A program made the position numbers and the translations under genes. DNA of 64,000 nucleotides from a virus: the IMG/VR virus record IMGVR_UViG_3300029720_000418, positions 3,344-67,343 of that record. The stretch is one strand, 5' to 3'. The notes beneath the pieces are model-generated. The model was not told the origin of the DNA, searched no databases, and saw only the letters and a program-made list of their open reading frames with translations. Shown in pieces: positions 1 to 64,000 of the stretch. The first letter of the stretch is position 1. Each line of letters starts with the position of its first letter.

Positions 1-40
1 GATTAAGGAGGAAGTCCTACATGGGCTTCTTTCTTTTGTT

Positions 41-68
41 TTCGCATAAATATCATCCTATTCTATGG
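41..68 (+). promoter_or_regulatory. degenerate copy of the conserved 28-bp promoter-like motif
   Basis: TTCGCATAAATATCATCCTATTCTATGG. Confidence 0.35.
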
Positions 69-80
69 GAGGTGAGAACA

Positions 81-248
81 GTGAAAAACATACTGACGAT
101 TATCATGAGTATAGTATTGGTTCTTATGCTGGCGATTGATATATTTTTCTATCAAAGACCAGAAGGAAGAATGTTTATGCTTATACTCGCAACAATTGGA
201 GGCGTATGCAGCATCATTATGTTTGAACAAGACGAAGCAGAGTCCTAA
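81..248 (+). CDS. small membrane protein (56 aa)
   Basis: GTG start 7 nt after RBS GGGAGGTG. Hydrophobic product. The annotated ATG at 21 lies inside a terminator/promoter cassette. The gene ends in the shared ...EES-stop terminator hairpin. Confidence 0.45.
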   Translation: MKNILTIIMSIVLVLMLAIDIFFYQRPEGRMFMLILATIGGVCSIIMFEQDEAES

Positions 249-267
249 CACGGGCTCTTCTTTTTAT
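237..267 (+). terminator. rho-independent terminator (EES-stop cassette)
   Basis: AGAGTCC-TAACACG-GGCTCT followed by a T-run. The stem encodes the gene's C-terminal E-S-stop. Confidence 0.5.
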
Positions 268-295
268 TTCGCGAAAATTACATACGCTATTATGA
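268..295 (+). promoter_or_regulatory. conserved promoter-like motif copy
   Basis: TTCGCGAAAATTACATACGCTATTATGA. Confidence 0.5.
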
Positions 296-448
296 GAGAA
301 TAAAGTATGTTTGACCGGCCAATTTATAATTGGTGCTTGCGACAAGATAAACAGGAATCGAAGCGCGTACGGAGTGGAACGCTCAATAAAATTTAACGGT
401 ACGTATACAAAGACTCAGGATCAAAAACTTGAGCATTCTCTTTTCTTT

Positions 449-476
449 TTCGCGAAAATTACATTTCCTATTATGA
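449..476 (+). promoter_or_regulatory. conserved promoter-like motif copy
   Basis: TTCGCGAAAATTACATTTCCTATTATGA. Confidence 0.5.
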
Positions 477-505
477 AAAACAATTCATAAAAAGGAGTGA
501 TTTAT

Positions 506-733
506 ATGATGAATTTATATAATTATTTAGCAGTTATGATTACAGAGCGTATGACTGGATTGGATCATACTTGTCTCAAGATTTGGGATTTTTATACATA
601 TGTGTATACATTATCTACAGTTGAGAAAGCTATGAACATTACAATCATAGGTTTGGTATTAATTACTATATGCGTTATAGCAATCATTGTATTAAACAAA
701 TTTGAGAAGAAATTGAAGAGGGAGGAAGCCTAA
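506..733 (+). CDS. small protein with C-terminal TM segment
   Basis: ATG 8 nt after AAGGAG. Followed by a hairpin plus T-run at 721-755. Confidence 0.5.
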   Translation: MMNLYNYLAVMITERMTGLDHTCLKIWDFYTYVYTLSTVEKAMNITIIGLVLITICVIAIIVLNKFEKKLKREEA

Positions 734-878
734 CATGGGCTTCTTCTCTTTTTATTTTTAATCTAGATTAGAATTTTATATTTTACAACACAGACAAACC
801 CATAATAAATGATATTTTGATATTGGAAAAATTCCCGGGTGGGGTTTTCATAAAAACAAAATGGAAGGAGGAAAACAA

Positions 879-1085
879 ATGGTTGCATTAGCGATTACTT
901 TGGTGATTACCAACATTCTTTGGCTTTTATATTTTCAGTGGTGGCGGAAGAAGAAAACATTGGGATCTATCATTATTACGGACGAAGACTCTTTGTACGT
1001 AGAATTGGAAGATCACGAGTCTATGGATAAGATTCATAAGAGTAAAGATGTTATTTTTTCAGTGCATATGGAATCGCGTAAATAA
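879..1085 (+). CDS. small membrane protein (N-terminal TM)
   Basis: RBS GGAAGGAGG upstream of an internal ATG. The first 25 residues are hydrophobic. Confidence 0.5.
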   Translation: MVALAITLVITNILWLLYFQWWRKKKTLGSIIITDEDSLYVELEDHESMDKIHKSKDVIFSVHMESRK

Positions 1086-1125
1086 CGTGGGCTATTATGA
1101 ATAAAATTTAAGGAGGTATAAAGCA

Positions 1126-1482
1126 ATGGACAAAATTAAGGAAGCATTGTGGAATGACTACGAGGAGAAGAAGGGATTATTGAATGACATGGAACCAGGC
1201 TCAGACGAGTATAAGGTTGTTGCATCAGAAGTCGATAATATCCGGAAAGAGCTTATTGATGTCGATAAGACTGTAGCTGAGAACGAATTTAAGGTTACTC
1301 AGGCGGCAGACGATTCGAAGAAAGAGAAGACTCGGAACCGGATTTCTATCGGAACTTTTATTACATCAACCGCATTATCGTTGTATGCCATTGGAAAGAC
1401 ATTCAAATTTGATTCGTCATCGACAGTCACATCCACATTGGGTCGGAATATTTTGAATGCGTTTATTCCAAAGAAGAGATAA
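1126..1482 (+). CDS. hypothetical protein (118 aa), coiled-coil N-terminus and C-terminal TM
   Basis: RBS TAAGGAGG 8 nt upstream of the ATG. Confidence 0.55.
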   Translation: MDKIKEALWNDYEEKKGLLNDMEPGSDEYKVVASEVDNIRKELIDVDKTVAENEFKVTQAADDSKKEKTRNRISIGTFITSTALSLYAIGKTFKFDSSSTVTSTLGRNILNAFIPKKR

Positions 1483-1524
1483 TTATTCAAAACGGGACGC
1501 TGAGGAAACTTGGCGTCTTAGTTT

Positions 1525-1552
1525 TTCGCGAAATAAACATCGACTATTATGA
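1525..1552 (+). promoter_or_regulatory. conserved promoter-like motif copy
   Basis: TTCGCGAAATAAACATCGACTATTATGA. Confidence 0.5.
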
Positions 1553-1625
1553 AAGGATGATATATAATTATTTATATTATTGTCCTTATCTTAACGGAAA
1601 GGGCTTGCTTTAAGGAGGCAGGTAA

Positions 1626-1781
1626 ATGGAAGATAACATGAAAGAATTTGTTGCATTCAGTAGAAAACTACTGAGAAGTTTGAAAGAACTTCGTGAACTT
1701 CTGGCTAAGGACGATAAGGAATTAGCTTTGAAGAAACTCGATGAGTTGATTGACGATACTCAGAAGGATATTGAAGCATAA
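1626..1781 (+). CDS. small helical peptide (51 aa)
   Basis: Below the ORF-track size cut-off. RBS AGGAGG. It lies between promoter copy 1525-1552 and a terminator at ~1795-1840. Confidence 0.4.
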   Translation: MEDNMKEFVAFSRKLLRSLKELRELLAKDDKELALKKLDELIDDTQKDIEA

Positions 1782-1848
1782 TATCAAGTTATCAGAAATG
1801 GCCTGTGGTTGAAAAATCGCAGGCTCTTTCTTTTTTATATATTTTATT

Positions 1849-2208
1849 ATGAGATATCATTACGAAAAACCAGAACTATACAATTCAATATATGGGCAGA
1901 TATACGAATGTAATCACCCAGTCTATAGCAGGTGCACATTATATTTGATAGGTAATAAGGGCTTAGCTGTGATCCAGCAGCGGTATAATCCGGAGAATAA
2001 AACAACTTGGTGGTCGGAGATAGATCCATGGTTGAATAATGCTTTATATTTACATCCAGGATTTAAGAAGTTTTTCGATGAGAGAGCTGGAGAGCCAGTC
2101 GAAGGATTGTATCCGACCGTATCAGTACGGCAAATCATGTGGGCTTTGAAGATGAAACCAATAAAGCGAGAACGATGGGAAACATGTTTTGATCGGCGAT
2201 ATATTTGA
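1849..2208 (+). CDS. hypothetical protein (119 aa)
   Basis: Long ORF immediately after a terminator. No SD: the ATG sits in a TATTATGAGA -10-like box, so the transcript may be leaderless. Confidence 0.4.
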   Translation: MRYHYEKPELYNSIYGQIYECNHPVYSRCTLYLIGNKGLAVIQQRYNPENKTTWWSEIDPWLNNALYLHPGFKKFFDERAGEPVEGLYPTVSVRQIMWALKMKPIKRERWETCFDRRYI

Positions 2209-2209
2209 A

Positions 2210-2238
2210 TTCGCGTAGAAAACAGAGTGTTTTATGGA
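2210..2238 (+). promoter_or_regulatory. conserved promoter-like motif copy (TAGAAAAC variant)
   Basis: TTCGCGTAGAAAACAGAGTGTTTTATGGA. Confidence 0.45.
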
Positions 2239-2248
2239 GGTGATATTT

Positions 2249-2461
2249 ATGCTTGAACGAATTAAGGCTTATAACCGTCTTAGAAAGAGTAATAAATTCT
2301 TAAAGGGGTGTAAAATAATAGCTGAATTAACAAATGATGATCAAATGATAAAAGCAGCTAACGAAGCACTCTACAAGAACGAAATACTTAAAAGAAAAAT
2401 GTGGTATAAGCGAAAAATGGCGGTATCATACAATTTGGAGTCAATAAAGAATGGGCTTTAA
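2249..2461 (+). CDS. hypothetical small basic protein (70 aa)
   Basis: RBS GGAGGTG. The leader (TTTTATGGAGGTGATATTTATG) and the 3' terminator cassette are duplicated verbatim at 26840-27086. Confidence 0.5.
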   Translation: MLERIKAYNRLRKSNKFLKGCKIIAELTNDDQMIKAANEALYKNEILKRKMWYKRKMAVSYNLESIKNGL

Positions 2462-2466
2462 GAAAT

Positions 2467-2510
2467 AAGATCTAAGACTCAGTGTGGAAATACATTGGGT
2501 CTTTTATTTT
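2467..2510 (+). terminator. rho-independent terminator (cassette duplicated at 27042-27086)
   Basis: GATCTAAGACTCAGTGTGGAAATACATTGGGTCTTTTATTTTT. Confidence 0.5.
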
Positions 2511-2537
2511 TCGCGTAGAAAACATACCCCTTTATGA
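2510..2537 (+). promoter_or_regulatory. conserved promoter-like motif copy (variant)
   Basis: TTCGCGTAGAAAACATACCCCTTTATGA. Confidence 0.45.
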
Positions 2538-2572
2538 AAATAAACTACATTACATAAACGGAGGTATGTATT

Positions 2573-2755
2573 ATGAATATTAAGAAAAAAGAAGCAAAGA
2601 AGATGATTAAATTGTTGGATGATAAGGCAAGATATGCATTGCAAAATATGATGTTTGCGATTGAGCATAAATTACCTATTGAATCGCAGTTTAGAGGAGA
2701 GGCTAAAGCTTATTTGGACTTAAGGGACGAATTAATGCGAGGTTTGAAGAAGTAG
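2573..2755 (+). CDS. hypothetical protein (60 aa)
   Basis: RBS ACGGAGG. Preceded by promoter copy 2510-2537. Confidence 0.5.
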   Translation: MNIKKKEAKKMIKLLDDKARYALQNMMFAIEHKLPIESQFRGEAKAYLDLRDELMRGLKK

Positions 2756-2796
2756 TTATTTGGGAGTAGATTCGACAGAGTCTATTCCTTTTCTTT

Positions 2797-2824
2797 TTCG
2801 CGAAAATTACATGCTGTATTATGA
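2797..2824 (+). promoter_or_regulatory. conserved promoter-like motif copy
   Basis: TTCGCGAAAATTACATGCTGTATTATGA. Confidence 0.5.
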
Positions 2825-2853
2825 GGAAATCAAAGAAAGGAAGGTATATTTAT

Positions 2854-3030
2854 ATGATACTTACAACATTATTAATTATTGCAGCTTTAATAACAATAGT
2901 GGTTTTAGCATTTGCGGTATTAGCCGGAGGTGCAGGATTCTTATTGGTGTTTGGAGATGTAATTGTATTTGTATTGGTGATTGTAGGAATTATTAAATCC
3001 TTAACCAGGAGAAAGAAATCCAAGAAATAG
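2854..3030 (+). CDS. extremely hydrophobic peptide (58 aa)
   Basis: RBS AAGGAAGG. Product is a single long TM stretch with a KK-rich tail. Promoter copy at 2797-2824. Confidence 0.45.
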   Translation: MILTTLLIIAALITIVVLAFAVLAGGAGFLLVFGDVIVFVLVIVGIIKSLTRRKKSKK

Positions 3031-3056
3031 GAGAGCTACGGCTCTCTTATTTTTCG
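3031..3056 (+). terminator. rho-independent terminator (duplicated at 3477-3500)
   Basis: GAGAGCTACGGCTCTC followed by TTATTTTT. Confidence 0.55.
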
Positions 3057-3080
3057 CGAAAAATACTTTCACTATTATGA
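3053..3080 (+). promoter_or_regulatory. conserved promoter-like motif copy
   Basis: TTCGCGAAAAATACTTTCACTATTATGA. Confidence 0.5.
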
Positions 3081-3119
3081 CAATAATAACAGTTTTCATA
3101 AATGAAAGGAGAAAACATT

Positions 3120-3329
3120 ATGATTAAAGCATTGAAGGAGTACAAAGACAAGGTATTGAAACCAGAAATAGCATGGCTGAAAAGACACTGGATTGGGTTC
3201 TTAGTGTATTTGGTAATATGCTTTATTACGGGGTTTGTATCAACGATGGTACGTAATATCAAAGAAAAGAAGAAGCATAATGAAGACGATTATTATGAAG
3301 ATCGTTATGGCAAAGAGGAGGAGTCCTAA
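3120..3329 (+). CDS. small membrane protein (69 aa)
   Basis: RBS GAAAGGAG. Central TM segment. The C-terminal EES is encoded by the terminator stem. Confidence 0.5.
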   Translation: MIKALKEYKDKVLKPEIAWLKRHWIGFLVYLVICFITGFVSTMVRNIKEKKKHNEDDYYEDRYGKEEES

Positions 3330-3345
3330 TGGACTCTTCTTTTTC
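3319..3345 (+). terminator. rho-independent terminator
   Basis: GGAGTCC-TAAT-GGACTC followed by TTCTTTTT. Confidence 0.55.
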
Positions 3346-3370
3346 GCGAAATTTACAAAGCCTATTATGA
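3343..3370 (+). promoter_or_regulatory. conserved promoter-like motif copy
   Basis: TTCGCGAAATTTACAAAGCCTATTATGA. Confidence 0.5.
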
Positions 3371-3400
3371 AAACATATAGGAAAGGAGACAAAATAATTT

Positions 3401-3478
3401 ATGAATGCAGTTATAGCAATATTGGCTGGCGCATTAATTTATGCGATCCTGAACAAGGTGGATAAGGATAAGAAATAG
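3401..3478 (+). CDS. 25-aa hydrophobic micro-peptide
   Basis: Has its own promoter copy (3343-3370), RBS GAAAGGAG and terminator. The terminator GAGAGCTACGGCTCTC is identical to the one after 2854-3030. Confidence 0.3.
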   Translation: MNAVIAILAGALIYAILNKVDKDKK

Positions 3479-3500
3479 GAGAGCTACGGCTCTCTTATTT

Positions 3501-3528
3501 TTCGCAAAATTTTCATTGGCTATTATGA
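3501..3528 (+). promoter_or_regulatory. conserved promoter-like motif copy
   Basis: TTCGCAAAATTTTCATTGGCTATTATGA. Confidence 0.45.
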
Positions 3529-3554
3529 AATAATATTTTTAAGGAGGGCTTAGT

Positions 3555-3758
3555 ATGAAAAAGGCTATTAAAATTATCGGAAAGATTACGAAATGGTATT
3601 TAATATTAGATGCGATTGTATGTGCATATATTGGAGTATGCCGGATGATCCATTTGGTTATGAAATATCCCCAAAAATCTATTCTGGAAATAGACGAAAT
3701 AGCTTTGGATGAGGCTGACGCTGAATTCAAAAAATATTATAACAAATATATTAAATAA
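3555..3758 (+). CDS. small membrane protein (67 aa)
   Basis: RBS TAAGGAGGG. N-terminal TM segment. Confidence 0.5.
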   Translation: MKKAIKIIGKITKWYLILDAIVCAYIGVCRMIHLVMKYPQKSILEIDEIALDEADAEFKKYYNKYIK

Positions 3759-3804
3759 GAGGGCTTCGGCTCTCTTATTTTTCAATAAGAAAGGAGATGA
3801 TCTA

Positions 3805-4584
3805 TTGATCAATGCAAAATTATTTCTCAAAAGACACTCTTCAACAATTTTAGCATGTCTTGGATGTGCAGGGGTTATAGTGACTTCTGTAACGGCTGTA
3901 CGAGCAACCCCAAAGGCTATTAAACTATTAGAAGAAGCCGAAGAAAACAAAGGATCTGAATTAACAACATGGGAAAAAGCCAAGACAACGACGAAAGCAT
4001 ATTTACCGTCGATATTGTTTGGTGTTTCAACCATTGCGTGTATTGCCGGTTCTTCGATTCTTTCATATAACACCCAGAAATCTATGGCAAGTGCATACGC
4101 TTTGATAAATCAATCGTATCGAGATTATCGTAGAAAAGCAAAAGATATTTACGGCGAAGATGCAGATAGAAAGATTCTTGATGCGATCATTGCTGAAAAA
4201 GCGAAGACTATGTACGTAGAAGCTCCTGGTATTTGTGATTGTGCGACCTTATACATCGACGAGAATCACGGAGAGAAACGATTGTTCTACGACGAATATG
4301 GCAAGCGATTCTTTGAATCAACGTTGGAGCAAGTTATATCAGCGGAGTATCATACGAACCGTAATTTTGTATTACGCGGATCACAGATGCTAAATGAATT
4401 CTATGGGTTCCTGGGTTTGGAACCTACTGATTTTGGTTGGGAAGCTGGATGGTGTGTTATGGATGAGTTTTATTGGATTGATTTTGATCATAGTGAAATT
4501 GAAATCGATGGCAAGAAATGTATCGTCATTCGGATGCCATGGGAACCTAAAATCGGATACGACGATGATAATTATTACTATTAA
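3805..4584 (+). CDS. paralog A of a two-TM membrane protein family (with 5150-5929 and 7534-8466)
   Basis: TTG start 8 nt after AAGGAG. Shares the N-terminal motif K-HS..IL..LG.AG..V.AA.ATPKA and a second TM. Also shares the C-terminal FYxxxGL...IGW domain. Confidence 0.6.
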   Translation: MINAKLFLKRHSSTILACLGCAGVIVTSVTAVRATPKAIKLLEEAEENKGSELTTWEKAKTTTKAYLPSILFGVSTIACIAGSSILSYNTQKSMASAYALINQSYRDYRRKAKDIYGEDADRKILDAIIAEKAKTMYVEAPGICDCATLYIDENHGEKRLFYDEYGKRFFESTLEQVISAEYHTNRNFVLRGSQMLNEFYGFLGLEPTDFGWEAGWCVMDEFYWIDFDHSEIEIDGKKCIVIRMPWEPKIGYDDDNYYY

Positions 4585-4612
4585 TTCGCGAAAACAACAT
4601 TTACTATTATGA
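4585..4612 (+). promoter_or_regulatory. conserved promoter-like motif copy
   Basis: TTCGCGAAAACAACATTTACTATTATGA. Confidence 0.5.
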
Positions 4613-4636
4613 AAAATGCAAAAGGAGGGTCTTAAT

Positions 4637-4801
4637 ATGAATAAGGCAGATTTGAAGTTTTTGAGAAAGGCAGGATTTAACATTGCTTTCGGAGTTATCG
4701 TGGGTAAAGAATTAGGCGAATTCGTTACGCAGGTAGCTTATCGATTTGCAATTAAAATGATGGCCAAGAAAACGCCAGAATCAACCAAGACTGAAGAGTA
4801 A
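4637..4801 (+). CDS. hypothetical small protein (54 aa)
   Basis: RBS AAAGGAGGG. Promoter copy at 4585-4612. Confidence 0.45.
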   Translation: MNKADLKFLRKAGFNIAFGVIVGKELGEFVTQVAYRFAIKMMAKKTPESTKTEE

Positions 4802-4890
4802 TTTTCAAATAGAGGATTCAATGGAAATATTGGGTCTTCTATTTTTTCAGCACGAAGACATCTGGAATCAATGATATTTTGATAGCGGGA

Positions 4891-4919
4891 TTCGCACGAA
4901 ATACATTGGCTATTATGGA
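4891..4919 (+). promoter_or_regulatory. conserved promoter-like motif copy
   Basis: TTCGCACGAAATACATTGGCTATTATGGA. Confidence 0.45.
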
Positions 4920-4936
4920 AAGGAGGTAAGCTATCT

Positions 4937-5110
4937 ATGAAAGAAAAGTTTAATTCAACGACAGTTTTGAGCGCCGTTGTAACTGCGATGGGAGTGATTG
5001 GAACATTACTTTCATTTAAGGTTCAGAACGATGATCGGGAACTGTTGAAGGAAGAATTAAAAGAAGAGCTTAGAGAAGAGCTTAGCAACGAAGATAAAGA
5101 GGAGTCCTAA
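4937..5110 (+). CDS. small membrane peptide (57 aa) with an EELKEELREEL acidic tail
   Basis: RBS AGGAGGTAAG. Promoter copy at 4891-4919. Ends in the GAGGAGTCCTAA terminator stem. Confidence 0.4.
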   Translation: MKEKFNSTTVLSAVVTAMGVIGTLLSFKVQNDDRELLKEELKEELREELSNEDKEES

Positions 5111-5149
5111 CACGGGCTCTTCTTTTATATTTGATAGGAGGAATCAAAC

Positions 5150-5929
5150 ATGAGTAAAGAATCATTTGCGAGATTTGTGAAAAGCACAAAAAGAGGTCTC
5201 GTAAAACACAGTCCGGAAATCTTAACCGGATTAGGAATCGCAGGAATGATATCATCTGTCGTTCTTGCAGCAAAAGCAACACCTAAAGCACTTCAGTTGA
5301 TTGAAGAAGCGAAGGATAAGGCGGATACAGACAAGCTTACAGTACCAGAAACAATCAAGGCAGCATGGAAGCCATATATTCCAGTTGTACTTACATGTGG
5401 TGCATCCGTAGCTTGTATCATTGGTGCCAATACGGTAAATACACGTCGTAATGCTGCTCTTGCTACAGCATATGAGCTCTCGAGAAATGCTCTGACCGAG
5501 TATAAGGAGCGTGTTGTAGAGGAGATCGGTAAGGAAAAGGAACAGAAGATACAGGAAAAGGTTGCTCAGAAAAAAGTAGACAATACACCTGTTACATCCG
5601 AGGTTATTGTAACTGGAGGCGGGGACATATTGTTCCTTGAACCTGTATCAGAGAGATATTTCAAATCCGATGTTGAGACTATTCGTAGAATCATCAACGA
5701 TTTGAACTATCGATTAATGAATGGCAGCGAGGAGTATGTATCGTTGAGTGATTTCTATGATGAAGTCGGTTTGACTCATACGGCAATCAGTAATGATATT
5801 GGGTGGAATTTGAATCATGATGGTCAGATATCGGTCAGCTTGCCCGCAACAAAGACAGACAAGGGAGAGCCATGCCTGATGTTGGATTATCATGTAGCAC
5901 CGCGGTACGATTATTCAAAATTATCGTAA
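5150..5929 (+). CDS. paralog B of the two-TM membrane protein family
   Basis: RBS GGAGGAAT. N- and C-terminal similarity to 3805-4584 and 7534-8466 is visible by eye. Confidence 0.65.
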   Translation: MSKESFARFVKSTKRGLVKHSPEILTGLGIAGMISSVVLAAKATPKALQLIEEAKDKADTDKLTVPETIKAAWKPYIPVVLTCGASVACIIGANTVNTRRNAALATAYELSRNALTEYKERVVEEIGKEKEQKIQEKVAQKKVDNTPVTSEVIVTGGGDILFLEPVSERYFKSDVETIRRIINDLNYRLMNGSEEYVSLSDFYDEVGLTHTAISNDIGWNLNHDGQISVSLPATKTDKGEPCLMLDYHVAPRYDYSKLS

Positions 5930-5957
5930 TTCGCGAAAAATACAAGCACTATTATGA
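5930..5957 (+). promoter_or_regulatory. conserved promoter-like motif copy
   Basis: TTCGCGAAAAATACAAGCACTATTATGA. Confidence 0.5.
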
Positions 5958-5992
5958 CAGAGTAAAAAATTATATTTAAGGAGGACGAAACT

Positions 5993-6298
5993 ATGTCGAG
6001 AAACAATGTTAAGAACGAGGAAGTAAAGGATGTCGAGGTTGTCGACGAGAAGGATGTTGAAGTTGTAGACAACAACGCAACTGATGAAAACTCAAAGGCT
6101 GATGCCAAGGAGGAATCAAAGGTTAAGAAGATCTTAAATAAGATCAAGAAACCGGTTTCCTACATTGGTGCGGCAGTTGGTGGATTCGCAGTAGCGATGT
6201 TGATCTCAGCAGCAAGACAGGACGAAGATGATCAGGATGGACTGTACTACCTTGAAGGAGACAAAGAGGATGACAGTAGCAAAACAACTGAAGAGTAA
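5993..6298 (+). CDS. acidic/lysine-rich small protein with C-terminal TM segment
   Basis: RBS TAAGGAGG. Promoter copy at 5930-5957. Confidence 0.5.
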   Translation: MSRNNVKNEEVKDVEVVDEKDVEVVDNNATDENSKADAKEESKVKKILNKIKKPVSYIGAAVGGFAVAMLISAARQDEDDQDGLYYLEGDKEDDSSKTTEE

Positions 6299-6377
6299 TT
6301 TGTACGATCAGTCAGAAGGGTGATGCCTATACAAGGCATTTCCCTTTTTCTTTTTTTTTTTGAAGGAGGTTATGTCT

Positions 6378-6569
6378 ATGTATAGATACATATTTGAAGG
6401 TCAGGTTTCAGAATCAAACCATCTTATTACAAATAGATGGAGAGGTGAAACTTGGGCAAATTCAGAAGCCAAAGCCAGAAATAATTTGGCTTATCAATTT
6501 AAGAAAGCCAGTAACAGACCATCGATGGCAAAAATCGTGTTACATGGTCCGATTGTGAAGGCAAGCTAA
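6378..6569 (+). CDS. hypothetical protein (63 aa)
   Basis: RBS GAAGGAGG with an ATG at spacing 8. Confidence 0.45.
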   Translation: MYRYIFEGQVSESNHLITNRWRGETWANSEAKARNNLAYQFKKASNRPSMAKIVLHGPIVKAS

Positions 6570-6582
6570 AGGAGGGTGACAG

Positions 6583-7203
6583 ATGAGTTTAGACATTGAA
6601 TGCAAACCTAACTCACACAAGGCAAAGCAGGAGGCAGCAACAAAAAAGGGTGCTCCGAAGATTAAAAAGGTAGTATCCGGAACTGTCAAAACAAAAAAGA
6701 AGAAAGGAGTAAGTAAGCTTAAGGAAGCATTGATCGCTGATAGTGCAAAAGACGTTGGTTCTCATGCATTTTTGGATGTACTGATTCCAGCAATGAAGAA
6801 GGCATTTTCTGATATTATCAAGGACGGTGTCGACATGATTTTGTACGGCGAAACTCGTGGACGGAAAAGTAGCTCAAACGCTTCTTATGTGTCATATCGA
6901 ACATATTCGGACAGAGATCGAGATAGAAGAGATGATCGCAGATCTTCAAATTCTATATTTAATTTGGACGATATTATCTTGGAATCTCGAGATGATGCAA
7001 ATGATGTATTAGATGCAATGGGCGATCTGATTGAAACTTATGAATCTGTGAGCGTTGCTGATTTATATGATTTGATCGGCATCGATGTGTCCGGTAGATA
7101 TACGTACAACGACTATGGATGGACGAGTCTTAGAAATGCAGATATTGTCTCAGTACGTGATGGATATTGGATCAAGCTTCCTAGACCAAGACCAATTAAG
7201 TAG
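6583..7203 (+). CDS. hypothetical protein: K-rich N-terminus, RD-repeat linker, C-terminus related to the paralog family
   Basis: RBS AAAGGAGGG. The C-terminal LYDLIGID...YNDYGW resembles FYDEVGL...IGW of 5150-5929. Confidence 0.55.
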   Translation: MSLDIECKPNSHKAKQEAATKKGAPKIKKVVSGTVKTKKKKGVSKLKEALIADSAKDVGSHAFLDVLIPAMKKAFSDIIKDGVDMILYGETRGRKSSSNASYVSYRTYSDRDRDRRDDRRSSNSIFNLDDIILESRDDANDVLDAMGDLIETYESVSVADLYDLIGIDVSGRYTYNDYGWTSLRNADIVSVRDGYWIKLPRPRPIK

Positions 7204-7214
7204 GAGAGATACAC

Positions 7215-7529
7215 ATGAATGATATTTTGAAATCTGAATATTCAGAACAGTTTGATAAGGAACGAAAGAGCAGGATTGAAATTTCGTTTCATAAATATGG
7301 TTCAGCAAGAGATAACTTTGCAAGCGGCAGAGTGGACGCACTTGCTACTGCTGAGTTATGTCTGGACGCATTTAAGAAAGATCATAACAGCGAGCATTTG
7401 ATCGATGCTGCAAATTATTTGATGTTCCGGTTTAAGTATCCTATGCCGGGAGATCATTTTACACCGACAGACTCGAGCGGAAGTGTCGGAACAGTTGGTA
7501 CACCAATAAATATGGAAAAGGAGATTTAA
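7215..7529 (+). CDS. hypothetical protein (104 aa)
   Basis: RBS TAGGAGAG. Tightly packed with its neighbours. Confidence 0.5.
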   Translation: MNDILKSEYSEQFDKERKSRIEISFHKYGSARDNFASGRVDALATAELCLDAFKKDHNSEHLIDAANYLMFRFKYPMPGDHFTPTDSSGSVGTVGTPINMEKEI

Positions 7530-7533
7530 TATT

Positions 7534-8466
7534 ATGAAGAATGATTTGAAAAATAAGATGACTCGGTCATTATGTAAGGCAAAGTTTAAGGTTAAAAAGC
7601 ATAGTCCAGAGATCTTGGTTGTTGCAGGCGTGATTGGTACGGTGACAAGTGCTGTGATGGCATGTCGCGCTACAACAAAGCTGAGTAAGATTCTCGATGA
7701 GGCGAAAGAGACAGAGAAGACAATCTCTGAAGGAATGGAAAGTGGATATATCGCAGATCAGGAATACACAGAGGAAGACGGCAAGAAGGATCTCAGAATC
7801 ACAAAGGTTCAGACTGGATTAAAGGTTGTAAAGCTGTATGCACCAGCTGTTATCCTTGGCGGATTATCAATCACAGCCATGCTGACATCTAACAATATTC
7901 TCAGAAAGAGAAACGTATCACTTGCAGCGGCATATGCAGCAGTAGATAAGAGTTTCAAGGAATATCGTGGCAGAGTAAAGGAACGTTTCGGTGAAGAGCT
8001 GGACAAGGAGCTTCGTTACAACATCAAGGCGAAGGAAATCGAAGAAGTAGTTAAGGACGAGAAGACCGGTAAGGAAAAGGTTCAGAAAAAGATCGTGAAC
8101 GTTTCTGATTTTGATGATTGCAGCGAGTACGCAAAGTTTTATGATTGCGGTTGCACTGGATGGACGAAAGATCCAGAATTGAATTTGATGTTTCTTAGAA
8201 AACAGCAGGATTTCTTGAATGATCGGTTAAAGGCTGAGGGTTATCTGTTCTTGAATGACGTGTATGATGCTCTTGGCATTCAGAAAACAAAGATTGGTCA
8301 GATTGCAGGTTGGATTTACGATGAAAAGAATCCAGTCGGAGATAACTATATCGATTTCGGAATTTATGACACTCATCGTGAGGCAAATAGAAGATTTGTA
8401 AACGGTCTTGAGAGAACAATTCTTCTTGATTTCAATTGTGATGGTGACATTCTGGACATGATGTGA
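7534..8466 (+). CDS. paralog C of the two-TM membrane protein family
   Basis: RBS AAAGGAG. Has the KKHSPEILVVAGVIG N-terminus and the IGQIAGW C-terminal motif. Confidence 0.65.
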   Translation: MKNDLKNKMTRSLCKAKFKVKKHSPEILVVAGVIGTVTSAVMACRATTKLSKILDEAKETEKTISEGMESGYIADQEYTEEDGKKDLRITKVQTGLKVVKLYAPAVILGGLSITAMLTSNNILRKRNVSLAAAYAAVDKSFKEYRGRVKERFGEELDKELRYNIKAKEIEEVVKDEKTGKEKVQKKIVNVSDFDDCSEYAKFYDCGCTGWTKDPELNLMFLRKQQDFLNDRLKAEGYLFLNDVYDALGIQKTKIGQIAGWIYDEKNPVGDNYIDFGIYDTHREANRRFVNGLERTILLDFNCDGDILDMM

Positions 8467-8552
8467 ATGACCGGACTCGATAATATTGGGTCTGGAAACC
8501 CATATCGAGATATGTTTGACTATTCAAGGTTTAGCATGTAAGGAGGGCACAT

Positions 8553-8774
8553 ATGAAAGGAAGAGATTTAATCATTTATATTCTTGAAAATCATCTCGAG
8601 GATGAGGATGTGTTAAGTGATTTGAAGAAACTTGGATTATATTCTGTAAGAGAAGTGGCAGCTTTGAACAATGTTGGCGAAGCAACTGTTAAAGCATGGT
8701 GTAGTTTTGGAAGATATAATTATACCACAATTGATGACAGAATATATATCTGGTTGCCAGAAGGAGGTAAGTAA
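8553..8774 (+). CDS. hypothetical protein (73 aa)
   Basis: RBS TAAGGAGGG. Confidence 0.5.
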   Translation: MKGRDLIIYILENHLEDEDVLSDLKKLGLYSVREVAALNNVGEATVKAWCSFGRYNYTTIDDRIYIWLPEGGK

Positions 8775-8776
8775 AA

Positions 8777-9360
8777 TGAACAATGCGATTGAAAAAATTG
8801 CTATGTTTGTCGTTGGAGCCGCAACAGGCTCCTTTGTAACATGGCGAATCATTAAATCAAAGTATGAGCTGGTAGAAAACGGCGAGATTACAGTATATCC
8901 TGCCGAGGAAAAGGATGCGGAAGAGCCAGAGGAAACAGTCGAAGAGAATCCGGAAACCGAAGACAATGATGGAGAACCCGCATTCTCGGCTGAAGAGAAA
9001 AAAGAAGGCGAAAAGGTAATCAAAGACCTTAAATATCGAACATATTCCAACGGCGGAAGTAAAAAAAAACGGAAAAAATCAGTGGATGATGACGACGAAA
9101 TGTTTCCTTATGTTATTCCGCCAGAAGCTGTTGGCGACACTGGTTACGACCTTGTAAATCTCACATTATATTCGAACGGCGTTCTGGTGGATGATCTCGA
9201 CGACGAAGTGATTGAAGACGCAGAACTGCTTATTGGCAATTATGCTATCGATCGTATCGGTGAGTATGAGCCAGATATTATTCATGTAAGAAACGACGAG
9301 CTTCAGAGAGAATATGAGATCTGTCGTGTTGACGAGGAATATGAAACAACGGAGGAATAA
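8777..9360 (+). CDS. highly acidic protein with N-terminal TM (possible DNA-mimic-type early protein)
   Basis: ATG 8 nt after GGAGGTAAG. Very high D/E content (EEPEETVEENPETEDNDGE, DDDDE). Confidence 0.5.
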
Positions 9361-9362
9361 TA

Positions 9363-9929
9363 TTGAGAGGAGAATTTAAGGAAGATGTGCGAAGAGAATA
9401 CTTCGAGTGGCTTTATGATTATGTGTGTGCCGGTAAATTTTCGACAGATAATTCTTTTCGGAAATTATTGGAACATCTTCATGAACTTGAATTCACTTAT
9501 AGTATTCCAAGAGATCGCAACAGAGCTGAAGATGGTGAAAATATGCATTTCAGATTTATTATTGCACATGAGTATGAATATGAGGATATATCTGAAGACA
9601 TATTGGATGTGTTGGATGCACCTTGTAGTGTCCTTGAGATGTTGATCGCGTTGTCTATTCGGTGTGAGGAAACAATCATGGATGACCCAGATGTGGGAGA
9701 TCGAACTGCACAGTGGTTTTGGAATATGATTAACAATCTCGGTCTTGGAGGAATGATTGATTCTCGTTTTGATTGCGACAAAGTCGATCGAATTATATCC
9801 AGATTATTAAGTAGAAGCTATGCTCCGGACGGAACAGGTGGATTGTTTACTATCAAGAACTGCAAGTACGATTTAAGAGATGTTGAGATATGGGTTCAGC
9901 TCTGTTGGTATTTAGACACAATAACATAA
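9363..9929 (+). CDS. hypothetical protein (188 aa)
   Basis: TTG start 7 nt after GGAGGAA. The alternative-frame ORF 9385-9645 is judged spurious. Confidence 0.5.
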   Translation: MRGEFKEDVRREYFEWLYDYVCAGKFSTDNSFRKLLEHLHELEFTYSIPRDRNRAEDGENMHFRFIIAHEYEYEDISEDILDVLDAPCSVLEMLIALSIRCEETIMDDPDVGDRTAQWFWNMINNLGLGGMIDSRFDCDKVDRIISRLLSRSYAPDGTGGLFTIKNCKYDLRDVEIWVQLCWYLDTIT

Positions 9930-9948
9930 TAGGAAAGGAGCTTATATA

Positions 9949-12900
9949 ATGGCTGATTTTTATAGAATAGCTTATCAGAATAAGCAAGGCATGATAGAAA
10001 TATTTCCTAAATTCATTATTGGGAATAGCTCCGATCTTATGATACGAGGTGGCGATTTTTATGCTGTATGGTTGGAAGACAAAGGTCTGTGGTCTACTGA
10101 TGAGCAAGACGTCATTCGAATGATCGACAGAGATCTGGATAAGTATGTCACAGATAATAGTCCAAGGTTCGATACGAACACAAAGATTAAATATATGTGG
10201 GATGCAGAATCTGGATCGATTGACCGATGGCATAAGTATTGTCAGAAACAACAAAGGGACTCATTTCACATGTTGGATGAAAAACTTATATTTTCCAATA
10301 GTGAGACAAACAAGAAAGATTATGCCAGCAAACGATTGAATTATCCATTGGAACCTGGTAAATGTCCAGCTTATGAGAAGATTATATCAACGATATATTC
10401 GGAGGAAGAAAGACATAAGATTGAATGGGCAATCGGGTCTATTGTTACCGGCGATTCCAAGACAATACAGAAATTTCTTGTATTGTATGGCGCTGCTGGT
10501 ACAGGTAAATCAACCATCTTGAACATTATCCAACAGTTATTTGAGGGTTACTATTCGGTATTTGATGCGAAGGCATTGGGGTCGAGTAGTAACTCTTTTG
10601 CGTTAGAGGCATTTAAGTCGAACCCGCTGATTGCAATTCAGCATGATGGAGATCTGTCTAAGATCGAAGATAATACGAGATTAAATAGTCTTGTATCTCA
10701 TGAGATGATGACTGTGAATGAGAAATTCAAGTCAACCTATGCCAGCCAGTTTAAGTGTTTTCTATTCATGGGTACAAACAAGCCAGTACGGATCACAGAT
10801 GCAAAATCAGGTCTTATACGAAGATTGATTGATGTGTCACCTTCCGGAAAGAAAGTTAGCCCTAAAGAATACAACACTTTAATGGAGCAGGTTAAGTTTG
10901 AGCTTGGTGCTATTGCTTGTCATTGCAGAGATGTATATTTGGAAGATCCTGGGTATTATGACACATATCTTCCAATGTCAATGATGAGTGCATCAAATGA
11001 TTTCTACAACTTCATTATTGATTCGTTTCATGTATTCAAAAAAGAAGACGGAACAACGTTAAAGGCAGCATGGGAAATGTACAAAACATATTGTGATGAG
11101 GCAAAAGTTCCATATCCATTTTCTCAGAGAAGTTTTAAAGAAGAGCTTAAAAACTATTTTTGGGATTTTGACGAGGAGATTGATGAGGATGGATCTAAGA
11201 TAAGAAACATTTATCACGGATTTCGAACCGAGAAATTTGAGACTTTTAGTCACAGAAAAAGAGAGGAAAAAAATGTGACTAACTCAGAATCTTGGCTGCA
11301 ATTCATGAATGCTGCAGAAACAACAAAGAGCTTTGATATGGAATGTGAATCATGCCCAGCTCAATATGCAACGGACAAAGAAACCCCAAGTAAATCTTGG
11401 AACCGAGTCACAACCACACTCAAAGACATCGATCCATCGAAACTTCATTATGTCAAGGTTCCAGAGAATCACATAGTTATTGACTTTGATTTGAAGGGCG
11501 ATGACGGCAAAAAATCGTTTGAAAAGAATTTGGAGGCTGCTGCGAAGTGGCCACCTACGTATGCGGAGCTTAGTAAAAGTGAGGCAGGGATCCATCTTCA
11601 TTATATTTATAATGGGGATGTATCAAAATTAAGTCGTATATACGATGAAAACATTGAAATAAAGGTTTTTACAGGTAAGAGTTCTCTTAGACGAAAACTT
11701 ACCAAGTGCAATAATTTATCTGTTGCGATGATAAGCTCCGGACTACCTATGAAAGGAGAAAAGATGATAGATAAAAATATTGTACAATCTGAGAAAGGTC
11801 TCAGAACAACAATTAAAAAATGTCTTAATAAAGAAGTCCACGCTGGTACAAAATCCAATGTGGACTTTATTTATAAGATTTTGGATGATGCTTACAATGG
11901 CGGTCTTCATTATGATGTATCAGACATGAAGAATGAGGTATTAGCATTTGCTGCTAACAGTACCAATCAGGCACCATATTGTATCAAGCTGGCGAGTAAG
12001 ATGAAATTCAAGTCAGAAGAGATATCAGACGGCAAAGCGGATGAAAATGCACCATCGATATTTTATGATATTGAGGTATTTCCGAACTTATTCTTGGTCA
12101 ATTGGAAAATCCAGGGAGAAGGAAACCCCGTAGTTCGAATGATCAATCCAAGTCCAAAAGACATCGAGGATCTGATCAAATACAATCTTGTAGGGTTCAA
12201 CTGTCGAAGATATGATAACCATCTCATCTATGCAAGACTTATGGGATATACGAATGAGGAACTATATAACTTGTCTCAGAAAATTATATCTGGAGATAGA
12301 AATGCGTTCTTTGGGGAAGCTTACAATTTGTCTTATACAGATGTGTATGACTTTGCATCCGCTGGAAACAAAAAGAGCTTGAAGAAGCTTGAAATTGAGA
12401 TGTCGAACAAAGCAAATGACCCTACATCAAAAATGGATGATGGTCTTAGAAAGATGCTCAAGAACATTAAGCATCAGGAGTTGGGTCTGCCTTGGGACCA
12501 GCCGGTTCCGAAAGAATTATGGACCAAAGTTGCAGAGTATTGTGATAATGATGTCATTTCGACCGAGGCAGCATTCTTATATTTGTCTGCGGATTGGACA
12601 GCTAGACAGATTCTGGCGGACTTAGCGGGTATGACTGTAAATGACACGACAAACACTCTTACAACCAGAATTATATTTGGTCGGGAGAAAAATCCACAGA
12701 GTCAGTTCAATTACAGAGATTTGGCAGAACCGGTCACAGAAATGACATTGGAGATGCAGGAATTTTTAAAAGAAGCTTGTCCAGAAATGATAGCTGAACC
12801 ACATGGTGAAGCAAAAAGCATGTTACCTTATTTTCCAGGGTATAAGTACGAAGCCGGTAAATCAACATATCGAGGAGAGGTTGTTGGCGAAGGCGGATAT

Positions 12901-14106
12901 GTATATTCTGAACCAGGTATGTACGGAAACGTAGCATTACTTGATATTGCATCTATGCATCCTCATAGTGCTATCGCAGAGGTATTGTTTGGTGTTAAAT
13001 TTACACAGGCATTTAGAGATATTGTTGAGGGTCGTGTAAGTATCAAACATCAGGCTTGGGATGAGGTAAATCACATGCTTGATGGTAAACTTACGCCTTA
13101 TATTCAGAAAGTCATTGATGGTGAAATGACAGCTAAGCAGCTTGCAAATGCATTGAAGACTGCAATCAACTCTGTATACGGATTAACTTCAGCAAGCTTC
13201 AGCAATGCGTTTAGAGATCCGCGTAATAAGGACAATATTGTAGCTAAACGTGGTGCTTTATTCATGATTGACTTGAAGAATGAGGTGCAGGCAAGAGGAT
13301 TTACAGTTGCTCATATCAAGACGGACTCAATCAAGATTCCAGACGCAACGCCAGAAATCATACAGTTCGTTATGGATTTCGGTAAAAGATATGGTTATAC
13401 ATTTGAGCATGAGGCTACGTATGACAGAATGTGCCTCGTAAATGATGCAGTTTATATCGCAAAGTACAAAGACGCAGAATCATGTCAGGCTATGTATGGT
13501 TATGCGCCAGGAGATAATGCAGATCATGGTAGAGATTGGACTGCAACAGGTAAGCAGTTCGCCGTACCATATTTATTCAAGACATTGTTTAGTCATGAAG
13601 ATATTGAGTTCAACGATATGTGTGAGACGTTTGCAGTGTCTAAGGGTGATTTATATTTAGATATGAATGAGAACTTGCCTGACGTGGCTAAGTACGAAAT
13701 TGAATTAGAGAAGCTTGAGGAACAGTACAAGAAAGGTAAAATCTCGGATGTTATATTTGAATCCGAATCAGCGGGTCTTCCGGAAAAGATCGCAGAAGGA
13801 CATGAAATGCAGTTTGTAGGGAGAGTTGGTCAGTTCTGTCCGATTATGTCTGGAAACAATGGCGGAATTTTATACCGTGTCTGCGATGGTAAGAATTATG
13901 CTGCACCAGGATCGAGTGGATATCGATGGTTGGAATCTGAGACAGTGAAGAGATTAGGTTTGACTGATAACATTGATCGCTCATTCTATGATGCATTAGT
14001 AAACGATGCAGTAGATAGTATATCACAGTATGGAGATTTTGAGTGGTTTGTATCCGACGATCCATATGTAATGAATTTGGACACGTCGAGAATCCCATTC
14101 AAATAA
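9949..14106 (+). CDS. fused replicase: SF3/D5-like P-loop NTPase + AEP primase-polymerase + family-B DNA polymerase
   Basis: Walker A LYGAAGTGKST at ~10478-10516. AEP motifs IVIDFDLKGDDG and SEAGIHLHYIY at ~11469-11612. PolB Exo I FYDIEVFPN at ~12061, Exo II FNCRRYDNH, Exo III YCDNDV. Motif A LLDIASMHPHS at ~12940, motif B KTAINSVYG at ~13158, motif C IKTDS at ~13316. Confidence 0.8.
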   Translation: MADFYRIAYQNKQGMIEIFPKFIIGNSSDLMIRGGDFYAVWLEDKGLWSTDEQDVIRMIDRDLDKYVTDNSPRFDTNTKIKYMWDAESGSIDRWHKYCQKQQRDSFHMLDEKLIFSNSETNKKDYASKRLNYPLEPGKCPAYEKIISTIYSEEERHKIEWAIGSIVTGDSKTIQKFLVLYGAAGTGKSTILNIIQQLFEGYYSVFDAKALGSSSNSFALEAFKSNPLIAIQHDGDLSKIEDNTRLNSLVSHEMMTVNEKFKSTYASQFKCFLFMGTNKPVRITDAKSGLIRRLIDVSPSGKKVSPKEYNTLMEQVKFELGAIACHCRDVYLEDPGYYDTYLPMSMMSASNDFYNFIIDSFHVFKKEDGTTLKAAWEMYKTYCDEAKVPYPFSQRSFKEELKNYFWDFDEEIDEDGSKIRNIYHGFRTEKFETFSHRKREEKNVTNSESWLQFMNAAETTKSFDMECESCPAQYATDKETPSKSWNRVTTTLKDIDPSKLHYVKVPENHIVIDFDLKGDDGKKSFEKNLEAAAKWPPTYAELSKSEAGIHLHYIYNGDVSKLSRIYDENIEIKVFTGKSSLRRKLTKCNNLSVAMISSGLPMKGEKMIDKNIVQSEKGLRTTIKKCLNKEVHAGTKSNVDFIYKILDDAYNGGLHYDVSDMKNEVLAFAANSTNQAPYCIKLASKMKFKSEEISDGKADENAPSIFYDIEVFPNLFLVNWKIQGEGNPVVRMINPSPKDIEDLIKYNLVGFNCRRYDNHLIYARLMGYTNEELYNLSQKIISGDRNAFFGEAYNLSYTDVYDFASAGNKKSLKKLEIEMSNKANDPTSKMDDGLRKMLKNIKHQELGLPWDQPVPKELWTKVAEYCDNDVISTEAAFLYLSADWTARQILADLAGMTVNDTTNTLTTRIIFGREKNPQSQFNYRDLAEPVTEMTLEMQEFLKEACPEMIAEPHGEAKSMLPYFPGYKYEAGKSTYRGEVVGEGGYVYSEPGMYGNVALLDIASMHPHSAIAEVLFGVKFTQAFRDIVEGRVSIKHQAWDEVNHMLDGKLTPYIQKVIDGEMTAKQLANALKTAINSVYGLTSASFSNAFRDPRNKDNIVAKRGALFMIDLKNEVQARGFTVAHIKTDSIKIPDATPEIIQFVMDFGKRYGYTFEHEATYDRMCLVNDAVYIAKYKDAESCQAMYGYAPGDNADHGRDWTATGKQFAVPYLFKTLFSHEDIEFNDMCETFAVSKGDLYLDMNENLPDVAKYEIELEKLEEQYKKGKISDVIFESESAGLPEKIAEGHEMQFVGRVGQFCPIMSGNNGGILYRVCDGKNYAAPGSSGYRWLESETVKRLGLTDNIDRSFYDALVNDAVDSISQYGDFEWFVSDDPYVMNLDTSRIPFK

Positions 14107-14137
14107 AATTATATTTAAGAAAAGGAGATAGAAAATT

Positions 14138-14614
14138 ATGGAAGTAACATTTGCACCGAGAGGTATCTTGCAGATTAATGATGCAAGAATTATTTTTAGA
14201 AATTTTAGAGGAGCTGGACGGGCAGCATACAATCGTGAAGGTGATAGAAACTTTGCAGTATCAATCGATTCGACCGAGTTGGCTGATGAGCTGGTGGCAG
14301 AAGGATGGAATGTTAAGATCAAAGATGCCACAGAGGATGGAGAGATGCCAAGAATGCATCTTCCTGTAAAGGTAAAGTTCAACAACAAGGGGCCTCATGT
14401 GTATCTGAAGACTGGGGATAGAGTAAACAAGCTGGACGAGGATTCAGTAGCCATCCTTGATGATATTGATATTCTCAGCGTCAATCTTGACATTCGCCCT
14501 TATGATTGGGAAGTGAATGGAAAAACTGGACGGGCAGCATATTTACAGTCAATCGAGGTCATTCAGAACATCGATCGGTTTGCAGCCGGATATGACATGC
14601 CAGATGAGGAGTAA
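14138..14614 (+). CDS. putative ssDNA-binding protein (DUF2815-like pattern)
   Basis: Lies directly downstream of the polymerase. A duplicated GRAAY motif and the N-terminal pattern resemble phage SSB-like proteins. RBS AAAGGAG. Confidence 0.5.
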   Translation: MEVTFAPRGILQINDARIIFRNFRGAGRAAYNREGDRNFAVSIDSTELADELVAEGWNVKIKDATEDGEMPRMHLPVKVKFNNKGPHVYLKTGDRVNKLDEDSVAILDDIDILSVNLDIRPYDWEVNGKTGRAAYLQSIEVIQNIDRFAAGYDMPDEE

Positions 14615-14715
14615 AATCAGCAGAGGCTTGATCGTGATCGGTTGAGCCTCTTTCTTTTTAGAGCTTCTTATGATATACTCATTTATATTTTAAGGAGAAA
14701 AAGGAGGATTCTCAT

Positions 14716-15090
14716 ATGAAGAAAAAAGTATTACTGTTGGTTGGTTTAATGTTATGTTTATTACTGGTTGGATGTGGGAAAGAGAAAGAATCCATAGTTA
14801 AACCAGTTAGCATGGTTCCGGATCCAAGCGAATATTTTGCAGGGGCAGAAATTACGTTACTTGTAAACGATGAAGACGGATTTTATTATATGATTAAAAA
14901 ATATAATGATTCAGACTTTGATAAATACGTCGACGCTTGTATGACTGGAATATTTACTGATGTTGATTATAGTACAACTGATGACAAGGGGAAGATTTAT
15001 TATATATATGACTCCGATAAGAAATACAGATTAGATTGTACTATGGACAATGATTTAGAAATCATAAACATAATCTGTAACAAGCAGTAA
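14716..15090 (+). CDS. lipoprotein
   Basis: Signal peptide MKKKVLLLVGLMLCLLLVGC with an L-V-G-C lipobox. RBS AAAGGAGG. Confidence 0.6.
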   Translation: MKKKVLLLVGLMLCLLLVGCGKEKESIVKPVSMVPDPSEYFAGAEITLLVNDEDGFYYMIKKYNDSDFDKYVDACMTGIFTDVDYSTTDDKGKIYYIYDSDKKYRLDCTMDNDLEIINIICNKQ

Positions 15091-15152
15091 CCAACACACC
15101 AAGGACTCTCAGAAATGGGAGTCTTTTTTATTTGCTCAGAAAGGAGATAAAA

Positions 15153-15419
15153 ATGGTAAAGAAATATTTTAGACATGGCGGAACTTGGCAGTACAGCCAT
15201 AATAATGCCACGTTATCTAATTACACTACGGTCAATGTAGGGTTTTCAAGAGACGGAAACGAGGAAGATGAAACTCAGTTTGATATTGAAAAATACAATG
15301 TCGGCGAGCTGAATGAGTTATTCGATGAATTTGTTAAGGAGAATAATTTCTCCAATGTTAAGGTTTTGTATGTTGAAATTGTAAAGACGGCAAGAACAAT
15401 AGAAGAATTGGAGGATTGA
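15153..15419 (+). CDS. hypothetical protein (88 aa)
   Basis: RBS AAAGGAG with an ATG at spacing 7. Confidence 0.5.
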   Translation: MVKKYFRHGGTWQYSHNNATLSNYTTVNVGFSRDGNEEDETQFDIEKYNVGELNELFDEFVKENNFSNVKVLYVEIVKTARTIEELED

Positions 15420-15422
15420 GAT

Positions 15423-15896
15423 ATGGAAGTAAGAATTGAAGAATGGCATGGAATGAATATTCGGTTCGTAAATGTTGATGGTGAATGGTGGTGCGTCTAT
15501 GACGACATCATTAGTATAATAAAGAAATTTAACACCGGATATTGTTCGCATTTTGAAAGGGATCTTATAGATCATAAAAATTTAATACGGCGAATTGATC
15601 TGGATGGAGAGTCGGTGCTCATTGTAAATGAGTTGGGTATATATGAGATATTCTATTTATGCGATGGAATGTTGGAGACAGTAAACTTCAGGCATTGGTC
15701 TGGGGAAATAATGGCTAAGCTCCGTTCAAAGTATGGATTACAGCAATATGAAGTATTACAAATGCTGGACGATGATGTTCAGCAGGACATTAGTAGAATG
15801 ATTGATACTCTGTATTGGGACGATGAGAAAAAAATACTCATGCAGTCAGTGACAGTGCAGGGTGGAGATGTTGAACAAATACCATTTATGGAATAG
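15423..15896 (+). CDS. BRO-N/antirepressor-like domain protein
   Basis: N-terminal NIRFVNVDGEWWCVYDDIISII resembles the Bro-N consensus (IRvv..DGepWFvakDva..L). Confidence 0.45.
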   Translation: MEVRIEEWHGMNIRFVNVDGEWWCVYDDIISIIKKFNTGYCSHFERDLIDHKNLIRRIDLDGESVLIVNELGIYEIFYLCDGMLETVNFRHWSGEIMAKLRSKYGLQQYEVLQMLDDDVQQDISRMIDTLYWDDEKKILMQSVTVQGGDVEQIPFME

Positions 15897-15916
15897 AAGA
15901 ATTGGAGGGTTAAGAT

Positions 15917-16609
15917 ATGAAAAAAGAATTGATCTCTGGTGGGTGTATACTATGTGACGGTCTTACATCGGAAGAACTGATACAATCATTGGATAGACAC
16001 ATATTTCCACGAAAAAAAATTTATGATTTAAGCAAGCTTGAAGTCCATTTTGGCCGGGAATTATTTAATAGATTATGTAATGATGACATAATTAATTATG
16101 ACTCTATTAATCATTCATTTACAGTTACGGTATGTGAAATTCCTTGTCGTTTATCATACGAATGTCCATCTTATGGATATTGTGTATATTTGAAGCATGA
16201 TCACGAAGGCCAGATGGACTCGACGATAGGATTGTTTCAGGATGATATTAAAAGACAGCTTAATGCAGCATTTGGAAGATCGTCTGTACCTATTGATATA
16301 TCCGGAAGAATTAAAAAAGTTATCTTCAACCCACCTGCAACTATTATATTCTGGAAAGATAGTAGTAAAACAGTAGTGAAATGCGACGGCGAAGCTTTTG
16401 ATCCTGAGAAGGGAATGGCTATGGCAATCAGCCGCAAGGTGTTAGGTGATTCCTATGGATATTATAATATATTTGAAAAGTGGTGCAAGAAGTACAAGGA
16501 GCCGGGTAAAAGATCAGGCAAATATCCATGGGGAACAACTCCACAGGAAGTAGCGGCTAAGTATATGCCACTGCCTAATACAGAATCAGGTGATTCAGAT
16601 GCCGACTAA
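15917..16609 (+). CDS. hypothetical protein (230 aa)
   Basis: RBS GGAGGG. Cys-containing N-terminus. Confidence 0.55.
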   Translation: MKKELISGGCILCDGLTSEELIQSLDRHIFPRKKIYDLSKLEVHFGRELFNRLCNDDIINYDSINHSFTVTVCEIPCRLSYECPSYGYCVYLKHDHEGQMDSTIGLFQDDIKRQLNAAFGRSSVPIDISGRIKKVIFNPPATIIFWKDSSKTVVKCDGEAFDPEKGMAMAISRKVLGDSYGYYNIFEKWCKKYKEPGKRSGKYPWGTTPQEVAAKYMPLPNTESGDSDAD

Positions 16610-17846
16610 GCCGTTTCTGTACGATTATCAGATGGATGCTGTAAATCATATGTTCAATGGGTGCATTCTCAATGGTGGTGTTGGATCGGGAAAGAGTAGA
16701 ACCGGATTATATTACTACTTCAAAGAACAAGGCGGTAGTATAAATCCAGACTATAAACCGATGAAAAAACCAAAAGATTTATATATTATCACAACCGCTA
16801 TGAAACGGGACAAGCTTGAATGGGATGGAGAATTAGCAAACTTCTTATTGTCCAGAGACGCTAAGAAGAACACATTGAATGGCAACGTAAAAATCGTTGT
16901 TGATTCGTGGAACAGAGTAAAAAAATACATGGCTGTGGAAAATGCGTTCTTCATATTTGACGAACAAAGGGTTGTTGGATCGGGAACTTGGGTTAAGGCA
17001 TTTTTAAAGATAGCCAAAAACAATGATTGGATATTATTATCAGCAACAGCTGGCGATAAATGGCCTGATTATATTCCGGTATTTATAGCAAACGGTTTTT
17101 ATAAAAATCGATCTGAGTTTATTCGGGAACATATTGTATATTCTCGATATACAAAATATCCACAGATTGATAAGTATTTGAACGTCGGACGTCTAATTCG
17201 ATTAAGGAATAAAATTCTGATTGATATGGAATTTAAACGTCCAACGACAGCTCATCACAATGATATTTATGTAACATATGATGTCACTAAGTACAAATCG
17301 GTTGTAAAAAATAGATGGGATCCGTACAAAAATGAACCCATCCAGCAAGCATCAAGTCTTTGTTATATTCTGAGAAGAATAGTGAATGAAGACGAATCCA
17401 GAATAGTAGCTCTATTGGAGATTCTTGAGAAGACTCCTAGAGCTATTATTTTTTATAATTTTGATTACGAGCGAGAGATGCTATTACATGTTTTCAGCAA
17501 CCACGATGAAACAGATAAAGACTTTGAAGTAGCGGAATGGTCTGGACATGCCCACCAACCTGTGCCAGGAACAAAGCGATGGGTATATTTGGTGCAGTAC
17601 ACGGCTGGATGCGAAGGCTGGAATAGTATTAAGACAGACACGATTATATTCTACTCACAGAATTACAGTTATAAGGTTGTGACACAGGCTGCCGGTCGAA
17701 TTGATCGTCTGAATACGCCATTCAAAGATCTATATTATTATCATCTGAAAAGTCGAAGTGGAATTGACCTCGCCATTAGCAAAGCATTGAAGGAGAAGAA
17801 AAAGTTCAATGAAGCAAAGTGGTGTAAAAATTCATTCGCGAAATAA
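16599..17846 (+). CDS. SF2 (DEAD/DEAH-like) helicase
   Basis: Motif I GGVGSGKS, motif II FIFDEQR, motif III LSATAG, motif VI QAAGRIDR. The start could instead be the GTG at 16590. Confidence 0.7.
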   Translation: MPTKPFLYDYQMDAVNHMFNGCILNGGVGSGKSRTGLYYYFKEQGGSINPDYKPMKKPKDLYIITTAMKRDKLEWDGELANFLLSRDAKKNTLNGNVKIVVDSWNRVKKYMAVENAFFIFDEQRVVGSGTWVKAFLKIAKNNDWILLSATAGDKWPDYIPVFIANGFYKNRSEFIREHIVYSRYTKYPQIDKYLNVGRLIRLRNKILIDMEFKRPTTAHHNDIYVTYDVTKYKSVVKNRWDPYKNEPIQQASSLCYILRRIVNEDESRIVALLEILEKTPRAIIFYNFDYEREMLLHVFSNHDETDKDFEVAEWSGHAHQPVPGTKRWVYLVQYTAGCEGWNSIKTDTIIFYSQNYSYKVVTQAAGRIDRLNTPFKDLYYYHLKSRSGIDLAISKALKEKKKFNEAKWCKNSFAK

Positions 17847-17862
17847 TCATGCCCTTATATGA
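17835..17862 (+). promoter_or_regulatory. conserved promoter-like motif copy (overlaps the helicase stop codon)
   Basis: TTCGCGAAATAATCATGCCCTTATATGA. Confidence 0.45.
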
Positions 17863-17880
17863 GAGGAAAGGAGTGATTAT

Positions 17881-18135
17881 ATGCGAGATTATGAATATTT
17901 AATTTCCATAGCATTGCGAGATAAACTGAAAGAATCAATTAAAGGAAGAGTATTCTGTAAGGTTGAATACGATTATTTATACATATCTATTCAGACAAGA
18001 GAATTAGATAGGTTTGAATATAAGGTATACGATTTTGCGGACAAACTCATAACCGGAAGATTGATTGTAGATGAGATTGCAGCAACTGTGGTAGCTAATT
18101 ATAAGAAATATATATTGGCATATTTCACATATTAG
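17881..18135 (+). CDS. hypothetical protein (84 aa)
   Basis: RBS AAAGGAGTG. Promoter copy 17835-17862 overlaps the helicase stop codon. Confidence 0.5.
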   Translation: MRDYEYLISIALRDKLKESIKGRVFCKVEYDYLYISIQTRELDRFEYKVYDFADKLITGRLIVDEIAATVVANYKKYILAYFTY

Positions 18136-18140
18136 TGGAT

Positions 18141-18176
18141 GAAGACTCGGTGAAAACATCGGGTCTTTTGTTTTTT
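18141..18176 (+). terminator. rho-independent terminator
   Basis: AAGACTCGG...CGGGTCTT followed by TTGTTTTTT. Confidence 0.5.
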
Positions 18177-18195
18177 AGGAGGTATAAATATTTAT

Positions 18196-18441
18196 ATGAC
18201 AATTGAAAGATGGCAACAGGAATTCGCAGATCGTTTACGCGATAAGATGAATGAACGTGGATGGAGCATTCACAAAACAGCAAAGGAATCCGGTTTAAGT
18301 ATCATGACAATATCTAAGTATATAAATGCGCTGGTAGTTCCGAGATGTACGGAATTGATGAAACTTGCTAATGCTTTCAGTGTAAATCCTTCATATTTCA
18401 TAGATTTTGGCGAGTCAGTTGAGTTTTTGATAGGGAGGTGA
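18196..18441 (+). CDS. XRE-family HTH transcriptional regulator
   Basis: HTH SIHKTAKESGLSIMTISKYING, typical of the Cro/CI-type fold. RBS TAGGAGGT. Confidence 0.65.
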   Translation: MTIERWQQEFADRLRDKMNERGWSIHKTAKESGLSIMTISKYINALVVPRCTELMKLANAFSVNPSYFIDFGESVEFLIGR

Positions 18442-18446
18442 TTAAG

Positions 18447-18599
18447 ATGGAGTATGGATATAAAGAAGTTGAGTTCTGGAAATATTGTGAGAAATGTAAG
18501 CACTATGAAGTGGAAGATGTAAAGGATCCATGTAATGATTGCTTAGATGAGCCAGTGAATTTGCATTCAACAAAGCCAGTGTATTTTGAGGAGAAGTAA
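18447..18599 (+). CDS. zinc-ribbon mini-protein (50 aa, CxxC...CxxC)
   Basis: Below the ORF-track cut-off. RBS GGGAGGTG with an ATG at spacing 6. Sequence contains CEKCKHY and CNDC. Confidence 0.35.
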   Translation: MEYGYKEVEFWKYCEKCKHYEVEDVKDPCNDCLDEPVNLHSTKPVYFEEK

Positions 18600-18601
18600 A
18601 T

Positions 18602-18808
18602 ATGGTATGTAAATGTGGTGGTAAACTGATGTCTTGCGATCAGGTACATACGCCAGGGAATAAAATAATTCGGAAACGAAAATGCAAGGAATGTGGAAAA
18701 TTTTCATATTCAGTCGAATTAATTGTTGATTACAATGAAAAGGTAAAACGAGTGTGGAATATGAATCACAGAAAAGCAAAACCAAAAGAGGAGGTAGAAA
18801 AAATATGA
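18602..18808 (+). CDS. zinc-finger small basic protein
   Basis: CKCGG....CKECG pairs. RBS GAGGAG. Confidence 0.45.
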   Translation: MVCKCGGKLMSCDQVHTPGNKIIRKRKCKECGKFSYSVELIVDYNEKVKRVWNMNHRKAKPKEEVEKI

Positions 18809-19155
18809 TACATATATTGGTATTGACAAAAGATCCATGCGAAAAAGCCGTATTTGCTAAACGGGTGCAGTCGGCACTTAATACCTTATGCAGCGTGAAG
18901 CCTGGATTAACCACGAATATTTATGTGAAAGATATAAATATTCAGGTTACGAGTGTCGTTCATAAGACTGGAGATGCTATTGGAGATATTCATTTACAAC
19001 CGGATTATTATATCGATGATTCTGGTGTAAGTCTAAGTGATATTTTAAGTGATTTATGCAGAGGGGCAGAACGATTAAAAAGTGTTGTAGATGTAGTATC
19101 AATTGTAAAAAATCGAGATCATTATGCTAAGCATGAAGCATATAACAGAATTTAA
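18805..19155 (+). CDS. hypothetical protein (116 aa)
   Basis: ATG 7 nt after AGAGGAGGTAG. Its start overlaps the previous stop (ATGA). Confidence 0.5.
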   Translation: MIHILVLTKDPCEKAVFAKRVQSALNTLCSVKPGLTTNIYVKDINIQVTSVVHKTGDAIGDIHLQPDYYIDDSGVSLSDILSDLCRGAERLKSVVDVVSIVKNRDHYAKHEAYNRI

Positions 19156-19169
19156 AAGGGGTGATATTT

Positions 19170-19376
19170 ATGGCGATGGCATTTGTAATCATAGTTATGT
19201 CTGTTTGGATCGGCATTGGTTATTGGCTTGCATACCATGAGGCTCCAGACGGAACTTATATATTGAATAGTAATTATATTTATATAGTTACATTATGGCC
19301 GGTGTATTTGATATTCGCCGGCTTTTATTGGTTGATTTGTGTCGTATGTTGGAAGATCGAGGATTTGAGGAGGTGA
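19170..19376 (+). CDS. small membrane protein (two TM)
   Basis: ATG after GGGGTGA. Hydrophobic. Confidence 0.45.
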   Translation: MAMAFVIIVMSVWIGIGYWLAYHEAPDGTYILNSNYIYIVTLWPVYLIFAGFYWLICVVCWKIEDLRR

Positions 19377-19466
19377 TTAAGATGGAGTTTGACGGAGATT
19401 GGAAATTTCTCAAAAACGACTGCTTCAATCAAAGACTATCACCCATTCGAAAGGAGGGCTAAAAGC

Positions 19467-19697
19467 ATGGATGACAATGAAAATGACGCACTACAAATAG
19501 AAATGAATCAAAGGTTAAGCGTGCTCCAGAACCAGCTTGATTATTTGGTTGGTAACATCAATCGGTTTCCAACGACTCTACAGTTAGAAATACTTGGTTT
19601 TTTGACTTCACTCATGAACACAATGGTATCGACTACAGATGAAGTAGCAGCGTTGTATACAAAAGCAGTAATTGCGTTGGGTGATTTCGAAAAGTAA
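19467..19697 (+). CDS. hypothetical protein (76 aa)
   Basis: ATG after GAAAGGAGGG. The track start 19389 has no RBS. Confidence 0.4.
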   Translation: MDDNENDALQIEMNQRLSVLQNQLDYLVGNINRFPTTLQLEILGFLTSLMNTMVSTTDEVAALYTKAVIALGDFEK

Positions 19698-19722
19698 TTT
19701 ATATTTTATGGAGGGAATAATT

Positions 19723-20616
19723 ATGGCAGAAAAATTTACAGAATTATTTAAAATGTTTTGTGCAGATGTGAAAGATGAAGTGGCTAAGTTATGTGGCTTC
19801 GATGTGGAAGTACGTGACGTTACAAAAAATAACGGTGTGAAGAGAAAGGGATTATACTTTGGAGAGGGGAGATATTCCCCAATTATATATTTAGAGCCTT
19901 ATTTTGACATTAAATTTATCAAAAATAAGGAGGCAATCAATGACATTGCAAACCAGATATACGAGATATATAAGGAAAATAAGGCTGAGACTAAAAAATA
20001 CGATGTTGAAAACGCAGTTGAACATTGGAAAGATGCAATTTACCTCGAAGTTATAAATTATGAGGCAAATAAAGATGTACTGGAATTATGTCCGCATATT
20101 CGTTTTTTAGATTTGGCAATTGTGTTTAGATTGTTATTATATATAGACGAATCTGGTAGAGCATCGGTGCTATTTGATGATATTCCTGATAATAGCAATC
20201 TGGACGAAATGTATAACATTGCTAAAGAAAATACTATTAAGTTCTTTGGTGTGGTTAACAGAAATATCTATGATTTATTATTAAGTATGAATGAAGATAT
20301 TGGGGAATTAATATCTATTGATCGTTCAATGTACGTACTCACAAACAAGACTTTTACTGGAGGAGCAAATTTGATTGTTATCCCTGAGGTATTAAAGGGA
20401 CTTTGTGAGGAATTAGAAATCAATAGTTGCTATATAGTTCCATCTTCAACTAATGAAGTAATTATTATATATGGAAGCGATGCTGATTCTATGACCGAAT
20501 CAATACAGAGCACTATTAAACATATAAATGATAATGAGGTTCCGGACACAAAGGTATTGTCGTATAACTTATATCAGTTCAGCATGGAAACCGGATTGGT
20601 GTCGATCGTGAAGTAA
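19723..20616 (+). CDS. hypothetical protein (297 aa)
   Basis: ATG after GGAGGGAAT. Confidence 0.55.
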   Translation: MAEKFTELFKMFCADVKDEVAKLCGFDVEVRDVTKNNGVKRKGLYFGEGRYSPIIYLEPYFDIKFIKNKEAINDIANQIYEIYKENKAETKKYDVENAVEHWKDAIYLEVINYEANKDVLELCPHIRFLDLAIVFRLLLYIDESGRASVLFDDIPDNSNLDEMYNIAKENTIKFFGVVNRNIYDLLLSMNEDIGELISIDRSMYVLTNKTFTGGANLIVIPEVLKGLCEELEINSCYIVPSSTNEVIIIYGSDADSMTESIQSTIKHINDNEVPDTKVLSYNLYQFSMETGLVSIVK

Positions 20617-20635
20617 ATATATTTTGAAGACTCGG

Positions 20636-20674
20636 TATGGCAGGTATCGGGTCTTTTCTTTTTGAAAGGAGATA
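20636..20674 (+). terminator. rho-independent terminator
   Basis: GAAGACTCGG...CGGGTCTTTTCTTTTT. Confidence 0.5.
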
Positions 20675-20679
20675 ATGAA

Positions 20680-20979
20680 ATGGCAGATAGAAATAATATT
20701 GATGAGTTTGTTAAATTATTTGAGGAGAGGTTGTATGAGAAGCTTCCATTTTCAATATTTCAACATGAGAAGGATGATGAACAGGAATATGTGACGCTTA
20801 AAGTGACTTCGACATATAAGGGCACAATGTACAGATACCGTCATATCATGGATTATGTCGAAATTAATAATTTTTATGATATTATGCATGGTTTGGAGAA
20901 TCTTGCTGATTATGTTGTGGAGCTTTTATATCGTGAATTTTTAGACAAATTTGAAGAGATTCAAAGTACGGAGGAATAG
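20680..20979 (+). CDS. hypothetical acidic protein (99 aa)
   Basis: ATG after AAAGGAGATAATG. A terminator lies upstream at 20636-20674. Confidence 0.5.
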   Translation: MADRNNIDEFVKLFEERLYEKLPFSIFQHEKDDEQEYVTLKVTSTYKGTMYRYRHIMDYVEINNFYDIMHGLENLADYVVELLYREFLDKFEEIQSTEE

Positions 20980-20992
20980 GCCATGAATTTTT

Positions 20993-21199
20993 ATGAATTT
21001 TTATGAATTCAATAGAAAGTTAACTAAGACATTTGGCGATTTCTATATTTTAGCAAAGGATAAAAAGCCTTGCGCTGTTTGCGGAAATCTTACGAATAGA
21101 GTTGATATTCATTATGAGCAGCGGGTTTGTAGCAATCGGTGCAGAAGCATTTTGGATACCGGATTGGCAAAGCAGGAAAGCGAAGGAGAGGTTATATGA
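20993..21199 (+). CDS. small Cys-containing protein (CAVCG...CSNRC)
   Basis: The start lies in a triplicated ATGAATTTTT(A) stretch at 20983-21005. RBS ACGGAGGAA. Confidence 0.45.
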   Translation: MNFYEFNRKLTKTFGDFYILAKDKKPCAVCGNLTNRVDIHYEQRVCSNRCRSILDTGLAKQESEGEVI

Positions 21200-21357
21200 G
21201 TAATGATATTTTCAGCATGTATACGAAAGATCAAAACAAAAAGACAGGACGTAAAGGTTATGGGCAGTGGAAGCATGAAAAAGAAACATTCATCCGTCCT
21301 GCCGATTACGGAAATTATATTTTTGAGAAAAAGAGAGGTAAAAAGAGATGTGGTTAA
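21196..21357 (+). CDS. small basic protein (53 aa)
   Basis: ATG after AGGAGAGG. An overlapping frame, 21203-21403, is judged spurious. Confidence 0.35.
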   Translation: MSNDIFSMYTKDQNKKTGRKGYGQWKHEKETFIRPADYGNYIFEKKRGKKRCG

Positions 21358-21519
21358 TTGGGTTTGTTGTGGTGCTTATTATATGGCTTGGTTTCTACAT
21401 TGAAGAATCTATCATGCATTATTTAACTGGTGTAAGCATCTTAGATCAGATTAAAAAATGGCTAAGAATACAAAGCCCTAGTGGGTGTATGAGTAGTGAT
21501 TGTAAGGAGGTAAAAAGAG

Positions 21520-21780
21520 ATGATTAAATTAAGAGATTTATTACAACAGTGTAGTTGCGATGTTTATATTTTTGGAAATGGTAACTGTCCATGCCCAGAA
21601 ATAAAACTTCCAAAACCGCTTGTGAAGGCGGAAAAATATTTGAATGCTGATATTTTGAATCAGGGTGTGCGGAATATATCCATATGTGATGGACATTTGC
21701 AGGTTTGGCTGGAAGATAAATCTATTCAAGACGTTGTTGATTCTAAGTTAAAAGAAATGGAGGATGAAAGTAATGAGTAA
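21520..21780 (+). CDS. hypothetical Cys-rich protein, paralog of 23488-23685
   Basis: Both proteins start MIKLxDLL and share a ...VWLE C-terminal motif. RBS AAGGAGG. Confidence 0.5.
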   Translation: MIKLRDLLQQCSCDVYIFGNGNCPCPEIKLPKPLVKAEKYLNADILNQGVRNISICDGHLQVWLEDKSIQDVVDSKLKEMEDESNE

Positions 21781-22510
21781 TATGTTAGATTGGGCTAAAA
21801 AGGAAGTTGAAATTGCATGTAAGAAAGAAAATCCAAACAGAAAAGATGGAGAGTTTGATTATGGATGTGCCTGTTACGAGAGCGCATTAAAAGCTTTTCA
21901 AAGCTTATGCGAAGATGATCATTCTGGTTTCAGTATTAGAATGACTCAGGCGATATTGAATCGGCTCATAAATGGTAAACCATTAACACCGATTGAGGAT
22001 ACCGACGAGGTATGGAGTGATATTTCTGATATGAGTGGTCTGAAGGGAGAAGAGCGTAACTATCAGTGCAAACGCATGTTTTCCTTATTTAAGTATGTAT
22101 ATGCTGACGGAACTGTCAAGTACAAGGATAATAACCATTCATACTGTGTCAGCATTCATAACTGCAATGATACATATTCTTTTGTAATGGTTGAAAGAAT
22201 TATTGACGAGATGTTTCCTATAACAATGCCGTATATGCCAGGAAAACCAATCGAAGTTTATTGCGAAGATTTCTTAACAGATAAAAAGAACGGCGATTTT
22301 GATACTGTCGGAGTGTTCTATGCGCTGAAAACAGAGGATGGTAAACAGGAGAAGATTGAGATTAACAGATTCTTCAGAGAACCAGAAGGCGATGAAGAGG
22401 GTAACTGGACTGAGATATCTAAGGAAGAATATTACGAGAGGAAGGAGAGACAGATAACTGCTGCTGATATTTCAAGAGAGATTAAAGAAGCAATGGAGGA
22501 TGAGAAGTAA
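21773..22510 (+). CDS. hypothetical protein (~245 aa)
   Basis: ATG 8 nt after GGAGGA. The alternative start 21764 is in the same frame. Confidence 0.55.
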   Translation: MSNMLDWAKKEVEIACKKENPNRKDGEFDYGCACYESALKAFQSLCEDDHSGFSIRMTQAILNRLINGKPLTPIEDTDEVWSDISDMSGLKGEERNYQCKRMFSLFKYVYADGTVKYKDNNHSYCVSIHNCNDTYSFVMVERIIDEMFPITMPYMPGKPIEVYCEDFLTDKKNGDFDTVGVFYALKTEDGKQEKIEINRFFREPEGDEEGNWTEISKEEYYERKERQITAADISREIKEAMEDEK

Positions 22511-22603
22511 ATGTAATTGAAGCTATATAGAGTCATAACTCGAGTTCATTTTAATGAGTGGATTCGAGTTATTTTTATGCATAGTCAAGAAAGGAGATAA
22601 ACC

Positions 22604-23446
22604 ATGAAAAAATATGAATTAACAAATGAAACAATCGAATATAAAGGAAAAAAATTATATAGAATTAAGGCTCTAATTGATTTTGGAAATGTAGAAAAAG
22701 GAGCTCGTGGTGGGTTCGTTGAAAAAGAGGAAAATCTTAGTATGTCTGGTAATGCTTGGGTATGTGATAATGCTCGGGTATGTGATAATGCTCGGGTATG
22801 TGGAGATGCTAATGTGTGTGGTGATGCTTTTGTGTCTGATAATGCTCAGGTGTCTGGTGATGCTTTTGTGTGTGGTAATGCTTGGGTATGTGATAATGCT
22901 CGGGTATGTGGAGATGCTAATGTGTGTGGTAATGCTTGGGTATGTGATAATGCTCAGGTGTCTGGTGATGCTCGGGTGTCTGGTAATGCTCAGGTGTCTG
23001 GTGATGCTCGGGTATGTGATAATGCTCGGGTATGTGATAATGCTCGGGTATGTGGAGATGCTAATGTGTGTGGTGATGCTTTTGTGTCTGATAATGCTCA
23101 GGTGTCTGGTGATGCTTTTGTGTGTGGTAATGCTTGGGTATGTGGTGGTGCTAATGTGTGTGGAGATGCTAATGTGTGTGGTGATGCTAATGTGTGTGGT
23201 GATGCTCAGGTGGATAAGAGCATCAATTATGCCGTGATCAAAGGTTTCGGCACTTGTTATAGATCTACGACATTTTTCAGATGTCAAGACAAAACAGTAA
23301 AAGTATCCTGCGGATGTTTTTTAGGAACCATCGACGAATTCAGAAATCAAGTAAAAAACACGCGTGGAGGAAAAATTGCAAAAGAATATTTAATGATTGC
23401 TGATCTAATGGAAATACATTTTTCGGAGGATGGATACGATGGTTAA
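22604..23446 (+). CDS. Cys-rich hexapeptide-repeat (left-handed beta-helix-like) protein with a globular C-terminal domain
   Basis: About 27 consecutive hexads of [GDN][DN]A[RWFNQ]V[CS], encoded by 18-bp tandem DNA repeats at 22744-23215. RBS AAAGGAG. Confidence 0.6.
   Translation: MKKYELTNETIEYKGKKLYRIKALIDFGNVEKGARGGFVEKEENLSMSGNAWVCDNARVCDNARVCGDANVCGDAFVSDNAQVSGDAFVCGNAWVCDNARVCGDANVCGNAWVCDNAQVSGDARVSGNAQVSGDARVCDNARVCDNARVCGDANVCGDAFVSDNAQVSGDAFVCGNAWVCGGANVCGDANVCGDANVCGDAQVDKSINYAVIKGFGTCYRSTTFFRCQDKTVKVSCGCFLGTIDEFRNQVKNTRGGKIAKEYLMIADLMEIHFSEDGYDG
22744..23215 (+). repeat. 18-bp tandem repeat array (~27 units) encoding the hexapeptide repeats
   Basis: The unit GG(T/A)(G/A)ATGCTNNNGT(G/A)T(G/C)T recurs. 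A ~140-bp higher-order block (22743-22890) is duplicated at ~23020-23150. Confidence 0.7.
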
Positions 23447-23487
23447 AAAATTTTAAGATGCATCACAGTAGAAAGGAGATGAGAAGA

Positions 23488-23685
23488 ATGATTAAATTAG
23501 AAGATTTACTTGCTGTTGCAAAAAACAATATAGCAATAATGAATGGTAGCTTTCAATCGATTGTGGTTAATGTTTGTCATCTCGAAGACTTGCCGTTACC
23601 TGATAGTCTATTAAAACGTAACATAAAAGAAATGGAAGCAAAAGATGATATTATTTTAGTTTGGTTGGAAGGGTATGGTGATTAG
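23488..23685 (+). CDS. hypothetical protein, paralog of 21520-21780
   Basis: ATG after AGAAAGGAG. Starts MIKLEDLL and contains ...VWLE. Confidence 0.5.
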   Translation: MIKLEDLLAVAKNNIAIMNGSFQSIVVNVCHLEDLPLPDSLLKRNIKEMEAKDDIILVWLEGYGD

Positions 23686-23687
23686 AA

Positions 23688-23963
23688 ATGATTAAATTGG
23701 AAAACGTGGTTCTGGCGAGTCCGGAGCAGATGGATTTTATTATTGAAGGTATGCGGAATCCTATGAATTCGTGGGATAGGAGTGATAGTTATATTGATGC
23801 GCCCAATAAAAATTGTAATGGTCAATCTGGAGATTCTTTCCATGTGTTAGGAGACAACGATCACGACTTGATGCAGCGCTTGGCAGATGCTGGATCGGTT
23901 CATAGAAAGTATATGCGGATGATGCCGGTATATGTGAGAATCACAGCACCTTTATATTGGTAG
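23688..23963 (+). CDS. ThyX-like (flavin-dependent thymidylate synthase family) N-terminal fragment
   Basis: Follows the ThyX N-terminal pattern up to ...VRITAPLYW (compare VKAPIFVARQW). It then hits a stop. The RHR/SxRY core is not present in this ORF. Confidence 0.45.
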   Translation: MIKLENVVLASPEQMDFIIEGMRNPMNSWDRSDSYIDAPNKNCNGQSGDSFHVLGDNDHDLMQRLADAGSVHRKYMRMMPVYVRITAPLYW

Positions 23964-24066
23964 TTCTTTCTGCCAATGAAACACTTTTCCTAGTTATCGC
24001 TAGGGGTCACATTTTGTGGCTAACGGGGAACCACCCATTGGAATCCCGTGGGAAACATTTCAAATA

Positions 24067-24094
24067 TTCGCGAAATTTACAAGGTGTATTATGA
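24067..24094 (+). promoter_or_regulatory. conserved promoter-like motif copy inside the ThyX interruption
   Basis: TTCGCGAAATTTACAAGGTGTATTATGA. Confidence 0.5.
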
Positions 24095-24284
24095 GAGAAT
24101 AGACACTCGAAAGGGCAGTGAAGTTTGAGGATCCAAGCATCATTGGAAACTAATCGGGAAGGAGATAATAGTGAAAACTATGCACGAGGCTAGATCGAAA
24201 GATGAACTATATTGAAAGATATACCATGAGCCTGAGGGAAATATCGGCGTCCTTCGAGTGGAATTGATGTATTCTCTTTTCTTT

Positions 24285-24312
24285 TTCGCGAAAATTACAT
24301 CTCCTATTATGA
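24285..24312 (+). promoter_or_regulatory. conserved promoter-like motif copy inside the ThyX interruption
   Basis: TTCGCGAAAATTACATCTCCTATTATGA. Confidence 0.5.
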
Positions 24313-24326
24313 AAGGAGTGATATTT

Positions 24327-24515
24327 ATGGCAAAAGAATATATTGTTAAAGCGACTAAGTACGGAAGAGACTGGAAAAAAATAGGAGAGGGTATTGATTT
24401 TCTAGAAGATAATAAAAAATATCGACTAGAATTTCATGCTACTGGATTAATCCAGGCTATCCGAGTAAAAATAGCGTTTAAACAAAATAAACGGTTTAAA
24501 TATTACACTTATTGA
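24327..24515 (+). CDS. small protein (62 aa) within the ThyX interruption
   Basis: Has its own promoter copy (24285-24312), RBS AAAGGAGTG and a downstream terminator at ~24520-24560. Confidence 0.4.
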   Translation: MAKEYIVKATKYGRDWKKIGEGIDFLEDNKKYRLEFHATGLIQAIRVKIAFKQNKRFKYYTY

Positions 24516-24756
24516 AAGAGGGACTCAGCAATAACGCTGGGTCTTTTCTCTTTTATATTTTGCGACGAATATCAAAATGAACCTGTAGAGGCTATCCCCT
24601 ATGCCTTCTGGGCGGGGGAGTAGGGCTACTATTGATACGTAGCTGGGTTTTAGGAAACGAAGCCCATGAAAACCGAAATGGTGTCCTATTGTTTATATTA
24701 TTGTGTGTGAAAAATTATGGTGGATTTATATTTTATAGAAAGAGAGGTGATATAGA

Positions 24757-25197
24757 ATGACAGAAAATTATTTAAGTCATCATGGAGTAAAAGGACAGAA
24801 GTGGGGTGTTAGAAAAGAAATATATAATTCGTCAAGTAGATCTCGCAAAAGAGAGATAAGAAAGGAATACTATAAGACCCCAGAAGGACAAATTAAAAAG
24901 GCAACTACTAAAGCTACAATGTTAGGTGGCCCATTGGCTGGTATTATTGCCGGACAAATAACTTTAAGAAAAGTTAGAAGAAAAATAGACGCTACAAAAA
25001 ATAATAAATTGTCATCTGTCGATAAAGACACTATAGAAAAAGGAAAGAAAAAAGTAGAAGCTCTTCCAAATAACCGCAAGATAGAAACAGATGAGCAAAA
25101 GATAAAACGTCTTATGTCAGAAGGGAAAATAAATCCGAAAGCTAATCATATATTTGACCAAAATGGGAATTTGATGATGGTTTACTGGGATGATTAA
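24757..25197 (+). CDS. lysine-rich basic protein, HHGVxGxKWGVR family member 1
   Basis: N-terminal LSHHGVKGQKWGVRK. Paralogs at 35712-36347 and 38137-38676. RBS GAGAGGTGA. Confidence 0.6.
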   Translation: MTENYLSHHGVKGQKWGVRKEIYNSSSRSRKREIRKEYYKTPEGQIKKATTKATMLGGPLAGIIAGQITLRKVRRKIDATKNNKLSSVDKDTIEKGKKKVEALPNNRKIETDEQKIKRLMSEGKINPKANHIFDQNGNLMMVYWDD

Positions 25198-25296
25198 TTA
25201 TGATAAGCACACAAAAACAATAGTAAAAGATAGTCCATTAATGGGAAAGAATTTGATACATATAAGGTAGGTACTGTCGCAAACTCTTGCAGTACG

Positions 25297-25734
25297 ATGC
25301 ACAAGATTGCTGAGAAAGAATTTACGCTGGAAGATTTTAGCTGTGAGCATTTGATTTCAGACTGGATCGGAGATAATAACGATGCTATCTGGTATAAAGA
25401 CCCGCCTAAAAATGGATCGATTGAATGCCCGATAATATTTTCTCCTCTGGATGCTTTAAGAACCACTATTGGAGTATTAAATACGAACCGAGAAGCTTAT
25501 CTTAAAACAAAAGACAAAAAGTTCTGGTGGCAGATGATTCAGCTTCTTCCGAGTAGTTATAACCAGACACGTAATGTCATGATGAATTATGAGGTGCTGG
25601 CAAATATTTATCGGTGGAGAAAAGATCATAAGCTGGACGAATGGCGAGAGTTTTGTAAGTGGATCGAGGGCTTGCCATATGGTGAGCTGATTACTGGATT
25701 ACCTATTGAATCCGATGATGCAGACGAAGATTAA
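25297..25734 (+). CDS. ThyX-like C-terminal fragment
   Basis: LLPSSYNQTRNVMMNYEVLANIYRWRKDHKLDEW aligns with the ThyX segment LPxxxxTxxxxxxNxRxLxNFxxLRxDxHAQxEI. The open frame extends upstream to 25234. Confidence 0.45.
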   Translation: MHKIAEKEFTLEDFSCEHLISDWIGDNNDAIWYKDPPKNGSIECPIIFSPLDALRTTIGVLNTNREAYLKTKDKKFWWQMIQLLPSSYNQTRNVMMNYEVLANIYRWRKDHKLDEWREFCKWIEGLPYGELITGLPIESDDADED

Positions 25735-25745
25735 GGAGGAATATT

Positions 25746-25970
25746 ATGATAGGAGTTAAATTAACTATTGTTCTATTTGTAATAACAGTAGTATCAATAA
25801 TTGTTATTACAGCAGTTGTTAGAGCATTGGATTTTAAAACTAAGTTTTTAATCAGTTTAGGTGAAGGACCAAAATGGCTTGAAAATGTTTTAACATTTCT
25901 AGGGTTCTTGGAGCTTTTAGATTTCATTGGAGTCATATATTCAGTTATATGGCTCTTATTTTTTAGGTAG
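25746..25970 (+). CDS. small membrane protein (2 TM)
   Basis: ATG after GGAGGAATATT. Hydrophobic. Confidence 0.45.
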   Translation: MIGVKLTIVLFVITVVSIIVITAVVRALDFKTKFLISLGEGPKWLENVLTFLGFLELLDFIGVIYSVIWLLFFR

Positions 25971-25981
25971 GAGGAATAATT

Positions 25982-26521
25982 ATGGCAGAATTAAATCCTA
26001 AAACAGATGCGACAAAGAAAGTCATACATTTAATGGTTACACCATTATGTAATAGAAATTGTAGGTATTGTTGTAATAAACAATATGATATAAATGATAT
26101 TTCTTATGTTACCGATGAGGAATTAAGAGAAGCTGAGGTTCTTTGCTTAACGGGCGGGGAACCTTTTTTGTTTACGGATCCATGTTGGATCGCCCGGCAT
26201 TACAAAAGGAGATATTCAAACATAAAAAAAGTATATGTATATACTAATGCCAAAGAATTATATCTTTGGTTAGCGGGTTACAATCTCATACATAATATTG
26301 ACGGCTTGAATGTCTCTATTAAAAACAAAGATGATTTATATTTCTTCAAAGAACTTGTTCACAATTATCAAAATCAAATTTGTGTTGATAATTGCATGAG
26401 TAATCGAGTTTATATTTTTGATAGTTTGATTCCCGATGACCTTGGAATATTTGAACCAATTATTCGGGAATGGCAGGAAGATTTTAAACCAGCGCCTGAT
26501 AGTATATTTAGAAGATTATAA
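25982..26521 (+). CDS. radical SAM enzyme (small, QueE/NrdG-like size class)
   Basis: CxxxCxxC (CNRNCRYC) near the N-terminus. Glycine-rich LTGGEPFL SAM-binding motif. RBS GGAGGAAT. Confidence 0.65.
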   Translation: MAELNPKTDATKKVIHLMVTPLCNRNCRYCCNKQYDINDISYVTDEELREAEVLCLTGGEPFLFTDPCWIARHYKRRYSNIKKVYVYTNAKELYLWLAGYNLIHNIDGLNVSIKNKDDLYFFKELVHNYQNQICVDNCMSNRVYIFDSLIPDDLGIFEPIIREWQEDFKPAPDSIFRRL

Positions 26522-26540
26522 GGAGGAGTAATTATGGCAG

Positions 26541-26819
26541 ATGCAAAAAAAATGTGATAGATGCGGTAAGTTTTATGTTGAGAATAGGCAAGAATTTACA
26601 GGATGTATGTTAAAACATTGCAATTTAATGGCATCAAGTAATATACATTTTGATTTGTGTGACGAATGTATTGGAAAGTTGTGGACTTTTCTTAACTTTC
26701 CGGTCGAGATAGACGATGCGATAGATCATTATAATCAAACAAAGGAAGATGGTAAAGGTTCGGATGACACTTCAACACTCGATACTGTAAAGATGAATGG
26801 ACGTTCCACATCACTTTAA
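26541..26819 (+). CDS. zinc-ribbon protein (CDRCG ... CDEC)
   Basis: RBS AGGAGGAG. Two CxxC pairs. Confidence 0.5.
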   Translation: MQKKCDRCGKFYVENRQEFTGCMLKHCNLMASSNIHFDLCDECIGKLWTFLNFPVEIDDAIDHYNQTKEDGKGSDDTSTLDTVKMNGRSTSL

Positions 26820-26826
26820 ATTGTTT

Positions 26827-26855
26827 TTCGCGTAGAAAACGTACCATTTTATGGA
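26827..26855 (+). promoter_or_regulatory. conserved promoter-like motif copy (variant; duplicate of the 2210 cassette)
   Basis: TTCGCGTAGAAAACGTACCATTTTATGGA. Confidence 0.45.
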
Positions 26856-26865
26856 GGTGATATTT

Positions 26866-27042
26866 ATGAATAAGGATCTAATATATGATACTTTAGATTG
26901 CATGAGAGGTATTAAAAAGAAATATCCGTGGATACCTAAATTTATCATACGGAGAGTTCTTTTTGCAGAAGAATGTTACATGCATAAAATTGGTATTATT
27001 GATTGGAAACCTGATCTAAAAAGTTGGTATTTTAAGAAATAA
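26866..27042 (+). CDS. hypothetical small protein (58 aa)
   Basis: Uses the same promoter/leader/terminator cassette as 2249-2461. Confidence 0.45.
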   Translation: MNKDLIYDTLDCMRGIKKKYPWIPKFIIRRVLFAEECYMHKIGIIDWKPDLKSWYFKK

Positions 27043-27086
27043 GATCTAAGACTCAGTGTAGAAATACATTGGGTCTTTTATTTTTA
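27042..27086 (+). terminator. rho-independent terminator (duplicate of 2467-2510)
   Basis: Identical to the 2467-2510 cassette apart from one base. Confidence 0.5.
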
Positions 27087-27108
27087 TTAATTGGAACGGA
27101 GGTGAATT

Positions 27109-27339
27109 ATGGATATTGTTGATTTTATTGAAAAACTATACCATATCAACTTAATGGAGTATCAGAAGCAACTCGTTCGTAATATATACCATGCGCTCGA
27201 AAATGGAGAAGAAATAAAATGGCTTGTGCCGCCTCGTGGCGGTAGTAGATTTGATCTATCAATACTGCATGGCATAGTCTGTGCAATATATAAAGAGCAA
27301 ATGAAAGGAGACGCAACAAAATGTGGGATAAAGGAATAA
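27109..27339 (+). CDS. hypothetical protein (76 aa)
   Basis: RBS ACGGAGGTGA. Confidence 0.45.
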   Translation: MDIVDFIEKLYHINLMEYQKQLVRNIYHALENGEEIKWLVPPRGGSRFDLSILHGIVCAIYKEQMKGDATKCGIKE

Positions 27340-27563
27340 TTGAAATCGGAAAAAATACGTTTATTTATCATGCAAAAGTATTTGCTTTGCCATCTGAATT
27401 TGGTATTAATTGTGGAAGAATATCGAAATTGGAAATAAGGAGACAGTCTGATGACGCGATTGTTGTTCAGTATGACCGCGAATGGGTTGTTAGACCTAAA
27501 ACAAAAGTAGAAGAGTTAGCACTACAGCGGGTTTTGGATATTTATCCGATAATTGACGAATAG
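27321..27563 (+). CDS. hypothetical protein (80 aa)
   Basis: Overlaps its upstream neighbour by 19 nt. Confidence 0.45.
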   Translation: MWDKGIIEIGKNTFIYHAKVFALPSEFGINCGRISKLEIRRQSDDAIVVQYDREWVVRPKTKVEELALQRVLDIYPIIDE

Positions 27564-27584
27564 ATGTAATATGAAAGGGGAGGT

Positions 27585-27929
27585 ATGGCAGTGGATAATA
27601 TATTTAAGAAATTAGAAGCATTAGGACAGAAAACAAATTGTACTATAAGTCTTGATTTTTATTGTATTGGCAGGTCGCGCCGCAATGTACAAATTGATGA
27701 TTGCGAAACTAAGGAACACTGTTCTTGTGACGTCAACTGGGAATGGTCGGAATATGAAATATTAAGAACTATTACTAATGCTATTGAAGAAATGAAAGCA
27801 CGACCAAAATGTTTCAATTGTAAGCATTATCATCCGGATCCTGGATTTTTTGAAATCTGCGGCTGTGATTGTAATAATTTCAGTAAATATGAAGATAAGA
27901 ATAAGGTGGTGGCGTTTAATGAATTCTAG
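27585..27929 (+). CDS. Cys-rich (metal-binding) protein
   Basis: RBS GGGGAGG. Ten Cys residues including CFNCKHYH and CGCDC. Confidence 0.5.
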   Translation: MAVDNIFKKLEALGQKTNCTISLDFYCIGRSRRNVQIDDCETKEHCSCDVNWEWSEYEILRTITNAIEEMKARPKCFNCKHYHPDPGFFEICGCDCNNFSKYEDKNKVVAFNEF

Positions 27930-28096
27930 TAACTATTCGGCATTCTCCATAAAACGTGGAATATTTTGGCATATTGTATTGATAAACCGTAGACATCCTA
28001 CGGTTTTATTTTTTGCCCGGGCTTTATCAAAGCGTAGGGTAGAAGACAAATTATATAACTGGTGTTTATGTATGAAGATGAATGAGGTGATTGAAT

Positions 28097-28369
28097 ATGA
28101 AGGTAAAAGTTTTTGATTCTCGTAAGAGTATTGATCTGGAGAACCAGATAAATGAATTTATCAAAGATAAAGTTGTTTATGACATTCGGCAGTCAACGTT
28201 TACAGTTCCGGCAAAAATTGATAAGGATGGCAAGACTGTTCGTGTTGATATTTTTAGCAGGGTGATTGTTATGTATGACAATGCTAAGAAGAATGTATTT
28301 AAGTCGAGTAGTTTGAGAAGTACCTTTGGAATATTTGATGATTTTGGAGGGGGTGTGAAGCCAGTATGA
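28097..28369 (+). CDS. hypothetical protein (90 aa)
   Basis: ATG after GAGGTGA. Confidence 0.5.
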   Translation: MKVKVFDSRKSIDLENQINEFIKDKVVYDIRQSTFTVPAKIDKDGKTVRVDIFSRVIVMYDNAKKNVFKSSSLRSTFGIFDDFGGGVKPV

Positions 28370-28554
28370 TAAATCTATTTGTTGAGAGCTATTGTCAGAA
28401 TTGTCCATATTTTGAGCCAGTCGCAGAAAAGCTTGTTGATTATTATGATAGTAGGGCTGTTGAAACTCGAGTTCATTGCTCGGATATGAATAAATGTAAC
28501 ATCATACATAATCAGATTCTTGAAGAACAAGCTAAAAAGTTGGAGACACAGTAA
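28366..28554 (+). CDS. hypothetical Cys-containing protein (62 aa)
   Basis: ATGA overlap with the upstream gene. Confidence 0.45.
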   Translation: MINLFVESYCQNCPYFEPVAEKLVDYYDSRAVETRVHCSDMNKCNIIHNQILEEQAKKLETQ

Positions 28555-28574
28555 AGAAGTAAGAGGTGATTGAT

Positions 28575-28904
28575 ATGACTACTATTGCGGTCTTGTGTAA
28601 GGACAATAAAGATGCCGGGCATTTGTTTTGTGAATTGGTCAACCGACTTAGGGCTGCTGGTATAACGATGAATCGTTTGATATGGCACCAATCAGTTATC
28701 GGGAATAAGAAATGTCGAGTTCGGGTTTATTCTTGTTCAGACGGCAGAGAAGAATGGAGAGGGACTAAGGTAGATATGACATTCGGATTTTCAGTAAAGC
28801 AACAGCATGAAATATTAAAAGAAGGGTGTCAAGCCAGCCGGAAATATATTGAGATGAGGGATGATTATGCAGGGATCTTGAGTGGTTATTTTGGAGCAAA
28901 ATAG
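28575..28904 (+). CDS. hypothetical protein (109 aa)
   Basis: ATG after AAGAGGTGA. Confidence 0.5.
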   Translation: MTTIAVLCKDNKDAGHLFCELVNRLRAAGITMNRLIWHQSVIGNKKCRVRVYSCSDGREEWRGTKVDMTFGFSVKQQHEILKEGCQASRKYIEMRDDYAGILSGYFGAK

Positions 28905-29007
28905 CTTGCATGGATGAAAAACTTGCACGCACAGAAGTTGCATGCACGAAAATACTTGCATGGACGAAAGTTTTTTTAGAGTGATTTTTATGAATTTTTT
29001 GGACGAC

Positions 29008-29021
29008 TTGCATGCGTGCAA
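29008..29021. promoter_or_regulatory. operator-like palindrome O1
   Basis: TTGCATGCGTGCAA (TTGCA-N4-TGCAA). Confidence 0.5.
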
Positions 29022-29067
29022 TTTTGGGCTTCAAAAAACCACGTATTTAAGCCATTTTTGGGCATTA

Positions 29068-29083
29068 CTTGCACGTATGCAAG
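29068..29083. promoter_or_regulatory. operator-like palindrome O2 (perfect 16-mer)
   Basis: CTTGCACGTATGCAAG. Confidence 0.55.
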
Positions 29084-29131
29084 CACCCTTAATCGATATT
29101 AAAAAATATATATTATATAAGAAAATAAGCG

Positions 29132-29147
29132 CTTGCATGTGTGCAAG
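29132..29147. promoter_or_regulatory. operator-like palindrome O3, between the -10 region and the RBS of the HTH gene
   Basis: CTTGCATGTGTGCAAG. Additional half-sites CTTGCA(T/C)G lie at 28905-28965. Confidence 0.55.
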
Positions 29148-29170
29148 TTTTTAGGAGGTGAAAACAAACC

Positions 29171-29401
29171 ATGAGTGAAACTGAATTTATTGACATTTTT
29201 AGTGATAATTTAAGAGATCTTATGATTGAGCGTAATTACACACAAAGATCGTTGGCAAAGGAAGCGGAATTGTCTGAATCAGCCATTACAAGATTTTTAC
29301 AGAAAAAGTCTATGCCGACATTACGAGCAGTTATTAATTTATCTTTGTCGCTCAGTTGTGATGTGGACGATCTGATTCCAACATATGATTATATCAAGTA
29401 G
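29171..29401 (+). CDS. XRE-family HTH regulator (Cro/CI-like), probably autoregulated via the upstream operator array
   Basis: HTH YTQRSLAKEAELSESAITRFL. RBS TAGGAGGTG. Operators lie at 29007-29147. Confidence 0.65.
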   Translation: MSETEFIDIFSDNLRDLMIERNYTQRSLAKEAELSESAITRFLQKKSMPTLRAVINLSLSLSCDVDDLIPTYDYIK

Positions 29402-29416
29402 AAAGGAGACGAGTAA

Positions 29417-29572
29417 ATGATATCACTTGAGTTTGCTGTAAAGTGCGTTACATTACTTATTTGTATTTATCCGCTTAGTATTTATCCAATAGTGGATAGA
29501 ATCTGTAGATGTAAGGAGCAGAAATATGTAAGCGATGTTATTAAGAAAAATACTGATGATAACAAACAGTAA
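29417..29572 (+). CDS. small membrane peptide (51 aa)
   Basis: Below the track cut-off. RBS AAAGGAGACG. Confidence 0.3.
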   Translation: MISLEFAVKCVTLLICIYPLSIYPIVDRICRCKEQKYVSDVIKKNTDDNKQ

Positions 29573-29642
29573 ATTAATATTTAAGAGAGGCGTTGGTTTT
29601 TACTGACGCTTTTCTTTTTGCAATGAAAGGAGAACAAAAATT

Positions 29643-30032
29643 ATGAATTATAAAACAAAACGAGATGGAGTGCGAGTGAGGATTGTAGAAACTGGTGAAG
29701 AGTTCAATTCTATTCGAGCATGCGCATTCAGATTGGGCGTTGATGTTACTTGGCTTGGAAAAGTCACAAGAGGAAATAATGGATTATGTACTTGTAAAGG
29801 TTATCACATTATTCGTGTAGAAGATCCCCGAGCAAATTATGATATTTCGAGAAAAGAATATCGTGGGAGAAAAGGACGAGCTGTTCGGATAGTCGAAACC
29901 GGAGAAACATTTAATTCCATATCTGAATGTGCAGATGCAATTGGTGGTAGCGCTGGAAGTATTTGTGAAATATTGAGAGGTCACAATAGAAGAGCAACGC
30001 ACATGGGTTACCACTTTGAATATGTAAAATGA
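29643..30032 (+). CDS. tandem NUMOD1-like DNA-binding repeats, no nuclease domain
   Basis: Two copies of VRIVETGExFNSIxxCAxxxG......I..LRG......GYHF, as in the DNA-binding modules of GIY-YIG/HNH homing endonucleases. Confidence 0.5.
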   Translation: MNYKTKRDGVRVRIVETGEEFNSIRACAFRLGVDVTWLGKVTRGNNGLCTCKGYHIIRVEDPRANYDISRKEYRGRKGRAVRIVETGETFNSISECADAIGGSAGSICEILRGHNRRATHMGYHFEYVK

Positions 30033-30054
30033 TTCAGTGCGAATAAAACATACC

Positions 30055-30081
30055 CCGCGGAAATATCATGCCCTTTTATGA
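30055..30081 (+). promoter_or_regulatory. variant promoter-like motif (same 3' half as the 17835 copy)
   Basis: CCGCGGAAATATCATGCCCTTTTATGA, followed by a structured ~110-nt leader. Confidence 0.35.
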
Positions 30082-30192
30082 GAGGAAAGTGTGATATTCT
30101 GTATTTCACAACATTTCCTCTTACCTTTGACTTTGGAACGTACTCCGGTGTCCTTCGGGCCCGGGGTCATTTATATTTAAGGAGGGGTTAAA

Positions 30193-30483
30193 GTGAAAGA
30201 GAATAAGTTTCAGGCAGGATTAAAAAAGAAACTTAAAACGATGTTCCCCGGATGTATAGTAACCAAACTTGATTCGAGTGATATCCAAGGCATTCCAGAT
30301 TTACTTGTCTTATATAAAGATAAATGGGCTGCCTTAGAAGTCAAGAAAGAGGCGAAAGCTTCTCATAGACCGAATCAAGATTACTATGTTGAGAAAATGA
30401 ATGAGATGTCATTTTCCAGATTTATATTTCCAGAAAATGAGGAGGACGTATTAAATGAACTTCGTGAAACATTCAAATCTTGA
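30193..30483 (+). CDS. VRR-NUC-like PD-(D/E)xK nuclease
   Basis: GIPDLLVLY...AALEVKK...Q matches the VRR-NUC core. GTG start after AAGGAGGGG. A long structured leader runs from promoter 30055-30081. Confidence 0.5.
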   Translation: MKENKFQAGLKKKLKTMFPGCIVTKLDSSDIQGIPDLLVLYKDKWAALEVKKEAKASHRPNQDYYVEKMNEMSFSRFIFPENEEDVLNELRETFKS

Positions 30484-31009
30484 GGGGCTTCATGCTCCAT
30501 TCAGCGCAAGCCAGTCGGCATGGCTTAGATATGACACTGAAAAAGCACTAACCGTATATGATAATATGCGGGCAAAAGAAAGAGGAACAAAGCTTCATGA
30601 TTGGGCTAAGAGAACTATTGACTTAGGAATCAAGCAGCCCAGATCAAATAAAACCTTGTATGCGTATGTCAATGATGCTATTGGTTTTAAGATGAGTACC
30701 GAAGTGGTGTTATATTATTCGCCATATTTCTTTGGTACAGCTGATGCTATATCATTTAGGAATAATAAATTAAGAATACATGATCTTAAGACTGGAAAGT
30801 CCGGTCATATGGAGCAGCTTGAAGTATACGCTGCTCTTTTTTGTTTGGAGTACAAAATCAAACCAGGAGATATACAGATGGAGTTGCGATTATATAAGGA
30901 CAATGAAGTAATTGTTCATGAGCCAACTGCTGAAGATATTTTACCGATTATGGATAAGATCATGTCTCTTAACAAAGCATTGGAAAACTTTGATGATAGG
31001 GAGGTGTAG
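30455..31009 (+). CDS. PD-(D/E)xK-family nuclease-like protein
   Basis: FGTADAISF...LRIHDLKTGKS...EQLEVY fits a D...D/ExK core. Start uncertain, in the range 30455-30479. Confidence 0.45.
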   Translation: MNFVKHSNLEGLHAPFSASQSAWLRYDTEKALTVYDNMRAKERGTKLHDWAKRTIDLGIKQPRSNKTLYAYVNDAIGFKMSTEVVLYYSPYFFGTADAISFRNNKLRIHDLKTGKSGHMEQLEVYAALFCLEYKIKPGDIQMELRLYKDNEVIVHEPTAEDILPIMDKIMSLNKALENFDDREV

Positions 31010-31012
31010 ATA

Positions 31013-33988
31013 TTGAATCCTATTGCAGAAGAAATTGAATCATATCATGGATGTGGCTCGATGACAACGACTGAATTCCTTGAGCATTATGGAATGCCTA
31101 GAAGATCGGGCAGATATCCATGGGGTTCTGGTGGAGATCCATATCAGCATGAGAGAGACTTCCTTAGTCGAGTTGAAGAATTAAAAGCAACTGGCTGGAC
31201 AGAAACTCCGGAGAATATTAAAGAGACATTCGGATTGACGACAACACAGTATCGTACAGAGAAAGCTCTGGCTAAAGATGAACGAAGAATGTATGACGTA
31301 GCAAGAGCAAAGTCACTCAGAGATGATGGTCTTGGAGCAACAGAGATTGGACGTAAGATGGGTATCAATGAATCGACAGTCAGATCATTACTTAATCCAC
31401 ATTCTGAACAGCGTATGGAGCAGGCGAGAAACACTGCAAAATATTTGAAAGAACAAGTGGATAAGAAAGAAATGGTTGAGGTTGGTACAGGTGTAGAGCG
31501 AGAGCTGAATATTTCAAAGGAGAAATTAGATCAAGCTCTCTATCTGTTGCAGAGAGATGGATATAACGTTTACAAAGGTGGAATACCACAGGCAACCAAC
31601 CCAGGGCAGCAGACAAATCAGAGAGTATTATGTAAGCCTGGAATTGAGCATAAAGAAATATATGATTTCAATAGAGTACAGTCCTTGAAAGATTACATTT
31701 CGAGAGATGGCGGTGATACTTTTGAAAAGAAGTTCCATTATCCAGAGAGCATGGATTCAAGGCGATTGGCTATCCGTTACAAAGAAGATGGGGGAATCGA
31801 CAAGGATGGAGTAGTAGAGCTTCGTCCTGGTGTTGCTGACTTATCGCTTGGCGAATCTCGTTATTCTCAGGTTCGTATTATGGTTGACGGTAAGAAATAC
31901 ATAAAGGGTATGGCTGTTTATGGAGATCCAAAAGATTTTCCCGATGGTGTTGACGCTATCTTCAATACAAACAAATCTAAGTCAGTAGCAAAGATGGATG
32001 TGTTGAAAGACATCAAGAATGATCCAGACAATCCTTTTGGTTCACTCATCAAAGATGCTGATCAAGGAGGTCAGTATTGGTATGATGATCCAAAGACTGG
32101 TAAAAAGAAACTTGGATTAATCAATAAAAGATCCGATGAGGGTGATTGGACTGAATGGAAAGACACGTTACCATCTCAGTTTTTAGCAAAGCAGTCATTG
32201 AGAATGGCGGGTAAACAGCTGGATTTAGCCAAGGCAGACAGAAGAGATGAGTTTGAAGAGATTAAATCTATCACGAACCCTGTGATTAAAAAACATTTCT
32301 TAGAAAAATTTGCTGATAGTTGTGATTCAGCATCAGTTCATTTGAAAGCAGCAGCGTTACCGGGGCAGAAATACCATGTAATACTTCCTATCAATTCTTT
32401 AAAGGAGAACGAAGTGTATGCTCCTGGATATACGCCAGGAACTAAGTTAGCATTGATTCGTTATCCGCATGGTGGAACATTTGAAATTCCAATACTTACT
32501 GTTACTGATAAAAATCCAGAAGGTAGAAGAATAATCGGAACCGAATCTATTGATGCAGTCGGTATTAATCACACGGTTGCTGAGCGTTTATCAGGAGCCG
32601 ATTTTGATGGTGATACTGTTATGTGTATCCCAACACACGACAAAGCAGGAAGGGTTAAGATCGCCTCAACGCCTCCATTAAAAGGTCTTGAGGGATTTGA
32701 TCCAAAAATGTCATACCCAGAACGTCCTGGTATGAAATATATGAAAGACCCAAAGACTGGTAAAGACAATACTCAGAATGAAATGGGGAGAATTTCAAAC
32801 CTTATCAGTGATATGACCTTAGCAGGAGCACCACCAGAAGAAATGGCTAGAGCAGTAAGACATTCTATGGTAGTTATTGATGCTGGAAAACATAAGTTGG
32901 ACTACAAGCAAAGTGAGATTGATAACAACATTAAAGCATTGAGGAAAGAATATCAGGTTAAGACAGATAAGGATGGAAACATTACTGGCTATGGTGGTGC
33001 CGCTACTATCATTTCAAGAAGTAAGGGCGAATCTACAATAAACAAACGCCAAGGTACGCCCAAGATTAATCTTAAGGGTAAAGAATGGTATGACCCAAGC
33101 AGACCTGAAGGTGCACTTATCTATAAAGATGCAGATAACCTATACTACCCAGATCGTAAGCAAGAAAAAGGTATCGTGGAGTTACGTACCGTGGATGGTA
33201 AAAAAGTAACCTACTCCTATGCCGATAAGGATGCGGTAGATAGGTATGCCCCAGTAGAGAGGAGAGACCCTGCTACCGGAAAAGTCACATTCACTAATAA
33301 AGATGGAAGCATAGAGTATCGAACCAAGGTTCATACACAGAAGAGTACCAATATGGCTGATACTGATGATGCATACACTCTAGTATCAAAGGCTAGACAC
33401 CCTATGGAACTTCTATATGCCGATTATGCCAATGATATGAAAGCATTAGCGAATCAGGCACGTGTTGAACTAGCTAATACAAGTAAGGTGGCATATAACC
33501 GAAATGCCAACACAATGTATAAAGCAGAGGTTAAGTCGTTGGATGAGAAACTTAATAATGCATTATTAAATGCTCCTAGAGAGCGTGCCGCGCAACGAAT
33601 GGCTAATGCTGAAGTACAAAAGAAACAATTGGACAATCCTGATTGGAAGTCTGCTGATGTTAAGAAAGCGAGTCAGCAAGCATTAACAAAGTTTCGACAA
33701 GAAGTTGGCTCTGTCTCGAGAAGAGCTCGAAACATACAGATTACAGACAATGAATGGAAAGCTATTCAAGCTGGAGCAATCAGTGAAAGTAAATTAAAGA
33801 AGATTCTTAATAATGCAGACATTGATGAATTGAGACAACGTGCCACACCAAGACAGACAAAAGCTATGACCGAATCTCAAATCAATCGTGCAAAAGCAAT
33901 GTCTTCTTCGAACTTCACATTAAAACAGATCGCAGATGCTTTAGGTGTCTCAACATCAACAGTTTCAAAGTATTTGAAAGGAGCGTGA
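31013..33988 (+). CDS. single-subunit RNA polymerase with beta-prime-type double-psi beta-barrel (YonO/crAss-vRNAP-like), flanked by HTH domains
   Basis: LALIRYPHGGTFEIPIL at ~32455-32500 matches the beta-prime NRAPTLHRLGIQAFEPVL region. GADFDGDTVMCIP at 32594-32632 matches NADFDGDQMAVHVP. Sigma-region-4-like HTHs lie at the N-terminus (~31300-31390) and the extreme C-terminus (~33900-33985). Confidence 0.6.
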   Translation: MNPIAEEIESYHGCGSMTTTEFLEHYGMPRRSGRYPWGSGGDPYQHERDFLSRVEELKATGWTETPENIKETFGLTTTQYRTEKALAKDERRMYDVARAKSLRDDGLGATEIGRKMGINESTVRSLLNPHSEQRMEQARNTAKYLKEQVDKKEMVEVGTGVERELNISKEKLDQALYLLQRDGYNVYKGGIPQATNPGQQTNQRVLCKPGIEHKEIYDFNRVQSLKDYISRDGGDTFEKKFHYPESMDSRRLAIRYKEDGGIDKDGVVELRPGVADLSLGESRYSQVRIMVDGKKYIKGMAVYGDPKDFPDGVDAIFNTNKSKSVAKMDVLKDIKNDPDNPFGSLIKDADQGGQYWYDDPKTGKKKLGLINKRSDEGDWTEWKDTLPSQFLAKQSLRMAGKQLDLAKADRRDEFEEIKSITNPVIKKHFLEKFADSCDSASVHLKAAALPGQKYHVILPINSLKENEVYAPGYTPGTKLALIRYPHGGTFEIPILTVTDKNPEGRRIIGTESIDAVGINHTVAERLSGADFDGDTVMCIPTHDKAGRVKIASTPPLKGLEGFDPKMSYPERPGMKYMKDPKTGKDNTQNEMGRISNLISDMTLAGAPPEEMARAVRHSMVVIDAGKHKLDYKQSEIDNNIKALRKEYQVKTDKDGNITGYGGAATIISRSKGESTINKRQGTPKINLKGKEWYDPSRPEGALIYKDADNLYYPDRKQEKGIVELRTVDGKKVTYSYADKDAVDRYAPVERRDPATGKVTFTNKDGSIEYRTKVHTQKSTNMADTDDAYTLVSKARHPMELLYADYANDMKALANQARVELANTSKVAYNRNANTMYKAEVKSLDEKLNNALLNAPRERAAQRMANAEVQKKQLDNPDWKSADVKKASQQALTKFRQEVGSVSRRARNIQITDNEWKAIQAGAISESKLKKILNNADIDELRQRATPRQTKAMTESQINRAKAMSSSNFTLKQIADALGVSTSTVSKYLKGA

Positions 33989-33993
33989 ATTAA

Positions 33994-34245
33994 ATGAATT
34001 ATCAATCTTTATTGACAACAACAGATAATCCATTCGATCCATTCGAGCAGTTCACGCAATGGCAATTGTTTGATGCTCAAAAAGGAAGAGATACGTGTGG
34101 TTATTTGATGCGAATTGCCAAAATTTCAGATGATATGTCTGAAGTTGAGTGCGATAAAGAAATAAATCGAGCAATTGATGAAATTATTGCAGAAAATCCT
34201 TTAGGAATTTACACAAAAGTTACAAAAGAGCTCGTTTTGGGCTAG
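33994..34245 (+). CDS. hypothetical protein (83 aa)
   Basis: ATG 4 nt after the RNAP stop. Followed by GC hairpins and a T-run. Confidence 0.5.
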   Translation: MNYQSLLTTTDNPFDPFEQFTQWQLFDAQKGRDTCGYLMRIAKISDDMSEVECDKEINRAIDEIIAENPLGIYTKVTKELVLG

Positions 34246-34367
34246 ATATGTGGTGGAAAAAGCATAGAGGGGGGTCTGAAAAAACGCACCCCCTCCCTGC
34301 ATCGCCGCCCTCTTTGAAAATTCCCCGGAGGGATTTTTTATATTTGAGTTTCATGATACTTGTAAGG

Positions 34368-34471
34368 GCTTATGATATGGTCTAATGCACATCTCAATGG
34401 ACCTGCCACCTATTGAGAGTTTGTTAATTTCTCCTTTCTGTTTTGTGCATCCCTCCGCCATATCATAAGTC
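34368..34471. repeat. nested imperfect palindrome immediately upstream of the terS-like gene
   Basis: Outer arms CTTATGATATGG / CCATATCATAAG. Inner arms ATGCACA / TGTGCAT and CTCAATGG / CC(T)ATTGAG. Confidence 0.5.
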
Positions 34472-34523
34472 TTTATAAGTGTTATGAAACAGTATGGAAA
34501 CTATAAGAAAGGAGATCAGAAAC

Positions 34524-34877
34524 ATGGCAAAAGTGAAGCAAACCTCAACCAAAGACACAAAAAAGAGCCTCAGACCAGCTTTAACACCAGAGGCAAGAGA
34601 AAACAGAGCTATTGCTTTGGCTATGGATTTGGTCGAGCAGCGGTTGATTGATGGAACGGCATCATCACAGGAAACAACTCATTTTTTGAAGCTTGGTTCT
34701 GTAAAGAATAAACTCGAGATAGAGAAACTTAAAGCTGAGAATGATCTCATCCACGCAAAAGCAGAAATGGTACGGGCTCAGAAGAATAATGAGGAGATGT
34801 TTAAGGATGCTATCGCGGCAATGAAGGAGTATAGTGGCAATGGAACTATGGAGGATGATGTAGAAGATGAATGTTAA
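34524..34877 (+). CDS. putative terminase small subunit
   Basis: Sits immediately upstream of the HNH and TerL genes. ATG after AGAAAGGAGAT. Small helical protein. Assignment is by position only. Confidence 0.35.
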   Translation: MAKVKQTSTKDTKKSLRPALTPEARENRAIALAMDLVEQRLIDGTASSQETTHFLKLGSVKNKLEIEKLKAENDLIHAKAEMVRAQKNNEEMFKDAIAAMKEYSGNGTMEDDVEDEC

Positions 34878-35286
34878 AAGATATTCAGAACTTATAAAAT
34901 TTCCAACATTCGAAGAAAGATATGACTATCTGAAATTGAATGGTCGAGTCGGTGAAGACACTTTTGGTTTTGATAGATATCTGAATCAAGTTTTTTATCG
35001 ATCAAAAGAATGGCGATCAGTGAGAGATTTTGTTATAGCAAGAGATAACGGATGCGATTTAGCAATTGATGGTCGAGAGATATTTGATAAAATTCTAATA
35101 CATCATATGAATCCGATTACTAAGGATGATGTGCTAAAAAGGCAAGATTATATTTTGAATCCCGAGTATCTGATAACAGTTACAAAGCGTACACATGATG
35201 CAATACATTATGGCGATAAAGAATTGTTATTAAGCACGTCGCCAATTACAAGAACTAAGAATGATACATGTCCATGGAGACATTAA
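34867..35286 (+). CDS. HNH endonuclease (terminase-associated type)
   Basis: H-N-H motif ILIHHMNP ... THDAIH. Located next to the terminase genes. Confidence 0.7.
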   Translation: MNVKRYSELIKFPTFEERYDYLKLNGRVGEDTFGFDRYLNQVFYRSKEWRSVRDFVIARDNGCDLAIDGREIFDKILIHHMNPITKDDVLKRQDYILNPEYLITVTKRTHDAIHYGDKELLLSTSPITRTKNDTCPWRH

Positions 35287-35290
35287 AGTG

Positions 35291-35320
35291 AGAAGCCTGA
35301 CGATAGGCTTCTTTTTTATT
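35291..35320 (+). terminator. rho-independent terminator
   Basis: AGAAGCCTGACGATAGGCTTCT followed by TTTTTTATT. Confidence 0.55.
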
Positions 35321-35337
35321 TGAGAGGAGGTATGCAA

Positions 35338-35715
35338 ATGAGCGAAGTCACAAATGCGAACGACAGCATTCTTACATCAATCAAGAAGATTCTTGGAATA
35401 CCAGAAGAGCATGAACACTTTGATGCGGATATCATTATGCATATCAACACAGTTTTTATGATTCTCAATCAACTTGGTGTCGGACCTGCTTCTGGTTTTA
35501 AGATTCTGGATAAAACTACGATGTGGGACGACTATTTGAAAGATGATAGTCAGTTAGAAGCTGTGAAATCTTATATGGGCTATAAAGTTCGATTGATGTT
35601 TGACCCTCCATCAAGCTCAGCCATCACAGAGTCAATTAATCGTGTTGTTAGTGAGCTTGAATGGCGAATACTTGTGATGGTCGAAAGTAAAAATTCTCGA
35701 GAGGAGGAATCATGA
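35338..35715 (+). CDS. hypothetical protein (125 aa)
   Basis: ATG 7 nt after GAGGAGG. A terminator at 35291-35320 precedes it. Confidence 0.5.
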   Translation: MSEVTNANDSILTSIKKILGIPEEHEHFDADIIMHINTVFMILNQLGVGPASGFKILDKTTMWDDYLKDDSQLEAVKSYMGYKVRLMFDPPSSSAITESINRVVSELEWRILVMVESKNSREEES

Positions 35716-36347
35716 TGTACGAATATGTATTATGCCATCATGGTGTTCTTGGTATGAAATGGGGTGTCCGTAGATACCAGAATGCTGATGGAAGTCTTAC
35801 GTATGCTGGAAAGAAACGAGCATTGAAAATCCAGAATAAATATACAAATTTTACGGAGAATCAAAAGTATCGAAAGAAGAATGGCGACTATACATATGCC
35901 GGTCGTAAGAAGTCTTTGAAGATGCGAGAGAAGTATTCAGCTGTTACTGGCGGAAAGAAGTTGACAAAGTTTGTTCCACCATCACAGCCAGCAAGTTCTG
36001 GAAAACCCAAAACATTAGCAGAAATGTCAAACAAAGAGATCGCAGATAAGATCGATAGAATTAGATTGGAGAATACTCTTAAATCACTTACTCCGCAGAA
36101 AGTTTCAAAAGGTAAAAAATTTGCAGATGGGATGAAGTCGTTAGCGGTTTCGACATTGAAAGGTCCTGCAACAAAAATAGCAAGCGAGTATATCGAAAAG
36201 AAATTACGATCAAAACTTGATTTAGGAGATCCGAATACTAAGAAAAAAGAGTCAGAAAAATTACAGCAGGAAATGTTGGATGCTAGAAATAGATATAATA
36301 TTGAAAACTTCACAAAGTTGTATAACGACTTGAAAAATAAGAAATAG
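35712..36347 (+). CDS. lysine-rich basic protein, HHGVxGxKWGVR family member 2
   Basis: N-terminal LCHHGVLGMKWGVRRY. RBS GAGGAGGAA. Confidence 0.6.
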   Translation: MMYEYVLCHHGVLGMKWGVRRYQNADGSLTYAGKKRALKIQNKYTNFTENQKYRKKNGDYTYAGRKKSLKMREKYSAVTGGKKLTKFVPPSQPASSGKPKTLAEMSNKEIADKIDRIRLENTLKSLTPQKVSKGKKFADGMKSLAVSTLKGPATKIASEYIEKKLRSKLDLGDPNTKKKESEKLQQEMLDARNRYNIENFTKLYNDLKNKK

Positions 36348-36359
36348 GAGTGATTTTAT

Positions 36360-38123
36360 ATGGCATTATCGAACACCGCCACCCCACGATACTACGGCGA
36401 GTTTCGAGATGCCGTACTTCGAGGCGAAATCCCGGTAAATGAAAAAATCGAGATGGAAATGAATCGAATAGACGCGTTGATACAGAATCCTGGCGTCTAC
36501 TACGATGATAAGGCAATAGATGGGTTTATTGCTTATTGTGAAAAAGAATTGGTTCTAACAAATGGCGATGATCTACATTTATTGGATTCATTTAAACTGT
36601 GGGCTGAGCAGATTTTTGGATGGTATTATTTTGTAGAGAGAAGTGTATATGTGCCATCAAAAGATGGACACGGGGGGCACTATGCGAGAAAACGAATTAA
36701 GAAGCGGCTTATAAATAAGCAGTATTTAATAGTTGCAAGAGGTGCAGCAAAATCTATGTATGCTTCCTGCATTCAAAACTATTTCTTGAATGTCGATACA
36801 TCCACAACACATCAGGTCACAACAGCTCCAACAATGCCACAAGCGGAAGAGGTTATGTCACCGATCAAGACAGCCATAACCAGAGCGAGAGGGCCGCTAT
36901 ATCAATTTCTTACTTATGGGTCATTGCAGAATACGACTGGTTCAAAAGCTGACCGAGTAAAGCTTGCCAGCACGAAGAAGGGGATTCAGAATTTCTTGAC
37001 CGGATCATTATTGGAAGTAAGACCAATGTCGATTGACAAGCTTCAGGGTTTACGTGTAAAGATAGCTACTGTGGATGAATGGTTATCAGGAGATGTCCGG
37101 GAAGATGTAATTGGTGCGTTGGAGCAGGGTGCCGCTAAGGAACAGGGCGGAGGAATGAATGACGACTACCTTATTGTAGCGATTTCCTCCGAAGGAACTG
37201 TCCGTAATGGTTCAGGAGATACAATCAAAATGGAATTGATGAGTATATTAAAAGGCGAGTACAATGCTCCGCATACATCGATATGGTGGTATGCTCTTGA
37301 TTCTGTCGATGAAGTATCAGATCCGGATTTATGGATAAAAGCAAATCCAAACCTTGGAAAAACTGTAAGTTATGAAACGTATCAGCTGGATGTCGAGAGA
37401 GCCGAAAAGAATCCGGCAGTTCGGAATGATATTTTGGCAAAGAGATTCGGTATACCCATGGAGGGTTATACATATTACTTCACATATGAAGAAACTCTTC
37501 CGCATAGAAAGAAAGAGTATTGGCAAATGCCATGTTCAATGGGAGCAGATCTTTCTCAGGGCGATGATTTCTGTTCTTTCGCATTTCTATTTCCATTATC
37601 TAATGGAGAATTCGGCGTAAAAACAAGAAACTACATAACCGAGCTTACTTTAAATAAGCTGCCTTCGGCTATGAGAATTAAATATGAAGAATTTATGAAT
37701 GAAGGAAGTCTTATTGTCATGGATGGAAACATTCTCGATATGATGCAGGTATTCGACGATTTGGACGAATACATCCTGTCTATTGGCTACGATGTTCGGT
37801 GTTTTGGATATGATCCATACAATGCTAAAGAATTTGTGGAAAGATGGGCAAGAGAAAATGGTCCATTTGGCATTGAGAAAGTAATACAGGGAACAAAGAC
37901 CGAGTCAGTCCCATTAGGTGAATTAAAGAAGTTATCAGAAGAGAGAATGCTACTGTTCGATGAGAAGCTTATGACCTTTGCGATGGGAAACTGTATTGTC
38001 ATGGAGGATACGAATGGAAACCGTAAGCTTCTGAAGAAACGACATGATGCGAAGATCGATGCTGTAGCGGCTATGATGGATGCCTTTGTCGCATTCAAAC
38101 TGAATCGAGAAGCATTTGAATAA
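36360..38123 (+). CDS. terL: terminase large subunit
   Basis: N-terminal ATPase (VARGAAKS P-loop-like, DEW) and C-terminal RNaseH-like nuclease (KRHDAKIDAVAAMMDAF). Length and position are typical. Confidence 0.8.
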   Translation: MALSNTATPRYYGEFRDAVLRGEIPVNEKIEMEMNRIDALIQNPGVYYDDKAIDGFIAYCEKELVLTNGDDLHLLDSFKLWAEQIFGWYYFVERSVYVPSKDGHGGHYARKRIKKRLINKQYLIVARGAAKSMYASCIQNYFLNVDTSTTHQVTTAPTMPQAEEVMSPIKTAITRARGPLYQFLTYGSLQNTTGSKADRVKLASTKKGIQNFLTGSLLEVRPMSIDKLQGLRVKIATVDEWLSGDVREDVIGALEQGAAKEQGGGMNDDYLIVAISSEGTVRNGSGDTIKMELMSILKGEYNAPHTSIWWYALDSVDEVSDPDLWIKANPNLGKTVSYETYQLDVERAEKNPAVRNDILAKRFGIPMEGYTYYFTYEETLPHRKKEYWQMPCSMGADLSQGDDFCSFAFLFPLSNGEFGVKTRNYITELTLNKLPSAMRIKYEEFMNEGSLIVMDGNILDMMQVFDDLDEYILSIGYDVRCFGYDPYNAKEFVERWARENGPFGIEKVIQGTKTESVPLGELKKLSEERMLLFDEKLMTFAMGNCIVMEDTNGNRKLLKKRHDAKIDAVAAMMDAFVAFKLNREAFE

Positions 38124-38136
38124 AGGAGGAAACACA

Positions 38137-38676
38137 ATGTACGAGAATGAATTATATCATCATGGTGTTCTTGGTATGAAATGGGGTGTTAGAAAAGCAT
38201 ACCATCGAGTAAGCCAAAATGATCGTTTACAGAAGAGAGCTTTTAATTATGATAAAAAGTCTGCTGTAGCAACAAAAAAATCAGAAAAAATACACGCAAA
38301 GAAAGATCTGGCACGATCAAACAGAAATGCAATACGTTCTGCAAAATATGCTAAAAAATCTTCAGTTCTTAATAAAAAAGCTTTGAAACTCGATGACGGG
38401 TATAAGCGAAGTATGCTCGAACGAAAAGCAGCTAATTTAAGTTTTAAATCCGCTAAAAAGAAGATAAAAGCTGATAGAATTTCCAAGACAAAGGGTTACG
38501 GTGCACGGGCGTTAAAGTATTCCATAAAATCAGATAAGTTTATCATGAAAGCACAAAAAATGCGGAAGAAATTGGCTTCTAATAACGCTTATATGGAAAA
38601 AATGAATAGAAAAGTAAACTCGCTTCCAAAAGATAAGATCGAAGAAGTGCGGGCATATATGAACAGTTTTTCGTAA
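38137..38676 (+). CDS. lysine-rich basic protein, HHGVxGxKWGVR family member 3
   Basis: N-terminal LYHHGVLGMKWGVRKAY. RBS AAGGAGG. Confidence 0.6.
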   Translation: MYENELYHHGVLGMKWGVRKAYHRVSQNDRLQKRAFNYDKKSAVATKKSEKIHAKKDLARSNRNAIRSAKYAKKSSVLNKKALKLDDGYKRSMLERKAANLSFKSAKKKIKADRISKTKGYGARALKYSIKSDKFIMKAQKMRKKLASNNAYMEKMNRKVNSLPKDKIEEVRAYMNSFS

Positions 38677-38709
38677 ATTCACAATAACATATAAATAAAG
38701 GAGGTCAAA

Positions 38710-39963
38710 ATGGAATTGAATATTGGATCTAGGCTTAAAAGAGCCTGGAATGCGTTTACTAACCGGGATCCTACAGGTGGCTATAAATCTGTCGGACCCG
38801 GTTATTCTTTATCTCCGAGTAGACCAAGACTATCCAGAGGTAACGAAAAATCTATAGTCAATGCTGTATTAACACGTATTGCGATGGATGCAGCAGCCAT
38901 AGATATTAAGCATTGTCGGTTAGACAAGAATGGACGTTATTTGGAAGACGTTGATTCTCCACTCAACGATTGTTTCAACTTGTCAGCAAATATTGATCAG
39001 ACGGGCAGAGCATTCAAACTGGATATATATCTGTCGTTACTAGACGAGGGTTGTATTGCTCTCGTTCCAATAGACACGACAGATAATCCAGACGATACGA
39101 ATTCCTACGATATTAACTCGATGCGTGTATGTAGGATTCTCGACTGGTATCCTCGACATGTTCGAGTTCTTGCCTACAACGATCGAACTGGCGAAAAAGA
39201 GGAATTGGTGATGCCGAAGAGTCAAGTGGCTATTATCGAGAATCCGGCATATTCAGTTATGAATGAACCTAACTCGACCATGCAACGTCTGAAGAAGAAG
39301 CTTAGTTTGTTGGATGCTACCGATGAACAGTCTGCTTCTGGAAAATTGGATTTAATTATTCAGCTCCCATATGCGGTAAAAGGTGAACTTCGTCGCCAGC
39401 AGGCTGAAGAGCGAAGGAAAGACATCGAAGATCAATTGATGAATGGTAAGTATGGAATTGCCTGGACTGATGGTACTGAGAAAATTACCCAGCTTAATCG
39501 ATCGGTTGAGAACAATCTTATGAAACAGATTGAGTATCTTACCAACCTGTTCTATAGCCAGTTGGGGGTTACTCAGAGTGTTATGGATGGCACCGCTGAT
39601 GAAAAGACGATGCTTAATTACAATAACAGAACAATCGAGCCTTTGGTGGCCGCGGTTGTTGATGAAGTGAAACGAAAGTTTCTTACGAAGACTGCCCGAA
39701 CAAAAGGACAGTCTATTTCTTATTTCACAGACCCATTCAAACTGGTTCCGGTTGATAACATCGCTGAAATAGCAGACAAGTTCACAAGAAATGAAATTAT
39801 GACTTCAAATGAAATCAGACAGATTATCGGAATGAAACCGTCGGATGATCCGAAGGCTGATCAGCTTATAAACAGTAATATCAGCCAACCAAACCAGGGA
39901 GAAGAGTTGGTGGTGGGTGATACAGAAAATGAAGAAAGGAGCGAAGGTCAAAATGGGTATTAA
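38710..39963 (+). CDS. portal protein
   Basis: A 417-aa gene directly after terL. RBS AAAGGAGG. The composition and order are typical of a portal. Confidence 0.6.
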   Translation: MELNIGSRLKRAWNAFTNRDPTGGYKSVGPGYSLSPSRPRLSRGNEKSIVNAVLTRIAMDAAAIDIKHCRLDKNGRYLEDVDSPLNDCFNLSANIDQTGRAFKLDIYLSLLDEGCIALVPIDTTDNPDDTNSYDINSMRVCRILDWYPRHVRVLAYNDRTGEKEELVMPKSQVAIIENPAYSVMNEPNSTMQRLKKKLSLLDATDEQSASGKLDLIIQLPYAVKGELRRQQAEERRKDIEDQLMNGKYGIAWTDGTEKITQLNRSVENNLMKQIEYLTNLFYSQLGVTQSVMDGTADEKTMLNYNNRTIEPLVAAVVDEVKRKFLTKTARTKGQSISYFTDPFKLVPVDNIAEIADKFTRNEIMTSNEIRQIIGMKPSDDPKADQLINSNISQPNQGEELVVGDTENEERSEGQNGY

Positions 39964-41773
39964 TTGCGACTTTAGTGGATGGGCTACCCGAAACGATTTG
40001 TTATGCGGTGACGGTAGAACCATTCGAAAAGACGCCTTTGCACAGAATGATGGGTGTCAGGTTCCTCTTGTTTGGAACCACAAACATGATGACGTGAATG
40101 CCGTGCTTGGACATGCTGTTTTGGAAAATCGACCAGAGGGTGTCTATGCATATGGAGTGTTCAACGACAGCCCGCAGGGACAGAAAGCAAAGGATCTTGT
40201 ACAGAATGGTGATGTTCGATCTTTGTCCATTTGGGCAAATGAACTGAAACAGATTGGAGGAGATGTGATTCACGGAAATATTCGTGAACTCAGTCTTGTA
40301 TTAGCAGGTGCTAATCCCGGAGCATACGTAGATTTCGTAATGGCGCACAGCACTGAGGAAGAGGATAGTTTGTATGCCTCTTGGGACGAAAATATTATGC
40401 TTCATCACTCTGCTGATGGAGAGAAAGGAGATTCAAAAATGGACGGCAACAATAAGCCAGAAGAGAAGAAAAAGGATGTGGCCGAAAAGCCAGAAGAAAA
40501 CAAAGAGAGAACAATTCAGGATGTGATCGACACGATGAATAAAGAACAGCAGGATGTCCTTTACGGATTACTTGCTATGACAGAGGGTGACGATGACGAC
40601 GATGATAGTGAAGGAGGAGATAACTCTATGAAACATAATTTATTTGACAAGAATAATGAAACTGCTCAGCAGAATGTACTTAGCCATTCAGATGAGATGG
40701 CGATCGTCGCACTCGCAAAGCAGAGCGGTGTCGGTAGCCTTCAGCAGGCTATGGCGATTTACGCAGAAGAGAATAAGGATACTTTGTCACACGGTATCTT
40801 TGATGACAGTGTTGAGGAGCTTTTCCCAGAGTATGAGCTTCTCAAGAAGGGTGAACCTGAAACACTTGAGAGAGATCAGAGCTGGATTGGATCTGTAATT
40901 TCTAAGATTCATAAGAGCCCAATCAGCCGTATTCGTACAAGACAGGCGGACGCTCGTATTGCAGAGCTTAGAGCTAGCGGTTATCAGAAGAAGGGAAATT
41001 ACAAGCATGAGTCAGAGCAGATCAAGCTGCTTAGTCGTACAACAGACCCACAGACAATCTACATCAAGGATACAATGCATCGAGACGATATTGTCGACAT
41101 TACAGACTTTGATGTTGTAGCTTATCAGTGGAACATGATGCGTCATGTACTTGATGAGGAAATGGCTATGGCCGCTCTTGTTGGTGATGGTCGTGATGAT
41201 GGTGATCCGGATAAGATCCACGAAGATCATATTCGTTCAGTATGGCATGACGATGAGCTTTATACAATCCATCAGGTTGTGGATTTCGAAACCGCAAAGA
41301 CAAAGCTTCAGGGCACAAATACAGGAGCTAACTTCAGTGAGAACTATATCAAAGCAGAGGCTATGATTGAGTCAGCTTTGTATTCTCGTGAGAAGTTCAA
41401 GGGTTCTGGAACACCAGATTTGTACTGCACACCACATCTTCTTAATGTAATGCTTCTTGCTCGTGACCTTAATGGTCGTCGTATCTATGATTCCAAGGCA
41501 GATCTTGCCAAGGCGCTCAATGTAAATGAAATTCATACTGTTGAGCAGTTCGAGGGACTTGAGAGAACAGCAGATGATGGTAAGAGAAAGCTTCTTGGTT
41601 TGTTTGTCAACATGGCTGATTATCAGTTTGGCGCTACTAAGGGCGGCGAAGTTACAAGATTCTCAGATTTCGATATCGACTTCAACCAGTACAAGTACAT
41701 GCTGGAGACAAGACTTTCTGGAGCACTTACAAAGGTTTACTCTGCAATCGCTCTCGAAGAGAAGGTTTCGTAG
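39953..41773 (+). CDS. prohead protease (HK97 family) - scaffold-like acidic linker - major capsid protein fusion
   Basis: Protease motifs: WNHKHDDVNAVLGHA, GDVRSLSIWA, ELSLVLAGANPGA. Poly-D/E coiled-coil middle region. C-terminal HK97-like capsid domain. Start could be 39917 or 39929. Confidence 0.7.
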   Translation: MGINCDFSGWATRNDLLCGDGRTIRKDAFAQNDGCQVPLVWNHKHDDVNAVLGHAVLENRPEGVYAYGVFNDSPQGQKAKDLVQNGDVRSLSIWANELKQIGGDVIHGNIRELSLVLAGANPGAYVDFVMAHSTEEEDSLYASWDENIMLHHSADGEKGDSKMDGNNKPEEKKKDVAEKPEENKERTIQDVIDTMNKEQQDVLYGLLAMTEGDDDDDDSEGGDNSMKHNLFDKNNETAQQNVLSHSDEMAIVALAKQSGVGSLQQAMAIYAEENKDTLSHGIFDDSVEELFPEYELLKKGEPETLERDQSWIGSVISKIHKSPISRIRTRQADARIAELRASGYQKKGNYKHESEQIKLLSRTTDPQTIYIKDTMHRDDIVDITDFDVVAYQWNMMRHVLDEEMAMAALVGDGRDDGDPDKIHEDHIRSVWHDDELYTIHQVVDFETAKTKLQGTNTGANFSENYIKAEAMIESALYSREKFKGSGTPDLYCTPHLLNVMLLARDLNGRRIYDSKADLAKALNVNEIHTVEQFEGLERTADDGKRKLLGLFVNMADYQFGATKGGEVTRFSDFDIDFNQYKYMLETRLSGALTKVYSAIALEEKVS

Positions 41774-41804
41774 TTGCGTAATTATATAAGGAGGAACATG
41801 GATT

Positions 41805-42080
41805 ATGGAAAAGATCATGGAAAATTCTAGTGACTTACATGTAGTAGCAAGAAAGGTATATGCAAAGCCTAGCGACGCTTATGCTTATTCTGATTCAGAT
41901 TACAAGACAAAGATCTCAGCAGATGAGTTGTATGACACATTTGTTAAAGGGATGATCGTCATCGATGCTGGAGTAGAGTACAAGCCAATCAGCGTTAAGG
42001 TTGCTTCTAAAGTGGCAACTGTGTCATATGTTAAGGCTGGCTCTACAAATCCGGAGATTGCGACTGTTAAGTCTGAGTAG
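41805..42080 (+). CDS. putative head-tail connector/neck protein
   Basis: Small gene between the capsid and tail genes. RBS AAGGAGG. Confidence 0.45.
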   Translation: MEKIMENSSDLHVVARKVYAKPSDAYAYSDSDYKTKISADELYDTFVKGMIVIDAGVEYKPISVKVASKVATVSYVKAGSTNPEIATVKSE

Positions 42081-42099
42081 TTAAGGAGGAAAATTCAAA

Positions 42100-42417
42100 A
42101 TGGGTAAATGGTATGGAAATGTCGGTTTTGCACATACAACTGAAAATAATCCTGGTGAATGGGATTCCGAGATTATCGAGAAATCATATTTCGGAGATAT
42201 TATGGGCAATCGATGGAAACGCCAGAATTCCGGTGGAATAAATGACGATGTCAATATTTCCAACATTATCAGCATTGTTGCTGATTCGTTTGCCAATGAG
42301 AATTGCTCTGAAATTGTGTATGCGGAATTCTTGGGTATAAAGTGGAAGGTTACAGATATCGAGCCACAATACCCAAGATTACTGCTCACATTAGGGGGTG
42401 TGTATAATGGCGAGTAG
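42100..42417 (+). CDS. putative neck/head-closure protein
   Basis: RBS TAAGGAGG. Assignment by position. Confidence 0.45.
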   Translation: MGKWYGNVGFAHTTENNPGEWDSEIIEKSYFGDIMGNRWKRQNSGGINDDVNISNIISIVADSFANENCSEIVYAEFLGIKWKVTDIEPQYPRLLLTLGGVYNGE

Positions 42418-42712
42418 GGTTGATTTACAGGCTAAACTGGAGGAAATCCTTGGGAGCAGAAACGTATATTATAAAGCCCCTGAAAATATTAAGATGAGCT
42501 ATCCAGCAATAATATATTCTCTTAATAATATAGAGGATAGAAACGCAAACAATAGTTCATACATAAGAAATAGAAGTTATAGTGTTACAGTGATATCAAA
42601 GCAATCAGATCCGGAAGTAATAAACAAATTGTTGGAACTTCCATACTGTTCTTTTGACAGACCATATGTATCTAATAATTTGAATCATTATGTATTCACT
42701 TTGTATTGGTAA
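42407..42712 (+). CDS. putative tail-completion/neck protein
   Basis: Overlaps its upstream neighbour. Followed by a terminator at 42715-42744. Confidence 0.45.
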   Translation: MASRVDLQAKLEEILGSRNVYYKAPENIKMSYPAIIYSLNNIEDRNANNSSYIRNRSYSVTVISKQSDPEVINKLLELPYCSFDRPYVSNNLNHYVFTLYW

Positions 42713-42714
42713 TT

Positions 42715-42744
42715 AAGAGCTCATAATATGGGCTCTTTTTTATT
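42715..42744 (+). terminator. rho-independent terminator upstream of the major tail gene
   Basis: AGAGCTCATAATATGGGCTCT followed by TTTTTTATT. Confidence 0.55.
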
Positions 42745-42774
42745 ACCTAAAATTATAAAAAGGAGGACGGATAT

Positions 42775-43566
42775 ATGTCTAAGATTAAATGGGATGAAAC
42801 CGGAGAGCGTTTATTTGAAACTGGTGTGGAAAATGGAGCGTTGTTTGTACAGGACAATAGCGGAACTTATGAAAAAGGTGTGTCTTGGAATGGACTTACG
42901 AACGTAAGTGAGAGTCCGGAAGGTGGAGAAGTCACAACGTTGTATGCAGACGATGTAGCATACTTGGATCTTATCTCAGTAGAGAAGTACAAGTACACAA
43001 TCGAAGCATATGCTTCACCTGTTGAGTTTGATGCTTGTGATGGAACAACAAGTATTGCTAAGGGTGTTACGATTGGCCAGCAGTCTCGTAAGAAGTTTGG
43101 ATTCGCATACAAGTCACGTATCGGAAATGATATTGAAGGCTCCGATTTCGGATACAAGCTGCATATTGTGTATAACAGCTTGGCTTCTCCATCTGAGCGG
43201 TCACATGCATCCATTAATGATAGCCCAGAGGCAGAGACGTTGTCTTGGTCAGCTAGTTCGACAGCAGTAAATGTTGCCGGTCATAAGCCAACATCTACAG
43301 TAGTGATTAATAGCACAACAGCAGATCCTGCTAAGCTGGCTATTCTTGAGAATATTCTGTACGGAAAGGATAATGAGCTTACCAAGACTGAGCCTAAGAA
43401 CTGGTCAACAGATTACAAGAAGTATTATACAAAGTCTGGAGATAAGTTCGAAGCAGTTACTGGTGAATCTGCACCGACTTGGGAAGAGAACAAGTATTAC
43501 GACGAGGCGACAGAACCGAGATTACCACTCCCTGATGAGATCATGGAAATCATGGGACAGGAGTAG
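42775..43566 (+). CDS. major tail protein
   Basis: N-terminal KWDETGERLFETGVENGALF...WNGLTNVSESPEGGEVTTLYADDVAY is typical of siphovirus tail-tube proteins. Strong RBS and terminators on both sides, consistent with a highly expressed gene. Confidence 0.55.
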   Translation: MSKIKWDETGERLFETGVENGALFVQDNSGTYEKGVSWNGLTNVSESPEGGEVTTLYADDVAYLDLISVEKYKYTIEAYASPVEFDACDGTTSIAKGVTIGQQSRKKFGFAYKSRIGNDIEGSDFGYKLHIVYNSLASPSERSHASINDSPEAETLSWSASSTAVNVAGHKPTSTVVINSTTADPAKLAILENILYGKDNELTKTEPKNWSTDYKKYYTKSGDKFEAVTGESAPTWEENKYYDEATEPRLPLPDEIMEIMGQE

Positions 43567-43578
43567 AATATTAACCAT

Positions 43579-43613
43579 GGGACCTCACGATAATAGTGGG
43601 GTCTCTTTTTTAT
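43579..43613 (+). terminator. rho-independent terminator downstream of the major tail gene
   Basis: GGGACCTCACGATAATAGTGGGGTCTC followed by TTTTTTAT. Confidence 0.55.
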
Positions 43614-43629
43614 AAAAAGGAGGAGACCT

Positions 43630-44046
43630 ATGTTAAAGAAGACAATAACATATACAGATTTTAATGGCACAGAAAGAACGGAGGATTATTACTTCAATCT
43701 GAGTAAAGCAGAATTATTGGAGATGGAAGTTGGTACCACTGGCGGTTATGCCGAAAAGGTGCAGGCAATCATCGACGCAAAGGATTCACCTGACATCATG
43801 AAGATCTTCAAGGAGTTGTTACTTAAGGCGTACGGCGAGAAGTCAGCAGACGGAAAGCGGTTTATTAAGATTGACGACAATGGACGTCCATTAGCAATCG
43901 CGTTCGAGCAGACACCGGCATATTCCGAGATTTTCATGGAGCTTGCAACAGATGCAGACGCTGGCGCAGCGTTTATCAATGGTATTCTTCCGGCTGATTT
44001 GATCAAAGAAGCAAACAAGGCGGCGTTACCGAAGGCTGCTAATTAA
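43630..44046 (+). CDS. tail assembly chaperone (gpG-like)
   Basis: Acidic ~138-aa protein between the major tail protein and the tape measure. RBS AAAGGAGGAG. Confidence 0.45.
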   Translation: MLKKTITYTDFNGTERTEDYYFNLSKAELLEMEVGTTGGYAEKVQAIIDAKDSPDIMKIFKELLLKAYGEKSADGKRFIKIDDNGRPLAIAFEQTPAYSEIFMELATDADAGAAFINGILPADLIKEANKAALPKAAN

Positions 44047-44065
44047 TACGTCAAAATTGAGATGA

Positions 44066-44605
44066 ATGAGAATGCTTTCGATTATGATACCCGGGAGAGA
44101 GTGGTTTGATGAAGAAAAGAATGAGTTTGTGACCACGACGAGTACGACTATTCAAATGGAGCATTCTCTTCTTTCTCTTCATGAATGGGAAAAGAAATGG
44201 AAAAAACCATTTTTCTCTGATAAAGAAAAAACAACAGAAGAAGTGCTGGATTATTTTAGATGTATGACACTTACTCCGGATGTTGGTGATGATATTTTTC
44301 GTGGTCTTACGAATGAAAACATAGAGACAATCTGGAATTATATTAATGATTCGATGACTGCTACTACGTTTTCTGACAGAGAAAATCGTAAGTTCAATAG
44401 AGAGATAATAACCAGTGAGATTATTTATTATTGGATGATATCCCTAAACATTCCCGTGGAGTTTGAGAGATGGCATCTGAATAGTCTCATCACATTAATT
44501 AGAGTTTGTAATGTTAAGAATCAACCACCAAAGAAGATGAGTAAGAATGAGGTTCTTAATCATTATTCAGCTCTAAATGCAAGTAGAAGAAAGAAGTTTA
44601 AGTAA
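44066..44605 (+). CDS. hypothetical protein in gpT-like position (no frameshift fusion evident)
   Basis: Its frame begins at a stop codon 3 nt upstream, so it cannot be a -1 fusion to 43630-44046. Confidence 0.4.
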   Translation: MRMLSIMIPGREWFDEEKNEFVTTTSTTIQMEHSLLSLHEWEKKWKKPFFSDKEKTTEEVLDYFRCMTLTPDVGDDIFRGLTNENIETIWNYINDSMTATTFSDRENRKFNREIITSEIIYYWMISLNIPVEFERWHLNSLITLIRVCNVKNQPPKKMSKNEVLNHYSALNASRRKKFK

Positions 44606-44620
44606 AACGGAGGTATAGAT

Positions 44621-45679
44621 ATGTCAATGAACGGAATCGATATTAGTGCATGGCAGAGAGGGATTAATTTAAATAATGTCCCATTCGACTTTGTAATTGT
44701 AAAAGCAACCGAAGGAACGAAGTATATCAATGGCGTATGTGACAGTCATTGCGATGATGTACTTCGACTAGGTAAATGTCTGGGAATGTATCACTATGCA
44801 AATGGCGGAGATTACAAGCAGGAGGCGGATTTCTTCTTAGAGAAGATAAAGAAGTATGTTGGAAAAGCGCTGCTTGTTCTTGACTGGGAGAGTCAGAACA
44901 ATTCGCAGTTTGGTAAAACGGACCGCGAATGGGTTAAGAACTGGTGCGATTATGTGTATACCCAGACTGGCATTAAGCCAGTTATCTATGTATCTAAGAG
45001 TTTCATGTCTATGTTGGACGGACTTGGATATGAATTCTGGATCGCACAGTATGCAAATAACAAACCTACCGGATATCAGGAGAAGCCGTGGAATGATGGC
45101 GTGTATCCGTGCCTTATCAGACAGTACGCAATGACAGGACGTCTTACCGGTTATTCAGGAGATTTGGATCTGAATAAGTTTTATGGCACAGCAGAAGAAT
45201 GGAATGCACGAGTATCAGTTACTAAACCAGCTCCAGCTCCAGCGCCAGTTCCGGCCGTGTCTCCAACAGGTACAACCATCGAGCTTGTGGTAGCAACATT
45301 GCAGAATAAGTATGGCGTAGGCGATGAGCGTAAGCAGAAGCTGGGAACTCGATATGACGAGGTTCAGAAATTTATTGATTATGTAGCAAATGCTTCGATT
45401 GATCAGCTGGTAGCAGAAACAAAGGCTGGTGATTATGGTAATGGCGAAACTCGTAAGATTATTCTCGGAGCATTCAATAAGTACGATGCTGTTCAGAATA
45501 AGATCAATGCCGAGAATACAGCCAAGGCTAGTTCGGCAGCTATTTACGTAGTTAAGAGTGGAGACACGCTCTCTGACATTGCTGCGAAGTACAAAACAAC
45601 ATATCAGGCATTACAGAAGCTGAATGGTATTCCGGATCCAAACAAAATTTATCCGGGTCAGAAATTAAAAATTAGATAA
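44621..45679 (+). CDS. lysin: GH25 muramidase + 2x CW_7 repeats + LysM
   Basis: [28 protein letters not shown] (GH25). Two CW_7 motifs ([19 protein letters not shown] and [23 protein letters not shown]). PAPAPAPVP linker. C-terminal Lys[17 protein letters not shown]...PGQKLKI. Confidence 0.8.
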
Positions 45680-45689
45680 TGAAAGGGTG

Positions 45690-46073
45690 ATGCAGGTGAT
45701 CACATTTAAGCAGAAGGGCGATTTCTCCAAACTGAATAGTTTCTTTGAAAAAATTAAAGAAACTGTCAAAATAGGAGATCTCGATAAGTATGGACGAGCT
45801 GGTGTCGAAGCACTTGCATCTGCCACACCAAAGGAATCTGGAAAAACTGCAGATTCTTGGTACTACACAATTGAACATGAAAATGGAAAATCGTCGATTA
45901 ATTTTCTTAATTCGAACATTAATGACGGTGTTCCGATTGCAATCATATTACAGTACGGGCATGGTACTGGAACTGGAGGCTGGGTCGAAGGAAGAGATTA
46001 TATCAATCCTGCGGTTCAGCCTCTTTTTGATAAGATTGCCGACGATGCTTGGAAGGAGGTTACTAGATTATGA
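45690..46073 (+). CDS. hypothetical protein (127 aa)
   Basis: Lies between the lysin and the tape measure. Its stop overlaps the tape-measure start. Confidence 0.5.
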   Translation: MQVITFKQKGDFSKLNSFFEKIKETVKIGDLDKYGRAGVEALASATPKESGKTADSWYYTIEHENGKSSINFLNSNINDGVPIAIILQYGHGTGTGGWVEGRDYINPAVQPLFDKIADDAWKEVTRL

Positions 46074-49000
46074 GTAAGCAGGTTGACGAAAGAGTTGTTA
46101 CGATGCAATTCGACAACAGGCAGTTTGAAGACAACGTTAAAACTTCCATGTCTACCATAGATAAACTGAAAAAAGCGTTAAATTTCGAAAAAGCTGGCGA
46201 AGGTCTCGAGAAAGTCAAAGATTCAATAAACTTAAACAAAATCAATATTACTGGATTAAGCGGAGCTATCGACCAAGTAAATGCTAAATTCTCAGCACTT
46301 CAGGTAATAGGTGTTACGGCGTTATCAAATATTACAAATCAAGCGATGAGTATGAGTAAGAAAATGATTTCAGCTCTTACTATAAATCCTGTTAAGGATG
46401 GCTTGAAAGAGTATGAAACACAGATGAATGCGGTTCAGACAATCCTGGCAAATACTCAAAAAGAAGGCACTAACGTAAAAATTGTAAATAAAGCATTAGA
46501 TGAATTAAACGCTTATGCTGATAAAACAATATACAATTTTACAGAGATGACTCGTAATATTGGTACGTTCACAGCTGCTGGCGTTAAACTTGATACGTCC
46601 GTATCTGCCATCAAAGGTATTGCTAACTTGGCTGCTATATCTGGCTCGACGTCACAGCAAGCATCAACGGCAATGTACCAGCTTTCCCAAGCACTTGCAT
46701 CTGGTACTGTAAAACTTATGGACTGGAACTCAGTTGTTAATGCTGGTATGGGTGGTCAGGTATTTCAGGATGCGTTAACAAGAACATCAGAACATTTACA
46801 AACAGGTGCAAAAGCGGCGATCGAAGCAAAAGGCTCATTTCGGGAATCACTGCAAACAGGATGGCTCACGACTGAAGTTCTTACACAAACGCTTGATCAG
46901 TTTTCAACTGCCGCAGATACGCAGGCTGAATACGAAGCTGCTGTGAAGAAATTCGTTAGTCAGGGATATAGTAAAGAAGAGGCGAAGCAATTAGCCGATA
47001 TGGCAAAAACAGCAGGCGAAGCTGCAACAAAGGTAAAGACATTTACACAGCTTATTGACACATTAAAGGAAGCTCTTGGTTCTGGTTGGACAACAACATG
47101 GCGTTTAATTATCGGCGATTTCGAGGAAGCTCGAAACATGTGGACGAACGTAAGTGATGTACTCGGTGGGTTTATCAATAAAATGTCTGATGCTAGAAAT
47201 GCCGTTCTTGAAAGTGCGATGGGAAAAGGTTTATCTGGTATTGCAGACAAAATCAATTCTATTGTTGAACCGTTTCAGAAAGCCGCATCAACTGTTACAA
47301 AAACTGTAGACGCAGTTTCTGATTTAGGCGATGTTGTTGATGATGTTATACTCGGAAAATTTGGAAATGGAACCGAAAGAGTAACTGCTCTTACTGAAGC
47401 TGGACTAAACTATTATAGGGTTCAAAATAGAGTAAATGAAGTATTGAATAATAGCTTTCGATTCACAGAAAAACAAATAGAGGAACAGGATAAACTCCTT
47501 GGAATAAACGCAAAATCAACAGACGTAACAAAAGAAGAAACAAAAGAAACTGATAAATTAGCAGATTCCAAGAAAGAATTGATTAAACAATTTGCTAATA
47601 TGTCAGATGCTCAATTGCGTTCTATAGGACTTAGTCCATCAGAAATAGCATCGTTTCGAGAATTGAGAAATATGGCAGACATGCTTGGCATGTCTTTGGA
47701 TGATGTCATCGATAATATGGATCATTTGAATGGACGATGGCTTCTTATGCAATCATTTTCCAACATAGGGCATAATATCATAACGATATTCAAATCCATT
47801 GGGGAGGCGTGGAAGGAAGTATTTCCTCCAGTAACTGCTGATAATTTGTTCAGTCTCTTAGCGGGATTTTACAAATTGACAACAAGTATGAAAATAACAG
47901 ACGAAGAAGCAGATAAATTAAAACGAGCCTTCAAGGGTCTTTTTGCAGTATTGGATCTGGTTAGCACTCTTGTTGGCGGTGGTTTGAGATTAGCATTAAA
48001 AGTTACGTCTTACATACTTAGTCTTTTCAATTTATCGTTATTGGATGTTGCGGCAATTCTCGGTGATGTCCTTGTTAAATTCAGAGATTGGGTTAAAGGT
48101 AATAACCTAATTACAAAAGCATTCAAAACTATGGCTCCATATTTGAAGGAGTTTGTTTTATTAATCGTCGATGGCATTATTGCTATCAAGGATTGGGTCG
48201 TTGCCAACGAAAAAATAACTCAAGGGTTTAAGAATATTCTTTCATATCTTAAAGAAGCTGGAGCGGGATTCAAGGCATGGATCGAAGGTGCTAGAGAAGC
48301 TGAGAATATACCAGTCTACATAATTCAGGGATTGGTAAACGGTTTGAAGAACGGAATTTCAACTGTGGCATCTATCGTTATAGAACTTGCAAAATCAATA
48401 ATCGAAACTATCTGCGGTGTGCTTGGTATTCATTCACCTTCGGTCGTGTTCTTTGCAATAGGTTCATTTATTGTTCTTGGATTGGTTGCAGGAATACAAT
48501 CTGAACTTCCGGGCGTTTGGGAAACTGTAAAATCACTTGCAACAGGATTGGTAGAAATAATAAGCAATATTAATTTCGGCGCAATATTTGCAGGAATGAT
48601 GGGACTGGGAACAATACTGTTGTTGAAGAAGATAGCTGACGCGTTTGAAATAATATCTGGACCTATAGAGGGTGTTAGTCATATTCTGAATGGCTTTGGT
48701 TCAATTCTTGATAGTGTCGCTAAAAACATTAAAGCTTCTGCGTTTAAGAAAAAGTCAGTTGCTATTCGAAATTTTGCAATTTCATTAGGAATATTGGCCG
48801 CATCTTTATTGGTAATATCAAAAATACCAGTACAAGATTTGATAAAAGCTGGAGTAGCTATCACTGTAATGGCTGGAGTGCTTATTGGGTTGTCATATGC
48901 AATAAGCGTTCTCAATGTGGTGACTAAAGGCGGACTTGATACATCAGGTAGGAAAATCGCAGTTATGCTTGTTGGTGTTGGCGTTGCGTTATATATGATG

Positions 49001-52000
49001 GCAAAAGTAGCAAGAGCTGTAGGCGAACTTAAATGGGAGCAGATAGCCAAAGGGCTTGTGTTTATGGGAGTTCTTGAGTTATTCGTTGTGACTCTTATAG
49101 CGGTATCCGAATCTGCGGGAGAACATGCGGACAAGGCCGGAAAGATGATTTATAAGATCGCTGGTGCATTATTAATAATGACGCTTGTCGCAAAAATCGC
49201 AGGAAATCTTAAGCCACAGGAAATGAAAAATGGTTTGAAATTTATTGCTGTTGTTGGGACGTTTGTTATCGCATTGGTTGGTATATCATTGTTGGCTGGC
49301 GAGCATGCAGACAGTGCTGCCAAGATGATACAGAAGTTTGCAAATGCCTTACTTATATTAGCCATAACAGCGAAAATAGTAGGGAATTTAAGTCCCGAAG
49401 AGTGGTTAAAAGCCATTGGCTTTATAGGTATGATTTCGTTATTTATTGTCGGTCTTATAGCAGTATCCGAATTTGCGGGCGAGCATGCCAATGAAGCAGG
49501 AAAGATGTTAGAGAGAATTTCGTTTGCTCTTCTCGTTATGGCAGCTACAACAAAAATAGTGGGTAGTATGAAAGCTGACGAATTGGGGAAAGGATTAATT
49601 TTTATAGGAGTTCTTTCTTTATTTATTGCAGGAATAGTTGCAGTGTCTAAATATGCCGGGGAGAATATCGCAAAAGCCGGTGCAATGCTCTTAGGCGTTG
49701 CCGCAGCAATTGGAGTGATGGGTCTGGTCATCAAAATGGTTGGAACCATGGAAACTAAAGATCTGTTAAAAGGTATTGCGGTAGTGGCGGTATTAGAAAG
49801 TTTCATCATAGGTATGATTGCAGTATCAAAACTTGCTGGAGAAAATGCAGTAAAAGCCGGATCTATGGTCTTGAAGATTTCTGCATCATTACTGATCATG
49901 ACAGCAGCATTATTCTTAATTGGACAAATGGATACTAAGAAGCTCTGGAAAGCGGTTGGTGTTATTGCAATATTGGAAGCTTTGTTTGCTGGGTTAATCG
50001 CAGTGTCAAAACTCGCAGGAGATTGTAATAAAACCATAATCACAATAACGATATGCGTTGCAACGTTAGCTGCTATGATGGGCGTACTTACAATGCTGGA
50101 TCAGGAGAAACTTCTTAAATCAGCAGAATCTTTATCTATGGTTATGGTAGCGATGGCAGCAATGATCGCAGCAACCGGGCAAATTAAGAATACTGAAGGA
50201 GCGACGAAGGTTCTTCTTCAGATTTCGTTGGTGGTTCTCATGTTGGTCGGTGTTCTTGGAATGATTCAGGCACTTAATATAGAAGGAAATATGGGTGCAG
50301 TTGCTTCAATCTCCGTATTGTTGGTTTCTATGGCAGCGTCATTAGCTCTCTTGGGAAATACGAAGGATATATCGCTTAAGGCTGTTGGTGCCATGGCATT
50401 GATGGGATTGGTCGTTGCAGAATTAGCGGTTGTAACGAAAGCAATGGATAAACTCAATATTGATGTGTCTACAAAGACTGTTGCTCAATTGTCAGCTTTA
50501 CTTCTTGCTATGTCTGGCGCATTAGTGATTCTGACTGTTGTCGGAATCGGTGGTGCCGCTGCATTTGTGGGGATTGGTGCGTTAGTGACATTGATAGCCG
50601 CAGTTGGTGGCTTGATGATAGCGATAGGTGCATTAAATGATGAATTTCCAGCTGTCGCTGATTTTGTACATAATAGTATCCCAATTCTTCAAGATATGGG
50701 CGAAGGCCTCGGTAATTTCATCGGTGGTTTAGTCGGTGGTGTTATTGCTGGTGCTATTGATAGTCTTGCTGGCATAGGCACAAGTCTTAGTACATTCATG
50801 GAAAATCTTCAGCCGTTTATCGAGAAGGTATCGGCTATTGATCCAGATGCTATGGCTGGTGGAGAAGCGTTGGCAAAGATGCTACTTACTCTTACGGCCG
50901 CAGAGCTTGTTAGTGGATTATCCAAATTTTTGGGAGTAAAAGATTTAGGAAATCTTGGATCCCAACTTTCGGATTTCGGCGATGCAATTATTGCATTTTC
51001 AGACAAGCTTAATAATAGCGATGGTATAAACGATAAAGCTGTCCAAAAAGCTGCAAAAGCAGGTGAGATGATGGCTAAGCTTCAAAATAGCTTATATGGA
51101 ACTGGTGGATTAAAACAAGATATATTTGGCAAAAAAGATTTGGGCGACTTTGGACAGCAGATGAGTGATTTTGCAGATGGAATTATTGCGTTTGCCGCTA
51201 AGATCGAAGCTGCAAAAATTAACCAAGATTCTGTTGACGCGGCAGCTTATGCTGGTGAAACCATGGCTACTCTTCAGAGCAAGATCAAAAGTCAAAATGG
51301 AGCACTTCAAGACATCTTTGGTTCTCAAGATCTTGGCGATTTCGGATCGCAGATGAGTAACTTTGCAGATGGGGTTGTTAATTTTGATAAGAAACTTAAG
51401 GCTAATGATGGGATTAGCTCAGACCTTGCCGATCAAGCTGCTTATGCAGGAAACGTAATGGCAGAGTTACAAAATAATACTGGAGCTATTGGTGGTGTAG
51501 TAAAATATTTTGCTGGTGAAAAGAATCTAGGTACTTTCGGAACCCAAATTGCACTTTATGGCTCAGCTTTAGCCGCATTTTCTCAGGTATTGTCAGAAAA
51601 CCCGGTAGACACAACAACAGTTTCAATAGCTAAGGACTGTGGATTATTGATGACAGAACTTCAGACGGCTTTGCCAGAGACTCATCTATTCGATGGAAAG
51701 ATGGATCTGGATGATTTCGGAGCTAAGCTAATGTCATTTGGTAAATATATGGGTGTGTTTGCCAATATGACAGCTCAAATGGATGTATCAAATCTCACGA
51801 CAGTTAGTATGGCGGCTAAAAGACTTGGCGAAATGACTCAGTCAATCAGCACAGTAGATCAAACAAAGATCGACGAATTCGATTTCGAGGGTATTGGAAA
51901 CAGCATAAAGACATTCTGTGATTCATTTGATAACGTCGACGCTTCAAAGGTTGAAACAGCAATCAACTCAATCAATAAGTTGGTTAACACAATCAAGAGC

Positions 52001-53011
52001 ATGGATGGGTTGAACGCCAATGGAGTAAACACCTTTAAGGGAATTCTTAATTCACTCAGCGGTGACGCAGTAAATCTTAAGGGTATTGGTAATTCATTCT
52101 CAGACGATCAGGTTGCATCATTCAACTCAATCGGCTCAAGCGTCGTAAACGCGATCGCTTCAGGCATGAAGAGCAAGTCAAGTGAATTTACGAGTATCGG
52201 GCATTCAATACTTAGCAGCATCAAGAGTTCTCTGAATTATAATGTTCAGCAGTTCAAAACCAGCGGAGAGACAATCATGTCGAACTTTGTTAGCGGAATA
52301 AAAGGTTCAAGAAATACGGCATCATCAGCATTTACATCAATGATGGCATTCATCACTCTGAGTCTGAAGGGATATTATAATAACTTCTACACTATTGGAG
52401 GTTATCTTGTTACGGGATTCGCAAATGGCATATCGGCTAGTGCATATAAAGCTAAAGCAAAAGCTAAGGACATGGCCAAAGATGCGGAGAAGGCTGCACG
52501 AGAAGAATTGCAAGTTCATTCACCATCTAAGAAGTTAGACAAAGTTGGACAGTATTTCGGCATGGGATTTGCTAATGGTATTGATAAGAAATCACATCTC
52601 AGTGTTCAAGCAGCAAAGACTATGGCCGCATCAGCTATCGACAGTACAAAGCAGACAATCTCGAGATTAAGTCAGATGCTTGCAATGGATGTTGATGCTC
52701 AGCCTACAATCAGACCAGTAATGGATTTGAGCGATATTAATTCTGGCGTAGCAACTATGAATGGGATGCTTGCTATGAATCCATCTGTTGGTGTAATGAC
52801 AAATATTGGAGCAATAAACGCATCAATGAGAAATCGTCAAAATGGAAATGCAAATGATGTGATATCAGCTATCAATACACTTGGTAAAACACTCGGTAAT
52901 ACACGAGGCGATACATACATTATTGATGGCATTACGTATGATGACGGAAGCGGCATAAACGATGCAGTTCAAACACTCATTAGAGCAGCTAGAATAGAGA
53001 GGAGGATGTAA
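46070..53011 (+). CDS. tape measure protein (2313 aa)
   Basis: Giant gene in the canonical position. Internal arrays of ~59-aa hydrophobic repeats (AGEHADxAxKM...) and ~60-aa DLGDFGxQMSxFADG repeats. Minus-strand ORFs inside it are repeat artefacts. Confidence 0.8.
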   Translation: MSKQVDERVVTMQFDNRQFEDNVKTSMSTIDKLKKALNFEKAGEGLEKVKDSINLNKINITGLSGAIDQVNAKFSALQVIGVTALSNITNQAMSMSKKMISALTINPVKDGLKEYETQMNAVQTILANTQKEGTNVKIVNKALDELNAYADKTIYNFTEMTRNIGTFTAAGVKLDTSVSAIKGIANLAAISGSTSQQASTAMYQLSQALASGTVKLMDWNSVVNAGMGGQVFQDALTRTSEHLQTGAKAAIEAKGSFRESLQTGWLTTEVLTQTLDQFSTAADTQAEYEAAVKKFVSQGYSKEEAKQLADMAKTAGEAATKVKTFTQLIDTLKEALGSGWTTTWRLIIGDFEEARNMWTNVSDVLGGFINKMSDARNAVLESAMGKGLSGIADKINSIVEPFQKAASTVTKTVDAVSDLGDVVDDVILGKFGNGTERVTALTEAGLNYYRVQNRVNEVLNNSFRFTEKQIEEQDKLLGINAKSTDVTKEETKETDKLADSKKELIKQFANMSDAQLRSIGLSPSEIASFRELRNMADMLGMSLDDVIDNMDHLNGRWLLMQSFSNIGHNIITIFKSIGEAWKEVFPPVTADNLFSLLAGFYKLTTSMKITDEEADKLKRAFKGLFAVLDLVSTLVGGGLRLALKVTSYILSLFNLSLLDVAAILGDVLVKFRDWVKGNNLITKAFKTMAPYLKEFVLLIVDGIIAIKDWVVANEKITQGFKNILSYLKEAGAGFKAWIEGAREAENIPVYIIQGLVNGLKNGISTVASIVIELAKSIIETICGVLGIHSPSVVFFAIGSFIVLGLVAGIQSELPGVWETVKSLATGLVEIISNINFGAIFAGMMGLGTILLLKKIADAFEIISGPIEGVSHILNGFGSILDSVAKNIKASAFKKKSVAIRNFAISLGILAASLLVISKIPVQDLIKAGVAITVMAGVLIGLSYAISVLNVVTKGGLDTSGRKIAVMLVGVGVALYMMAKVARAVGELKWEQIAKGLVFMGVLELFVVTLIAVSESAGEHADKAGKMIYKIAGALLIMTLVAKIAGNLKPQEMKNGLKFIAVVGTFVIALVGISLLAGEHADSAAKMIQKFANALLILAITAKIVGNLSPEEWLKAIGFIGMISLFIVGLIAVSEFAGEHANEAGKMLERISFALLVMAATTKIVGSMKADELGKGLIFIGVLSLFIAGIVAVSKYAGENIAKAGAMLLGVAAAIGVMGLVIKMVGTMETKDLLKGIAVVAVLESFIIGMIAVSKLAGENAVKAGSMVLKISASLLIMTAALFLIGQMDTKKLWKAVGVIAILEALFAGLIAVSKLAGDCNKTIITITICVATLAAMMGVLTMLDQEKLLKSAESLSMVMVAMAAMIAATGQIKNTEGATKVLLQISLVVLMLVGVLGMIQALNIEGNMGAVASISVLLVSMAASLALLGNTKDISLKAVGAMALMGLVVAELAVVTKAMDKLNIDVSTKTVAQLSALLLAMSGALVILTVVGIGGAAAFVGIGALVTLIAAVGGLMIAIGALNDEFPAVADFVHNSIPILQDMGEGLGNFIGGLVGGVIAGAIDSLAGIGTSLSTFMENLQPFIEKVSAIDPDAMAGGEALAKMLLTLTAAELVSGLSKFLGVKDLGNLGSQLSDFGDAIIAFSDKLNNSDGINDKAVQKAAKAGEMMAKLQNSLYGTGGLKQDIFGKKDLGDFGQQMSDFADGIIAFAAKIEAAKINQDSVDAAAYAGETMATLQSKIKSQNGALQDIFGSQDLGDFGSQMSNFADGVVNFDKKLKANDGISSDLADQAAYAGNVMAELQNNTGAIGGVVKYFAGEKNLGTFGTQIALYGSALAAFSQVLSENPVDTTTVSIAKDCGLLMTELQTALPETHLFDGKMDLDDFGAKLMSFGKYMGVFANMTAQMDVSNLTTVSMAAKRLGEMTQSISTVDQTKIDEFDFEGIGNSIKTFCDSFDNVDASKVETAINSINKLVNTIKSMDGLNANGVNTFKGILNSLSGDAVNLKGIGNSFSDDQVASFNSIGSSVVNAIASGMKSKSSEFTSIGHSILSSIKSSLNYNVQQFKTSGETIMSNFVSGIKGSRNTASSAFTSMMAFITLSLKGYYNNFYTIGGYLVTGFANGISASAYKAKAKAKDMAKDAEKAAREELQVHSPSKKLDKVGQYFGMGFANGIDKKSHLSVQAAKTMAASAIDSTKQTISRLSQMLAMDVDAQPTIRPVMDLSDINSGVATMNGMLAMNPSVGVMTNIGAINASMRNRQNGNANDVISAINTLGKTLGNTRGDTYIIDGITYDDGSGINDAVQTLIRAARIERRM

Positions 53012-53013
53012 AG

Positions 53014-55539
53014 ATGGCTAATTCGCCACGTATCACAGGTTTCGGAACGGTAGACCCCAAAGGAACTATGTTATATGCCACATGGTCGTGGCCATATGAC
53101 CATATCGACCATTTCGAAGTAAAATGGGAGTATAATATGGGCGCTGCCATAAATGATGATGGTAACGTAGTTTGGATTGTTGGAAATTCTGGAACTACAA
53201 CAGAGAAAACATCCACCTACAGTATACCTAGTGACGCAAGAGCAGTAAGGTTTAAGGTAAAACCAGTAGCACAAACGCATGAGGTAAACAAAGTTCAAGT
53301 TGCATATTGGAATGCTGATTGGTCTGTAGAAAAGACTTATTGGAATACACCAGAAGAAGAAAGAATTCAGGTGCCAGATGTTCCTACAGTATCAATTGAC
53401 AAGTATACGATCACAGCAAAAATTGGCGGTAAAGAATTGAATACCAATCGTGTTCAGTTTGAGCTTTGGGCACCGGGGTATTATCTTGACACATCTTACT
53501 CTCGTAAAACAGTTATGTTGCTTCAAGATAACGCAGCATCTTGTACATTCAACATAGTACCGGGATATATCTATAAAGTTAGATGTAGAAGTTTGAATGG
53601 TGATCTTGCAGCAAATTCTCCAATTATAGAAGACTGGTGCAGTGATTGGTCAGACTTTTCAGAAGAAATAAAATCTGCACCGGCCGCCTCTGGCGGAATA
53701 ACGACTTGCCGAGCGGAATCTGAAACTTCTGTATATCTTGTATGGTCGGCAGCCACGGGAGCGAAAACATACGAAATTGAATACTCACCGAATAAAGATT
53801 ACTTTGACAGGACAGATCAGACTACTAAACAATCAGGAATTGAAAATTCGTATTATTTGGTGGTTGGTCTGGAAACAGGACAGGAGTATTTCTTCAGAGT
53901 GAGAGCTGTTAATGACCAGGGTGAATCTGCGTGGTCTGGTGTAGTGTCTGTTGTAATAGGTAAGTCACCAGCCGCGCCGACCACATGGTCGTCGACTACC
54001 ACTTTAATTAGCGGTGAGAAATTGATGTTATATTGGGTTCATAATTCAGCGGATTCATCAAGTCAGACGTATGCCGAACTTGAGATAATAATCAATGGGA
54101 AAAAGCAAACTCAAACAATCAAGAATGATAGATCAGACGACGATAAGGATAAGACGAGCTCTTACGAGTTAGACACGTTAAGTTTAACCGAAGGCGCTAC
54201 AATACAATGGCGAGTTAGAACCGCAGGAGTCACAAATAAGTATGGAGATTGGTCAGTACAGCGAGAAATAAAAGTGTACGCTCCACCAACATTAAAGTTG
54301 AATTTATCAGATGCATACAACAATGATTTATCAATTCTTACTTCATTTCCGTTTCATATTTCTGGTATTGCGGGACCAAATACTCAAGTTCCAACAGGAT
54401 ATCATGTAACTATTAAAGCTATGAGTTCTTATGAGACTATCGATAACATCGGTAATCAGAGAATTGTGAGTGCCAATCAAGAGGTATTTTCTAAATTTTA
54501 TGATACTAAAACATCTCTTGATATTACACTTTCAGCGAATGATGTCGACCTGGTGAACAATGTTTCATATCGAGTTGAAGTGGTGGTATCTATGAACACG
54601 GGTCTTACATGTACAGAAACTCGCATCTTTCGGGTTCAATGGTTTGAATATGATTTGACACCAAATGCACAGATAACATTTGATAGTAAAACCATGTCCA
54701 CATACATCAATCCATATTGTGAAAGATATATGATCACAGCCTACCGAGTTGATTATTCGGAGGAAACGGGATACGAAAAGACAGAAGAAGAGGTTGAATT
54801 AGTCAGAACATTGTATCTTCCAACCAGAGAACGAACCACAACGGGTGAAGATGTGATGCGGGCTGTTTTAACAACAGGCGAAGAAGCATATGTTTGTTAT
54901 TCGGTCAAAAAGGAGCTGCCATCTAACTGTACATTATCCGTGTATAGACGCGAATTTGATGGTACGTTTACAGAGATAGAAACTGGACTTGATAATTCGA
55001 AAACAACGTATGCGACAGATCCACACCCATCATTGGATATAGCGAGATATAGAATCGTAGCCATATTAAAAGATACTGGTGCTGTTGGGTATTCGGATTT
55101 AACTGGGTATCCCATTGGCGAAAAGGCTGTAATTATACAGTGGGATGAGAAGTGGTCTTGGTTTGATACTGATGATGCAGGAGAATTAGCCACACCGCCT
55201 TGGTCTGGCTCCATGCTAAGGCTTCCTTATAATATAGATGTCTCTGATAAAAACAGTCCAGACAGTACATTGGTGAAGTATCAAGGACGAACTTCTCCGG
55301 TAAGTTATTACGGTACACAGGTAACAACATCATCTTCATGGAAGGTAGATATTCCTAAAACGGATAAGGAAACGTTATATGCCATAAGACGATTATCTAT
55401 ATGGAAAGGAGATGTCTATGTCCGAGAACCATCTGGAACAGGGTATTGGGCTAATATATCAGTATCATATAACGTAAACCATGATTCATTGGTCATTCCG
55501 GTGTCTTTTGAAATTACAAAGGTCGAAGGAGGAGTATAA
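53014..55539 (+). CDS. tail/baseplate protein with fibronectin type III domains (evolved distal-tail-protein candidate)
   Basis: Immediately follows the tape measure protein. FN3-like segments (SVYLVWSAATGAKTYEIEYS...YFFRVRAVNDQGESAWS). Confidence 0.6.
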   Translation: MANSPRITGFGTVDPKGTMLYATWSWPYDHIDHFEVKWEYNMGAAINDDGNVVWIVGNSGTTTEKTSTYSIPSDARAVRFKVKPVAQTHEVNKVQVAYWNADWSVEKTYWNTPEEERIQVPDVPTVSIDKYTITAKIGGKELNTNRVQFELWAPGYYLDTSYSRKTVMLLQDNAASCTFNIVPGYIYKVRCRSLNGDLAANSPIIEDWCSDWSDFSEEIKSAPAASGGITTCRAESETSVYLVWSAATGAKTYEIEYSPNKDYFDRTDQTTKQSGIENSYYLVVGLETGQEYFFRVRAVNDQGESAWSGVVSVVIGKSPAAPTTWSSTTTLISGEKLMLYWVHNSADSSSQTYAELEIIINGKKQTQTIKNDRSDDDKDKTSSYELDTLSLTEGATIQWRVRTAGVTNKYGDWSVQREIKVYAPPTLKLNLSDAYNNDLSILTSFPFHISGIAGPNTQVPTGYHVTIKAMSSYETIDNIGNQRIVSANQEVFSKFYDTKTSLDITLSANDVDLVNNVSYRVEVVVSMNTGLTCTETRIFRVQWFEYDLTPNAQITFDSKTMSTYINPYCERYMITAYRVDYSEETGYEKTEEEVELVRTLYLPTRERTTTGEDVMRAVLTTGEEAYVCYSVKKELPSNCTLSVYRREFDGTFTEIETGLDNSKTTYATDPHPSLDIARYRIVAILKDTGAVGYSDLTGYPIGEKAVIIQWDEKWSWFDTDDAGELATPPWSGSMLRLPYNIDVSDKNSPDSTLVKYQGRTSPVSYYGTQVTTSSSWKVDIPKTDKETLYAIRRLSIWKGDVYVREPSGTGYWANISVSYNVNHDSLVIPVSFEITKVEGGV

Positions 55540-56598
55540 ATGACTAATTGGTTAGAGTCGATGACTCAGACATTTGAGTATTATACTGTTGACCCAAATA
55601 CTTGGATGGATGACGAGCGGATGCGAAACGTGACTGCGTGTAAAATTACGCGAGACAGTACATCGGATACATTGGCGTCGGCTACATTTGATGTGAAGGA
55701 TTTCACTGGAGAGTGCTACATTCGAGTGTACCTTATTACAATTCAAAATGGAGAAAGATCGAAGTATCCATTAGGCACATTCTTAGTGCAAACCCCTTCG
55801 TCAGATTATGACGGAAAGGTGAGCACAGTATCTATGGATGCGTATTCCCCATTATTGGAATTATCTGAGAAAAAACCAGACATAGGATATTCGTTATTTA
55901 AAAACGATAACATCGTGGAAAATGCATATAGGATTGCCAGAAGCAATATGAGAGCCCCGGTTGTAAGAGTCGAAACAAACGACAAATTGACCGGGGATTT
56001 TGTTTCGTCAACGGATGATACATGGCTTGCATTTCTTTCCGATCTATTAAGCAATGCAAAATATGAATTGGATCTTGACGAGCTAGGAAAGGTACTGTTT
56101 GCACCAAAGCAAGAACTTGTTGCATTACAACCAGTATGGACATACAACGACGACAACAGTTCGATTTTATACCCGGAAGTAAGTTTGAGTCATGATTTGT
56201 ATGGGGTTCCAAATGTTGTAGAGGTTCTTTATTCGAGCGGTAATGACAATTACTATTCGAGAATCGTAAATGATGATGAAAACAGCCCCACATCAACAGT
56301 AAAACGAGGACGAGAAATTGTGTATCGTGAAACTTCACCGTCTTTTGCAGGTTCTCCTTCACAGGCTCAGGTCGATGAGTATGCTGAGAAACTATTGAAA
56401 AGCTTATCTTCGGTTGAATACACAGTGAGTTATACACATGCTTACTGTCCAGTCAGAGTTGGTGACTGTGTGCGACTGAATTATTCAAGAGCTGGATTGG
56501 AAAATGTAAAAGCTAAAGTGATAAGTCAATCAATAACATGCGAGAGCGGGTGCCCGGTATCCGAAAAAGCAGTATTTACAACAAATTTATGGAGGTGA
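55540..56598 (+). CDS. tail protein (Dit/Tal-N-terminal-like)
   Basis: ATG 1 nt after the previous stop. 352 aa. Assignment by position within the baseplate module. Confidence 0.5.
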   Translation: MTNWLESMTQTFEYYTVDPNTWMDDERMRNVTACKITRDSTSDTLASATFDVKDFTGECYIRVYLITIQNGERSKYPLGTFLVQTPSSDYDGKVSTVSMDAYSPLLELSEKKPDIGYSLFKNDNIVENAYRIARSNMRAPVVRVETNDKLTGDFVSSTDDTWLAFLSDLLSNAKYELDLDELGKVLFAPKQELVALQPVWTYNDDNSSILYPEVSLSHDLYGVPNVVEVLYSSGNDNYYSRIVNDDENSPTSTVKRGREIVYRETSPSFAGSPSQAQVDEYAEKLLKSLSSVEYTVSYTHAYCPVRVGDCVRLNYSRAGLENVKAKVISQSITCESGCPVSEKAVFTTNLWR

Positions 56599-56604
56599 TA
56601 AGTA

Positions 56605-59283
56605 GTGACATTGTCTAATGATTTGGCGAGTCAATTCGCAAAATTACTAAACGATGGCAACGATAAAAAGCCAAAAGAGACATCTATGTATGGAACATTT
56701 GTCGAGAGTGATAAAAAAAAATACGTGAAGTTGGATGGATCTGAGTTGCTTACTCCTGTAATACAGACTGCTGCGGCTAAGGATGGAGAGCGTGTCACGG
56801 TTACAGTAAAGAATCGTACTGCCGTTGTTACAGGAAACCTGTCGTCTCCCGCTGCTAGATTAGGAGACGTGGAAGATCTCTCAGCAAAAGTACTGTCTGT
56901 CGAAGAGCTCATGGCGAAGAAAGTATCAACTGATGAACTTGAGGCTACGATTGGTAGAATAGAAACTCTCGAAACTGACAATGCGACGATTAGAGATACT
57001 CTGACAGCTCAATCAGCAAAGATCGATGATCTCGAAGCTGATAATGCGACCATTAATGGCACTCTGACTGCTCAATCAGCAAAGATTGACAATCTCGAAA
57101 CAACTAAGCTTAGTGCAGAGATTGCTGAAATAACCTATGCAACAATCACGAATTTGGATGCAACAAATGTAGCGATACGTAATTTGAATGTTGATTATGG
57201 CAAGTTTAAAGATGCAACAGTTGAGTCGTTTAGGGCAACGGAAGCTTCTATTGAATCGTTAAATACAACGAAATTATCGGCAGAACAAGCAGATATTCGA
57301 TATGCAAATATTGATTTCTCGAATATTGGTAAGGCTGCGATTGAACAGTTCTATGCAACATCCGGCATTATTAAAGATTTGGTTATCGGAGATCAGACAG
57401 TCACGGGAGAATTGGTTGGCGTTACAATCAAGGGTGATCTGATTGAGGGTAATACCATTAAAGCAGATAAACTGGTGGTAAAGGGTTCTGACGGACTATA
57501 TTACAAGCTCAATGTATCTGCTGAGACCGTAGAAACAGAGCAGACAGATCAAAATAGCTTGAATGGAAACATTATCACGGCAAAGTCTATAACCGCTACT
57601 AAGATTAGCGTAGAAGATTTAGTCGCTTTCGATGCAACAATCGGCGGTTTTAATATCACCAACAACGCTATATATTCGGGAGTAAAAAGTTCTGTCGACA
57701 ACACAACAAGAGGAATCTATCAGGATAAGGATGGACAGATTGCTTTTGGCGATGGAGATAGTTTCCTAAAGTATTTTAAGGATAAAGACGGAAAATATAA
57801 GCTGGCAATATCAGCAGACAACATTAAATTTAGCGCAAGTAATAAAGATCTGGATACGGTGCTTGGTTCCACAATAACCAGTGCCATCGAGGAATTCTAT
57901 TTATCTAAATCGCCTACGTCATTATCTGGCGGATCATGGTCAAAAACACAGCCAACATGGACAGAAGGAAAGTATATATGGAGAAGAACTGCGGTAACAT
58001 ATGGAGATGGAAGTTCTGAATATATGCCATCGCCAAATGGTGTGTGCATTACTGGTAATACCGGAGCCAAAGGAGATACTGGTGAGGGTATCAAATCTAC
58101 GGCAGTAACATACCAAGCTGGAGCATCAGGAACTACGGTTCCAACTGGGACGTGGTCTGCGTCGATACCGGCTGCGGACACATCAAAGCCATATCTTTGG
58201 ACGAGGACAATTATTACCTACACTGATAATACGACATCTACATCATACAGTGTAGGTGCTACACCAGAAGGAATGGTTCAAAAGAAAAAGATTATTTCTG
58301 AAATCAACCAGTCGGCAGAGGAGATTTCGATCAAGGCTGAAAAAATCAGTCTCGAAGGTCTTGTCACTGCCAATCAGAATTTTAAGGTGCTGGAAGATGG
58401 CTCAATAGAGGCAGTTAATGGTAAGTTTACTGGCGAGATATATGCTACGAGCGGTAAATTCGAGGGCGAAATAGTCTCATCTAAGGCGACTATTACTGGC
58501 GGAAGTGTAAATATTACTAGCGATGGAAGTTATTCGGCATATATGACTATAACAGCCACTAATATACCTACTGGTTATGGTGAACATATGGGAACAGTTA
58601 CAACAAATATTGATGCCGGTGGAATGAAAATAACATCTGGTGATTTCTTATCCCATTATGGAGGTTTAGGGCTAGATGTAACTGAAGGAACTACAACGTA
58701 TTTTTCAGCAGGCCCCGACAGAACATATGCACTTGTATTAGAAACGCTTGAAGCGCATGTGACCGGTAACCTCACCGTCTCCGGAACAATCAATGGTGTG
58801 AAATGGAATTGGTCTGGACAAGGCGGACAGCCAAGCTGGTTGTGGGGCGGAAACGATGGTGCAAACATGTATGTATATAATCCATCGAACTTTAGCGTAA
58901 ATTATGCCAAATCTGCGAATTATGCTAATAGCGCAGGAGGTATTTCGGCTCCCATATATGGATATGACAAGAATGTTAATATTACTTGTGGAGGATGGAG
59001 CACGCCGGCTAGTGTGACACTTCCTGCCGGAACATATATCGGAATGGTGTTTGCAAAGATGTATGGAACTCCTGCGTCCAGAATGGTTATGGTTTTTTCA
59101 ACTAATAGTGGAGCTACTGATGCGGGGGCTTATATGTCAGATGATAATATGGATAGGGCATGCTGTAGTTCTCCGGTTGTTATAAACATCAGTGGTAACA
59201 CTAATTTTTATTTGAGGGTATACAACAGTATGTCAGGAGTTAGAGCATGTCATTGCGGGTGGTACTTAGTAAAAGTTAAATAA
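56605..59283 (+). CDS. tail fibre / receptor-binding protein
   Basis: GTG start after GGAGGTGA. Repeated coiled-coil units (DNATIxxTLTAQSAKIDxLE). Short collagen-like GNTGAKGDTGEG stretch. Beta-rich C-terminus. Confidence 0.6.
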   Translation: MTLSNDLASQFAKLLNDGNDKKPKETSMYGTFVESDKKKYVKLDGSELLTPVIQTAAAKDGERVTVTVKNRTAVVTGNLSSPAARLGDVEDLSAKVLSVEELMAKKVSTDELEATIGRIETLETDNATIRDTLTAQSAKIDDLEADNATINGTLTAQSAKIDNLETTKLSAEIAEITYATITNLDATNVAIRNLNVDYGKFKDATVESFRATEASIESLNTTKLSAEQADIRYANIDFSNIGKAAIEQFYATSGIIKDLVIGDQTVTGELVGVTIKGDLIEGNTIKADKLVVKGSDGLYYKLNVSAETVETEQTDQNSLNGNIITAKSITATKISVEDLVAFDATIGGFNITNNAIYSGVKSSVDNTTRGIYQDKDGQIAFGDGDSFLKYFKDKDGKYKLAISADNIKFSASNKDLDTVLGSTITSAIEEFYLSKSPTSLSGGSWSKTQPTWTEGKYIWRRTAVTYGDGSSEYMPSPNGVCITGNTGAKGDTGEGIKSTAVTYQAGASGTTVPTGTWSASIPAADTSKPYLWTRTIITYTDNTTSTSYSVGATPEGMVQKKKIISEINQSAEEISIKAEKISLEGLVTANQNFKVLEDGSIEAVNGKFTGEIYATSGKFEGEIVSSKATITGGSVNITSDGSYSAYMTITATNIPTGYGEHMGTVTTNIDAGGMKITSGDFLSHYGGLGLDVTEGTTTYFSAGPDRTYALVLETLEAHVTGNLTVSGTINGVKWNWSGQGGQPSWLWGGNDGANMYVYNPSNFSVNYAKSANYANSAGGISAPIYGYDKNVNITCGGWSTPASVTLPAGTYIGMVFAKMYGTPASRMVMVFSTNSGATDAGAYMSDDNMDRACCSSPVVINISGNTNFYLRVYNSMSGVRACHCGWYLVKVK

Positions 59284-59344
59284 TAAAGACCTTGGAGAGG
59301 GTCTATAAACACTACTACTTTATGAAGCGAGGAGTCAAAACATT

Positions 59345-59725
59345 ATGAAAAAATACATTACAACATTAAGCAAACTGTTTGATATTCGTCAGTTGATCGC
59401 CAATAATGGCATCTTAGATCTTGCGTTCTCGCGTAAGGCAGGACTGTCAGTTGCACGAAATATTAAGAAAATCGACAATGAACTTGCAGAGTATGACAAG
59501 TCTCGTGATGAGCTGATTCGAAAGTATTCTGATAACGGAGTTACTATGAACCGTTCGAATCCGAACTGGAACGAGTTCATCAAAGAGTTTAATGAGATCG
59601 GTTCAGTCGAAGCGTCATTGGAAATCAACATGATTACAGATGATGATCTGCCGGAGAACATTACGCCATCGGCATGCATGGCAATCGAATTCATGATCGA
59701 AGATCCAGTAGAAATTGTAGAATAG
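59345..59725 (+). CDS. hypothetical protein (126 aa)
   Basis: RBS GCGAGGAG. Confidence 0.5.
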   Translation: MKKYITTLSKLFDIRQLIANNGILDLAFSRKAGLSVARNIKKIDNELAEYDKSRDELIRKYSDNGVTMNRSNPNWNEFIKEFNEIGSVEASLEINMITDDDLPENITPSACMAIEFMIEDPVEIVE

Positions 59726-59738
59726 GGAGGAAGTCAAA

Positions 59739-60017
59739 ATGGATATTAAAGATTTTGTTATTATTATACCAATCATGGTTATTTGTTATCTTATCGGTAT
59801 GGGGCTTAAAGCATGGAGCTATGTGAATGATGTATGTATCCCGGTGTTAGTCGGAGCTATTGGCGGTGTTCTTGGTGTTGTCGCAATGTTTACAATGCCG
59901 AGTTTCCCAGCAAATGACATACTTACGGCAATTGCTATTGGTATTATGAGTGGGTTAGCGTCCACAGGAAGCAATCAGATTTACAAACAGTTACAGAAGT
60001 TTTTCAAAGGGGAGTAG
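59739..60017 (+). CDS. holin
   Basis: 92 aa with 2-3 TM segments and a charged C-terminus. RBS GGGAGGAAG. Located at the end of the late operon. Confidence 0.55.
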   Translation: MDIKDFVIIIPIMVICYLIGMGLKAWSYVNDVCIPVLVGAIGGVLGVVAMFTMPSFPANDILTAIAIGIMSGLASTGSNQIYKQLQKFFKGE

Positions 60018-60020
60018 TCG

Positions 60021-60323
60021 ATGATCAAATTCACAGTATCTTCAGACACGATACTCCTTATTTGCTCGTTGATAGCAGCCTTATGGGGGGTGTATAAAAT
60101 CGTGAAGGAAGTAAAGAAACCAAGTAAAGATTTACAGGAGACTGTAGATAAGCATTCAAAACTTCTTGATTCGGACAATGTTCGACTCAAGGAGGTTGAA
60201 GAATCCAACAAGATGATTCTACAATGCTTATTAGTAATAATCAATCACGATATTACAGGTAACGGAATCGACAATCTCAAAGACACAAGAGATAAGCTCC
60301 AGCAATATTTGATTGATAAGTAG
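60021..60323 (+). CDS. lysis-associated membrane protein (N-terminal TM + coiled coil)
   Basis: Tightly coupled to the holin gene. Topology resembles holin-associated or XhlA-like proteins. Confidence 0.45.
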   Translation: MIKFTVSSDTILLICSLIAALWGVYKIVKEVKKPSKDLQETVDKHSKLLDSDNVRLKEVEESNKMILQCLLVIINHDITGNGIDNLKDTRDKLQQYLIDK

Positions 60324-60335
60324 GGAGGTCGCATC

Positions 60336-60632
60336 ATGAATGAAATTAGTAAGAAGATTATTATGGATGAAATCAAGGGATTAATGAGTGGTATTTCAGC
60401 CATCGTTAGTTCTTCAGCAATGGTAGCAATGCCAATGGGGTATTCGAATGATTCAGCAGTAACAGTTTCAAGTGTTTCCGAAATTACTACAAAAGCAAAA
60501 AGTATTAAAGCTTACGTAGCTAAGATTGAGGAAAAGACAAAGCTCCTTGAAGAAGATTTAGCATTTGATAATACGGAAGTAGAATTCGATCAGACAAGCA
60601 CCGAGGATTTAACATCTGAATCAAACAAATAA
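60336..60632 (+). CDS. hypothetical protein (98 aa)
   Basis: RBS GGGAGGTCG. This is the last gene before the terminator at 60641-60675. Confidence 0.45.
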   Translation: MNEISKKIIMDEIKGLMSGISAIVSSSAMVAMPMGYSNDSAVTVSSVSEITTKAKSIKAYVAKIEEKTKLLEEDLAFDNTEVEFDQTSTEDLTSESNK

Positions 60633-60640
60633 CAAAGACA

Positions 60641-60675
60641 AAGGCTCCGTCATATCGACAGGGCCTTTTCTTTTT
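60641..60675 (+). terminator. terminator at the end of the late/lysis operon
   Basis: AAGGCTCCGTCATATCGACAGGGCCTT followed by TTCTTTTT. Confidence 0.55.
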
Positions 60676-60835
60676 ACTAATGTTTAGTTTCAAGTAATGG
60701 CAATAAAAAGCGGTTTATTTGACCATTATTTGACACTTTATACCGTATAAATGGCTTAAAACCTAGACTTTCTGTTTCTGTTGAGGAAGCAGCAAAGGCT
60801 GGAAAGTTCTAGAGACAATGAGCCGTGCATAACGG

Positions 60836-60895
60836 ATAAAAAAATGGCTGGTCAAGCTTGCTTGAAACCAGTCATTTTTTTATCCGTTTATATAG
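60836..60895. repeat. long inverted repeat / stem-loop (~20-bp arms)
   Basis: CGGATAAAAAAATGGCTGGT ... ACCAGTCATTTTTTTATCCG, with one mismatch. Confidence 0.6.
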
Positions 60896-61065
60896 GGCGA
60901 ATGCCCGAGACCGACTCGAAGCGAAGCGCAGAGGAGGTTGCACGGCGAATGATTTCCTGTTTATTTTTTATTCTAAGTATTCTCTAAGCCATTCCACAAC
61001 GTTTGCCGTGTATGTGGATTCGGTTATATCTTGTATATTATTTTCCACAAAATGTAAATCTGGGC

Positions 61066-61380
61066 TCGCGGGAGAGAAATTAAGCGGAAAAACCCACGAC
61101 GTGGGCGTAGGCGGAGAAAAGCAAGCAGAAAAACCCAAACCGGAAGCTAATCGGAAAGATACGGAGATGAAGCTGGGTGTGAGGGAGAGAAATTAAGCAG
61201 AACCCCCCACGATATGGGCGTAGGTGGAGAAAAGCAAGCAGAAAAACCCAAACCGGAAACTGATCGGAAAGATACGGAGATGAAACTGGGTGTGAGGGAG
61301 AGAAATTAAGCAGAAAAACCCACGACGTGGGCGTAGGCGGAGAAAAGCAAGCAAGAAAACCCAAACAGGAAATTAATATA
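61066..61380. repeat. ~115-bp tandem repeat, about 2.7 copies, each with a CCCACGACGTGGG hairpin
   Basis: Units begin near 61071, 61183 and 61296 (GGGAGAGAAATTAAGC...GGCGTAGGCGGAGAAAAGCAAGCAGAAAAACCCAAACCGGAA...). Confidence 0.65.
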
Positions 61381-61522
61381 GTAAATATCTGGAAATCAGG
61401 GTTGAAATCATATCCATGACAGAAGAAAATTACACATTGTTATTTCCATATATGTATGATAGTGTTAAAATGAATGAAAGAATTTTACAACAATCCTTTG
61501 TATATTTGGGAGGAGGGAAAAT

Positions 61523-62233
61523 ATGTCATTAAAGTTAAAAGATGAGGATTCCACAAAACGCATGAAAGATATGCAGGAAGAATTAAAAGATCCTTCACTG
61601 GGGGAGTTTAGCGATTTAGAACAGGATCCATATGTCATTGAATCCAAAAGGACAACTCCAATCGATAAGCCTGTTTATCAACCGGATGGAAAGCTTTCAT
61701 CTGCAATAGATAGAAATCCATATATTTTGTCAGAGGAAAAACAAGCGCGAATCTTTGGAGAAGATTTAGGTGACAAAGAAATAAGAAAAAAGTCCGTCCG
61801 TAAGGAAGTGATGATAGTTATGTTTGTCGGGCTGGCTTTGTTGTTCGCGGGACTTGCGGCATATGTACATAATGATCTGTTTTTAAGAAAAGCTGAGACC
61901 GTACCAGGTATTGTAACAGAAAAACGTATGCATAGAAATCATGCAACTTGCACCATCTTTGTGGATTATGAAGTAGATGGAAAAACATATAATGAGATAT
62001 ATGTGGGTGATGGACATGATATGCAGATAGGGCAGAAGGTAACGGTATATTATGATCCGGAGAAACCAACCAAAATAACGGATGGAAGGAAAATCCCGAC
62101 AATGTCTGTCTATCTTGTTATAATAGGAGGGGCTTTGTTCCTGATAGGCGGTTATCTCGTATTCTGGATGAACCAGAATCCTGACAAGGGAATTGAGATT
62201 TATAACAGGATATTCAAGAAGCGTGACAAATAA
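61523..62233 (+). CDS. DUF3592-like membrane protein (host-like)
   Basis: Two TM helices flank a beta domain (GIVTEKRM....CTIFVDYEVDGKTY....VGQKVTVYYDPEKP). RBS GGGAGGAGGG. Confidence 0.55.
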   Translation: MSLKLKDEDSTKRMKDMQEELKDPSLGEFSDLEQDPYVIESKRTTPIDKPVYQPDGKLSSAIDRNPYILSEEKQARIFGEDLGDKEIRKKSVRKEVMIVMFVGLALLFAGLAAYVHNDLFLRKAETVPGIVTEKRMHRNHATCTIFVDYEVDGKTYNEIYVGDGHDMQIGQKVTVYYDPEKPTKITDGRKIPTMSVYLVIIGGALFLIGGYLVFWMNQNPDKGIEIYNRIFKKRDK

Positions 62234-62488
62234 ACAGAATCTGTGTGTAATAGAAGAAGTTTTGTAAAACTTTAAACTATAAGTACATAGATAATTAATC
62301 GATTCCTTAATGAAAAATGCATTATTGTACAGAAAATGTACGAAAAATGCAGAAAAATGTAATAGTGATTTTCACACATACATGGTACAATATTGAATAG
62401 ATGCAGGAATGTGAATTTTGCACCAAAGAAAATATGCGATCTGAGTCGCATAGCAATCAATTAACTTGTTGTTAGGGAGGGTTTTTGT

Positions 62489-64000
62489 ATGTCAGGTTCA
62501 ACAATTGCTATTATTATCATTATCGTGGCATTGCTGGTCATTTTATTTACCAGTTATGTCAAATCACCACCGGATAAGGCGTATATCATTTCCGGTTTAA
62601 GAAAGACACCGAAGATTCTGATTGGTAAAGCAGGCTTGAAGCTTCCGTTCTTCGAGCGGAAGGATGAACTGTTGATCAAGCAGATCAGTATCGATATCAA
62701 GACGGATGATTATGTTCCGACACTGGATTTCATCGGTGTTAACATTGATGCAGTTGCGAAAGTTAAGATCCGTACGGATGAAGAAGGTATGCAACTTGCC
62801 ATGAAGAATTTCCTGAATATGAAGGAACCGCAGATTATGGAAGCACTGGTGGATTCTCTGCAGGGTAATATGCGTGAGATTATCGGTACGATCAGTCTGA
62901 AGGAGTTGTGTAACGATCGTAAGTCCTTCGGTGATCAGGTGCAGGAGAAGGCGCAGGTGGATATGAATCGTCTGGGTATTGAGATTATTTCCTGCAACAT
63001 CCAGCATGTAGAGGATCAGAATGACCTGATTATCGCGCTTGGTCAGGATAACATGGCAGCAATCCAGAAGAATGCAAGTATCGCCAAGGCAAACGCAGAC
63101 CGTGATGTAGCGATCGCACAGGCACAGGCGAGAAAAGAAGCGAACGATGCAAAGGTATTATCCGATACGGAAATTGCCGTGAAGCAGAATGAGCTTTCTA
63201 TCAAGAAGGCAGAATTAAAGACAATCGAAGATACGAAGAATGCGGAAGCAGATGCGGCTTACGAGATTCAGAAGGAAGCACAGCGTAAGACAATCGAGGT
63301 TACAAAGACCGAGGCAGATATCGCACGTCAGGAGAAGGAAGTTGACCTGAAGAAGAAGGAAGCCGAGGTTATGGAGCAGTCCCTCGATGCGGATATTCGT
63401 AAGAAAGCGGAGGCGGACAAGTTCGCAAGACAGCAGCAGGCAGATGCGGAGCTTTACAAGCGTCAGAGAAATGCCGAGGCAGATAAGTTTGAGAAGCAGC
63501 AGGAAGCTGAGGCGAAGAAGGCACAGGCAGAGGCAGAGCTTTTCGCAAAGCAGCAGGAGGCAGCAGGTATCCGTGCAGTCGGCGAGGCAGAGGCGAAGGC
63601 AATCGAAGCCAAAGGTCTTGCAGAGGCAGAAGCCTTAGAGAAGAAAGCCGAAGCGATGAAGAAGTATGGTCAGGCAGCGATGGTGGAAATGATCGTGAAG
63701 GCATTGCCGGAGATGGCAAAGGCAATCGCAGAGCCACTCTCTACAATCGACAAGGTTACGATCATCGACGGCAACGGCGAAGGTTCCGGTGTCGGTTCGA
63801 TGGGGTCGTATGTGCCACAAGTCCTTGCAAAGACAATGGAGTCTGTGAAGGAAGTAACAGGTATCGATATCGCGGATATTATGCGTGCAAATACATACGA
63901 TGCAAAGGTTAACAAGAATGTGAACATCACAGGCCTGGATGGAATCAAGGTAGAAGCTCCTGCAGAGGCGGGAACTTCCGTAGATACAACTGTGGAGTAA
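62489..64000 (+). CDS. flotillin / SPFH (band-7) family protein
   Basis: N-terminal TM. SPFH domain. Long A/E/K-rich coiled-coil repeats (AEAEAKAIEAKGLAEAEAL). GC content is clearly higher than in the phage region. Confidence 0.75.
   Translation: MSGSTIAIIIIIVALLVILFTSYVKSPPDKAYIISGLRKTPKILIGKAGLKLPFFERKDELLIKQISIDIKTDDYVPTLDFIGVNIDAVAKVKIRTDEEGMQLAMKNFLNMKEPQIMEALVDSLQGNMREIIGTISLKELCNDRKSFGDQVQEKAQVDMNRLGIEIISCNIQHVEDQNDLIIALGQDNMAAIQKNASIAKANADRDVAIAQAQARKEANDAKVLSDTEIAVKQNELSIKKAELKTIEDTKNAEADAAYEIQKEAQRKTIEVTKTEADIARQEKEVDLKKKEAEVMEQSLDADIRKKAEADKFARQQQADAELYKRQRNAEADKFEKQQEAEAKKAQAEAELFAKQQEAAGIRAVGEAEAKAIEAKGLAEAEALEKKAEAMKKYGQAAMVEMIVKALPEMAKAIAEPLSTIDKVTIIDGNGEGSGVGSMGSYVPQVLAKTMESVKEVTGIDIADIMRANTYDAKVNKNVNITGLDGIKVEAPAEAGTSVDTTVE

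Follow-up and report, generated by a model that had tools for sequence, protein, structure and literature searches.

The right junction of a Coprococcus hominis prophage in the 3′ end of a GGGtGRT gene, and the tandem repeats beside it

This locus raises the question of where a phage ends and its host begins. In the 64,000-nt stretch of DNA analysed here (the window), a strong stem-loop and a tandem repeat array lie between the last phage gene and genes of host type, and the first-pass annotation had placed the right boundary of a prophage in this interval, flagging these two structures. The features that it described exist within a few bases of where it had put them, and a chance origin is excluded. 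A comparison of attB, attL, attP and attR located the attR core inside the interval, as had been proposed; however, neither the stem-loop nor the array is an att site, and the core precedes the stem-loop by about 20 bp, within the tail of a host gene. Very probably, a temperate tailed phage that is integrated in C. hominis and apparently competent for excision has its attR junction in this interval, with host intergenic DNA after it (Table 1).

Table 1 Features around the attR junction, in window coordinates
Feature	Position	Strand	Basis
Last prophage ORF, 98 aa, no function in annotation	60336–60632	+	ORF list; follows the holin gene and a 100-aa ORF
Intrinsic terminator of the phage late operon, GGCUCCGUC...GACAGGGCC hairpin then U-run	60634–60675	+	Folding
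Two direct ATTTGAC(C/A) repeats, phage P arm	60715–60739	+	Sites at 60719 and 60730, 11 bp apart
attR core, 38 bp, GTTTCTGTTGAGGAAGCAGCAAAGGCTGGAAAGTTCTA; right end of the prophage	60774–60811	+	attB/attL/attP/attR comparison
Orphaned 3′ end of the host GGGtGRT gene, VSVEEAAKAGKF, stop TAG	60774–60812	+	Translation
Host stem-loop, predicted GGGtGRT gene terminator	60822–60898	+	Folding, conservation
Tyrosine integrase gene fossil (its last 27 codons), in host DNA	60947–61051	−	tblastn, blastn
Three tandem 113-nt purine-rich units, host minisatellite	61057–61391	+	TRF, repeat finding, nhmmer
Candidate sigma-70-type promoter of the DUF3592–flotillin pair: TTTCCA, 17 nt, TG-n-TAAAAT	61443–61471	+	Consensus scan
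Host DUF3592 membrane protein gene, 236 aa	61523–62233	+	Pfam PF12158, E = 6 × 10−8
Host flotillin gene, 503 aa, SPFH/Band 7 + Flot	62489–64000	+	Pfam Band_7, E = 1 × 10−18; Flot, E = 6 × 10−8

The check that had been suggested, a comparison of the flanks with prophage-free strains, yielded a 38-bp core common to all four att sites. Empty sites were found in 8 of the 10 contigs returned for the identical DUF3592 protein. Their gene order is TGT, YajC, a 230-aa gene and GGGtGRT, then stem-loop, repeats, DUF3592 and flotillin, with GGGtGRT joined directly to the stem-loop. These loci are colinear with and near-identical to the window from 60774 on, and their spacers differ solely by whole 113-bp units. 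Contigs with the left end of the phage were reached by look-up of a 291-aa ORF (3709–4584), and attL and the integrase are taken from contigs L018 and L028 rather than from the left flank of the window itself. In the attL of L018, host GGGtGRT is followed by the core, the P′ arm of the phage and a minus-strand integrase gene. Two attP contigs from different metagenome samples (L017/L028, 60,095 bp, and L027) have the order holin, 100-aa ORF, 98-aa ORF, P arm, core, P′ arm and integrase; they contain no stem-loop, repeats or flotillin, and the last phage gene joins the integrase side directly. The core occupies 9478–9515 of L001 (attB), 2637–2674 of L018 (attL) and 2933–2970 of L017 (attP), and is also present in the attP of L027 and L028 and in the attR of L007 and L025; the attB copies in prophage-free loci (L001 and others) have 0–1 mismatch. 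Across the four sites, the flanks of the core swap as site-specific integration predicts. With a core at every site, an empty site in relatives and an integrase beside one junction, this is an ordinary prophage junction and a well-resolved one, in which the crossover is placed within the 38-bp core and no finer.

The core takes in the final 12 codons of GGGtGRT, a host gene (PF14057, E = 3 × 10−195), plus two bases of its stop codon, and it is in this 3′ end of a C. hominis gene that the phage is inserted. The C terminus of the protein is identical in L001, which has no prophage, and in the lysogen L018. In the lysogen, the copy of the core that the phage brings supplies the end of GGGtGRT at attL, with TAA as the stop; the host gene is intact there because attP brings the last 12 codons together with its own stop codon and terminator. 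In the mechanism that we propose, the tyrosine integrase of the phage would recombine the 38-bp core of attP with the identical 3′ end of the host gene, and the attP-borne tail would keep GGGtGRT whole at attL while the original tail would be stranded at attR.

Phage 21 and e14 insert in the same manner into icd of Escherichia coli: a lambdoid-type tyrosine integrase directs insertion into the 3′ end of the gene, and the phage supplies a replacement tail. Common to those systems and to this one are a core that is present in attB, attP, attL and attR and overlaps the last codons of a host gene, a phage copy that restores the frame and leaves the gene intact at one junction, an adjacent integrase, and direct-repeat candidate arm sites in both arms. 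The differences lie in the target (GGGtGRT, PF14057), the host (C. hominis), the phage and the zinc ribbon of the integrase. General understanding of prophage integration is unchanged by it. What is gained is a base-exact set of attB, attP, attL and attR for a widespread temperate phage of a common human-gut bacterium, which enables excision of the prophage from assemblies, typing of lysogeny in metagenomes and PCR assays for induction.

The integrase had been expected beyond the left edge of the window, and it does lie there, about 2.2 kb to the left of window position 1 and adjacent to attL. The protein is of the tyrosine type (413 aa; PF00589 plus an N-terminal zinc ribbon) and is encoded on the minus strand; in L018 and the attP contigs alike, its gene is 161 bp away from the attL core and reads towards the attL junction. 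From phage contig L028 and the window together we obtain a prophage length of about 64.3 kb, because, by L028, the attL core starts 3542 bp away from window position 1; the overlap of the two is short but near-identical (window 1–247 at 100% and window 60158–60820 at 99.1%). A search of 50,697 deposited phage records found no close relative of the prophage. In the sequence collection, 192 blocks contain its terminase, which occurs on 22 blocks belonging to contigs of 0.2–1 Mb and reveals many lysogens; the 211-aa ORF at 35712–36347 has no entry there.

On the phage side of the core, the last late gene and its terminator precede the boundary, as the first-pass annotation had noted. The last ORF has weak matches to entries of unknown function (Pfam, PHROGs), and in phage contigs L017/L028 and L027 it runs on into attP and the integrase. 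The holin gene (59739–60017) has holin matches in both databases, and no endolysin was recognised beside it in either. The terminator hairpin (−17.1 kcal/mol, z = −5.7) is also present in the attP contig L017. Next to the two ATTTGAC(C/A) repeats of the P arm can be set the P′ arm by attL (L018 2745–2798), which has four direct and two inverted copies; across the window, the density of this motif is 1.2 per kb on both strands. The direct repeats in both phage arms are likely candidates for arm-type sites at which we infer integrase binding.

We assign the DNA right of 60811 to the host because it is 99.2–99.8% identical to C. hominis CLA-AA-H212 and is present in prophage-free loci. The downstream genes had been read as a DUF3592-like and a flotillin gene of host type; Pfam agrees, and the same genes are found at prophage-free loci. 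In the collection, 6742 blocks contain the identical DUF3592 protein, and the flotillin gene, in the same position in all host loci, is 99.8% identical to that of CLA-AA-H212. An observation that would have told against host origin, flotillin genes inside circular phage genomes, was not borne out by the attP contigs, in which flotillin is absent. A flotillin of phage origin was also rejected after a tblastn search, which gave eight weak or short ‘phage’ records at 28–63% identity, none of them this phage. The clear difference in base composition that had been described was overstated: flotillin stands out (47.8% GC), but the DUF3592 gene has the same GC content as the phage part (both 38.4%), and the host part of the window as a whole has 43.0%. 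The candidate promoter of the pair has 9 of 12 consensus matches and an extended −10 element, and its sequence is conserved in all host loci; a ribosome-binding site, GGAGGAGGG, lies at 61509–61517.

The stem-loop belongs to the host side as well. The inverted repeat described before exists, with arms of 22 nt at 60831–60852 and 60867–60888 (95% complementary) instead of 20-bp arms spanning 60836–60895. The full hairpin folds at −39.2 kcal/mol (z = −8.5; none of 200 shuffles folds as well), begins 10 nt past the GGGtGRT stop codon, at the same distance in every prophage-free locus, and is absent from attP. It did not appear in a simple terminator scan because its stem exceeds the limits of the scan. 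A stable hairpin with a U-run just after a stop codon is the form of an intrinsic terminator, and we predict that this is the original terminator of GGGtGRT. The putative terminator looks bidirectional because tracts of A7 (5′ side) and T7 (3′ side) lie inside the two arms.

These comparisons bear directly on two other accounts of the boundary. The stem-loop and the repeats come directly after the last phage gene, and the att arms of phages often carry repeats and hairpins, so both structures might be phage DNA, part of an attP arm or regulatory, with the true boundary to the right of both and just before DUF3592. Yet both are near-identical in eight prophage-free loci and absent from the attP contigs, where the core leads to the P′ arm and the integrase, and homology between the window and the empty sites begins at 60774; we consider this account hardly conceivable. 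It is very improbable that the junction is an assembly chimera, in which a free phage genome was misjoined to a host contig via the common 38-bp sequence. An exact copy of a host sequence on the phage could mislead an assembler, but the attR join recurs in separate assemblies (the window, L007 and L025), the matching attL join of L018 lies within a 137-kb contig, and the terminase is found on the 22 blocks of long contigs noted above. For the integrated phage that we favour, two metagenome contigs with attP-type joins point to DNA that was excised or packaged, although a junction of this type could come from a tandem double lysogen instead of free or circular phage DNA.

What, then, is the array that separates the stem-loop from the DUF3592 promoter? 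The first-pass annotation had reported about 2.7 tandem copies of a 113–115-bp unit. The array is real and its period is 113 (TRF: 61070–61377, 2.7 copies, 89% matches, score 518); for a 39-mer from the unit, 0 matches are expected by chance. Profile search with nhmmer delimits three near-full units (61057–61169, 61171–61282 and 61284–61391), each with two GAGAAA..AAGCAGAAAAACCCA sub-repeats. The perfect palindrome that had been assigned to every unit, CCCACGACGTGGG, is in units 1 and 3, and unit 2 has CCCACGATATGGG in its place. Unit number differs between strains: among 49 loci, 25 have one unit, 8 have two and 16 have three, and spacer lengths among loci differ by exact multiples of 113. 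It is independent of lysogeny, with one unit in the lysogens L007 and L025 and three in the window. The repeats are present in prophage-free hosts and absent from the attP contigs, the reverse of what phage-borne repeats would show. Head-to-tail units in strain-variable number make the array a variable-number tandem repeat (VNTR), usable as a strain marker, in which unit number (1–3) would most likely change by slippage or unequal recombination.

Several other identities for the unit were considered and set aside. RNA structure was rejected: single units fold no better than shuffles (z = +0.4 on both strands), RNAalifold on 36 diverse units gave no consensus structure (−0.37 kcal/mol), and the palindrome, though conserved, shows one compensatory double change. 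Coding potential was rejected as well, 113 not being a multiple of 3 and the mini-ORFs (for example, ATG AAG CTG GGT GTG AGG GAG AGA AAT TAA) being out of frame in diverged units. The array borders have no terminal inverted repeats or duplications, and the lone palindrome is an internal 13-mer, so the unit does not qualify as a MITE or REP element. A consensus scan found no convincing promoter upstream of the array. The unit contains many GGA motifs, an observation that prompted the idea of a CsrA-type GGA sponge.

A host intergenic repeat family had also been proposed. In its favour, other bacteria have diverged arrays (75–85% identity, 2–5 units) at unrelated loci: ETF-alpha and an NPCBM-domain gene flank one, glnA and a HAD hydrolase gene flank another, and a third is inside a cbi operon; L070 and L077 have two array sites on one contig. 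By sequence similarity, the 113-nt unit is assigned to a purine-rich repeat family. In C. hominis, however, the unit is at one locus of the reference genome (a single exact 26-mer scan), and a profile search of the window and about 20 kb of host flank gave no further copies. In a genome scan, a degenerate 26-mer from the unit matched C. hominis and one related MAG; an exact 36-mer had no genome match, the one-unit allele being different at its last base. The closest parallel is with the mycobacterial interspersed repetitive units (MIRUs), intergenic minisatellites of the VNTR type, which share head-to-tail intergenic units of about 100 bp, co-orientation with flanking genes, strain-variable number and several related loci. 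Unlike MIRUs, the present unit has a length that is not a multiple of 3, no conserved mini-ORF and, in C. hominis, one locus by the same 26-mer scan; the two are without sequence relationship.

Some arrays of this family contain a catalogued RNA motif. Full-length matches to GA-cis (RF02987; gathering score, 34.7 bits) were obtained in the allelic C. hominis arrays L034 and L038 (75.7 bits) and in an array of another bacterium (L049, 81.3 bits; L055), all within a unit. The insert lies on the purine-rich strand, between CGTGGG and AGGAAGAGAAAAGCAAGC of a unit. GA-cis belongs to the motif set of Weinberg et al. 2017, the main text of which has no description of it (PMC5737381). The array in the window differs from these, with no match even at E up to 1 (60000–62600), and its plain 113-nt unit has no conserved secondary structure; Rfam on the window returned sub-threshold microRNA noise over hairpins and nothing else. 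The uncharacterised GA-cis motif thereby gains a genomic context, one unit of such arrays.

The spacer also holds traces of earlier insertions. Searched with the prophage's own integrase, the window has a sole match, a minus-strand relic of 27 codons (tblastn: integrase residues 384–410 against 61051–60971, 74% identity, E = 1.6 × 10−6 for the whole window; blastn: 81% over 97 nt). This fossil, which is also present in prophage-free loci, is what an older integrative element left behind at this att site. That the repeats themselves are decayed integrase coding sequence was rejected, as they have no integrase similarity beyond the relic. A different element (L006) uses the same core as the phage, and L031 has three cores within 2.5 kb. 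In some strains, a type I restriction-modification island without an integrase (about 8.5 kb; HsdM, HsdS, DUF4238, HsdR and DUF4365) has a block of core, stem-loop, integrase fossil and units on both of its sides (L062, L073 and L098). After the GGGtGRT stop codon, MAG L023 and L093 have a phage-like P′ arm containing ATTTGAC repeats, then the integrase fossil and the units; in a related MAG, such an arm stands in place of the stem-loop. Sequence comparison thus shows the 3′ end of GGGtGRT to be an integration hot spot for at least two element types. A shared ancestry of the regions before DUF3592 and before the island hsdM was dropped, the alignment being weak and gappy.

How the array arose and what it does can be considered in this light. 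It is possible, if somewhat doubtful, that everything between the core and the DUF3592 promoter goes back to the left end, now decayed, of an older integrative element that used this att site, which would make the repeats element-derived. The fossil directly before the units, the succession of P′ arm, fossil and units after the GGGtGRT stop in L023 and L093, and the blocks that bracket the island all point that way; against it, the diverged arrays of other bacteria lie between housekeeping genes without an integrase fossil or core nearby, and the block is in all of about 56 C. hominis-type loci and hence behaves as host DNA towards the present phage. ‘Native host DNA’ is relative, and the spacer may have descended from such an element throughout. 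An account based on function is unlikely: that the array is a transcribed RNA, a leader or a stand-alone non-coding RNA, built of GA-rich modules with GA-cis as an optional structured insert, and that unit number tunes DUF3592–flotillin expression or titrates a GGA-binding protein. It draws on the retention of TGGG, AAAACCCACG, GTGGG, AAAAGCAAGC, GAAAACCC and GGAAGCT at 75–85% identity at unrelated loci of other bacteria, on the GA-cis matches embedded in the unit on the same strand (75.7–81.3 bits), on two terminator-like hairpins that flank the L049 array, and on orientation: the purine-rich strand is the sense strand of the flanking genes in the five contexts with examined flanking genes (DUF3592, hsdM, ETF, glnA and cbi), with a sixth (L077) mixed. 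But the leading strand in Firmicutes is purine-skewed and could account for the co-orientation, the window units and the 36 diverse units have no structure beyond chance, the palindrome has its one compensatory event, the window array has no GA-cis match at E up to 1 and no convincing promoter upstream, and otherwise near-identical strains differ freely in unit number (1–3). Slightly less plausible still would be a broader version, in which the 113-nt unit is the building block of an undescribed, dispersed family of transcribed RNA repeats with GA-cis as an optional insert, and gain or loss of units acts as a strain-level switch for DUF3592–flotillin or as a sponge for a GGA-binding regulator. 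Our best guess is a largely neutral intergenic minisatellite, co-transcribed with its neighbours, and this neutral reading sits uneasily with a unit that is conserved in several bacteria, co-oriented with genes and linked to a structured RNA motif.

In a related and likewise rather implausible reading, integrative elements with the GGGtGRT att site as their target would carry such arrays and so disperse them. The island-bearing strains resemble cases of tandem accretion at ICE or prophage att sites and the CIMEs of the Streptococcus thermophilus ICESt1/ICESt3 family, att-flanked elements without an integrase that are mobilised in cis. As in CIMEs, an integrase-less island, here of restriction-modification genes, lies between two copies of core and block, and several elements share one core (L006 and the phage, and the three cores of L031). 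The island structures differ in being those of other strains; of them, the window keeps the integrase fossil alone.

The right boundary of the prophage falls inside the 3′ end of a host gene. A look-up of contigs encoding exactly the DUF3592 protein of the window returned ten 20-kb loci. Eight carry no phage and have genes for TGT, YajC, a 230-aa protein and the 336-aa GGGtGRT protein (PF14057, E = 3e-195) directly upstream; of the other two, one (L007) holds the window's prophage and one (L006) a different element at the same place. Comparison of spacers and junctions showed that the window is colinear with the empty sites from 60774, within the last GGGtGRT codons and ~20 bp before the stem-loop, and that prophage-free loci likewise contain the stem-loop, the adjoining downstream DNA and the 113-bp units. 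The DUF3592 and flotillin genes, both confirmed by Pfam, therefore belong to the host, as the first-pass annotation had proposed, and its placement of a prophage boundary in this interval is supported; the features that it described are confirmed with small corrections. DNA to the right of the core is 99.2–99.8% identical to that of Coprococcus hominis strain CLA-AA-H212.

The remaining att sites were reached by looking up the 291-aa ORF at 3709–4584. One contig (L018) represents attL, in which host GGGtGRT is followed by a minus-strand gene for a 413-aa tyrosine integrase (PF00589 with an N-terminal zinc ribbon) and then by phage early genes; a 60,095-bp contig (L017) represents attP, in which the holin and ORFs of 100 and 98 aa lead directly into the integrase. 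A scan of viral contigs added a second attP join from a different sample (L027) and another attR (L025). Alignment of attB, attL, attP and attR revealed one 38-bp core, GTTTCTGTTGAGGAAGCAGCAAAGGCTGGAAAGTTCTA, common to all four, around which the flanks have been swapped precisely as expected from site-specific recombination. Comparison with prophage-free strains, the attL contig and the attP contigs yielded the expected core duplication; the core does lie in the suspected interval, but outside the stem-loop and the repeats, which both belong to the host. On the basis of contig L028, the attL core starts 3,542 bp from window position 1, which gives a prophage of ~64.3 kb and an integrase gene ending ~2.2 kb left of the window, beyond the left edge as anticipated.

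The core spans the last 12 GGGtGRT codons and positions 1 and 2 of the stop codon. The full stop codon reads TAG in attB and attR but TAA in attP and attL, so the GGGtGRT protein is the same whether or not the prophage is present. The stem-loop begins 10 nt past this stop in every empty site and is absent from attP; its arms are 95% complementary and contain an A7 and a T7 tract, one within each, and the full hairpin is strong (−39.2 kcal/mol, z = −8.5). From these sequence features it is predicted to be the terminator of the host GGGtGRT gene, left behind at attR, and in the lysogen the phage P′ arm (integrase side) would supply a terminator instead. Direct repeats of ATTTGAC(C/A) occur in both phage arms, two in the P arm (holin side, at 60719 and 60730) and four in the P′ arm together with two inverted copies, and are plausible arm-type integrase-binding sites. 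The phage–host pair is new; the mechanism is the ordinary lambda-style integration at a gene's 3′ end.

No close relative was found among 50,697 deposited phage records. In the assembly collection, 192 blocks index the phage terminase, 22 of them with contigs of 0.2–1 Mb, and the phage appears to be a recurrent prophage of C. hominis. All genes in the window are on the plus strand, and the tail genes, holin and small ORFs are the last recognisable phage genes. No endolysin adjoining the holin was recognisable within 59345–60632, and no function could be assigned to the 100-aa and 98-aa ORFs; a CW_7 cell-wall-binding domain was matched in the tape-measure protein of the corresponding prophage in L007. 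The change in base composition had been described as clear; a shift exists (38.4% GC in the phage part versus 43.0% in the host part), but it is modest, as the DUF3592 gene itself is at 38.4% and flotillin at 47.8%. Elsewhere in the phage, the early region (1–9000) has dense small ORFs and three DUF6353 paralogues (291, 259 and 310 aa) and assembles poorly in metagenomes; a 119-aa ORF (1849–2208) is found on contigs of <5 kb only, with varying neighbours. The precomputed annotation of a 991-aa protein (31013–33988) just upstream of the packaging genes holds only faint HTH and sigma-70 region 4 matches.

Features at the prophage boundary and related loci (window positions unless a comparison contig, L001–L101, is named)
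Feature	Position	Strand	Remark
Tail proteins	53014–59283	+	
126-aa ORF	between tail genes and holin	+	
Holin	59739–60017	+	PF16079, E = 9e-25
Two small ORFs (100 aa, 98 aa) after holin	end at 60632	+	
Terminator hairpin after last phage ORF	60634–60675		−17.1 kcal/mol, z = −5.7
attR core	60774–60811		38 bp
Full stem-loop hairpin	60822–60898		
Inverted-repeat arms	60831–60852, 60867–60888		22 nt each
Integrase fossil	60947–61051	−	last 27 codons
Three near-full units	61057–61391		unit-profile search
Tandem repeat	61070–61377		TRF period 113, 2.7 copies, score 518
DUF3592 gene	61523–62233	+	Pfam
10-bp repeat	62333–62361		2.8 copies
Flotillin gene	62489–64000	+	Pfam
Decayed P′ arm with ATTTGAC repeats, fossil, two units, hsdM	L023 4877–5470		related Lachnospiraceae MAG CAKREY010000003
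Restriction-modification island	L062 1–9300; L073; L098; L050; L047; L080; L099		
Diverged array, ETF-alpha / NPCBM-domain gene context	L041, L049, L101, L078		
Diverged array, glnA / HAD hydrolase gene context	L056, L081		
Diverged array, within cbi operon	L069, L070		
GA-cis	L034 7568–7654; L038 2546–2632; L049 1720–1806; L055 1–63		

The tandem repeat is as first described, except that its period is 113 bp rather than 113–115 bp and that the perfect palindrome CCCACGACGTGGG, attributed to every unit, is present in units 1 and 3 only, and unit 2 has CCCACGATATGGG. Between strains, the length difference in the GGGtGRT–DUF3592 spacer is always an exact multiple of 113 bp. Scanning metagenomes with a 23-mer from the unit gave 74 loci; when the loci found earlier are added, complete arrays upstream of DUF3592 number 49, with one (n = 25), two (n = 8) or three (n = 16) units. 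Copy number does not depend on the phage, as lysogens carry either one unit (L007 and L025) or three (the window). The suggestion of a host intergenic repeat family holds in that the repeats are host DNA and diverged arrays (75–85% identity, 2–5 units) occur at 12 metagenome loci from at least three other bacteria, but one exact 26-mer scan of the C. hominis reference genome placed the unit at this locus only. The diverged arrays that we examined sit between housekeeping genes, and two contigs (L070 and L077) each have two separate array sites.

The array is probably a largely neutral, co-transcribed minisatellite, a reading that we favour over a functional RNA element, which we consider unlikely. 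The unit is purine-rich, with two GAGAAA..AAGCAGAAAAACCCA sub-repeats, and its purine-rich strand coincides with the sense strand of the flanking genes in all five contexts with neighbours examined; in a sixth (L077) the relation is mixed. Folding of the unit was no better than that of shuffled sequence on either strand (z = +0.4), and RNAalifold found no consensus structure across 36 diverse units. The 13-nt palindrome is conserved (91% of cells paired), with one compensatory change only. At seven C. hominis loci, this array carries in one of its units an ~86-nt insert that matches the Rfam motif GA-cis (RF02987, 75.7 bits), and the array of another bacterium has the same arrangement on the same strand (81.3 bits); in these arrays GA-cis is on the strand of the flanking genes. 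No such match exists in the array of the window, and the main text of the paper introducing the motif set (PMC5737381) does not discuss GA-cis. Within the locus, some potential for discovery lies only in the repeat family and its connection with GA-cis.

Just before the repeats, host DNA retains a fossil of a tyrosine integrase C terminus, with 74% protein identity to the prophage integrase (E = 1.6e-6 for the whole window) and 81% DNA identity, which is also present in all prophage-free loci. In L023 and a second contig (L093), a phage-like P′ arm comes after the GGGtGRT stop; next are the same fossil and two units, with a type I restriction-modification system taking the place of DUF3592. 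L023 seems to preserve an earlier integration event. Several C. hominis-type contigs have an ~8.5-kb type I restriction-modification island at the same att site (HsdM, HsdS, DUF4238, HsdR and DUF4365) that encodes no integrase. In three of them (L062, L073 and L098), a copy of the block of core, stem-loop, fossil and units flanks the island on each side. The att site is therefore a hot spot where elements have accreted and decayed, and one of these may be the ancestor of the ‘host’ spacer itself. Two copies of the island may be present in contig ERZ791927.450.

Other variation was seen around the locus. In the reference strain and many metagenome loci, the DUF3592–flotillin gap is longer by ~271 bp, which hold a strong hairpin and an apparent fragment of a decayed ORF; the allele in the window is the short one (62257–62296 versus 5094–5404 of contig L024). 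In a variant attP-like join (L019 1479–1604 and L020 75–200), the core has three mismatches and forms the end of a 41-aa ORF; a DUF6033 gene lies before it where the holin region would otherwise be. A DUF5906 gene is fused to an ABC permease gene in L019, which makes this contig look chimeric. The different element in L006 (1–9250) joins the host at almost the same core base and encodes a 182-aa resolvase, GmrSD_N, DUF3846, DUF4314 and a 549-aa protein without a Pfam match. A third type of left flank is joined through the core to the integrase side of the window phage in L026 (1–4530), possibly a tandem insertion, and contig L031 (17–2541) has three core copies in 2.5 kb.
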